Shown here piece by piece: positions 1-53,922 of a stretch of DNA of 53,922 bases. The notes below the pieces were generated by a model that made no database searches, had not been told where the DNA came from, and saw nothing but the letters and a program-made list of their open reading frames with translations. Origin of the DNA: Macrostomum lignano. Taxonomy: Eukaryota. Numbering within the stretch: position 1 is the first letter of the stretch; each line of letters starts with the position of its first letter. The stretch covers positions 1 to 53,922 of the forward strand of contig NIVC01004233.1 in assembly GCA_002269645.1 (NCBI GenBank), written 5' to 3'. The position numbers and the translations under genes are program-made.

Positions 1-399
1 TGACATCCTGCACTTTTTAAATAGCCATGACTTTCCTGGTACATGGACATTTACATACTGGTACGTAAGTTGTTTCCATCGGATTGAGACATGGTTTATA
101 ATTAGTATATGTATATTAGTAATAGTAAATTCAGTCAGTCTTATCATGTACGAGCAGTGGCGGATCTAGAATTTCATTTTGGGAGGGGGCGGTCCAAGTT
201 TGGGAGGCCAACATGAGTAATGAGGGGCACCAATTATGAGGGGGTGCAAAAATGCTGTACTGCTGAAAATAACGAACGGAAACACGGATTGCATGTTATT
301 AATTTCTTAAATACGTACGAGTATTTGATTGAGAAGCACAATATCGGGGAAGAAAAGTTTTGCCTTCTCTGTGACGTGCACAGCTACATGGGGGGGGGT

Positions 400-690
400 T
401 CATAAGACCGAAATTTCACAACGCCGAAACCATACTTCACAAGACCGAAAAAAAGACCGAAATTTCACAACGCCGAAAGCTCAAAATGCAGGGCCCTTCA
501 CAAGACAGAACTTCATAAGACCGAAGTTTCACAAACCCCAAAGCTTAAAATACTGGGCCCTTCCAAGACTGTTGCGAAGTTGCTGCCTTTTTGTTGCTTC
601 GTCGTTACCACGAAATACTTTTATTTGTAGTAATGAAGTTTGAACTTATGAAGTTTCGGTCTTGTGAAGGATCGTGCAGCAGTTTCGGCG
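400..690. repeat. Cluster of TTCA(T/C)AAGACCGAAA(TTTCACAA) motifs with one inverted copy; possible transposon subterminal region
   Basis: Copies near 400, 437, 455, 497, 512; inverted copy TTATGAAGTTTCGGTCTTGTGAAGG near 646-670; no matching second end or TSD found. Confidence 0.45.
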
Positions 691-2220
691 GAGTTTTAAC
701 AAAGGCTCTCAGCCAATCGGAAAATTCGGCGTGCCTTATAACAAATCGGCCGCGTGAGAGCTATAAAAGGCGGCAACTCGAACCGCGCTCGAAATATCTC
801 CCGGTTTTTGTCCTTGCCAAGGCCTGGGGCGCTCAACTTGGCCTGATACTGCTTCTGGCTCTTCCCCTTACGGTCCTGCCGACCTGATCCTCCTTCCCCG
901 GCAGTTTCGGCTTCAACAGCTAAGTTCCCCCTGAGAAGCATCATCAATATCTCCGGCAGTGATCTAGAGCAGCCTTCCTTAGGCTCAACCGCAGGGATCT
1001 TAGAGCATTTACATGTACATGGGCCCTCTCCGGGCATGCATGGCTGCTTCTCTCGCCACCGCTTCCTTCAGGGCCAGGTACTTGAGGAGCGGTGCGCGGG
1101 CCTAAGCTCTTCTGCCGTTCAGCAGGCAGTAAAAACGCAGAACAATTTATCTGCCACTACCCGGTCTTCACCACTCACTCACCCCGGCCCAACTCTCCGA
1201 CGCTTGCAGGCCGAGAGCATATCGATGCTCACCGGTACCTCAGCTGAGTTTTCCCCACCGCCGGTGAGGAGGACCGCGCTGCAAGCGAGACCGACGCCCC
1301 GAGGGACATCACTTCGATGGAAGTCATTCATGGTCGCCAGAGGCTAGCGGAATGGGCGGTCTCCTCCGCCTCCTGATCGCTGCATCCGCCGGATGATGCC
1401 CTCTGCAGCTAAGTCAAACATACTCGTGTGCATACTGGCACTAATCCATGATTGAACATACATGTAGGTGAAATACATGTACTTGCGTGAGTTGCGTCAG
1501 TGTCAATACGCTCTTTTCCAAAATACTTGAGCTCTTGTGCTAATCTCCATTCTAGCCGTGCTTGCTTTTGCTAGTGCCCGCTTGTTCATGCAACCCAATT
1601 TTGGTGCTATTTTTAAACCTAGCTTACTTGAGGTAGCAAATTAGCCAGACTAGCTCGTATATGGATAGTTTGCCATTAGCTAAGGATAGTTTAACATTCT
1701 GAGCAGGATGAGAGAATTTTCAGGCCGCCACGATCCGAAATTCAAACGACTTGCAGTCTGGTCATTTCTTTTGGCGAACGAAATTTCTCAAATAAGTGTA
1801 ACACAAAGTGAAAAAAATTAGAAAACTACTTGGACGATTTTACCTTTCAAAACTGCACAAAAATGCATGGCGCAACAGCCAAATTACCGGGGTGACATCG
1901 ATCGAGAAAAATGCTTTTTTATTTGTTATTCGGACAAAAAATAATTACAGCTCTCATAAACGCAAAGGTAGTGTGCCGCTTGGATAGAAAAACAACTGAA
2001 GTAATGCGCGCAACATAGAGCTGCCCGCAGAAACTTCAGCTACACAGCAACTACAAACCGCTGGTACAGGACTGCGCATCGCCAGGGTGTGAGTCCCACG
2101 AACACGCATCACTTCAGACAATCGTTCAGGTCATAACCATAGTTATTAAATAATCCTCACTTTGTCACTGTTCGTTAAGGTCGAAGCGGAACCGGACCGG
2201 ATGATAGCACGCGGAGCAGC

Positions 2221-2708
2221 GATCGTCCTCCGCTTGAGCCGGCGGTCACTGCAGCCGAAGCGGTAGGCAGCAAACGGTTCTGCGATCATCCTCCGCTTGA
2301 GCCGGCGGTCACTGCAGCCGAAGCGGTAGGCAGCAAACGGTCCTGCGATCATCCTCCGCTTGAGCCGGCGGTCACTGCAGCCGAAGCGGTAGGCAGCAAA
2401 CGGTCCTGCGATCGTCCTCCGCTTGAGCCGGCGGTCACTGCAGCCGAAGCGGTAGGCAGCAAACGGTCCTGCGATCGTCCTTTGCTTGAGCCGGCGGTCA
2501 CTGCAGCCGAAGCGGCAGGCAGCAAACAGTCCTGCGATCGTCCTCCGCTTGAGCCGGCGGTCACTGCAGCCGAAGCGGCAGGCAGCAAACGGTCCTGCGA
2601 TCGTCCTCCGCTTGAGCCGGCGGTCACTGCAGCCGAAGCGGCAGGCAGCAAACGGTCCTGCGATCGTCCTCCGCTTGAGCCGGCGGTCACTGCAGCCGAA
2701 GCGGCAGC
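2221..2708. repeat. 63-bp GC-rich tandem repeat, about 7.7 copies
   Basis: GATC(G/A)TCC unit starts at 2221, 2284, 2347, 2410, 2473, 2536, 2599, 2662. Confidence 0.95.
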
Positions 2709-2964
2709 ATTTATCGGATCCTTGCAAAATTGAATATCTTTTCTGGCATCCCAAATCCCAAATGGCTTTCATAAACGCACAGTTCCCCGTTGGAAAGCCG
2801 AATACAAAGTGCGGCGTCAGCGTTAGCTGACTCGCATGTACGCACCAGAAATGGTGAGAGTGAAGTGTCTGAAGTAAATAATGATGCATAGTGTTATCTT
2901 TTTAAATAATACCAAAACGAAACAATCTTCTCAGTTTTGAACATAAATGGAGACAGTACTCAAG

Positions 2965-5850
2965 GGCACAGTGGGAGATAGCCTGGAAGTGGTTGCCATG
3001 GAAGGGGTAGCCTGGGAGGAGTAGCCTGGAAGAGCTGCCTGGGAGGGTTAGACTGGAAGGGCTGCCTGCGAGGCGTAGTCTCGGAGCGCTGCCTGGGAGA
3101 GGTAGAGTGGGAGAGGAGCCTGAGAGGGGTTGAGTAAGAGGGGTAGCCTGGCAAGAGTAGTCAGGAAGGGTAGCCTGGGAGCGCTGTCTGGAAGAGGTTG
3201 AGTGGGAGATGAAGCCCGGGAAGGCTGCCTGGGAGGGTAGTCGGGTTAGCCTGGAGGGGCTGTCTGGGAGGGGTAGCCTGTGAGAGGTAGAGTGGCAGGG
3301 TGTGGGGAATGCCGGCAGGGTGTGGGGAAGGCCGGCAGGGTGTGGGGAAGGGTAGCAAGGAGTAGGGAAGGCCAGCAGGGTATGGGGAAGGCCGGCAGGG
3401 TGTGGGGAAGGACAGCAGGGGTGGGGAATGCCGGCAGGGTGTGGGGAATGCCAGCAGGGAGTGGGGAAGGCCGGCAGGGTGTGGGGAATGCCAGGAGGGA
3501 GTGGGGAAGGCCTGCATTAATGGGGAAGGACAGCAGGGTGTGGGGAAAGCCTGCATTGGTGGTGAAGACTAGCAGGGTGTGTGGAAGGCCAGCAGGATGT
3601 GGGGAAGCCGGCAGGGAGTGGGGAAGGCCTGCATTGATGGGGAAGGACAGCAGGGTGTGGAGAATGCCAGCAGGGAGTGGGGAAGGCCTGCATTGATGGG
3701 GAAGGATAGCAGGGGTGTGGGGAAAGCCTACATTGGTGGTGAAGACTAGCAGGGTGTGTGGAAGGACAGCAGGGTGTGGGGAAGGGTAGCAGGGAGTAGG
3801 GAAGGCCAGCAGGATGTGGGGAAGCCGGCAGGGTGTGGGGAAGGCCGGCAGGGTGTGGGGAAGCCGGCAGGGTGTGGGGAAGGCCGGCAGGGTGTGGGGA
3901 AAGGTAGTAGGAAATAGGGAAGGCCAGCAGGGAGTAGCGAAAGCTGACAGGGTGTGGGGAAGGGTAGCAAGGAGTAGGGAAGGCCAGCAGGGTATGGGGA
4001 AGGCCGGCAGGGTGTGGGAAGGACAGCAGGGAGTAGGGAAGGCGGGCAGGGTGTGGGAAGGACAGCAGGGTGTGGGGAATGCCGGCAGGGTGTGGGGATG
4101 CCGGCAGGGTGTCTGGAATGCCAGCAGGGAGTGGGGAAGGCCTGCATTGATGGGGAAGGACAGCAGGGTGTGGGAAGGCCTGCATTGATGGGGAAGGACA
4201 GCAGGGAGTGGGGAAGGCCTGCATTGATGGGGAAGGACAGCAGGATGTGGGGAAGCCGGCAGGGTGTGGGGAAGCCGGCAGGGTGTGGGGAAGGCCGGCA
4301 GGGTGTGGGGAAAGGTAGTAGGAAATAGGGAAGGCCAGCAGGGAGTAGGAAAGCTGACAGGGTGTGGGGAAGGGTAGCAAGGAGTAGGGAAGGCCAGCAG
4401 GGTATGGGGAAGGCCGGCAGGGTGTGGGAAGGACAGCAGGGTAGGGAAGCGGCAGGGTGTGGGGAATGCCAGCAGGGAGTGGGGAATGCCGGCAGGGTGT
4501 GGGGAATGCCAGCAGGGAGTGGGGAAGGCCTGCATTGATGGGGAAGGACAGCAGGGTGTGGGGAAGGCCTGCATTGATGGGGAAGGACAGCAGGGAGTGG
4601 GGAAGGCCTGCATTGATGGGGAAGGACAGCAGGATGTGGGGAAGCCGGCAGGGTGTGGGGAAGCCGGCAGGGTGTGGGGAAGGCCGGCAGGGTGTGGGGA
4701 AAGGTAGTAGGAAATAGGGAAGGCCAGCAGGGAGTAGGGAAAGCTGACAGGGTGTGGGGAAGGGTAGCAAGGAGTAGGGAAGGCCAGCAGGGTATGGGGA
4801 AGGCCGGCAGGGTGTGGGGAAGGACAGCAGGGGTGGGGAATGCCGGCAGGGTGTGGGGAATGCCAGCAGGGAGTGGGGAAGGCCGGCAGGGTGTGGGGAA
4901 TGCCAGCAGGGAGTGGGGAAGGCCTGCATTGATGGGGAAGGACAGCAGGGAGTGGGGAAGGCCTGCATTGATGGGGAAGGCCAGCAGGATGTGGGAAAGC
5001 CTCCAGGATGTGGGGATAGCCGGCAGGGTGTGGGGAAGGGTAGCAGGAAATAGGGAAGGCCAGCAGGAGTAGGGAAGGCTGGCAGGGTGTGGGGAAGGAC
5101 AGCAGGATGTGGGGAAGCTGGCAAGGTGTAGGGAAGGCCGGCAGGGTGTGGGGAATGCCAGCAGGGTGTCTGGAATGCCAGCAGGGAGTGGGGAAGGCCT
5201 GCATTGATGGGGAAGGACAGCAGGGTGTGGGGAAGGCCTGCATTGATGGGAAAGGACAGCAGGGAGTGGGGAAGGCCAGCAGGATGTGGGAAAGCCTCCA
5301 GGATGTGGGGATGGCCGGCAGGGTATGGGGAAGGGTAACAGGAAATAGGGAAGGCCAGCAGGAGTAGGGAAGGCTGGCGGGGTGTAGGGAAGAACAGCAT
5401 AGTGTGGGGAAGCTAGCAGGGTGTAGGGAAGGGTAGCCAGAAATAGGGAAGGCCAGCAGGAAGTAGGGAAGGCTGGCAGGGTGTGGGGAAGGACAGCAGA
5501 GTGGGGGAAAGACAGCAGGGTATGGGGAAGGACAGCAGGGTATGGGGAAGGACAGCAAGGTGTGGGGAAGGACAGCAGGGTATGGGGAAGGACAGCAAGG
5601 TGTGGGGAAGGACAGCAGTGTGTAGGGAAGGCTAGTAGGATATGGGAAAAGCCAGCAAGGTATGGCCATGTGGGAAGGCCAACAAGATACAATGAAGGCC
5701 AAGCAGGATATATTAAAGAGCAGCAAGGTTTGTGAAAGGCAGCAGGGTGTAGAAAAGGCGCATAAAAGACAATGAAGGGCAGCAAGGTATAGGGAAGGCT
5801 TGTAGTTGTATTGATAAAAATAGGTAGCAAGTGTTGTAGGAAGGCCACCA
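2965..5850 (+). repeat. G-rich composite minisatellite (about 20-bp core GGCAGGGTGTGGGGAAGGCC) with higher-order duplications
   Basis: The block AAGGTAGTAGGAAATAGGG recurs near 3901, 4312 and 4701; edges are degenerate; all overlapping ORFs are repeat-derived. Confidence 0.93.
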
Positions 5851-5851
5851 G

Positions 5852-8529
5852 CTGGGTTTTTTTTTTGCCAGAGATAAGGTGCGAAATCGCACCTTGTGCC
5901 AAATTTCAAGGTGCGATTTTAAGGCTCAGAGTGCAATTTCTCCTGAGTCTTGTTTAGAATGTGAGGGTTTCACGAGAGATATTCAGACAGACATTCGAAA
6001 CGATCGTCTGTAACTTTAAACAAAATTGACCCGCTTCAACCATCTTTTTGGCAAATACTTACGCAAGTGTTGGGCGTCAATAAGCTTTAATTTATTAACT
6101 GAAGTAAAAATCCTTCTGACATACATTGATTTAAAAATTGCTTAGCAACACTAGCTCTGATTAGAAATCGCTTTACTGTTGACTAAAATTGTTTTGATCG
6201 TAGCAGCCTAAAAGCAGATACTGGATTTAAAAATGCTTCGATTTACTCTATACGCATGTCTCAGCTTTAAAATGACACCTCAGGCGTCGCAAAAGACAGC
6301 TTTGATGCTGAGATATTCGACACTAAACATGCATTGCTTTGCGCAGTCTCACATTCAGAAATTTCACTGATTTTTTGTCGATATTTGTGCAGCTGCCGTG
6401 TCCTTGTTTTTCATTAGAAACTTGTCAAATTCTAGTCATGTCCAGTTTAAACCTGGACTTCTCTTAAACTGTCTTAAGTATTTGATTTTTAATGATTCCT
6501 GCCTTTATATTGCATAGATTGTACCTGAGTCAGTGAGTCTGTGAGTGTACATTTGTACATATGGCAACCAATCATGACTTTTTCACCGCTTTGCGGTTCA
6601 AATAAATATACGAGTGTACAAGAAACATGTTCCAACTGTTATTGAGAGAAATTGACGTCGCGTTTATTAATAGTCAGTGGCAATTAATATGAAGCAAATA
6701 GTTTATTGTTATGTTTTTACTTTTTTGCGTGGCAATTCTGCTATCCAAATCGGAATGAGGTAAGCGGTGGGAATAAAATAAAAAGGAAGAATTTTTTCTA
6801 CTATTGTTGCAACCCAATAGCTATATGTACTTCAAACTTTTTAGATTGAACAGGCGATTTCTAATGTACTGCTAAGCTTTCCAATCCCTACGGACTACAG
6901 TAGCAGTTTTTAACTTTTTTTCTGTCTTGACTTCTAGACTCGGAATTCGGAACAACCTAAGGAGCCGCATGAAAATATTTAATTGGATAAAGATATTTTC
7001 TAAAAACAGCTCAAGTCGTGACACATCTTCTTCTCACCTCAGTTAATCAACTGCTGCTCCTTCTCAGACCAAAGCGATCGTGAAAGTAAAACAGATCAGT
7101 TTAGATCCCATGGCCATGAATACAACCATTTCAATTGTGAACCTGCTTCGCTTACAAGTACGAGCACTAGCCTTCCATTTGATGCCATTAGCTCACTTAA
7201 CTCTGAAATAGTTCAAGGACGGTTCCAAATGTTGAGATCTGACGTAGTAGAAGCAGTCCAATTTGTGGAAATTTATCAACTGGACTCCATGAATCACTCC
7301 AATGAAAGGCGGCGAATAGCTGTAGAATGCGTAAACAAGTTTAAGTGAGTCACAAAAACCCCATTTACTGTAACTACATACACTTGTACGTTAGCAAGGC
7401 TCCATGCGATGGTTAATAAATGGAGAAGTAGACAAGCATCTGAACAAATATTGAATAAAAATCAGTGAAGTTTCCGAATGTGAGTTTGAGCAAAGCAATG
7501 TTTAGTGTTGAATATCTCAGCATCAAAAAAGCTGTCTTTTGCAATGCCTGAGGTGTCATTTTAAAGCTGAGACATGCGTATAGAGTAAATCGAAGCATTT
7601 TTAAATCCAGTATCTGCTTTTAGGCTGCTACGATCAAAACAATTTTAGTCAACAGTAAAGCGATTTCTAATCAGAGCTAGTGTTGCTAAGCAATTTTTAA
7701 ATCAATGTATGTCAGAAGGATTTTTACTTCAGTTAATAAATTAAAGCTTATTTGACGCCCAACACTTGCGTAAGTATTTGCCAAAAAGATGGTTGAAGCG
7801 GGTCAATTTTGTTTGAAGTTACAGACAATCATTTTGAATGTCTGTCTGAATGGGTCTCCCTAAAACACGCCCCGCACCGCCCTGCAGCGCTACACATTAA
7901 AACAAATTGGACTATAATTAAAGACACTTCAGAATGCGTTTTCTGTTAAGCTTCAAGTTTTTATTAAATTTAGTTTTTTTTACTTTGAAATATAAAATTC
8001 GGTGAACAATAAGTGATATTAATAATAATATTAATAAAATAATAATATTATAATTTAATAATGAAAACGAGAATATAAAAAATAATAATATTTAAAAAAA
8101 TAAATAAAGATATTTATTCCATTACTATTTTAACTTTTCCTTGCAATCAAATACTGCATTGACAAAAAATGTTATAATGTGTAGCAGTTCGGGGCCCGGT
8201 GCGGGGCGTGTTTTAGGGAGCCTTTGTCTGAATATCTCTCGTGAAACCCTCACATTGCTCACATTTCAGACAACTGGGAATGTATATTTTAATATCTTAC
8301 ATAAGGCTATAGCTATAGGCTATATCGTCTATATGACTTAATAGGATTTAAAGAGTTATTTTGTTTCATATTTTAAGGCAATGCATAAAAAATAGCTTAA
8401 GCATGGTTAAGCCTTTAAAGAAAAATGGTTATAAGACCGCACCTAAACCGCACCTACTTTTTTAATTTCAGGGTGCGATTTTAAAATTTAGGGTGCATAC
8501 GCACACTCTGCGCACAAAAAAAAACCCTG
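5852..8529. mobile_element. Non-autonomous hAT-type DNA transposon, 2678 bp
   Basis: Termini CTGGGTTTTTTTTT and AAAAAAAAACCCTG (TIR with 1 mismatch); perfect 8-bp TSD GCCACCAG at 5844-5851 and 8530-8537; subterminal GGTGCGA/CGCACC repeats at both ends; degenerate satellite continues on both flanks. Confidence 0.82.
5981..7851. repeat. Long inverted repeat (arms about 5981-6396 and 7436-7851) inside the hAT element
   Basis: The two arms of about 415 bp read as reverse complements, near-identical in the outer portion (e.g. GACCCGCTTCAACCATCTTTTTGGC vs GCCAAAAAGATGGTTGAAGCGGGTC). Confidence 0.92.
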
Positions 8530-9479
8530 GCCACCAGGGTAGGGTATGGTGAAGGGCAACAAGGTATAGCTATGTAGGGAAGGCTAGCAGGTTATAGATA
8601 GGGAAAGGGAAGGTTAAAAAAAACAAAAAAATATAGAACCTCAAAATACTAAATACTAATTTCAGGCTTAACCTATAATATAAAATAGTAGAATAGAACC
8701 TAATTTATTATTAAAATAAAAATAAAGAATACATTCATTTATGGAATTTTATGCTAGCTCAGCTAGTTAAACTAGTTATATATAATAGGCTATTAGTATA
8801 GTATATTAGAACCCTAAATTATGCCTGTTCAATATATCTATCAATATAGCTTTACTAAATAGTTTCTCTCCTAAACTCAGGATTCAGGGTTCAGAAAAAA
8901 AGAATATATAGCTTTAGGCCTCGCTTAGTCATACAGTTATTGCATTCCATTACAAAATGGTGCATAGGCCTAGCTACAAACTAAAACTGAGTGCCATCCA
9001 AGTTCACTTATTGAACTTTAAGTCGAGTCATATTGTTCTTCTGTTCTAATATTAATTTGCTGGGCCTATTAATACAGTGTATTGTGGAAATAATAAACAG
9101 CTAGTAGGCCTACATAAAATAATGTTAAATGTTAACACTTGTAGTTGTAACTAAGTCATCCTGACCTAATATTTATCTAGCATTCTAGTGACACTAAAAT
9201 TACTGTACTAGAGAATAGTAGGCTAGTAAAATCGCTAGGCCTACTTTGCATTAGTGAACTAAAGAGTAGTAAGAGAATTTGGCTCAGGCAATTAGCCTGT
9301 TTGGCCAATATATTATAGAGCTATGTATTTGGAATTTTCGAATATAGAAGTTTATAAAGACGATTTGACGACGATTTGCTGAGTTATTGTAAAAGATAAA
9401 GTATTTGAAAGCGCGCCAGAATTTTTACGGTATTTTTAGACGAAAAGTGACGACTAACAACTAACAACGAGTATAAATA

Positions 9480-10163
9480 TTAATACAAAAATGAGTACAA
9501 GATCCGAATACGGGAGTAGGCAGAGCCAGTTTCGCTCAGGTTTCTCAGATTACCGAAGAAGGCCGCTTTGTCGCTATCGTTGACCAGCCGAACAACGAGG
9601 GGCCTTGGTCGATTGCTGAGAGGTTGTTCGCGACCGATCCGCCTGGTGGCGACAATTGGGACAGTTGCGGGGGACACTTTGAGCCCATCCTGCATAAAGT
9701 CCTCGAGCTTAGCGTCTTCTTGGAGTCCAAAAACTATGATGTTATTCTTCTTTATACCGCGCTGCCTGACTTCCTCCACGATTTCATCAAAGCTGATGTC
9801 GTAGGTGACAGTTTGCTTCCCGCTCTCAATCGACTCTAGCTCTTCTATGCGTTCTTCGAGGGCCGTCAGCTTGACTTTGAGGTCTTTAAGCAGCTCCACG
9901 CTGTTAAGTAGCGCGCGGGCATGGGTCTTGCAATCTCGGCAAGTCCATATGAGACCATTATCGCTAGGGCCATTTGCGATGGCGGTGAAAATTGGCTTTG
10001 CTAGGCCGGAGCAGGACTGGTGGCACCAGCGGTGACAGCTTTCGCATTGAATGCCTTCGTGCACTTCGTCGTTGCAGGCTAGGCAGCTGCCATCAACAGT
10101 CTCTCGCCTTGATAAGCAAAAACGTCTGTTCAAATTTGTGCCATATTGGGCCTTTGTGCGCAT
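9480..10163 (-). mobile_element. LINE (CR1/L2-type) ORF1-like protein: PHD finger, coiled coil, RRM-like domain; no ORF2 follows
   Basis: C4HC3 pattern CLAC...CESC..WCHQSC...WTCRDC; heptad-rich region LKDLKVKLTALEERIEELE; KKNNIIVFGL and RRIG...RPRPLVVRL motifs typical of LINE ORF1. The ORF runs into AT-rich non-coding sequence. Confidence 0.8.
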
Positions 10164-10717
10164 AAAAAAGGCAGTTTATATCATGCCACCGTATCATATA
10201 GCATGATACGGACTGCCTTATAGGCGGTTTTTGCCGTGTTCTATACCGCCTAACGTGTATATACGGCTGCCTAGCCTCAAGCACTGTCGCCATTTTCTAC
10301 ATTAGTAGTCAACATTTAACTGTCACGTTTTTAACTAATTTTATACATAGATTTTTACATAGATTTTTGTGTTTTGCATATGATAAAAATTTAAATTTGT
10401 TTTTATTTGTTTCAATTCGTTTAATGTAATAAATTTTAAAGTCACTTTTACTACGATACAGTTTTAAATAAGCTTGATCGCGCGCGCGTGCAATTCGTTT
10501 TGACCTAATTCATACCCTGCGTAGATTAGCCATCGATTTTAAAGCATTTTACATTTATAAAAATTATTAACAAATCGATCAGCCATTACAATTCTTGTTA
10601 GTTGCGAAACTTTTCCAACTTTAGTCTAGCTACTAGAGCAAAATTTGTTACAGTTTTTCTTATCATAGAGACCTAGACATAGGCACCTCTTGACCTCTGG
10701 ACTGTAGTATATTGAGT

Positions 10718-10827
10718 ATGGGGATTAATAAGAACAAATTTTCGTTTTGTATGCTTATTTTTTTACTGTTTCTTCAAATGTATTCAGTGCTAGCACTCTA
10801 TGAAGATGAAATAGGAAAACATGACTG
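10718..10827 (+). CDS. EMC1: EMC1 exon 1 (signal peptide plus start of mature protein)
   Basis: MGINKNKFSFCMLIFLLFLQMYSVLA-LYEDEIGKHD-TG|GTAAGT. The phase-2 donor joins AG|G at 17561 to complete the conserved Trp. The ATG at 10751 is an alternative start. Confidence 0.88.
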
Positions 10828-13800
10828 GTAAGTATTTCTAGTAGATCTAAAAGTATTTTTTACTTCTAAAAAATACAATTATATAAAAATATGTACATAA
10901 AAATTTAAATCTAAGATAATGCTATTCCTATAATGCATTTACCCTCTTTTGAATCTTTGTAAAAGCTTTGCAATTCTTTACATAGCATGATTATTCTTGA
11001 GATTAATCTAGATTAGTCTTCATGTGCAATCATTCTATCTGAATCTGCTGTCTAGGTAGGTAAAGTCTAGATTGTGTATAGTGTGTGCTAGAACAAAAAT
11101 CCTATCTCAGAAGTTTTTAGCAATATTTTTTTAATAATTGATAAAATGTTTATTGTAAAACAACAAAAAATTATTATTGACTTTCTAGAATATACCAATT
11201 TTTGGTAATCTTCAAGAATCCTTTGCTAAACTTGAATTTGTGCAAAAATGTGTTTTAATACCAAAACAACAGGAAATAAAGTAATAAACTATGAACAAAA
11301 AGTTAAACTTATTAGTTAGTTTTTTTGAACTCAACAAGTCTATTTTAAGGGTAGGCCCAATAATGCCTTACAGTTCAGAAGGTAACATATACATATAACA
11401 AGCAAGGGTACCTGCCATTTTTGCATATATTAGAATGTATCTTAATATACAGGATAATAAAAGTAGTTGCCTGAAAGCATGCTCATATCTAACTTGCATT
11501 TAAATATAGACATGCCATAGTCCGGAAGGTGGCCTTTATGCCGGAATTTTCCGGCGTAATTTTGCACTCGCTGACAATCTTGGCATACATTTGGCGTATA
11601 GAATATTCAGGTTCAACATGAAGTGTAAACAACCGGCGTACAAGAAATAGAAAAGTTCAGGGCTGATGCAATCGTGTAGTTAAATATCAATTAACCAAAG
11701 CTCTTCTGAATATAAAGGGTTAACAAAACAGAAAATATTAACAAAATTTACAGAAAACAAAATTAAAACAAAGAATATTAGTTTTTAGAAAAAATCAGCC
11801 GTTTTCAAGTAAATAATTAATTTTAAGTTTTAAAAAATACAAATTCTTTAAAAAGTTGGCGTATAAACAACTTTTGACTTGGCGTAAAAATTTTTTGAAC
11901 TTTACGTCGGCGTAAAATTGAAAAGACACGAATTTTCACTCCGGCGTACGCCTGCCATGATCCGGACTATGGTAGGCATGGAATATATATTATATTTGCC
12001 TTCTACTGCTTTGAAGCACTTTACTTTAGGTAGATCTATTAGCTTAATATCAACACACTGTACAGGAAGCAGTTTTTCTTTCCATATATTCATTGTCATT
12101 TTTGCTATGTACATTATGCAAAAGGCCTAACACTGGATAGGCCCACACCTTATTTGGTATATTATCTTTTTGACTAACAAGCTCATTTTGATAATATGGA
12201 TAAATTGTCTTTGCTGATGTCAATTTGACTCTCCTTATACTATCAAGAGTACAATAAGCACTAGCATATTTTGGTACTTTATTTATCTTACAGTTTTTTT
12301 AGCATGAGGCTATCAATAATGCATTTTGGCTTTATTTTTAATCACCACCTCAACAAGTTTTCCTACCAAGGAAGAAGTAACTTAGTAAGTAAGCATTATT
12401 TTTTTGCTTTTTGAGAGACTTAAAGAGATACCTAAACCTGATGCTCTCCATTCATAATTGCTTCTTAGAAGATTCAGCAGAGTTGCAATTTTTTTTTTGC
12501 CATTTCAAGAATCAGGTCTTACTTTCTTCTAGTAGTTGTTAAACAACTTTGCCATCTTGATGACTTGTGAGAATCCAATCAAGTATAGTTTGTACTCTAG
12601 ACAGGGGTGCAGAATCTTAAAAAGTGGTATTTAATTGTGATTTCTTTCCAATTCTTTCTTTCTGCTTTCCCTTCAAGTTCTTCTTGATCCTGAGAAAGAG
12701 GAAAAAGTCAAAGGGCACAAGGTCTAGTGAGTAAACTGGATGTGGCAGCAACATCAGCTGAGTCAACTGGAGAAACTGCTAGGTCACCCTAGTGCAGTGC
12801 ATGGGTGCATTGTGATGTAGCAGAATCCCGCATTCTCTCATCTTTGGACGCTGCTGAGCAAGACTTTCAAGCACTTGCAGCAGACAGGCAGTTGAGTACC
12901 ATTCACCAGTCACTGTGGCGCCATCCTTGAGCAGCACAGGTGGCAGGATGCTGCATCATCTGAAGAAAACTGCCACCATGACTTTCTCAAAGCTTTGCAC
13001 GAAACTTGATGGGTGTGTCCTCTTGTGATCCACTGCTGGCTCTGCTCTTTGGTTTCTGGGTTGTAAAAGTAGACCCAGGGTTTGTCACCACCACCAGTGA
13101 TTTTGTTATTCACCAGTTTTGAAGCTCTTGGGTCAAACTTTTTGAACATGAAACTTGAGAACTTGACCTAAGCCTGCATCTGGTTTTGGTCCAAGTGGTA
13201 AGGGACCCAGTGCATAGACACCTTCCTCATGCCAAGGTGATTGTACAAGATGGAAACAATGCTTGAATCCAAAATCCCCACACTTTTCTCAAGCTTTCGA
13301 ACTGTTTGCATCTATCCTCATCTAGGAGCCTCTGGACAGCGGCCACAGTTGTGTTATTATTGGCCACATTTGGATGACCTTCCCAGCCATTGTCGTCCAA
13401 AGACATGGAGCCGCAGCAAAAGCAAGCAAACCACTTGTGGACCATCGTCAGAGATGGGGCTTCATCGCCAAGGGCCGCTTGAAGCATCTGCATGTACTTG
13501 AAAGCTGTTATGAACATGTGAGAGAAGTATTATGTCAAATTTTGTGTGAATTGGGCAAAGGGAAATGGGATTTTCCACAAATTTATTAAGCAGCCCTCTT
13601 ATGATTGTTTTCCATTGGTGAATATTGTTATATCATCACTAAAGATGTCAAAAACCTTCCTTGATGCTCCTCTGGCATTTTCTTGCACTAGTCAATCCTG
13701 ACCTATATTTGCTCCTATGATAGCAAATGGGGCACCCACCAAGTGCATAGCTTCTGCAGGCCTAGGTATTCATGCAGGATAGCACCTGTCCCAATTCAAT

Positions 13801-16800
13801 GCCTAATTGCAACTGTAACTCATTGTAGGTTATGTGCCTATGCTCATTTATTAGTCACTTGGCTTCATTGATATTGTGCTGGGTTATAGCTATCAAGGGC
13901 CAATTGTTGCAACCTTTATCACTCAGGCAGGTATACTATAAATGAAACTTGCAATACCAGTTGTACACAGTTGCTTGAGATAGAGACTTGTTAGGGAAGG
14001 CAGTTGCAAGCCAAGAAAAACATTCTGCTAGCATCGTTTTGCTAGCAAGATTTTCATTTTTAATATATAGGAGAAGGATTGCACAAAAATTGTGGTTTTC
14101 AAGCTCCATGACTTTTAGTATAAGGTGCCTATTTAATTAGGCTTTAACTCAGAGTATTTTGACACAATATAGACACAATATAGGATTACGCAAAAATTGT
14201 GATTTTCAAGCTCTATGACTTTTAGTATAAGGTGCCTATTTAATTAGGCTTTAACTCAGAGTTGGCTAAGGGATTGGCAATGAGACTTAAGCATTAATGG
14301 CAAATAATTTTGTCTATGGGTGAAAGCTGGTTAACAAAAATTGTTACTCTTTCCTTTCTATTCTAGACTTTTGGAGTGACTCATAGAAATTGCTTTTTGC
14401 AGCTTTGTTCTGTCTATTATGGTTCAAAAGTTATAAGTGCTTAAAGTTCAAAACATGATGGGACCCTCTTGTAGAATGACCCCATTACTAAAGGCATACA
14501 GAAATTGCTATTGAAACACAATGCCATAGTAGTCAATTTGACTACATATAGAATCAAATATTTTCATATTTGTGATCAGCTGTTTCATATTATGATTAAT
14601 ATCATCAGCTGGCCTCCAATTACAATTGATCTAGTCTTATGTTAGAAGAAGGCTACATATAAAAGCAATTTACTAGAAGCTAATCTTCCAAGCATTAATG
14701 TTTGCAAAAACAAGTTTGTCAACTATATCTCCAAGTAGGCAATTGGAGTAGCCAAGTAGCCAAGTAGGCAAAAGCCAAGGGCCTCTCATTCCACAAGTAG
14801 CAGGTAACTGCTAAGCTTTGGCACTTGTCCATTTCAGCCTGGACACCTCTCTTCACTTTTTCATAGAAGGAATCAAGAAGATTGTGATAAAAGTAAATGC
14901 TTTTAATGTGACACTATGGACAAGCTTCTTTTAGAAATTGATAAAAGCTATCACTTTCAACCATAGAGAATGGCTAAGAAATCAAGAGCAATAAATTCAA
15001 TAATGATTCTGTCAATTGTAATGGAGCAAGGATATGAGTCCTTCTATACTTCAGTTTGTGCCTTTGCAAAGAATATGTTTAGTTTTTGTTGCTCAAGTGG
15101 TAGACTAGTACTTGTAGCATTGTTCTTGCTCTTAAGCTTCCCATGCTCTGCATCAATTTTCTGCATTTCTTTAAATTTGTTAGGATGAAATGGCTCTAGA
15201 TGGCAGTGCATACTGCCAATTGAACCAGTGTTCTGCAGCACTTGCTTTCCATAGGCAGCATTTTTTCCAATTTCACAGAAAAAAAGACCAATTTTTATTT
15301 TGAAATGGGGGATAAATCTAGATAACTTGAGTTAGTGAGATAATGACTGCCAAATGTGATAATGCTAAGCATGAAAAAAATTGTTGAGGTAGGAAGATAT
15401 ATTTGTATATCCCCTAGTTAGGCAGTTAGGCTACTAATATGTTAAATAAATGATATTCTTAGAAATAGTTTTCTGTTTCATTGAATTCATTAGATTTCTA
15501 AATGTAAATTTGCTTCAAAAAGATATTGTGTTATAATTTATATAACTCATAATATCTCTTATTGCAAACACCCACAACAGGCAGACAAGGTAACTTACAA
15601 ACAATTTTAGCACATTTAAATTTGTTAACTTGGGAGTAGTGTCCATTTTGGCATGAATTTGGCAGGAATATAATTCAGATTTTGTATTACTATAAATATA
15701 AATTCACATTCACAATCATAATCATACTTGATGCTAAAAATTTCAAAAAAATTCATGCCCAACCAAAATTTTCTACTTGTCCAACCTCTAATTTTTGTAG
15801 AAAAAAGGAGTGGTAAACATACTAGCAACAAACAAAATAGTTATCAATCATCTTGATGCTAGGCCTAAATTAACTAGAACTATAAGATCATATTCCTATT
15901 ATAGCCAATGGCCATTATTATAGATAATGTCTAGCATGGATTAGTCCAGTAGTGTAGGCATAGTCTGGCACATTGACATGGTCTAGTATGAGAAATGGGA
16001 AAGATGTCCCGCATAGTTCAGGATTTGGCTGCCATAGAGGATCAAGTTAGAGAATAATTTTTTTGTTTCCTGGTTATTTCAATTTTTTATTAATCATGGT
16101 ATAGCCTATGATTTGGTTTTTAATAATTTTAATAACTTAGATTAATGATATATTTTATTGTGCATATATTAATTATAGTCTTTAAGAATTCAACTTCTAC
16201 TAATTACTGACTATGCCTAAAAACTATCATAGGCTATTCTTAAAAAGACTTGCAAGCATTGATGACTTTTTTTAAGATCAACTATGCAAAGAACAGAACA
16301 AAATATACATCATGTTGCTCAATTGGAAGTGTTGACTGTTCTAGTTCAATGAATAAAATGTCTACTACCCAAAGGTATGAAGCACTATGAAGCACCTAGT
16401 GAATCTGCACTCAGCTAAGGTCTAAGAAAAATATTCTGGCACCTTGCCTGACCTTCCAGATACTTTCTCAACAGAAGTGAGAGTAGTCCTTAAAAATGAG
16501 CTCAGAAAGAGTTTTCTGTTTTCTGTTTCATCTTTGCCAGTTTAGCATCAGCAACAGATGTCACAATGACATTTGTATCTTGAACTATAAGACTACAGAG
16601 CAATAACTGCTAGTCAGGCTCCAATGTTGGCTGAGCAACCAGACCCCCTGTTACACCAATATGAACAAGAGCCCACTTGTCTTCCTTGAGCATGGTTTGC
16701 ACTTGCAGAAGCTCTATGTGATCACTGCTGTATATTTATAATGTTGTTAGGATATAGCCAAAATTTTCTAAATACAGCCACCAGAAAATGTATGCATACT

Positions 16801-19800
16801 TGGCATTGAAACTTTTTATACTCAAGGATATATAGTGGGTTATTGTGCAGACAATCCTTTTTTCTTTCTCTATAGAATGCCTATGAATAGCTTTACTTAG
16901 CTGCAGGGCTGTCCTGGAGGGGACACAGCAGGAAGGCGTGGGCGCCCATTCTGCTAACTTATGAATGGCAAAAAGAGCATGTTTTGGCTCCAAACTGAGC
17001 AATAGATTTATCAAACTAGATTTAACACATAATTTTCTATAGTAGCCTTAACAAAAAACTGCAATGCCTCACTGGATACTTTTTGCCAGAGATAACACTA
17101 GTAGCAATAGTTGGATATTCAGCTTGAATTTGATATCAAAAGAACTATTTTCTCTCCAGTAGAAAATTTTACAGTATAATAAAATTCAAACATGACATGT
17201 GCTACTTTCAACACAGATTAGATGCATATAGTATACATTCCCACACTTGCATTTTGAACCTTGTGGTTTGAGGTGGGACTTGGTAATGGTCCTTTAGCAT
17301 TCTCTGTTCACATTGGCACTTGAACAAGCTGCAATTGGATTTAAGAAAGTGGCTTAAAAGAATAGGATATGTTTTTCTATAAACAATGTGTTTGATTACC
17401 AGAGATTTGATAGAGCTATTGTTATAATACTAAATATTTTATTCCTAATTATTTAAAAATTTGGGAATTGCTGAGCTGCTGTGGCTCATAAGAGAATATG
17501 AGATTAGGCTACTAAAATGTTTAAATTGTTTAAAACAAAAAAACATAACAATATCGGCAGGACTCGCCAGTTTGTTGGCCGTGTCCAGCACCTGGAATTT
17601 GATCTGCCGGCTGGTACCACCACTAGACAGCGCAGTCAGCAGCTTCAGGGCGGTTCCTCGTCTCGTCGACTGTTTGTTGCCACGGACCACAATGTGCTGG
17701 CCGCTATTGGGCTCAAGTCTAGTCGGATTATCTGGCGACACTTCTTAGAGGATGCCCCGGTTAATGGAATTAAACTCTGCGATGGAGGTACAGGCACCAG
17801 TGCTTGTTTTGCTTCGGAAAACAGCCAGAGACACTTTTAAGGACAATGGGATAGCTGGTAGAGACACTTCAAAGGACAGTGGGATGGCTGGTAGAGGCAC
17901 TTCAAAGGACAATGGGATAGCTGGTAGAGACATTCTGAAGAGAACCGGGACACACAAGAGGAGAATTATATCATCTTACCATTTTAACAGTTCAGCCTAA
18001 AAGAATAATCAAATCCCATTTATGATTTATTACTGCAGCTCTGTTCTCCATGTCAAACGGGCTGCTCCGCTCCTGGAGCACTAGCCGTGGAATTTTGAAT
18101 TACGAAATTTCCGTTCAAGAGCAGCTGGAAGCAAAATTTGCGTGAGTTATTTTTAAATTTATGGTTACTAAAATATGGGTATTATCCCATTTTTTCTAGT
18201 CAGTCATTTTTTTACATAAAAAATATATTAAATATAATACCATTTTCTAATAAGATTTTCGTTAGTATCCGATTATCCTTTATCAATATGCACTAATCCC
18301 TCAGCAAGATCCAATAATCCCTCAACAAGATTCGATAATCCCTCAGCAAGATCCGATAATCCCTCAAAAAGATTCGATAATCCCTCAGTAAAAACCGATA
18401 ATCCCTCAGCAAGATCCGATAATCCCTCAAAAAGATTCGATAATCCCTCAGCAAGATCCGATAATCCCTCAGCAAGATCCGATAATCCCTCAACAAGATT
18501 CGATAATCCCTCAACAAGATCCGATAATCCCTCAGCAAGATCCAATAATCCCTCAAAAAGATTCGATAATCCCTCAACAAGATCCGATAATCCCTCAGCA
18601 AGATCCGATAATCCCTCAACAAGATCCGATAATCCCTCAGCAAGATCCGATAATCCCTCAACAAGATCTGATAATCCCTCAGCAAAAACCGATAATCCCT
18701 CAGCAAGATCCGATATTCCCTCAACAAGATCCGATAATCCCTCAACAAGATCCGATAATCCCTCAAAAAGATTCGATAATCCCTCAACAAGATCCGATAA
18801 TCCCTCAGCAAGATCCAATAATCCCTCAAAAAGATTCGATAATCCCTCAACAAGATCCGATAATCCCTCAGCAAAAACCGATAATCCCTCAGCAAGATCC
18901 GATATTCCCTCAACAAGATCCGATAACCCCTCAACAAGATCGATAATCCCTCAGCAAGATCCGATAATCCCTCAGCAAGATCTGGTAATCCCTCAGCAAG
19001 ATCCGATAATCCCTCAGCAAGATCTGGTAATCCCTCACCAAGATTCCTTTATCCTTCGTGATGATTTGATAATCCTTAACGAATGTTCGCTGGCATTAAT
19101 AGAAATTCGATAATTTCGAGTTCCGAACTTTCGTCGCTATTGCTTATGTCGGTAGTCCAAATTCAGTTATACTCCAGTATATTAAAGCTCTCAAAAAACT
19201 TCTCTCCCCGCACACTCAACCAGCGGCAGCCTGGCCTGTCACGAGGATCCCGACGACGACCGGTCCCTTGTCTTCGCCAGCACAGCGCGTCGTCTGGTTG
19301 CCGTAGCGCCGCTAACTGGCGCGCTGGAATGGGCGGCCAATCTAGATGCTGGCTCTGGTGAAAACCAGTGAGTGGTGAACGAGAAAGATCTCCGTGTAGT
19401 TTTATTGATACTCGGTTTCTAATATAGATAGCGTTTTCCTGTGGTAATTTAAAGAGGATGCCAACCCTCAAGGCACAGAGAGTGTACATGGCCTAACCCC
19501 CTATCCACTCATCCAGTTCCGAGGTGACGTCATTCCCGAATCCGGACGGCTTGACCGTGGTGACCTTTGACCCGACGGCTGGCAAAATGCGCCTGCACCG
19601 ATTTGGCACCGAGAGCGGCGTTGCTAAGAGAACTGCCACTGTGAAGGCAGAGTGGCTGACCTCTCTGCAACGGTAAATCTTCACTGTTATGAGTACTAAT
19701 CTTAAAATCCCCATTTTCATGCCAAATCTCCCTATTTCCGATGACAATTAAATATCCCCATTTTCACTGACAATCAATTATCCCCATTTTCAATGATAAT

Positions 19801-22800
19801 CAATTGTCCCCATTTTCACTGACAATCAAATATCCCCATTTTCACTGACAATTAAATATCCCCATTTTCACTGACAATCAAATATCCCCATTTTCACTGA
19901 CAATTAAATATCCCCATTTTCACTGACAATCAAATATCCCCATTTTCACTGACAATCAATTATCCCCATTTTCACTGACAATCAAATATCCCCATTTTCA
20001 CTGACAATCAAATATCCCCATTTTCACTGACAATCAAATATCCCCATTTTCACTGACAATCAAATATCCCCATTTTCACTGACAATCAAATATCCCCATT
20101 TTCACTGACAATCAAATATCCCCATTTTCACTGACAATCAAATATCCCCATTTTCACTGACAATCAAATATCCCCATTTTCACTGACAATCAAATATCCC
20201 CATTTTCACTGACAATCAAATATCCCCATTTTCAATGACAATCAAATATCCCCATTTTCAATGACAATTAAATATCCCCATTTTCACTGACAATCAAATA
20301 TCCCCATTTTCACTGACAATCAAATATCTCCATTTTCACTGACAATCAAATATCCCTATTTTCACTGACAATCAAATATCCCCATTTTCAATGACAATCA
20401 AATATCCCCATTTTCAATGACAATCAATTATCCCCATTTTCACTGACAATCAAATATCCCCATTTTCAATGACAATCAAATATCCCCATTTTCAATGACA
20501 ATCAAATATCCCCATTTTCACTGACAATCAAATATCCCCATTTTCACTGACAATCAAATATCCCCATTTTCACTGACAATCAAATATCCCCATTTTCACT
20601 GACAATCAAATATCCCCATTTTCAATGACAATCAAATATCCCCATTTTCACTGACAATCAAATATCCCCATTTTCACTGACAATCAAATATCCCCATTTT
20701 CAATGACAATCAAATATCCCCATTTTCACTGACAATCAAATATCCCCATTTTCACTGACAATCAAATATCCCCATTTTCAATGACAATCAAATATCCCCA
20801 TTTTCAAGGTGCGCCATCTCTGTGAGCACACTGGCCTGTCTAGATCCCGCCGGCTCGATCAGGCTGCTCTCTCTATCCTCTGGCTCGGATTTTAAACCGG
20901 TAAAAGCCAATACAAATTAATAATTGTTTTTCGCACATTTCTACCTATAGTAGATGAAAAGCGCATGTTTTTTTATTTCAACCGCAGTTGCCGCCCAGCC
21001 TAGCGGAGCAGCTTGGCCACGCCGGGCCCTGGCAGTCGGTTGAAGAAATTGGCGGGCAGGATCTGTTCCAGCTGACTACTAATAGCGGCGCTGTTGTTGC
21101 TATGCTTGACGCGTCATTAGCAACCGGCCCGACTGGGGAATCGCTGCCAGCCGGCTCCCTGTTGCGCTATCGGGGCCAGGTTCGATTCCTGCTGAGACAG
21201 CAGGGCGACGGTGGCGGCGGCGTCACCCTCGAAGCGAGCTCGTCAAGCAGCTTAGTAGCTTCGAATAAAATCAGTCTGAGCTTTGCTAGTCATCACGGCC
21301 GAGTTTCTCAACTCTATCCGGTCACTTTTGTCCGCAAAGGCGGCAGCAGCTACGGCTATCGGGTTGTCATGACAACTAGGGACGCCGATTTGCACGCTTT
21401 CGACGATACTGGCGAAAGGCAATGGATGCGAGAGGAGTCCCTGGCGGGTATCGTGTCCGTGGAAGCTGTGGATCTGCCATCCGCTGATGAGGTGGGCTGA
21501 CTATCTTGCGAATCGCCCCTAGACTATGCTGAGAATCGCCCCTAGACTATGCTGAAAATCGCTCCTAGACTATGCTGAGAATCGCCCCTAGACTATGCTG
21601 AGAATCGCCCCTAGACTATGCTGAGAATCGCCCCTAGACTATGCTAAGAATCGCCCCTAGACTATGCTGAGAATCGCCCCTAGACTATGCTGAGAATCGC
21701 CCCTAGACTATGCTGAGAATCGCCCCTAGACTATGCTGAAAATCGCCCCTAGACTATGCTGAGAATCGCCCCTAGACTATGCTGAGAATCGCCCCTAGAC
21801 TATGCTGAGAATCGCCCCTAGACTATGCTGAGAATCGCCTCTAGACTATGCTGAGAATCGCCCCTAGACTATGCTGAGAATCGCCCCTAGACTATGCTGA
21901 GAATCGCCCCTAGACTATGCTGAAAATCGCCCCTAGACTATGCTGAGAATCGCCCCTAGACTATGCTGAGAATCGCCCCTAGACTATGCTGAGAATCGCC
22001 CCTAGACTATGCTGAGAATCGCCCCTAGACTATGCTGAGAATCGCCCCTAGACTATGCTGAGAATCGCCTCTAGACTATGCTGAGAATCGCCCCTAGACT
22101 ATGCTGAGAATCGCCCCTAGACTATGCTGAGAATCGCCCCTAGACTATGCTGAGAATCGCCTCTAGACTATGCTGAGAATCGCCCCTAGACTATGCTGAG
22201 AATCGCCCCTAGACTATGCTGAGAATCGCCCCTAGACTATGCTGAAAATCGCCCCTAGACTATGCTGAGAATCGCCCCTAGACTATGCTGAGAATCGCCC
22301 CTAGACTATGCTGAGAATCGCCCCTAGACTATGCTGAGAATCGCCCCTAGACTATGCTGAGAATCGCCCCTAGACTATGCTGAGAATCGCCTCTAGACTA
22401 TGCTGAGAATCGCCCCTAGACTATGCTGAGAATCGCCCTGAAGAGTTTGATCGAGTGGTGATCAGTCACTCGAAAACTCCCACTTCCAGACACTTAAGCC
22501 TATGAACAAAATCAGTGATCACTTACTGTGGTGGGCTCCTCTTCTTTGTCGCGCGTGTCCGTAGAGCTGTTCCTCCCGGGGTTGATTTTAGACTTCTTCT
22601 TGAAGTCGAAAATCAACCGAAAGCGAGAGCGTAACAACAAAATCGACGTCGCAGTATTTCCTCGAGTGCAGAAATCAATGTGTTCCTCGAGTGCAGAAAT
22701 CAATGTATTCCTCGAGTGCAGAAATCAATGTATTCCTCGAGTGCAGAAATCAATGTATTCCTCGAGTGCAGAAATCAATGTATTCCTCGAGTGCAGAAAT

Positions 22801-25800
22801 CAATGTATTCCTCGAGTGCAGAAATCAATGTATTCCTCGAGTGCAGAAATCAATGTATTCCTCGAGTGCAGAAATCAATGTATTCCTCGAGTGCAGAAAT
22901 CAATGTATTCCTCGAGTGCAGAAATCAATGTATTCCTCGAGTGCAGAAATCAATGTATTCCTCGAGTGCAGAAATCAATGTATTCCTCGAGTGCAGAAAT
23001 CAATGTATTCCTCGAGTGCAGAAATCAATATCAACGATGCGCCCTAATAACAAAATCAACTTCTATACGAGGTCCCCCAGAAAGGGCGTCTTCTTCTAGA
23101 ACTAACGGAATCGGAGTCGTGTGCTCCTATCGGTTAATCTAGGATAATCCAAAATCGATCAAATCAATAATCCTCTAAGGGTATCGGAATCGGTCCAATC
23201 CAATTCAATCCTTAGGAATAGGGAGGCCTCAAACTCAATAGTCTCAATAAAATCAACTGATCAGTAACGTTCGGCAATAACATCGCTCTCAATAAATCCA
23301 AATAACAAAGGCTCGAACAAGGGCTTACCGAACGGTATTTATTTCCTCAGAGATGTAGCCTCGCTTAGCTGTTCCAGCAAGCTTCAAGATCTTTGGAGGC
23401 TGCTCCGAGTCTGAGATTTCAGCTCGGATTTTGCGTTTGTATTTATACACAATTTGTCGGCCTTGAGTCGACCTTGAGCTCAAAACCGGTTTTTTGATGA
23501 GTTCACGAAAGGAATTTTATTATTTAACAGGTGGGGGTTTTTGAATAGAAAAGGGTGAGACTTGGGTCACATTCAGGTTAACATTTACCAATTAGCTCGT
23601 ACCAAATTTGGAAGTTCTAAAAATAGATGTCGAGAACCGGTTTTTCGGACAATAGCATAGTCACTCGCTGTTTGCGTGATATTACTGGTATTACTAAAAA
23701 TAGATTATGACGCATAGCTATTTTTAAATTTGTGTTCATAATTTTATCTTAATACTTCTAGTAGGCTACCATGTTTGGAGATCTCTACAGCCCCTAGACT
23801 ATCCTAAGAATCACCCCTAGGCTATCCTAAGAATCACCCCTAGGCTATCCTAAGAATCGCCCCTAGGCTATCCTAAGAATCGCCCCTAGGCTATCCTAAG
23901 AATCGCCCCTAGGCTATCCTAAGAATCGCCCCTAGGCTATCCTAAGAATCGCACCTAGGCTATCCTAAGAATCGCTCCTAGGCTATCCTAAGAATCGCCC
24001 CTAGGCTATCCTAAGAATCGCACCTAGGCTATCCTAAGAATCGCTCCTAGGCTATCCTAAGAATCGCCCCTAGGCTATCCTAAGAATCGCCCCTAGGCTA
24101 TCCTAAGAATCGCACCTAGGCTATCCTAAGAATCGCTCCTAGGCTATCCTAAGAATCGCCCCTAGGCTATCCTAAGAATCGCACCTAGGCTATCCTAAGA
24201 ATCGCACCTAGGCTATCCTAAGAATCGCACCTAGGCTATCCTAAGAATCGCTCCTAGGCTATCCTAAGAATCGCCCCGCGACTATCTTGAGAATCGCCCT
24301 AGACGATTTTAAAACGAATATCAAACTACTGATTTTGACTCCTAAAGGACGAACTGGTGACCCCTGGCGGCAGTGTCTTCTCCAGTTTTGCCCAGCGCTT
24401 AAGTGGCCAAGTGCATCATTTTATTCACGTACTGCAGCATCTCATGTTGTGTTGGCGCGCTAGGCCCGCCAGTCAGGCTGACTCTCTTGGCGAATTCGGC
24501 TATCCCGACGAGGCGCCAGCCCCTCCAGCCTCCGCTGCCAGTAGCTCCGGCAGCGGCGCCGGCTCGCTGATCCGCGATGAATTTAATCTGCACAAATTGC
24601 TTGTCGTTGCCACCAAGGACGGCAAATTGGCTGCCCTGGATTCTGCCACGGGACGATCGGTGTGGCGACTGATGATTCCCATGCCAGCTGCCGCCGCTGT
24701 TGCTGAAGGAACTGCTGCAGACTCTGCCAGGACTGGTTGGTTCGCCTGATAATTAAGGATTAATTATTTATAGATATTCAACCTTCCAGACCCTGGATAA
24801 TCAACCACCATCTCACAAACCCTGGATGATCAACCATCTCCGAACCCTGGATAATCATCCACTCTCTCCAAACCCTGGATAATCATCCACCCTCCAGAAC
24901 TTGGATAATCATCCACTCTCTCCAAACCCTGGATAATCATCCACCCTCCAAACCCTGGATAATCATCCACCCTCCAAACCCTGGATAATCAAACGCCCTC
25001 CAGACCCTGGATAATCATTCACTCTCTCTAAACCCTAGATAATCAAATACCCTCCAGACCCTGGATAACCAACCACCCTCTAGACCCTGAATAAACAACC
25101 ACCCTCTAGACCCTGGATAACCAACCACTCTAGACCCTGGATAACTAAACACCCTCCAGACCCTGGATAACCAACCATCCTGGGACCCTGGATAACCAAA
25201 CACCCTCCAGACCCTGGACAACCAACCATCCTGGGACCCTGGATAACCAAATACCCTCCAGACCCTGGACAACCAACCATCCTGGGACCCTGGATAACCA
25301 AATACCCTCCAGACCCTGGATAACCAACCATCCTGGGACCCTGGATAACCAAATACCCTCCAGACCCTGGATAACCAACCATCCTGGGACCCTGGATAAC
25401 CAAATACCCTCTAGACCCTGGATAACCAAACACCCTCCAAACCCTGGATAACCAAACACCCTCCAAACCCTGGATAACCAAACACCCTCCAGACCCTGGA
25501 TAGTCAACGAACTATTAAAACCTCCGCAGAAGCCCGCATCGAGCCTTTGGCAGACGGCCAGATGCCGCTGTACATCCAGCGAACTACGGCGCATTTCCCG
25601 CTGGAACCGATGGCCACTGTACTGTGCAGAGACTCCAGCACAGGCCGGCCCGTGCTGTTCTCATTCAACCCGATAACTGGCATTGGGATCGGACTTGCTC
25701 AGCGCCTGCAATCGCGTCTGCTTCAGGCTCTGCTTGTGCCTCAGCCGAGTCACGACAATGGCCAGTACATTCGACCGCTGATGCTGCTGTCTGACACTCT

Positions 25801-28730
25801 TCAAGTGACCCTTTATCCGGCCAAGACTGCTCTGCCGCACGGATTCAAATCGCTTAATCTGTACACAATCGATAGGGATAACCGGCTGCTGCAGGTTAGT
25901 TTGAGTCAGGTGACTTGGTGTCATTGTTTGATTTGATTGATTGATTGAGTCGATTGATTGATTGATTGATCGACTAATTTTTGATTGATTGATTGATTGA
26001 TTTAGGTCTCCCAGTGTCATTGATTAATTGATTGATCGATCGATCGAGTCAGGTCTCTCAGTGTCATTGGTTGAATTGATTGATTAATTGATTGATTGAT
26101 TGATCGAGTCAGATCTCCCAGCGTCATTAATTGATTGATTGATTGATCGAGTCAGGTCTCCCAGCGTCATTGGTTGATTGATTGATTGATCGAGTCAGGT
26201 CTCTCAGCGTCATTGATTGATTGATTGATTGATTGATCGAGTCAGGTCTCTCAGTGTCATTGGTTGATTGATTGATTGATCGAGTCAGGTCTCTCAGCGT
26301 CATTGATTGATTGATTGATTGATTGATCGAGTCAGGTCTCTCAGTGTCATTGGTTGATTGATTGATTGATTGATCGAGTCAGGTCTCTCAGCGTCATTGA
26401 TTGATTGATTGATTGATTGATCGAGTCAGGTCTCTCAGTGTCATTGGTTGATTTGATTGATTGATTGATTGATCGAGTCAGGTCTCTCAGTGTCATTGGT
26501 TGATTTGATTGATTGATTGATTGATTGCTTGATCGAGTCAGGTCTCTCAGTGTCATTGGTTGATTGATTGATTGATTGAGTCAGATCTCCCACTGTCCTT
26601 GAAGTTTTAAGAGTATTTAAAGTCATTTTAGCTAGATCCTACAAACTGTGTTGATAAGTGCTACTGAAAGTAGGTCAGAGTTCACAAAATCTCTGATGAT
26701 TGAATCGCGCAGGGCTATCGCCTCCGCCTGACGGAGCAGCAGCAGCAGATGTCGGCGATATCAACTTGGCGGCTGGCTCTGCACGAGCCAATTCTGGTCA
26801 CGGCGGCCAGACGACCAACCGAGCAGGTGCACTCAGTCGGCCGCGTGCTTGGCAATCGTCACGTGTTGTACAAATATTTGAATCCGAATTTGCTGGCCGT
26901 TGCCACTCTGGCTAAGGATATGGTGACTCCGGCGCCACAGATCGGAGACGCTTACACTCAGGTAGTCTTTGTTGGGCTTCGGCGTTGCCGAGAGTATGTG
27001 TGGGAGACATGAGGGTCGTGGTAGATATGAAGATCATGTGACAGATAGAAGGTCATGTGGTAGATACGAGGGTCATGTGGTAGATAGGAGGGTCATGTGG
27101 TAGATAGGAGGGTTATGCGGTAGATAGGAGGGTCATGTGGTAGATATGAAGATCATGTGACAGATAGAAGGTCATGTAGTAGATAGGAGGGTCATGTGGT
27201 AGATAGGAGGGTCATGTGGTAGATAGAGTGTCATGTGGTAGATAGGAGGATCATGTGGTAGATAGGAGGGTCATTTGGTAGATAGGAGGGTCATGTGGTA
27301 GATAGGAGAGTCATGTGGTAGATAGGAGGGACATGTGGTAGATATGAGGGTCATGTGGTGGATAAGAGATTCATGTGGTAGATAGGAGGGTCATTTGGTA
27401 AATAGGAGGGTCATGTGGTAGATAGGAGGGTTATGTGGTACATAGGAGGGTCATTCAGTTTACAGGAGGGTCATTGAGTAGGCAATTTCATTCATTACGT
27501 GACAACCAACTCATCCCATTCGGGCAGATCACCATCTGGCTGATAGACACCGTTTCTGGCCGCGTTGTGGCCTCGGCGACTCACCATCACAGCTCAGGAC
27601 CTGTAAGCCTTGTACACAGCGAGCACTGGCTTGTGTACTCCTTATGGAATCAGAAGCAGCGCCGGTTTCAACTGTCCGTCTGGGAGCTGTTCGCTGGTAA
27701 CGGCTTGCGCGATTGTATGAACGCTACGCAGCCTATTGTTGGCAAGCAGTCCTACATCCTGCCGGCTCCTGTGCAGCATCTGGCTGTTAGCCAAACTGAG
27801 AGAGGCATCACGGCTAAATCTGTGCTATTGGCATTGCGTTCTGGTGGTATTATGGAGCTTAGTAAAGTAAGTGCAGGGAGGTGGCTGCAAGGAGTGAGGT
27901 GGGTGCAAGGAGTGAGGTGGGTGCTGGGAGTAAGGTGGGTGCTTGGAGTGAGGTGGGTGCTGGGAGTAAGGTGGGTGCTTGGAGTGAGGTGGGTGCAGGA
28001 AGTGAGGTGGGCGCAGGGAGGGAGGTGGGTGCAAGGAGGGAGGTGGGTGCAGGGAAGGAGGTGGGTGCAGGGAGGGAGGTGGGTGCAGGGAGGGAGGTGG
28101 GTGCAGGGAGGGAGGTGGGTGCAGGGAGGGAGGTGGGTGCAGGGAGGGAGGTGGGTGCAGGGAGGGAGGTGGGTGCAGGGAGGGAGGTGGGTGCAGGGAG
28201 GGAGGTGGGTGCAGGGAGGGAGGTGGGTGCAGGGAGGGAGGTGGGTGCAGGGAGGGAGGTGGGTGCAGGGAGGGAGGTGGGTGCAGGGAGGGAGGTGCAA
28301 GGAGTGAGGTGGCTAGAGGGAGAGAGGTAAGAAAGCTTCATCCTTAATTTCTTCTTCCCTTCATCTCGTCAAGGCATTCCTGGACCCTCGCCGTCCGTTC
28401 GACATGACGCCGGAGTTCCAGGAGGAGGGCCTAATGCCGTACCACCCGGAGGTGCCGATGTCCACCCAGGCCATAGTGAACTACAACCAGAGCCTGCACC
28501 GGGTTGAGGGCATGGTGACTGTGCCAACAGGCCTGGAGTCCACCAGCCTGCTGTTTGTGCACGGCACGGACCTGTTCTGCACTCGGGTGCAACCGTCGAA
28601 AATGTTCGACGTGTTGAAAGCAGATTTTGATTACGCTTTTATTGCCGCTGTCACTATTGGCATGATCATCGGGTCCTTTGTGACTCAGCGCCTGGCCGCC
28701 AGGAAGGCCCTGTTCCGGCTCTGGTCCTGA
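10718..28730 (+). CDS. EMC1: ER membrane protein complex subunit 1, 12 coding exons (10718-10827, 17561-17787, 18039-18141, 19224-19367, 19517-19672, 20809-20899, 20988-21491, 24348-24735, 25530-25894, 26713-26961, 27528-27866, 28374-28730), 1010 aa
   Basis: Joined exons total 3033 nt, are in frame, and every intron is GT-AG with matching phase. Recognisable EMC1 motifs in order: YEDEIGKHDW, RLFVATDHNVLAAI, WMREESLA, RDEFNLHKLLV, QRTTAHFP, VHSVGRVLGNRHVLYKYLNPNLLAV, GPVSLVHSEHWLVY, TERGITAK, LDPRRP, NYNQ, GLESTSL, PSKMFDVLKADFDY, then a C-terminal TM helix. Confidence 0.96.
11515..11972. mobile_element. MITE, probably hAT-like, 458 bp, in EMC1 intron 1
   Basis: TIR CCATAGTCCGGA / TCCGGACTATGG; 8-bp TSD TAGACATG / TAGGCATG (7 of 8 match); several GGCGTA subterminal motifs. 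Confidence 0.75.
12660..13520 (-). pseudogene. Degenerate mariner (Tc1/mariner) transposase
   Basis: Across frames: LGDEAPSLTMVHKWF (HTH), MRKVSMHWVPYHL (WVPHEL-like), WVYFYNPETKEQSQQW, GILLHHNA (HDNA-like), PHPVYSLDLVPFDFFLF (YSPDL-like); several stops and frameshifts. Confidence 0.88.
14076..14262. repeat. Local direct duplication of about 80 bp (period 107)
   Basis: TTTTCAAGCTC.ATGACTTTTAGTATAAGGTGCCTATTTAATTAGGCTTTAACTCAGAGT occurs twice. Confidence 0.85.
14770..15241 (-). pseudogene. Degenerate hAT/ZBED-like transposase fragment
   Basis: GSIGSMHCHLEPFHP (end of a BED finger), IIEFIALD..PFSMVESDSF, FYEKVK...LAVTCYLWN (resembles the SxTTDxW first catalytic motif); stops present. Confidence 0.62.
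17561..17787 (+). CDS. EMC1: EMC1 exon 2
   Basis: TRQFVGRVQHLEFDL...RLFVATDHNVLAAIGLKSSRIIWRH; acceptor ggcag|, donor |gtacag. Confidence 0.9.
17828..17935. repeat. 33-bp tandem repeat, about 3 copies, EMC1 intron 2
   Basis: Unit GAGACACTTCAAAGGACAATGGGATAGCTGGTA. Confidence 0.9.
18039..18141 (+). CDS. EMC1: EMC1 exon 3
   Basis: LFSMSNGLLRSWSTSRGILNYEI; acceptor ctgcag|, donor |gtgagt; phases 1 and 2 fit the neighbouring exons. Confidence 0.88.
18290..19045. repeat. 21-bp minisatellite, about 36 copies, EMC1 intron 3
   Basis: Unit GATCCGATAATCCCTCAGCAA. Confidence 0.95.
19224..19367 (+). CDS. EMC1: EMC1 exon 4
   Basis: GSLACHEDPDDDRSLVFASTARRLVAVAPLTGALEWAANL; acceptor aaccag| (a second in-frame CAG lies 6 nt downstream), donor |gtgagt. 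Confidence 0.8.
19517..19672 (+). CDS. EMC1: EMC1 exon 5
   Basis: SEVTSFPNPDGLTVVTFDPTAGKMRLHRFGTESGVAKRTATVKAEWLTSLQR; atccag| and |gtaaat. Confidence 0.85.
19740..20806. repeat. 26-bp minisatellite, about 41 copies, EMC1 intron 5
   Basis: Unit ACTGACAATCAAATATCCCCATTTTC, ending at the acceptor AG. Confidence 0.96.
20809..20899 (+). CDS. EMC1: EMC1 exon 6
   Basis: CAISVSTLACLDPAGSIRLLSL; acceptor ttttcaag| directly after the 26-bp array, donor |gtaaaa. Confidence 0.85.
20988..21491 (+). CDS. EMC1: EMC1 exon 7
   Basis: ...SYGYRVVMTTRD...WMREESLAGIVSVEAVDLP; ccgcag| and |gtgggc. Confidence 0.92.
21500..22438. repeat. 23-bp minisatellite, left array (about 40 copies), EMC1 intron 7
   Basis: Unit GAGAATCGCCCCTAGACTATGCT. 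Confidence 0.96.
22439..23789 (-). mobile_element. Solo LTR, 1351 bp, inserted in the intron-7 minisatellite
   Basis: TG...CA termini with imperfect IR TGAAGAG / CTCTACA; 4-bp TSD GCCC (22435-38, 23790-93); removing it restores a perfect repeat unit GAGAATC-GCCC-CTAGACTAT. Minus-strand TATAAAT near 23445 and AATAAA near 23340 suggest the orientation. Confidence 0.8.
22660..23030. repeat. 25-bp tandem repeat, about 15 copies, inside the solo LTR
   Basis: Unit CCTCGAGTGCAGAAATCAATGTATT. Confidence 0.95.
23790..24303. repeat. 23-bp minisatellite, right array (about 22 copies), EMC1 intron 7
   Basis: Unit AAGAATCGCCCCTAGGCTATCCT. Confidence 0.95.
24348..24735 (+). CDS. EMC1: EMC1 exon 8
   Basis: FAQRLSGQV...LIRDEFNLHKLLVVATKDGKLAALDSATGRSVW; taaag| and |gttggt (phase 1 fits the next exon). 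Confidence 0.88.
24785..25502. repeat. About 25-26-bp minisatellite, EMC1 intron 8
   Basis: Unit approximately ACCCTGGATAACCAAACACCCTCCAG, with alternating variants. Confidence 0.92.
25530..25894 (+). CDS. EMC1: EMC1 exon 9
   Basis: LYIQRTTAHFPLEP...FSFNPITG; ccgcag| and |gttagt. Confidence 0.92.
25905..26590. repeat. Compound repeat: about 28-bp core plus variable (GATT)n, EMC1 intron 9
   Basis: GATCGAGTCAGGTCTCTCAG(T/C)GTCATTG followed by (ATTG)n. Confidence 0.92.
26713..26961 (+). CDS. EMC1: EMC1 exon 10
   Basis: GYRLRL...VHSVGRVLGNRHVLYKYLNPNLLAVAT; gcgcag| and |gtagtc. Confidence 0.93.
27010..27450. repeat. 20-bp minisatellite, EMC1 intron 10
   Basis: Unit GGTAGATAGGAGGGTCATGT. Confidence 0.93.
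27528..27866 (+). CDS. EMC1: EMC1 exon 11
   Basis: ITIWLIDTVSGRVV...GPVSLVHSEHWLVY...QSYILP...TERGITAKSVL; gggcag| and |gtaagt. Confidence 0.93.
27870..28312. repeat. 18-bp G-rich minisatellite, EMC1 intron 11
   Basis: Unit GGGTGCAGGGAGGGAGGT. Confidence 0.95.
28374..28730 (+). CDS. EMC1: EMC1 exon 12 (terminal, TM helix)
   Basis: AFLDPRRP...NYNQSL...GLESTSL...PSKMFDVLKADFDYAFIAAVTIGMIIGSFVTQRLAARKALFRLWS-stop. Confidence 0.95.
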   Translation, partial: AFLDPRRPFDMTPEFQEEGLMPYHPEVPMSTQAIVNYNQSLHRVEGMVTVPTGLESTSLLFVHGTDLFCTRVQPSKMFDVLKADFDYAFIAAVTIGMIIGSFVTQRLAARKALFRLWS

Positions 28731-28904
28731 TCTGACAGCTGCGGCTTGGGGATGCCAGGTTGACCTTGATTGACCTCAACCCTGATCTATTGTTGGAATT
28801 TGACGAAAGATATTCACTTTCTTTTTTACTGTAAGGCACTGTCTGACAGTAAGATTTACAGACAATCGACTGGCTGATAGTAGGGCATGCATGCATAGAT
28901 GACA

Positions 28905-29375
28905 GTTATATACGGTCTGACAGTAAGGTACAGATACTCTGACAGTAAGATACTGACAGCCTGACAGTAAAGATATACAGACAGTCCGACAGTAAGATAT
29001 ACAGACAGTCCGACAGTAAGATATACAGACAGTCTGACAGTAAGATATACAGACAGTCCGACAGTAAGATATACAGACAGTCTGACAGTAAGATATACAG
29101 ACAGTCCGACAGTAAGATATACAGACAGTCTGACAGTAAGATATACGACAGTCCGACAGTAAGATATACAGACAGTCTGACAGTAAGATATACAGACAGT
29201 CTGACAGTAAGATATACAGACAGTCCGACAGTAAGATATACAGACAGTCTGACAGTAAAGATATACAGACAGTCTGACAGTAAGATATACAGACAGTCTG
29301 ACAGTAAGATATACAGACAGTCTGACAGTAAGATATACAGACAGTCTGACAGTAAGATATACAGACAGTCTGACA
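28905..29375. repeat. 24-bp minisatellite downstream of the EMC1 stop
   Basis: Unit CTGACAGTAAGATATACAGACAGT. Confidence 0.93.
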
Positions 29376-30439
29376 GTTAGATATGACTGTACAGACAGTA
29401 CAAACAGGCACAGGTGGACAGACAGACAGCCGCATATTTAATATTGTTACATGCTGCTTGCTTGAATATGAATTCAATTACTAGATCTTCAAGTCATTGC
29501 TCGTTCATTGAAGTAGTCAGTTTTGAATTATTAAAATTTGCATTGAGTCTTTGCCAAAATTAATAACAAAATTCTGAAATTTTGTGTCTAGCACATTCAT
29601 TCTTTTGTGCGCAGCATATGCTACTGACTTCTGAATTAGTCAGTACGATTAGTTGTTATTGTAATACTTTTTTATTTCATCATTATATTGTTATTATTGT
29701 TGTTATTCCGTGTTGTGCTCCTGACGTTTTGTTTTGATTATTTGGGGTCGCTGCTAACGGTGATGCTTGAGCATAGCGCTCACATGTACTCTACACCTTT
29801 GTTCGATGTTCTAATTCAAATTTAGTTGAAGTATTGCTCTGAATTGAGATTCTTTTTGGCCAAAGCTGTGTTTTTGGAGGGTGGGGTAGCTCAGTTATAA
29901 GTGCTCATTCCTTTGAGTCTTCTCAAGTGCCGCTCCTTTCTCATTCTCCATTCCCCTGTCTGTTTCCTTCTACCTCCCTCTCCCTCTCTTCCCTCTATCC
30001 CTACCTCCCTCTCCCTCTCTATCCTTCTTTCTTCTTTCTCTCTCCCGCCTACTCTTCTCTATTTCTCTCTCACCAAATCTTAGTTTTAGGTTTGCTTGGT
30101 CGCCCTCTAATAGTTGCAATGTTGACTTGTGGGTTAGGTGTATTCGTCTTTACCAATTGTTCGTCTTCTATAAAAAATAACTAATAAAAGTGTGTTTTGA
30201 AAGGCAAATATACGTGTCCAAACAGAAACGGTTTTGAAATTTTGCTCTCGTTTGCAGCTTCTTATGCAGAACTGAATGTTAATTATATGTAAGCCCTAAA
30301 GTGCGTTTTTATTTCAACTTATTTTTTACCTATTTTTTACCTTCTCTAGCTGATGGACACTAGAAACACAAGCACAGACAGACACTTCGGACTGGCCAGA
30401 CATCACACAGACAGAAAGACAGCAAAGCTACAGACAGAC

Positions 30440-30875
30440 AGACAGCTACAGGCACTAGGACAGACAGCTACAGACGCTGGCACAGGCAGGTACAGACACT
30501 GGCACAGGCAGCTGCAGACACTAGCACAGGCAGATACAGACACTGGCACAGGCAGATACAGACACTAGCACAGGCAGATACAGACACTAGCACAGGCAGA
30601 TACAGACACTAGCACAGGCAGCTACAGACACTGGTACAGACAGCTGCAGACACTGGTACAGACAGCTACAGACACTGTTACAGACAGCTGCAGACACTAG
30701 CACAGGCAGCTACAGACACTGTTACAGACAGCTGCAGACACTAGCACAGGCAGCTACAGACACTGTTACAGACAGCTGCAGACACTGTTACAGACAGCTG
30801 CAGACACTGGTACAGACAGCTACAGACACTGGTACAGACAGCTGCAGACACTAGCACAGGCAGCTACAGACACTA
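30440..30875. repeat. 22-bp minisatellite
   Basis: Unit GACACTAGCACAGGCAG(A/C)TACA with variants. Confidence 0.9.
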
Positions 30876-31427
30876 GCAGAGGCAGAATTGAGTAGGCGGG
30901 CTAGCCGCAACCAGTTTATTCCTGTACTTGCCCGCGCTCTTCAGGCCATGCATGAAATTCTCCGTGTAGTGGGTGGGCATGTTGTTTTTACTACCAACCT
31001 ATAATCTCCTTTCCTCTCTCTCTCTCTCTCTACCTCAAACTGCATGCGGATTTTTAGAATTTGCAAAGCTTATAAAATCAATACTTTGGTGTTGAAATGC
31101 CTAGAGACGACTGTGATTCTCTTGAGGTGTGTGCACTCTCTCTCTCTCTCAGTTCTTACCACTGTACAGGAATAGATTTAAGGTATACCCTTAGTTGTTT
31201 TGTTTAAATCAATGCACACCTCAAGCTGCTTTTGTATTGATTGTACCAGTTATTGTTACACTTTGTAATTTTACTATAGAAAACCATGCTGGATTTAGAT
31301 TGATTGTTGCTTTGAAAAGAATGATATTGCTGTATTAGGCGTTGCGCGTTGGTAAGTTTCAGTTTTGTTTCATAGAAAATATTCGTATATTTATATCATA
31401 TCATCATGCATTAAATTCATCTAACCA

Positions 31428-32241
31428 GGAAATGGCACTCCTCAGATATAGGAAATGGCACTCCTCAGATATAGGAAATAGCACTCCTCAGATATAGGAA
31501 ATGGCACTCTTCAGATATAGGAAATGGCACTCCTCAGATATAGGAAATGGCACTCCTCAGATATAGGAAATTGCACTCCTCACATAGGAAATGGCACTCC
31601 TCACGTATAGGAAATGGCACTCTTCAGATATAGGAAATGGCACTCCTCAGATATAGGAAATGGCACTCTTCAGATATAGGAAATGGCACTCTTTAGATAT
31701 AGGAAATGGGACTCTTCGGATATAGGAAATGGCACTCCTCACGTATAGGAAATGGCGCTCCTCACGTATAGGAAATGGCACTCCTCACGTATAGGAAATG
31801 GCACTCCTCAGATATAGGAAATGGCACTCCTCACGTATAGGAAATGGCACTCCTCAGATATAGGAAATGGCACTCCTCACGTATAGGAAATGGCACTCCT
31901 CACGTATAGGAAATGGCACTCTTCAGATATAGGAAATGGCACTCTTCAGATATAGGAAATGGCACTCCTCAGATATAGGAAATGGCACTCTTCAGATATA
32001 GGAAATGGCACTCCTCAGATATAGGAAATGGCACTCCTCAGATATAGGAAATGGCACTCCTCAGATATAGGAAATAGCACTCCTCACGTATAGGAAATGG
32101 CACTCCTCAGATATAGCAAATGGCACTCCTCAGATATAGGAAATAGCACTCCTCAGATATAGGAAATAGCACTCCTCAGATATAGGAAATGGCACTCCTC
32201 AGATATAGGAAATGGCACTCCTCACGTATAGGAAATGGCAC
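31428..32241. repeat. 23-bp minisatellite, about 35 copies
   Basis: Unit GGAAATGGCACTCCTCAGATATA. Confidence 0.95.
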
Positions 32242-32594
32242 ATAGAGAGGACCATGCGCGGCATCGAACAACTTAACTGCAGTACCGCTAATTATTATTC
32301 TCAAATGCTGTATCTGTTTCTGCATTACACACAGCTCCTATACATGTACGGGTCCTGGCTGCTATTAATCAATTAATTATGCATTCATTATCCGAGCGTA
32401 CCCTCTGCACTCCAAACAAATTCCAGCTATGCAGTACTAAGCTGCACCCGACAATCGGATTATTTATTGACTTACTATGCAGCTAATTCTGCTGTATAGT
32501 GAATTATTTTAACTGAGCACTTTCCGCAGTCTGGAGGTCAATATTCTCATCCTTAATCCTGGAGGATCTAAGATTGCGGTAGGGGATAACGCCA

Positions 32595-33065
32595 CCCCAC
32601 AGATCCTTCAGGGATGGCGCCATGTTCTGTCCCCACCCCACAGATCCTTCAGGGATGGCGCCGTGCTCTGTCCCCACCCCACAGATCCTTCAGGAATGGC
32701 ACCGTGCTCTGTCCCCACCCCACAGATGCTTCAGGAATGGCGCCGTGCTCTGTCCCCACCCCACAGATGCTTCAGGAATGGCGCCATGCTCTGTCCCCAC
32801 CCCACAGATGCTTCAGGAATGGCGCCATGCTCTTTCTCCACCCCACAGATGCTTCAGGAATGGCGCCGTGCTCTGTCCCCACCCCACAGATGCTTCAGGA
32901 ATGGCGCCGTGCTCTGTCCCCACCCCACAGATGCTTCAGGAATGGCGCCGTGCTCTGTCCCCACCCCACAGATGCTTCAGGAATGGCGCCGTGCTCTGTC
33001 CCCACCCCACAGATCCTTCAGGAATGGCGCCATGCTCTGTCCCCACCCCACAGATCCTTCAGGGA
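32595..33065. repeat. 41-bp minisatellite, about 11 copies
   Basis: Unit CCCCACCCCACAGATGCTTCAGGAATGGCGCCGTGCTCTGT. Confidence 0.94.
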
Positions 33066-33589
33066 TGGCGTCACGCTCCACCTACCCCCTTCCCAGATCC
33101 TCCAGTGATGGCGTCATGCTCTGCTCCACATATCCTTAAGCAATCGCTCTTTATGTATTTCATTTTTCTTGCAGCCCTCAAACAGCTGTAGTTCGTAGGG
33201 TGTTTTTGTACCCATGCTGCTAAAAAACTAGGATTTTAAAGGAAGCGGATTGGAACGAGGCGGGAGATTAACATCAGGTGTTGGTGGGCGGCCATTGAGC
33301 CTTGAGCTTGTTTGCTAAGTGGAGCAGCTAGAATAGGCCAAACATGCCTGATCCGTCTTCTTACCGAGAACAGGCAAGAAAATCTGATGAAGAAAGAAAG
33401 ATGCTGGTCAGCTGGTCAGCTAGCTTCTGGACTCGGCCTTTTTTCTGCTTTTTTCAGGGGACAGGGGAAGAGGGAGAGAGGTGCTCGCGTTTGCTAACGG
33501 AGGGCTCTGATCCTGCCTGCAACCTGCAGTGCTCGGGCTTCCAGGTCTGAAGAGGCATTAAGCTTTTTGGGAGGATGGATTGAGAGTGA

Positions 33590-33619
33590 CTGACTGACTA
33601 ACAAACTGACTAACTAACC

Positions 33620-33679
<60 letters not shown>

Positions 33680-33767
33680 GACTGACTAACTGAATAACTG
33701 AATAACTAACTAACTGGCTAACTAACTGAATAACTAAGTAACTAACTAACTAACTAACTAACTAACC

Positions 33768-33807
<40 letters not shown>

Positions 33808-33870
33808 GACTAACTGAATAACTGAATAACCAACTAACTGGCTAACTAACTGAATAACTAAGTAACTAAG

Positions 33871-33923
<53 letters not shown>

Positions 33924-34067
33924 GACTAACTGACTAACTAACTAACTAACTAACTGACTAACTGAATAACTGAATAACTAACTAACTGGCTAACTAACTG
34001 AATAACTAAGTAACTAACTGACTAACTAACTAACTAACTAACTAACTAACCAACTAACTAACTAACT

Positions 34068-34112
<45 letters not shown>

Positions 34113-34170
34113 GAATAACTGAATAACTGAATAACTAACTAACTGGCCAACTAACTGAATAACTAAGTAC

Positions 34171-34215
<45 letters not shown>

Positions 34216-34257
34216 CAACTGAATAACTAACTAAGTAACTAACTAACTAACTAACTG

Positions 34258-34304
<47 letters not shown>

Positions 34305-34305
34305 G

Positions 34306-34364
<59 letters not shown>

Positions 34365-34365
34365 G

Positions 34366-34428
<63 letters not shown>

Positions 34429-34512
34429 GGCTAACTAACTGAATAACTAACTAACTAACTAACTGACTGACTGACTGACTGACTGACTGACTGACTGACT
34501 GACTGACTGACA
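33590..34512. repeat. (ACTA)n microsatellite ending in (ACTG)n
   Basis: Direct reading; recurring CTGAATAA/CTGG interruptions. Confidence 0.96.
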
Positions 34513-34979
34513 AACCATCTCTTCACTTCTTTAAAATCCATCTGTCTATTTGAGTTTGCCAGTTTTGTTCCACGCTTCATCAGCGGAGCGCATTCTGAGC
34601 GCTAGCGGCAGAGCCAGCTCAAAAGTTTAGTGCTGCTCCGTTTGCTGGCCTGAGACCGGGGAAAAAAGAAGACTTCTCCTCACATCCCTGTCACTGACTT
34701 GCGTCTCTTGCCCCAAACTGTATCAAATTGCCCTCAGATGCGGAAATCGATGTGATCGCCTACAGTGCGAAGCCGCACGATGGAACCAGTTATAAAACCA
34801 GTCGAAATGCGACCAGGCTGCTCTCTCACTTTTATGGGGCTCGAGTTACTCACCATATCGGATTGGTGTCTCCCTACAGTGTGTTTATTGCTGTCGAGCT
34901 GATTGGAATTTTGGTTTATGCAGGTTGCATTTCTTGCCTGTATATTTGGTTTATTAAAGGAATTGTTAAAGGTGACAGA

Positions 34980-35412
34980 ACTGAGAGACTAAGGGACTCA
35001 GGGACTGAGGGAACTGAGACACTGGAGGACTCAGGGGCTGGATGACTCAGGGAGTGGAGGACTCAGGGACTGGGGACTCAGGGATTGGACACTCAGGGAT
35101 TGGGACACCCAAGGACTAGGGGACTCAGGGACTAGGGGACTCAGGGACTAGAGGACTCAGGGACTAGGGGACTCAGAGACTAGGGGACTCAGGGACTAGG
35201 GGACTCAGGGACTAGGGGACTCAGGGACTAGGGGACTCAGGGACTAGGGGACTCAGGGACTAGGGGACTCAGGGATTGGGGGACTCAGGGACTGGGGGAC
35301 TCAGGGACTGGGGGACTCAGGGACTGGGGGACTCAGAGACTAGGGGACTCAGAGACTAGGGGACTCAGGGACTAGGGGACTCAGGGATTGGGGGACTCAG
35401 GGACTGGGGAGA
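34980..35412. repeat. 16-bp G-rich minisatellite
   Basis: Unit GGGGACTCAGGGACTA. Confidence 0.93.
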
Positions 35413-36081
35413 CTGAGAGAAGAACGAAATAATTACCTACGGTAGGTAAGCATAACGTATGAAACTATTAGCCAAGAGATGGGGCTATTAGATTTTTCCT
35501 GACCCTCGACAGCTCTTCTCTTCTTTGTCTTCCCGGGCAGTTCTCAATTTAAAAAAAACTCAAACTGGCTCACTGTCTGCTTAACGACTTTGAGAATGCA
35601 GAGAGAAGAAGGTGAGAGAGAGGGAAGAGGGAAGGATAGAAGAAGGTGAAGGAAAATAAAAGAATCCATCTAGATTCCGGCTTTTCTGCGCATTATAACA
35701 AAACGATTCAATTTCATGTAAAAAATCCACCGTTTCTGTCCTCACTGAATTGTCTTTCACAGCCAATCGGGATGGGAACTACTTTGCATTGGACAGGGTG
35801 GAAGCGAACTTTTCTAATTCAGCTCTTGCCAACCTACTTCTCTTCCCCCCGCCCCACCGGCCGGCAGCTGCTCACAAAACTCCTCACCCTCCAGCCCCTC
35901 CTCAGTTCCCCAATTTTCTCCCTCTATCCGACCATCGCTCCACTTTGGAATATGCTCTGTTTCTGTATATAGCTCTCTGTATTCTGTCTCTGTCTCTCTG
36001 TCTCACTCCCACATTGCAGCTCACTCAAAAACACTCTCCCGCAGTCGGCGACATCGCTGAGTCATCAGCATCAGCGTCATC

Positions 36082-39335
<3,254 letters not shown>

Positions 39336-40119
39336 TCGGCTTGATAACCGCAATTTCGTAACATTTCCAATTTCTCCAATATTGATTTGAATGTCGGATT
39401 TTGCTTCTTAAAAATTTCGCCATTCCGCTGACTCCTTGAGCACACACTTGCGCCAATACTGTACACAGACACAGCACTCATACACACAGGCTCACTCCCG
39501 TGCATGTGAAGCTGCAGGTTTTTCCTTCTGTCCCTGTGCGCAATGAAATTCGATAAAAAGCATTTTTCGATCGATAAATTAGACTTGAAGTGACGTTGAT
39601 TTGGTAATGTGCCAGTTTCTCAAACTGCTATGCAGACTCAGCTTTCGGTTGTAACTGTTCTCTGCGCTGTACTTCTAACGCGTTTTCTTAGAAATGTATT
39701 TCTTTTGTGTTTTTTCGCTTTGTTTGTTTCGTCTACTAGAAGAAGCTGTGCTTGAAGAAATAATAATAGCGCTGCATATAGCTTTCAAGTATATTGAAGC
39801 ATTAATTAGAAGCAGTGCATCGAAAGCTCCTTGGTTAAAAGAAGTGAATTCTAAACCAAGTTGGTTTGCTCGTCTCCCTTTGAATTTTCTTGCCCTCGGC
39901 AACAAAAATATCTGCTGCGCGTGATCCGGCATGAGTGGCTGGGGAATTCAATCAACTGACGGGAAGAGCATGCAGATCTTTGTTGCTATGCAGACTGTTG
40001 GGATTTGGGGCCTTTTGAATCACTGCCTGATTATCAGGAGAAACTAAATAGAAGACAAAAGGAACAGAAAATGCGGTTCTTTCTTAGAATGCTTTCTTAG
40101 AAACTGTTAGAATGTGAGA

Positions 40120-40545
40120 CAAAAAATAGTGTTCAAAGAAATAGAAAAATAGTGTTCAAAGAAATAGAAAAATAGTGTTCAAAGAAATAGAAAAATCGAA
40201 ATCTGAGAAGTAGAAAAATAGAAATCTGAGAAATAGAAAGATATAAACCTGAGAAATAGAAAGATATAAACCTGAGAAACAGAAAGATATAAACCTGAGA
40301 AACAGAAAGATAGAAACCTGAAAAATAGAAAAATCGAAATCTGAGAAGTAGAAAAAATAGAAATCTGAGAAGTAGAAAAATAGAAATCTGAGAAATCGAA
40401 AAATTGAAATCTTAGAAATAGAACAAATAGAAATCTGAGAAGTAGAAAAATAGAAATCTGAGAAATAGAAAAATCGAAATCTGAGAAATAGAAAGATAGA
40501 AATCTGAGGAACAAGTGATAGAAATCTGAAAAATAGGGATAGAAT
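40120..40545. repeat. Degenerate A-rich repeat of about 20 bp
   Basis: GAAAAATAGAAATCTGAGAA-like units. Confidence 0.85.
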
Positions 40546-40939
40546 AGGAACAGAATGCTTTAAAGATTATAAAAAAGACAAGATAGCAGCTCTTTTATCG
40601 ACACGAAGCGATGATTTATAAATACTGAACTGATATCTCTGATCGCGTGCTAAGATTTTGGTGACTCTAACAGGGGAGGCAGCGGAACACTCTCAGACGC
40701 GTGTCCAGTCACATCTTCTCAACCTTTCCCATCGCCCACACAGCCAGCAGACGGTCAGGGCAGGGCAGCAGCAACTGCTGTGGCCGCTTAACCCAGTGCA
40801 CCTAAAAACTCGTCTCTATCCCAAAATCAGCTAACCCAATGAGAGAGTAGCGAATGTACTTTTAGTTGAGCTGGATATACGGTATATCAGTGCTATGGGT
40901 TCCTCTATCTAATAGACATATACTCGTAGCGCCGCAATT

Positions 40940-42070
40940 GCAGAGATGGATAGATGGAGAAAGACTAGACAGGGGAGAGAGATGGATAAAGAGAGAGACT
41001 AGACAGAGGAGAGAGATGGATAGAGAGAGACTAGACAGAGGAGAGAGATGGATAGAGAGAGACTAGACAGGAGAGAGAGATGGGTAGATAGAGAGAGACT
41101 AGACAGAGGAGAGAGATGGATAGAGAGAGACTAGACAGGGGAGAGAGATGGATAAAGAGAGACTAGACAGGGGAGAGAGGTGGATAGAGAGAGAGAGATT
41201 AGACAGAGGAGAGAGATGGATAGAGAGAGAGAGAGAGATTAGACAGGGGAGAGAGATGGATAAAGAGAGACTAGACAGGGGAGAGAGGTGGATAGAGAGA
41301 GAGAGATTAGACAGAGGAGAGAGATGGATAGAGAGAGAGAGACTAGACAGGGGAGAGAGATGGGTAGAGAGAGAGAGACTAGACAGGGGAGAGAGATGGG
41401 TAGATAGAGAGAGACTAGACAGAGGAGAGAGATGGATAGAGAGAGACTAGACAGGGGAGAGAGATGGATAAAGAGAGAGACTAGACAGAGGAGAGAGATG
41501 GATAGAGAGAGACTAGACAGAGGAGAAGAGATGGATAGAGAGAGACTAGACAGAGGAGAGAGGTGAATAGAGAGGGAGATTAGACAGGGGAGAGAGGTGG
41601 GTGGAGAGAGAGATTAGACAGGAGAGAGAGTTAGATAGATAAATAGAGAGAGACTAGACAGAGGAGAGAGGTGAATAGAGAGGGAGATTAGACAGGGGAG
41701 AGAGGTGGGTGGAGAGAGAGAGAGAGACTAGACAGAGGAGAGAGGTGAATAGAGAGGGAGACTAGACAGGGGAGAGAGGTGGGTGGAGAGAGATTAGACA
41801 GGGGAGAGAGGTGGGTAGAGAGAGATTAGACTGGGGAGAGAGGTGGGTGGAGAGAGATTAGACAGGTGAGAGAGGTGGGTAGAGAGAGATTAGACTGGGG
41901 AGAGAGGTGGGTGGAGAGAGATTAGACAGGGGAGAGAGGTGGGTAGAGAGAGATTAGACTGGGGAGAGAGGTGGGTGGAGAGAGATTAGACAGGGGAGAG
42001 AGGTGGGTAGAGAGAGATTAGACTGGGGAGAGAGGTGGGTGGAGAGAGATTAGACAGGGGAGAGAGGGTG
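40940..42070. repeat. GA-rich minisatellite of about 30 bp
   Basis: GAGAGAGACTAGACAG(G/A)GGAGAGAGATGGATA-like units. Confidence 0.92.
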
Positions 42071-43660
42071 GAACAAGAAACTGGGATTTGCCCAGAAAAA
42101 GAACATCAGAGCCTCTAGAGTCGACTTAGATAATAGATTTTGTTTTGCGATGTCGTGTGATGAATAGTTCATGTGGCAGGCACACATCTGTATGACAAAC
42201 ATTCTATTGCCCTCTCATTTACATGTACAACACCAATATAAAATCTGTAGATATAGTATTATTCTGCAAATAGATGAGGCCCGTAGAGACTCGCAATCTT
42301 TGTCCGTCTCTGAAATCTCATCACAGTCATTGCCGTCATAGCCATGGCTCACCCTGTGTGTGCCACAGTGGCGCTTCCAAAGAGCCTTCATTCCCTAGAA
42401 TTTCTCTTTAATTTTTTTTCCACTGCTGCTCCACTATATCCCCTAGGGGAGAGCATAAGAGAGCTCGAAGCACAGCCCTCCCCCAGCCTCTGGTGACAGT
42501 CGAGGGCCTCCATCCATGAGTGAGACAAATGTGCCAGTGGGATGAGAGAATGAGGAGAGCACACACGCAGAGACACAGCGGGTTGGAGAAATTTCGAGAT
42601 TCGCCTGAAACTTTGAGGTTGGGGATCTGCCTGTGGTTGGGTCAGTCAGTTTGCACTTTTTTATAGCTGATAGAATGATGAATATTTATAGAATTTATAT
42701 CTTTTCCCGGATAGGCTGTTGGAAACTACAGATTTCCGTGAAAGCTGGACTAACTTCCTATTTATAGTAGCATGAGTAAGAGCTTTTAGCCCGTGCTTTT
42801 ATAGATTGTCCAAATTTTATATTGTTGATTATTTGTTGCAGTTTGTTGTCATTGCGATTGTTGCTGTTGTTGTTGTTGTTGTTTTGTCATTGGGATTGTT
42901 GCTGTTGTTGTTGTTGTTGTTGTTGAGTGCGGAGTGCAGCCGCCTAGAGCGGGGTCCATTCGATCCACTCCAGGAGCCGCGCCACCAGGTTCCCATCGGC
43001 TAGGTCTTTCAGATCGCAAATGTTGTTCTGTCTTCGGGCGACATCGATCGCAGGGCAGTGGACCAGGTGGAATTGGTCTACCTCGAGCCCGCAAAGCCTG
43101 CACTCGGCCAGCTGAGCTTTGCCGATGCGCTTAGCGTAATAGGCCGAGGAGGGGCAGTGTCCAGCTCTCATCTGCGCAACGAGGACTTGCTCACGCCGGC
43201 TGCCGTTATGGTGCGTGATGCGTCCTTGGTAAGTCTCCTTCAGATGGCCGGTCAGGTCCGGAAGGTACTCGAGACGGCGGTAGATAAACCGCTTGGCTGC
43301 TTCGAGCGAGATGGCCACTTGGGCTTGATCCAGAAGAGCTGCGGCTTTGGCCTCGCGATCGACGAACTCGTTACCAGCCACGCCAGCATGGCCGGGAATC
43401 CACTGGATCGTGAGAACGCAACGGCCAGCTGCTTGCCGAAGAAGGGCCTTCAGGTCTTCGAGTAGCGCGTTAGTGGTGGGCCGGTCGGCTATCAGAGCTC
43501 TGACGGCCGCCTGGCTATCGGTGAGGAGGGCGGCGGTGTCAACGTCCTGCTGGATGACATCCACGACGGCATCTCGGAGCGCGCGGAGCTCGGTTTCGAA
43601 GGAGCTGCACCATCTGCCCGCTGCAGAGTGGCCGCCCTGGATGATCGTGCCCGTCTCCTG

Positions 43661-43920
43661 GGGCCTTTTCATATTGCTTGTTCTGGTTCCAGAACCAGAA
43701 CCAATTTGTGAAGTATAACTTTTTGTCTCCATAACTAGAGGGAGATACGTGCTATAACGTTTTTATTATTGAATGACAATCGCCAAGAAGAAAGTGAAAA
43801 ATTGTGCTAAGTTAGGTTGTTAAGGCAGTCAAATATTAACAGAGTTAAATAGTTATACTGCTGTTTTTCTTGGAATTCCGAACCGATTTTGGTTCTGGAA
43901 TTGGTAATATGAAAAGGCCC
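43661..43920. mobile_element. PIF/Harbinger-type MITE, 260 bp, inside the LINE RNase H
   Basis: Perfect 15-bp TIR GGGCCTTTTCATATT / AATATGAAAAGGCCC; 3-bp TSD CTG; excision restores the frame WILFDQ-ETGTIIQ. Confidence 0.9.
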
Positions 43921-46900
43921 CTGGTCAAACAGGATCCAGGCGGCGCCGCCGTTGGCGGTGCCACCCGAAGCGGAGCCGTCCGTGAAGTAGCAGGTACTGG
44001 GCAGGCGTTCTCGGAAGGTGTCGGCGATGATCGGATCGCGGGTGATCTGACTGTCGGATTTACGGAGCGGTCTCACCAGTTACGGATAGAGCCTCAGCCG
44101 GTCCGAGCCGCTGAGCGTGTCCCACGGCGGGGCTCTGACCCAGGCTTCCGGGAGACGGCTGTGTGGGAGGATCTCGTTGAGCACTGAGTGAGCTTGTTCG
44201 CGGAGGCCACGGTTGGCTTTGAGCCGGGTGGGGGTCCTGAGTTCACACCTGGACCTCCAGGGGTCCGCCTCGGACCGCCGGAGCGCCTTTTCGACGGCGA
44301 CCAGCGCTCGTCGTTTGGCCTCCAGGCTGATGGGCACACAATCGGCCTCACGGTAGATGGCCACGCTAGGAGTCGAGCTTGGTAGACCAGAGACAAGTCT
44401 CAGAGCCACTTTTTGGGCTCTGTCCAGGTCATTGAGGCGAGTCTGGGAGAGCCAGGGCATCCAGGCTGCAGCCGCATGCCAAACCACAGACTCCACCACG
44501 GCTTTATACACCGTCCTAAGCGTGGCGCGGTCCCACCCCCATTCACGATGCGACAGTGCACGCAGGACAGCACAACGACGGCGCAGTTTGGCGGCAACTT
44601 CGTCGGACTGCCGCTTGAAGAGCAGGCCGCTGTCGATCCAGACACCCAGGTAGAGCAGCTCCTGCCTGGTTGGGAGTTGCTGGCCTCGGATGCACAGGTT
44701 GAGGGTACGGTCGCGGTCCCTGCGGTCTCTCGAGAAGATCCAGCATTCAGTTTTGAGGGGATTGAGATCGATACGGAGATCTGTGGCCCAGGCGTCGATG
44801 CGATCGATGGCCAGTTGAAGGCGCTCCGCAATCTGCTGGATGTTGTTGCCCGAGGCCCAGACGCCCAGGTCGTCAGCAAAGCCGGCGTAGTTGACATCTG
44901 GGACCAGGGAGTCCGCCCAGTCATTTATGTACAGGAGGAAGAGCACCGGCGAGCACACTGCCCCCTGCGGCACCCCCTCCTTAAGCGGCCTCCATTTGCC
45001 AATCGTATCGCCCACGCGGACGGCAATCTGGCGCCCCTCCAGGAAGCTGGCAAACCAGTGCACCATGCGACCCGGGACTCCCTCATCCATGAGACGGGCA
45101 AGGAGGCGGGTACGCCAGACCCGGTCGAAGGCGCGGGAGCAGTCAAGGGTGACAGCGATCGTTTGCGAGGCGGGCGTTGTTCCCAGTGGTCTTGGATTTC
45201 CTGGACCAGACGCGCCACTTGTTCTTCGCAGCTACGCCCTCTCTGAAAACCAGCTTGCCACGGTTGCAGCGTGTTGTTGAGTTCGATCCAGTGCATGAGC
45301 CGGTCCATCACAATGCGCTCCATGATTTTAACACAGATGGAAGTGAGACTAACAGGCCGGAAGCTGCTGCAGTTGGCTGGGTCTTTGCCCTCTTTCAAAA
45401 GTGGGACGATAACCGCCTTCTTCCAGACTCCCGGGCAGTGCCCTAGGGACCAGCACCGATTAAAGACCGTGAGCCAGGCCGTGAGCCACGAGTCCGGCAG
45501 GTGTCTGAAGAAAGCCGCTTCGATGCCGTCGGGGCCGGCTTTTTTGGTGACGTCGGGGTGTGAGATGACTCGTTTGAGTTCTTCCATGGTGAGGGCGCAA
45601 TCGTACTCGGAGGTCCCCGTGGGATACTTATTCAAACGCTTCGCAGTGCTAACTTTGAAGGCGCGGTCAGCGGCGTCATGCTTGAGGGTGCTGATCTTGG
45701 CGTAGTGTCGGCCAAAAGCATTTGCTTTGTCGCGATCCGAGCTGCACTCCTTTCCGTCCGCCACTAGGATTTCGTTCTTCGCGGTCGGTTGCTCTCCAGC
45801 ACTTAGGGTTTTAATGGTACGCCACATTTTTTTGATGTCAGAGGAACTAGACAGGTCCTGCACAAATTCCTGCCAGAAGGCGGCTTTTTTCTCCGCGCAG
45901 GCCCTGTTGAGCTCGGCATTCTTGCGCTTCCACTCGTCCGGGTCACCGCCACGGGATCTGAGTCTGTTTCTTTCGTCCCGAAGACTAGAGAGCTCCGAAT
46001 CCCAGTAGGGCTTGTTTTTGGAGGAGACGCGCTTCATGGGAATGCAAGCTTTGGCCGCCTTACTCATACGAAAGCAGAGGCGTTGGATTTGCTGCTTGAC
46101 AGTGCCGTTGTTGAGCTCATTGCTATCGTCTTCGAGCTGGGCCTGGTAGCTGTTCCAGTCAGCTTTCTGCCAGGCCCAGGCGAGACAAATCTTCTGGTCG
46201 GTGCTAGCGCGGTCGCCATCCACAGTGATGAGAATGGGTTTGTGGGCAGAGCCCAGTTCGTCAAGGGCCTCCACGAGCAGAGGTCGTCGAGGCCAAGCGC
46301 TAGCGAGGCTGATGTCGGGGGCACTCTCTCCACCGTCGCGGCGATCGAGACAGGTTGAGGGAGCCCGAGTTGAGGACACAATACCCATTACTGTCACACC
46401 ACTCCAGCAGGGCTTTGGCTTGTTCGGCGCCCTCGGCCCCTGGCCAGGCAGACTACCCCAGGTCGTGTGATGGATATTAAAGTCGCCAGCAATAATCTCG
46501 CACTGGTGCGGCTTCAGCCAGAGATCGATGTCCGGGTGCTCCCGGCAGTCGGCGCCAGCACTGCGCCTGATGGGCGGCCGGTAGATGTTAGTGAGCACGA
46601 GACGCTGTTTGGCGCTAAGGTTGATCACGATGCGGCAGCCTTTCACCGTGCCCCCACTCCAGCCTTTGAGCCGCCGGAAGGGGGTTTCTTGGCGGATGAA
46701 CGTGAGGAGGCCTCCTCCCTTGTACATCTCGCTGGAACGTAGCGTTCGTCGGTCTTTTCTCACGGTGGTAAAGCCGGGGATCTTTGGCGTGCGGGAGACG
46801 GGGTCAAGCTTAGATTCTTGGATCATGACAACATCAACTTTGAGGCGTTGAACCAGCTCCTCCAGTTCTCCCATTTTGTTTCGGATGCCGTCCGCATTCC

Positions 46901-46949
46901 ATTGCAGGACCTTGAGGCCCTTGTTATTGGCAGGTCCTTCTTTCCGTCC

Positions 46950-47500
46950 GCGGTGCATTTCGTTGTGGGCCGAGAATGCGGGCGTCGAGGACGCGGCGAT
47001 CGCGGCGGATGGCGGCGCGGGCCGAGCTAATGCTGATAGGCACGTGCACGATAGGATTGTTGCTGTTGTGCGCTTGCGCGAGAGTGGCGGCTTCGGCGGC
47101 CGCAAGGCCCGCGGCGGTGTTGCCATCGATGCCGGCGTGCCCGGGGACCCAGCAGAAAAGAAAATCAGTGCGGCCGGAGGAGCCGGCGATGAGCTGCCAG
47201 CAGGTCGCACCGGTAGCGGTAGACTGGCGGGCGGGCCCCTGCTCCAGGGCGGTCAGAGCGCTGAGGCTGTCAGTGAGAACCGCCATGCTGCGGGGCAGGG
47301 CCGGGCCCTCACGGAGGCAGTAGGACAGGGCGGTCTGGATCGTGACAAGTTCGGCCTGGAAGCTGCTGCACAGAGCACCGGCCGCGGCGCGGACGGTGAC
47401 CGCGGGGCGACCGTCCCTGAACTCGATGACGGCGGCGCCGCCCCCGTTGCTGGTACCCTCCTCAGCGGAGCCGTCCGTCCAGGCGATGACGGAGCACTCG
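46950..47500 (-). pseudogene. Second, divergent RNase H domain directly upstream of the APE domain
   Basis: IAWTDGSAEEGTSNGG...SSFQAEL...(frameshift)AVLTDSLSAL...WVPGHAGIDGNTAAG; the last catalytic Asp is replaced by Gly. Confidence 0.85.
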
Positions 47501-47777
47501 CGGGCTCACGCAATGCCGGCCTCGGCGGCGGCTGCCCGGAATTGTTGCTGTTGTTGTTGTTGTTGTTTTGTCATTGAGATTGTTGCTGTTGTTGTTGTTG
47601 TTGTTTTGTCATTGAGATTGTTGCTGATGTTGTTGTTGTTGTTGTTGTTTAATCAATGGAATTTTTGCTGTTGTTGTTGATTTATCAATGGGGCTGTTGT
47701 TGTTTAATCAATGGAATTTTTGCTGTTGTTATTGTTGTTATTTTTTGTCATTAGGATTGTTGTTGCTGTTGTTGTTG

Positions 47778-48418
47778 TGTGTGTCCTCGGCCCCGTACCA
47801 TCAGGCAATCCACTGCGGGTGGGCCGCCCTTAGGAACCTCTTAGGAACCATGTTCTCCTTCCTGAGGTCTTCCAACTCCATCAAACCGATACGCTGACGG
47901 AGACCATCCCAACGCGCGCACTTCCACCAGTGATCTTTATCTTCCATTTCTCCGCATAGCTCGCAAACACCTTCGCCTTCCAGACCCACCTTCTGTCTCC
48001 AATACTTGGCGAGCTTACAGTGGCCCGATCAAAGCTGCGATAAGATGGTAGCCACTTTTCTGCCACAGTCGACGCGTTCGATCGCACCTCCGTACACTGA
48101 TCTCAGACGGGCGTCATTTATGCTGGGCCTCCACCGGTGCTTCAAGTGCCTGAGCAACGCCTCGTCCTCGACAGCCGTCTGCCCTTGGGGCAACTGCGCG
48201 GCCTGCTTAGCCGGCTCGTCAGCCCTCTCATTACTCTTGATGCCACAGTGGCCGGGGATCCATTGTATCGAGATGCTACACCACTCGCTCGCCTTCCTGA
48301 GTCTGCCGATCAATCTGAATTGGCTCCCGGTTCTGGTAACTCTCATTCGCAGTGGCCACGACGGCGGACTTACTGTCGGTCAAGATGATTAGGTCTCTGT
48401 TCTTCGACAAGGTCAAGC
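47778..48418 (-). mobile_element. 5'-truncated LINE of a different family (C-terminal half of RNase H, CCHC knuckle, (AAC)n tail)
   Basis: IILTDSKSA, WIPGHCGIKSNERAD, QLRSGH, CELCGEMEDKDHWWKC, stop at 47801-03, about 25-nt UTR, then the AAC tail; frameshifted. Confidence 0.88.
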
Positions 48419-48541
48419 TGTTGTTGTTGTTGATATTTGTGATATTTGTTGATACTTGATATTTGTTGTTGTTGTTGTTGTTGTTGTTTTGTCATTGGGA
48501 TTGTTGCTGCTGTTTCGTCATTGTGATTGTTGTTTTTGTTT

Positions 48542-48573
<32 letters not shown>

Positions 48574-48612
48574 GCTGTTGTTATTGTTTTGTCATTGGGA
48601 TTGTTGCTGTTT

Positions 48613-48662
<50 letters not shown>

Positions 48663-49350
48663 GCTGTTGCTGTTGTTATTGTTTTGTCATTGGGATTGTT
48701 GCTGTTGTTGTTGTTGTTGTCGTTGTTTTGTCATTGGGATTGTTCCTGTTGTTGTTGCTGTTTTGTCACTGGGATTGTTCCTGTTGTTGTTGCTGTTTTG
48801 TCACTGGATTGTTCCTGTTGTTGTTGTTGTTTTGTCACTGGGATTGTTCCTGTTGTTGTTGCTGTTTTGTCACTGGGATTGTTCCTGTTGTTGTTGTTGT
48901 TTTGTCACTGGATTGTTCCTGTTGTTGTTGCTGTTTTGTCACTGGGATTGTTCCTGTTGTTGTTGCTGTTTTGTCACTGGGATTGTTCCTGTTGTTGTTG
49001 TTGTTTTGTCACTGGGATTGTTCCTGTTGTTGTTGTTGTTTTGTCACTGGGATTGTTCCTGTTGTTGTTGTTGTTTTGTCACTGGGATTGTTCCTGTTGT
49101 TGTTGTTGTTTTGTCACTGGGATTGTTCCTGTTGTTGTTGTTGTTTTGTCACTGGGATTGTTCCTGTTGTTGTTGCTGTTTTGTCACTGGGATTGTTCCT
49201 GTTGTTGTTGTTGTTTTGTCACTGGGATTGTTCCTGTTGTTGTTGTTGTTTTGTCACTGGGATTTTTCCTGTTGTTGTTGTTGTGTTGTCACTGGGATTG
49301 TTCCTGTTGTTGTTGTTGTTTTGTCACTGGGATTTTTGCTGTTGTTGTTG
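48419..49350. repeat. (GTT)n-based minisatellite of about 33-36 bp; further remnants at 42843-42925 and 47541-47777
   Basis: Unit TTTTGTCA(C/T)TGGGATTGTT(C/G)CTGTTGTTGTTG; the same motif flanks both LINE insertions. Confidence 0.93.
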
Positions 49351-49513
49351 TTGTTGCTTTTGGCCATGGTGGTTTTTTTTACCTATTTTTACTGTTTTTG
49401 TTTTTTTGTTGTTTTTATCGGCTGTTTCCGTCAGCTTCAGAATTTGCTTTCAGTATATTTGCAATGATCTTTTCGATTTTTTAAAACATTATACTGTACA
49501 GTATCCACTGCCA

Positions 49514-49865
49514 CCGCCATCTTAACATCAAATCAATTTACAAAGACATCTATCATATGCTGCAGACACGGAGAAGGTGGGACAGCTCGTTTGTTGCCAA
49601 TAGCAACCACTGCTAAGCCTCCGGTAAGACGATATTATGAAATTATGAAATTCACCTGCAAGCCCAGCTTGATTGGCTATCGAACCGCCATTGGCTGCGG
49701 ACCAAAAAATTTGCTGAATAATGATTGTACTTTATATAAGCAGCATTGGCCGCCTGCAGCAGCGTCTGCTTTGCTTGCAGAAATTGGGAGCGATTGGCTA
49801 ATAAAGGTGGCCTCACAAACTGCAGAACCGTTGAAATTAATAACTCTGCTGCTTGCCAATGAGAT
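49514..49865. promoter_or_regulatory. Candidate promoter: CCAAT/ATTGG cluster plus YY1-like motif
   Basis: ATTGG near 49672, 49690, 49745, 49783, 49793; CCAAT near 49597 and 49857; CCGCCATCTT at 49514-23; TTTATATAAG near 49731. Motif matches only. Confidence 0.3.
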
Positions 49866-49899
49866 TTGGGTTACGGCAATCGTGCGGTAAGTTCAGTCC

Positions 49900-50000
49900 G
49901 TGTCTGTCAGTCTGTCTTAGTGTCTGTCTTAGTGTCTGTTTGTCTGTCTGTCTGTCTGTGTGTCTGTCTGTGTGTCTGTCTGTCTGTCTGTCTGTCTGTG

Positions 50001-50065
<65 letters not shown>

Positions 50066-50144
50066 TTCTGTCTGTCTTAGTGTATGTCTGTCTTTCTGTC
50101 TGTCTTAGTGTCTGTCTGTCTGTCTGTCTGTCTGTCTTAGTGTA

Positions 50145-50185
<41 letters not shown>

Positions 50186-50608
50186 TTCTGTCTGTCTTAG
50201 TGTATGTCTGTCTGTCTGTCTGTCTGTCTGTCTTAGTGTATGTCTGTCTGTCTGTCTGTCTTAGTGTATGTCTGTCTGTCTGTCTGTCTTAGTGTATGTC
50301 TGTCTGTCTGTCTGTCTGTCTTAGTGTATGTCTGTCTGTCTGTCTGTCTGTCTTAGTGTATGTCTGTCTGTCTGTCTGTCTGTATGTCTTAGTGTATGTC
50401 TGTCTGTCTGTCTGTCTGTCTGTATGTCTTAGTGTATGTCTGTCTGTCTGTCTGTCTGTCTGTATGTCTTAGTGTATGTCTGTCTGTCTGTCTGTCTGTC
50501 TTAGTGGATGTCTGTATGTCTGTCTGTCTTAGTGTATGTCTGTCTGTCTGTCTGTCTGTCTGTATGTCTTAGTGTATGTCTGTCTGTCTGTCTGTCTGTC
50601 TTAGTGTA

Positions 50609-50684
<76 letters not shown>

Positions 50685-50685
50685 A
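49900..50685. repeat. (TGTC)n microsatellite with TTAGTGTATG interruptions
   Basis: Direct reading. Confidence 0.95.
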
Positions 50686-51189
50686 ATCTGTCTGGGATTT
50701 GTGAACCCCTCCTGCTTTCCTTGTCAAAGCGTTATATTTTTTAACTTTTTTTCAATTTCCTTATTCTTCCATAATCTTTTCTAATCCACCGCTAATCTCA
50801 ATCATGTTTTTCTTCTCCACTGAGGTTTCCTCATCAAGAAAGTAGCATAAGAGCGTATATTGCATCTATCAGATGAGAATATACTTCAGTCAGTTAATCA
50901 GTATTTATTTAATTCAGCAGAAATAGACACTGCTCTTATCGTTGAAAAGGCAACAAGCCTTGTGTGACCAAATTTGCTGAATTTCTGTGCGTGGGCAGCT
51001 GACCGCGCTGACGGCTGCCCTCCCCCCCCCCAGGCTCCCTGAAGAGTCACCGCATCAATTGCCAGAACCAATTCGTCTAAACTGATGTTGACTTGCCCGC
51101 CGTCTCTACGAAATTGTTAATGTGATTGGCGTTGACATTGATGAGGCTGCATTTCAGCACCGGGGTCAATTGAGGGCAATAGTTTTACT

Positions 51190-51600
51190 CTCTCGCTGAG
51201 TTGCCTCTATGGCCTCTCACTGAGTGTCTCTATGGCCTCTCACTGAGTGCCTCTATGGCCTCTCACTGAGTGCCTCTATGGCCTCTCACTGAGTGCCTCT
51301 ATGGCATCTCACTGAGTGTCTCTATGGCCTCTCACTGAGTGCCTCTACGAGCGTATGGCCTCTCACTGAGTGCCTCTATGGCCTCTCACTGAGTGCCTCT
51401 ATGGCCTCTCACTGAGTGCCTCTATGGCCTCTCACTGAGTGTCTCTATGGCCTCTCACTGAGTGCCTCTATGGCCTCTCACTGAGTGCCTCTCTGGCCTC
51501 ACATTGAGTGCCTCTCTGGCCTCTCACTGAGTGCCTCTCTGGCCTCTCACTGAGTGTCTCTATGGCATCTCACTGAGTGCCTCTCTGGCCTCTCACTGAG
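51190..51600. repeat. 23-bp minisatellite
   Basis: Unit CTCACTGAGTGCCTCTATGGCCT. Confidence 0.93.
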
Positions 51601-52019
51601 CGCCTTTCTGGCTTAACATTAAGATCTATTTTAAAATTCTGTGTGAATACAAATTTTTACCTTGCAGCTCGTATTACAAATATAGTAATTAATATATATT
51701 TTTCATTCCCTTCATACTACATTTTTTTGCTTGATTGCATTCTGAGCGATCGTGAGCGAGGTTAATGACAAATACGCTGGTAGAGCAAGCGCCAGCTTGA
51801 CTGATTGCTTTGCTAGGTGATAAATTCAGGCAAAATATTTCAAAGCTCTAGAGCGTAACTAGAGAATTGTCTACTAGTAAGCCTGAGAGTAAAAGAAGTG
51901 AGCCAGCCAGAATCCACTTTTTATCCATATCAAGGATCATCAATAATTAATTCTCTCAATCTACCAGTAGAGCCAAATATACCTTAGTTTCAATCGTTCG
52001 CGCTCCATCACCCAATTTT

Positions 52020-52330
52020 CTCCGCAGCCACCCCGCTTCGCGGCCGGCCCCACTCCACGACCACCTCACTCCGCAGCCACCTCACTCCGCAGCCACCCCG
52101 CCCGCTCCGCGGCCACCTCACTCCGCAGCCACCGCAGCCCCGCTCCGCAGCCACCCCACTCCGCAGCCACCCCGCTCCGCGGCCAACCCCACCACTCTGC
52201 AGCCACCGCAGCCCCGCTCCGCAGCCACTCCACTCCGCAGCCACCTCACTCCGCAGCCACCTCACTCCGCAGCCACTCCACTCCGCGGCTAACCCCACTC
52301 TGCAGCCACCTCTCTCCGCGGCCACCCCAC
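52020..52330. repeat. C-rich minisatellite of about 16 bp
   Basis: Unit CCGCAGCCACCTCACT. Confidence 0.9.
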
Positions 52331-52431
52331 TTCACATTCACCTTACTCCTCATCCCCGTATCTTTAATTAATTAATAATTAATTGGTCAAAATAGCCAAT
52401 GCTCCTATCTATGTTTACAACCCCCCGGCAG

Positions 52432-52732
52432 CGCCATTCGCCGCAGCACTGCTGCTGTCGTCGCGACACTTCACTGCCTTCAACTGCCGACAACCGAGGC
52501 CTTTTCAGTTCGTCAACAGGAGACCGACTCTGACGTCTTTTACCCTGACAACGGGAACTATGACGTAGAAGAATTAAAAATGATGCCCACCTACAAGAAG
52601 CGATTGTCCTCTTCGTTGTCAGGAATTCCCACATTCGGCGAGTACATCCCCATGGACGAAGCCACAATCCAATACCTGCTGCGGGAGCAGCAACGGCGGC
52701 TCGAACGAAGCGCTCCAGGTTTTATTGGCTGA
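52432..52732 (+). CDS. Candidate coding exon, possibly a secreted prohormone-like peptide
   Basis: Stop-free frame 52379-52732 (not in the ORF track): ...RRSTAAVVATLHCLQLPTTEA-FSVRQQETDSDVFYPDNGNYDVEELKMMPTYKKR-LSSSLSGIPTFGEYIPMDEATIQYLLREQQRR-LERSAPGFIG-stop; acceptor-like ccccggcag. No family recognised. Confidence 0.3.
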
Positions 52733-52954
52733 AAAGTTTCTTGTTGACGAAACCATGAAAAATCTTATGCAAATCAAAGGAGTCTGTGTGCCGCTATTGA
52801 AAAATGGTAGAATAAACTTGAATTAATAACTGTTGGCAAGCAGTGCTTTGGGTTTATCAGCTGTTTTGTTCTTATAGTATTTTACCTGTACGCAAATGCA
52901 AGTGTTTCAGAGCGAAGCTGAATGCATGAGGACAGTTGAAACAGAAAGAGAGGA

Positions 52955-53260
52955 GAGTGAAGATTGTCAGAGGAGAAAGGGATAAGGGAGGAGAAGAAGG
53001 AGAAAATAGAGGAGAGGAGAGAGGAGAGGAGATAGAAGAGCTGAGAGGAGAGGAGAGGAGAGAGGAGAGAAGAGACGAGAGAGGAGAGAAGAGACTAGAG
53101 AGGAGACGAGAGACGAGAGAGGAGAGAGGAGAGAGGAGAGAGAGAGAGGAGAGACGAGAGAGGAGAGAGAGAGAGAGGAGAGGAAAGAGGAGACGAGAGA
53201 GGGGAGAGGAGAGAGAGGAGACGAGACGAGAGAGGAGAGAGGAGAGGAAGGAGAAGACAA
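52955..53260. repeat. (GAGAG)n purine tract
   Basis: Direct reading. Confidence 0.93.
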
Positions 53261-53922
53261 AAGACACCAATGAGAAGCAGGTACCGAAGTGAATGAGACA
53301 CGCAGCTACAAAGAACTGGATGCAAGCAAAGCAGAGAGAAATGATTGGATGTCAAGCAATGCGCAAATTGAATTGCACTAATAGCGATGACAAATCCCAC
53401 AAAAATGCCTGCACGAGCTTATCTGCTCAACAGTTTTATCGGTAGCAAACTCAACTTCGGCGTACGTCTGCAGCTATAAACATTACAGCCTGCGCTGCCC
53501 GCAGGCGGTTACAACTGTTAAACATATACTGGGATAATATTAGTGAGGAAAGGGAACGCAGTACTGATATTCAGTGGGAACAACCGTTCCCCAGCCAGTT
53601 CTAATTAGGAAATGCCTTTTTTCAAGGTTGTGGAGACAGGCCGCGAAAAAAGCATGATTTAGCAAACACCTTAATCCGTGAAGCTTCATTAAGCCTCGCA
53701 GCGATTGGCTCTTCATTTTGTTTAAACGGCGGGCAAGCCAAGGTATTCTTTGCCGTTCTTTGCGCGTTCAAGATTGGTTGTAGATTTAATTTTTTCAAGC
53801 GCTTACACTGCGAATTTCAACGTACGAGCGGCAGTCCTACAAATGTTCTGCACTGATTCAATTCACTAAAATGCTGCGAAATTCTGGTTCAAAGAGTGCA
53901 ATCAGCGTGTCTCAAGGACTAC

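What the first reader, a model, noticed from the sequence alone, without database searches (positions are those of the whole stretch)
42926..47540. LINE with two RNase H domains: RNaseH-APE-RT-RNaseH-CCHC
A complete second RNase H (TDGS, AEL, TDS, WVPGH; last Asp changed to Gly) lies immediately 5' of the endonuclease, where ORF1 would be expected. There is no knuckle, AAC tail or satellite spacer between it and the APE, and it is a different sequence from the C-terminal RNase H. The whole unit shares a single pair of target flanks. It is either a new architecture (RNase H in place of ORF1), a template-switch chimera, or a deletion fusing two tandem elements. No 2A (NPGP) motif was seen.
Basis: partly seen in the sequence, partly recalled or inferred. 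Interest (0 to 1): 0.75.

Follow-up and report, generated by a model that had tools for sequence, protein, structure and literature searches.

The report
Two dead LINE fragments fused together
The "LINE with two RNase H domains" is real as a string of domains, but it is most likely an accidental one-off fusion of a fragment of one dead retrotransposon to a 5'-truncated copy of an unrelated one, not a new kind of element.

Summary
On the minus strand, 47537-42944 reads RNase H, APE endonuclease, RT, RNase H, CCHC, with no knuckle, tail or satellite between the first RNase H and the endonuclease.

The "new architecture" reading is not supported.
- **The 5' RNase H (47537-~46945) is foreign.** It is an internal fragment of a different LINE family, here called A. 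It is 44% identical to canonical RT-RNH-CCHC modules in databases and only 33-35% identical to the element's own RNase H. It is cut off just before the conserved CCHC region. GC is 70%, against 58-63% in the body.
- **The body (family B) is 5'-truncated.** Relatives, including the near full-length L001, carry a 2A peptide and PHD fingers before the endonuclease. These are missing here.
- **Relatives show only the canonical order.** All 34 database proteins carrying an RNH5-like domain plus APE or RT read APE-RT-RNH.
- **The copy is dead.** It has one frameshift, one in-frame stop and a MITE-like insertion. The 5' RNase H has no start codon and lacks its fourth catalytic Asp.

The most likely origin is a deletion joining two head-to-tail LINE insertions in a (CAA)n-rich satellite. 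A template switch during reverse transcription is the main rival. Whether the junction recurs could not be tested, because the source genome is not in any searchable collection. Interest is low.

The parts
47541..47800 (-). 5' flank: degenerate copies of a 35-38-bp (CAA)n-rich satellite (unit about CAACAACAACAACAACAGCAACAATCYCAATGACAAAA). It separates the composite from the upstream LINE fragment U.
   Evidence: TRF; sequence
46945..47537 (-). Fragment of LINE family A. It holds a complete RNase H domain, about 25 codons before it and about 45 codons after it. It is truncated at both ends: no RT, no CCHC, no 3' UTR, no tail. There is an in-frame TGA at 47508-47506. The fourth catalytic Asp is Gly. 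GC 70%, GC3 81%.
   Evidence: Pfam; phmmer; alignment; composition
46917..46961 (-). Junction zone. Homology to family A (reading frame 2) ends near 46945-46936. Homology to family B (frame 0) is unambiguous from 46916. An ATG at 46958-46956 opens the APE frame. The RNase H frame ends at TAA 46926-46924. There is no filler, tail or satellite.
46233..46916 (-). Family B APE-type endonuclease domain. The 2A/PHD region that precedes it in relatives is absent.
   Evidence: Pfam Exo_endo_phos and Exo_endo_phos_2; alignment A1
44635..45383 (-). Family B reverse transcriptase domain, broken by a frameshift at about 45165 (frame 0 to frame 2).
   Evidence: Pfam RVT_1 on two ORFs
44080..44082 (-). In-frame stop codon (LYP*LVR) between RT and the 3' RNase H.
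43358..43989 (-). Family B's own RNase H domain (YFTDGS ... GNEFVD), split by an insertion. With the CCHC region it is 42% identical over 261 aa to the C-terminal module of relative L001.
   Evidence: Pfam
43658..43920 (-). MITE-like AT-rich insertion inside the 3' RNase H. It has perfect 16-nt terminal inverted repeats (GGGGCCTTTTCATATT) and a CAG/CAG duplication. Removing it restores the frame (ILFDQ|ETGTI).
43055..43102 (-). C-terminal Cys-His motif of family B (CRLCGLEVDQFHLVHC).
42926..42946 (-). Stop codon TAG (42946-42944) and an 18-nt 3' UTR.
42846..42925 (-). (CAA)n run, which is the element's tail and/or the target, followed by two satellite units (the 3' flank). Relative L001 also ends in a short 3' UTR plus (CAA)4.
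47800..48416 (-). Context: a separate 5'-truncated LINE fragment (U), holding the second half of an RNase H plus CCHC, with one frameshift, a 23-nt 3' UTR and (CAA)n. It shows that LINEs sit head to tail in this satellite.

Best explanation
This is a dead composite of two unrelated LINE copies. It is not an element built with two RNase H domains.

**Proposed sequence of events**
1. A 5'-truncated copy of LINE family A (originally RNase H, CCHC, tail) sat in a (CAA)n-rich satellite.
2. A copy of family B landed head to tail just downstream. Family B's canonical order is 2A, PHD, APE, RT, RNase H, CCHC, (CAA)n tail. It probably landed by priming its (CAA)n tail on the satellite or on A's own tail.
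3. A DNA-level deletion removed A's 3' end (CCHC region, 3' UTR, tail), any spacer, and B's 5' end (5' UTR, 2A, PHD). The deletion happened either during B's integration, with the 5' end of the cDNA joined upstream inside A, or later.
4. This left A's RNase H abutting B's endonuclease.

The unit then decayed further, gaining a frameshift, a stop and a MITE-like insertion. It does nothing now.

**Shown:**
- The two parts have different origins.
- Both parts are truncated.
- The copy is dead.
- LINEs lie in tandem in this satellite.

**Inferred:**
- The order of events.
- That the fusion was a DNA deletion rather than an RT template switch.
For: **1. The 5' RNase H is foreign to the body.**
- It is 44% identical to the RT-RNH-CCHC module of P0062 (E 4e-51).
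- It is only 33-35% identical to the element's own RNase H and 34% to that of B's relative L001. The element's own RNase H-CCHC module is 42% identical to L001.
- In an NJ tree it pairs with P0062a/b, while the 3' RNase H pairs with fragment U.

**2. It is an internal fragment.** Homology to canonical modules starts about 25 aa before TDGS. It ends at DARILGPQRNAPRT, 5-10 aa before the conserved QLRAG...CxxC block that every full homologue has.

**3. There is a composition step at the junction.** GC is 70% and GC3 81% upstream, against 58-63% and 68-74% downstream.

**4. B is 5'-truncated.**
- Five relatives share an E.E(I/V)R.G.WRC..C finger about 45 aa before LQWNADG.
- P0005/L001 and P0007 have Pfam PHD domains there.
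- 14 of 60 relatives have a D(V/I)ExNPGP 2A motif directly before Cys-rich PHD-like fingers.
- None of this is present here.

**5. Relatives show the canonical order only.** All 34 of 34 proteins with an RNH5-like domain plus APE/RT read APE-RT-RNH. Proteins with several RNase H matches are tandem 5'-truncated fragments.

**6. The precondition for a deletion is visible.** Another 5'-truncated LINE (U) lies head to tail only about 260 bp of satellite upstream. U, B and L001 all end in a short 3' UTR plus (CAA)n.

**7. The locus is old enough for secondary rearrangement.** B carries a frameshift, a stop and a MITE-like insertion.

**8. The 5' part does not fit the usual template-switch chimera.** It lacks the 3' end of its parent RNA. 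In described chimeras the 5' part is a full-length RNA copy (PMC2104539).
Against: - No pre-deletion allele and no parental A or B sequence is available, so the deletion is inferred and not seen.
- No remnant of A's 3' end exists anywhere in the window.
- The flanks are compatible with a single insertion event: an apparent duplication of about 28 nt.
- The junction is clean, with no filler. It lies next to an ATG that opens the APE frame, and this ATG overlaps the end of the RNase H frame, as ORF1/ORF2 overlaps do in real LINEs.
- Uniqueness of the junction was not established, because the source genome is not in any searchable collection.
Confidence: 0.55

Rival explanations
1. Template-switch chimera made in a single retrotransposition event. 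The RT copied B RNA from its (CAA)n tail and left the template just upstream of the APE coding region. It resumed on an A-family RNA at an internal site after the RNase H, copied about 590 nt, and the cDNA was joined to the target. The result is a one-off, non-functional insertion with one pair of flanks.
For: - The two parts are joined directly, in the same orientation, with no tail or spacer.
- The 3' part is a 5'-truncated LINE with its tail.
- The flanks are compatible with a single duplication.
- LINE RTs are documented to make bipartite and tripartite chimeras and mosaic LINEs this way (PMC2104539; bioRxiv 10.1101/2025.02.02.635956).
Against: - In described chimeras the 5' part is a full-length copy of the acceptor RNA. 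Here the acceptor would have been entered about 0.45 kb upstream of its 3' end and left again before its 5' end.
- The satellite flanks cannot prove a single duplication.
- Tandem independent LINE insertions are visibly present at this locus.
Confidence: 0.27
2. A real, amplified chimeric subfamily. The A-derived RNase H piece would have replaced the 2A/PHD 5' end of B and would serve as the new 5' UTR/promoter or as an ORF1-like product. This locus would be one decayed copy of it.
For: - The RNase H frame is open for 193 codons.
- An ATG opens the APE frame 32 nt before the RNase H frame stops, like an ORF1/ORF2 overlap.
- Recurrence of the junction could not be tested.
- Chimeric LINE-derived families that propagate are known in Magnaporthe.
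Against: - There is no start codon before the catalytic core, and a TGA lies 6 codons upstream of W-TDGS.
- The fourth catalytic Asp is lost.
- The open frame is expected by chance at 70% GC. The alternative frame over the same stretch is open too.
- B lacks N-terminal modules conserved in relatives.
- 0 of 34 related proteins have RNH before APE.
- No second copy exists in the 54-kb window.
Confidence: 0.06
3. Assembly artefact: two separate LINE copies were joined wrongly in a repeat-rich region.
For: The region is dense in satellites and repeats. No read-level evidence is available.
Against: The joint is between two unrelated unique sequences, the post-RNase H region of A and the pre-APE region of B. 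It is not inside a shared repeat, which is where collapses normally occur.
Confidence: 0.04

Closest known systems
Single-ORF APE-type LINEs with an N-terminal 2A peptide and RNase H after RT (Ingi/Vingi-like organisation). 2A-bearing non-LTR clades are listed in Odon et al. 2013, PMC3708506. The nearest sequence relative is L001 (ENA ERZ27251032), P0005 plus the next ORF.
   Same: The body (family B) has APE, RT, RNase H and a C-terminal Cys-His motif, then a very short 3' UTR and a (CAA)n tail. It is 42-47% identical to P0002-P0005/L001, which have the same order and the same kind of tail.
   Different: This copy lacks the 2A and PHD-finger N-terminus of its relatives and is broken in three places. 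The clade could not be assigned, because no curated repeat library or RT phylogeny was available. That Ingi is the RNase H-bearing clade among the 2A clades is from my own knowledge.
Template-switch chimeric retroelements: U6-L1 chimeras in mammals and WEIRD/Mg-SINE-MGL chimeras in Magnaporthe (Gogvadze et al. 2007, PMC2104539).
   Same: Two retro-copied parts lie in the same orientation and are fused directly. The 3' part is a 5'-truncated LINE. The flanks are compatible with one duplication.
   Different: The 5' part here is not a full-length RNA copy but an internal piece lacking its own 3' end. The direct repeats cannot be verified in a satellite.
LINE insertion-mediated deletions and later deletions between neighbouring LINEs. 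These are described for human L1 by Gilbert et al. 2002, Symer et al. 2002 and Han et al. 2005 and 2008
   Same: A 5'-truncated LINE whose 5' junction lies in older sequence upstream, with loss of intervening target DNA. Tandem LINEs provide the substrate.
   Different: No pre-insertion or pre-deletion allele is available to show the loss. Here the older sequence is itself a LINE of another family, which creates the illusion of a domain architecture.
Retroelements with two RNase H folds: vertebrate retroviruses (tether plus RNase H) and some Ty3/gypsy lineages (Malik and Eickbush 2001; Ustyantsev et al. 2015; from my own knowledge).
   Same: Two RNase H-fold segments in one retroelement-derived stretch, one of them catalytically degenerate.
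   Different: In those elements both folds lie after RT in one polyprotein and are conserved across the family. Here the extra copy lies before the endonuclease, in another frame, comes from another family and is seen once.

Membership tests
APE-type non-LTR retrotransposon with RNase H after RT (body, family B) | APE endonuclease N-terminal of an RT domain on one strand | tested here: met
   Pfam Exo_endo_phos, Exo_endo_phos_2 and RVT_1. Best relatives reach E 5e-165.
APE-type non-LTR retrotransposon with RNase H after RT (body, family B) | RNase H domain and Cys-His motif downstream of RT | tested here: met
   Pfam RNase_H. CRLCGLEVDQFHLVHC at 43102-43055. 42% identity to the L001 C-terminal module.
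APE-type non-LTR retrotransposon with RNase H after RT (body, family B) | 3' simple-repeat tail and no LTRs | tested here: met
   An 18-nt 3' UTR followed by (CAA)n. Relative L001 has the same tail.
APE-type non-LTR retrotransposon with RNase H after RT (body, family B) | Complete 5' end (2A/PHD N-terminus as in relatives) and an intact ORF | tested here: not met
   No NPGP and no PHD-like finger before APE. Frameshift at about 45165, stop at 44082-44080 and a MITE-like insertion. This is a truncated dead copy.
APE-type non-LTR retrotransposon with RNase H after RT (body, family B) | Placement in a named clade by RT phylogeny against reference elements | not testable with these tools
   No curated repeat library was available. 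Only unnamed metagenomic relatives and one Macrostomum lignano protein were found.
LINE family with RNase H upstream of APE (the proposed new architecture) | The same RNH-APE junction in several copies at different loci | not testable with these tools
   No second copy in the window. Nothing was found in the metagenome or prokaryote collections, nor by exact ORF look-up. The source genome is not held.
LINE family with RNase H upstream of APE (the proposed new architecture) | The upstream RNase H is a self-contained coding unit: start codon, intact catalytic tetrad, natural end | tested here: not met
   A TGA lies 6 codons before W-TDGS and there is no ATG until after the second catalytic residue. 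The fourth Asp is Gly. Homology to other LINE modules is cut off mid-module.
LINE family with RNase H upstream of APE (the proposed new architecture) | Relatives of either half show the same order | tested here: not met
   0 of 34 proteins with an RNH5-like domain plus APE/RT have RNH first. B relatives have 2A/PHD there.
Template-switch chimeric retroelement (criteria i-v of PMC2104539) | The 5' part is a full-length copy of the acceptor RNA | tested here: not met
   The A part lacks RT upstream and CCHC, 3' UTR and tail downstream.
Template-switch chimeric retroelement (criteria i-v of PMC2104539) | The 3' part is a 5'-truncated LINE, and the parts are joined directly in the same orientation | tested here: met
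Template-switch chimeric retroelement (criteria i-v of PMC2104539) | The whole chimera is flanked by one pair of short direct repeats | tested here: inconclusive
   There is an apparent duplication of about 28 nt, but both flanks are the same periodic satellite.

The most novel reading that the evidence does not exclude
The RNH-APE junction may be shared by a family of mobile copies in the source genome. In that case a piece of another LINE's RNase H region, captured by template switching, would have replaced the 2A/PHD 5' end of a (CAA)n-tailed LINE. It would act as the new 5' UTR/promoter or as an ORF1-like leader. That would be a case of 5'-end replacement by inter-family recombination, caught in the act.
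Probability: 0.06. Interest if true: 0.55.

Novelty: already known. Interest (0 to 1): 0.13.

Why it matters
As it stands, it matters little. It is an example of how neighbouring or recombined dead LINE copies can mimic a new domain architecture. It also cautions that domain strings read off raw sequence need family-level checks: the homology limits of each part, its composition, and the architecture of its relatives.

Two minor points may be useful for annotating the source genome.
- The window documents a little-sampled lineage of (CAA)n-tailed LINEs that accumulate head to tail in a (CAA)n-rich satellite.
- Relatives of this lineage have the order 2A, PHD, APE, RT, RNase H, CCHC.

If the junction turned out to be shared by many copies, it would illustrate 5'-end replacement between LINE families.

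Tried and rejected
**Looking for the source genome or other copies**
- Exact look-ups of four window ORFs, plus P0062, in the assembly collection found nothing.
- A fused RNH5+APE query against metagenome contigs and prokaryote genomes gave no confirmed relative.
- A 27-nt junction string gave no match in metagenome contigs.
- The recurrence test therefore could not be run.

**Looking for the organism**
- A word-indexed protein search with RNH5 alone found a single weak hit. The exhaustive search was needed.
- A search with a host C2-domain exon gave only about 30% identical hits across many phyla, so the organism stays unidentified.
- Rfam on the whole window gave no hit.

**Looking for discriminating signals**
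- CpG observed/expected, tried as a relative age marker for A against B, showed no depletion anywhere and is uninformative.
- Satellite phase and apparent duplication cannot separate one insertion from two, because the array is periodic.
- A search of the window for the missing 3' end of A, or for a PHD/2A 5' end of B, found neither.
- The ORF at 9480-10163 has a PHD finger, but it is an ORF1-like gene of another element.
- A literature search for LINEs with an RNase H upstream of the endonuclease found no described case.

**Arguments I rejected**
- That the frame difference between RNase H and APE counts against a real element. ORF1/ORF2 overlaps in different frames are normal in LINEs.
- That the 193-codon open frame shows selection. 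At 70% GC the alternative frame is open as well.

Full report
**What is there**

The feature lies on the minus strand. Reading 5' to 3' from 47537 down to 42944, three-frame translation and Pfam give the following order:
- A complete RNase H: 47505-46927, Pfam RNase_H positions 3-140 of 141, E 6.8e-10.
- An APE endonuclease, from LKVLQWNADG at 46916.
- A reverse transcriptase split by a frameshift at about 45165.
- An in-frame stop at 44082-44080.
- A second RNase H, 43989-43358.
- A C-terminal Cys-His motif, 43102-43055.
- The stop at 42946-42944, an 18-nt 3' UTR, and a (CAA)n run that merges into a 35-38-bp (CAA)n-rich satellite.

The same satellite lies on the 5' side from 47541.

That includes the loss of the fourth catalytic Asp: GNTAAG where homologues have GNExAD. 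There is no knuckle, tail or satellite between the first RNase H and the endonuclease, and no NPGP in any frame.

**The 5' RNase H comes from another LINE family**

An exhaustive phmmer search with the 193-aa stretch found 1827 proteins at E<=0.001. The best hit is P0062 (E 4e-51), a 3511-aa gene-model artefact. It contains two 5'-truncated LINE tails, each reading RT C-terminus, RNase H, CCHC.

Identities of the 5' RNase H:

| Compared with | Identity |
|---|---|
| Second module of P0062 | 44% |
| The element's own 3' RNase H | 33-35% |
| Upstream fragment U | 26% |
| RNase H of L001 (relative of the body) | 34% |

The 3' RNase H-CCHC module is 42% identical to L001 over 261 aa. That matches the 45-47% identity seen over APE-RT. 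So the 3' RNase H belongs to the body, and the 5' one does not. A small NJ tree without bootstrap pairs the 5' RNase H with P0062a/b and the 3' one with U.

**The 5' RNase H is an internal fragment**

In the alignment with ten canonical modules, homology starts about 25 residues before TDGS. It runs through the domain and on through VPISISSARAAIRRDRRVLDARILGPQRNAPRT. It then stops 5-10 residues before the conserved QLRAG...CxxC...H...C block that follows in every full-length homologue.
- Upstream there is a TGA six codons before W-TDGS.
- There is no ATG before the second catalytic residue.
- Base composition steps at the junction: 70% GC and 81% GC3 in the fragment, 58-63% and 68-74% in the body.

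**The body is 5'-truncated**

Relatives of the APE-RT part have more sequence in front of the endonuclease, in the same ORF.
- Five share a finger, E.E(I/V)R.G.WRC..C, about 45 residues before LQWNADG.
- P0005 and P0007 have Pfam PHD domains there.
- 14 of 60 relatives have a canonical 2A motif, D(V/I)ExNPGP, directly before Cys-rich PHD-like fingers. This fits the 2A-bearing single-ORF non-LTR elements described by Odon et al. (PMC3708506).

L001 is the 5-kb contig that encodes P0005. It shows the family's full order: 2A, PHD, APE, then RT, RNase H, CCHC, then a 24-nt 3' UTR and (CAA)4.

In the window, the frame-0 reading upstream of LKVLQWNADG is simply the out-of-frame RNase H. It has none of these motifs. 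The body therefore begins at most about 15 codons before the endonuclease domain. The junction lies within 46961-46917.

**No relative has the proposed order**

I looked at the 211 proteins retrieved with either half. Of these, 34 contain an RNH5-like domain together with APE and/or RT, and all 34 read APE-RT-RNH. Proteins with several RNase H matches are strings of truncated LINE tails.

**Context**

Only about 260 bp of satellite upstream lies another LINE fragment, U (48416-47800). It is 5'-truncated inside its RNase H, is in the same orientation, and ends in a 23-nt 3' UTR plus (CAA)n. LINEs with (CAA)n tails thus accumulate head to tail in this satellite.

The body itself is old. It carries a frameshift, a stop and a 263-bp MITE-like insertion with perfect 16-nt inverted termini and a CAG duplication.

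**How the junction most likely arose**

All the evidence says the unit is a fusion of an internal piece of family A with a 5'-truncated copy of family B. Three one-off routes give this structure.
1. B integrates next to a pre-existing truncated A, and the 5' end of its cDNA is joined inside A, with loss of the intervening target.
2. A later deletion occurs between two tandem insertions.
3. The RT switches template from B RNA to A RNA within one retrotransposition event.

I favour the DNA-level routes (1 and 2 together, 0.55) for three reasons.
- The tandem substrate is visible at the locus.
- The locus is old.
- The A part lacks the 3' end of its RNA. Described template-switch chimeras carry full-length copies of the acceptor RNA (PMC2104539).

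The template switch (0.27) remains a serious rival. The joint is clean and the flanks are compatible with a single duplication. However, both flanks are periodic satellite, so any pair of breakpoints would look that way.

A real, amplified architecture gets 0.06. In its favour are an ATG at 46958 that opens the APE frame 32 nt before the RNase H frame stops, and the open 193-codon frame. At 70% GC the alternative frame is open too, so the open frame is weak evidence. The RNase H unit also has neither a start codon nor a complete catalytic set.

Misassembly gets 0.04. It is unlikely because the joint is between two unrelated unique sequences.

**What could not be done**

It could not be run, because the source genome is not in any collection available here. 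All of the following came back empty:
- Exact ORF look-ups.
- Protein-guided scans of metagenome and prokaryote contigs.
- An exact junction string.

The organism could not be identified either.

**Comparison with what is known**

- **The body.** It is an ordinary, if poorly sampled, APE-type LINE with RNase H after RT. Its relatives have an N-terminal 2A and PHD fingers. In domain content it resembles Ingi/Vingi-like single-ORF elements, but I could not assign a clade.
- **The fusion.** It belongs to well-known classes of LINE-associated rearrangement: insertion-mediated or later deletions, and template-switch chimeras.
- **Two-RNase H retroelements.** It is not comparable to retroviruses or some Ty3/gypsy elements, where both folds lie after RT in one conserved polyprotein.
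- **Literature.** Searches found no described LINE with an RNase H before the endonuclease. That absence reflects how unusual the order would be. It is not evidence that this copy is one.

**Verdict**

Novelty: already known kinds of things, namely dead LINE copies and a chimeric junction. Interest 0.13.

Noticed in passing
window 43658-43920 (minus-strand reading), inside the 3' RNase H: A 263-bp AT-rich MITE-like insertion. It has perfect 16-nt terminal inverted repeats, GGGGCCTTTTCATATT (38-nt imperfect arms), and a CAG/CAG 3-bp duplication. Removing it restores the RNase H frame. No other copy of the terminus occurs in the window.
   Followed up: partly
window about 47047-47070 (minus strand), inside the 5' RNase H fragment: A 24-bp in-frame insert (HNSNNPIV) that no homologue has. 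It contains a 16-nt exact copy of the flanking satellite motif ACAACAGCAACAATCC (3 matches in the window, 0 expected by chance). It may be a templated patch from the satellite. Unexplained.
   Followed up: partly
window 47800-48416 (minus strand): A third LINE fragment (U), 5'-truncated inside its RNase H, with CCHC, one frameshift, a 23-nt 3' UTR and (CAA)n. It lies head to tail with the composite, about 260 bp of satellite away. Its C-terminus (RAAHPQWIA*) resembles that of L001 (RSAYPEWVS*).
   Followed up: partly
window 9480-10163 (minus strand): A 227-aa ORF with a PHD-like finger, a coiled-coil-like stretch and an RRM-like block (IIVFGL ... PRPLVVRL). It looks like an ORF1 of another non-LTR element. 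No APE/RT was found next to it.
   Followed up: partly
L001 (ENA ERZ27251032, 5061 nt); proteins P0005, P0007, P0013-P0015 and others: Relatives of the body carry a canonical 2A ribosome-skipping motif, D(V/I)ExNPGP, directly before Cys-rich PHD-like fingers and the endonuclease (14 of 60 proteins; Pfam PHD checked only in P0005 and P0007). L001 is a near full-length example that also ends in (CAA)4.
   Followed up: partly
protein P0133 (1778 aa, from the representative library): A LINE-like protein with a ubiquitin C-terminal hydrolase (UCH) domain between APE and RT, followed by RNase H. It is either an unusual captured domain or a gene-model fusion.
   Followed up: no
window 36085-39332 (+) and 27435-28304 (+): Host gene pieces. 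One has C2 domains plus a PRT_C domain (MCTP-like protein). The other is an EMC1 C-terminal domain. The best database identities are only about 30%, so the host is a poorly sampled eukaryote.
   Followed up: partly
window 3001-6000: A stretch with 63% GC and a very strong GC skew (+0.59), with long open frames on the minus strand (up to 887 aa). Not examined.
   Followed up: no
window 40942-42072, 48463-49356, 49901-50694, 51190-51612: Several distinct satellites surround the LINE cluster: a GA-rich 32/108-bp array, the (CAA)n-rich 35-bp array (about 26 copies), a (GTCT)n-like array, and a 23-bp array.
   Followed up: no
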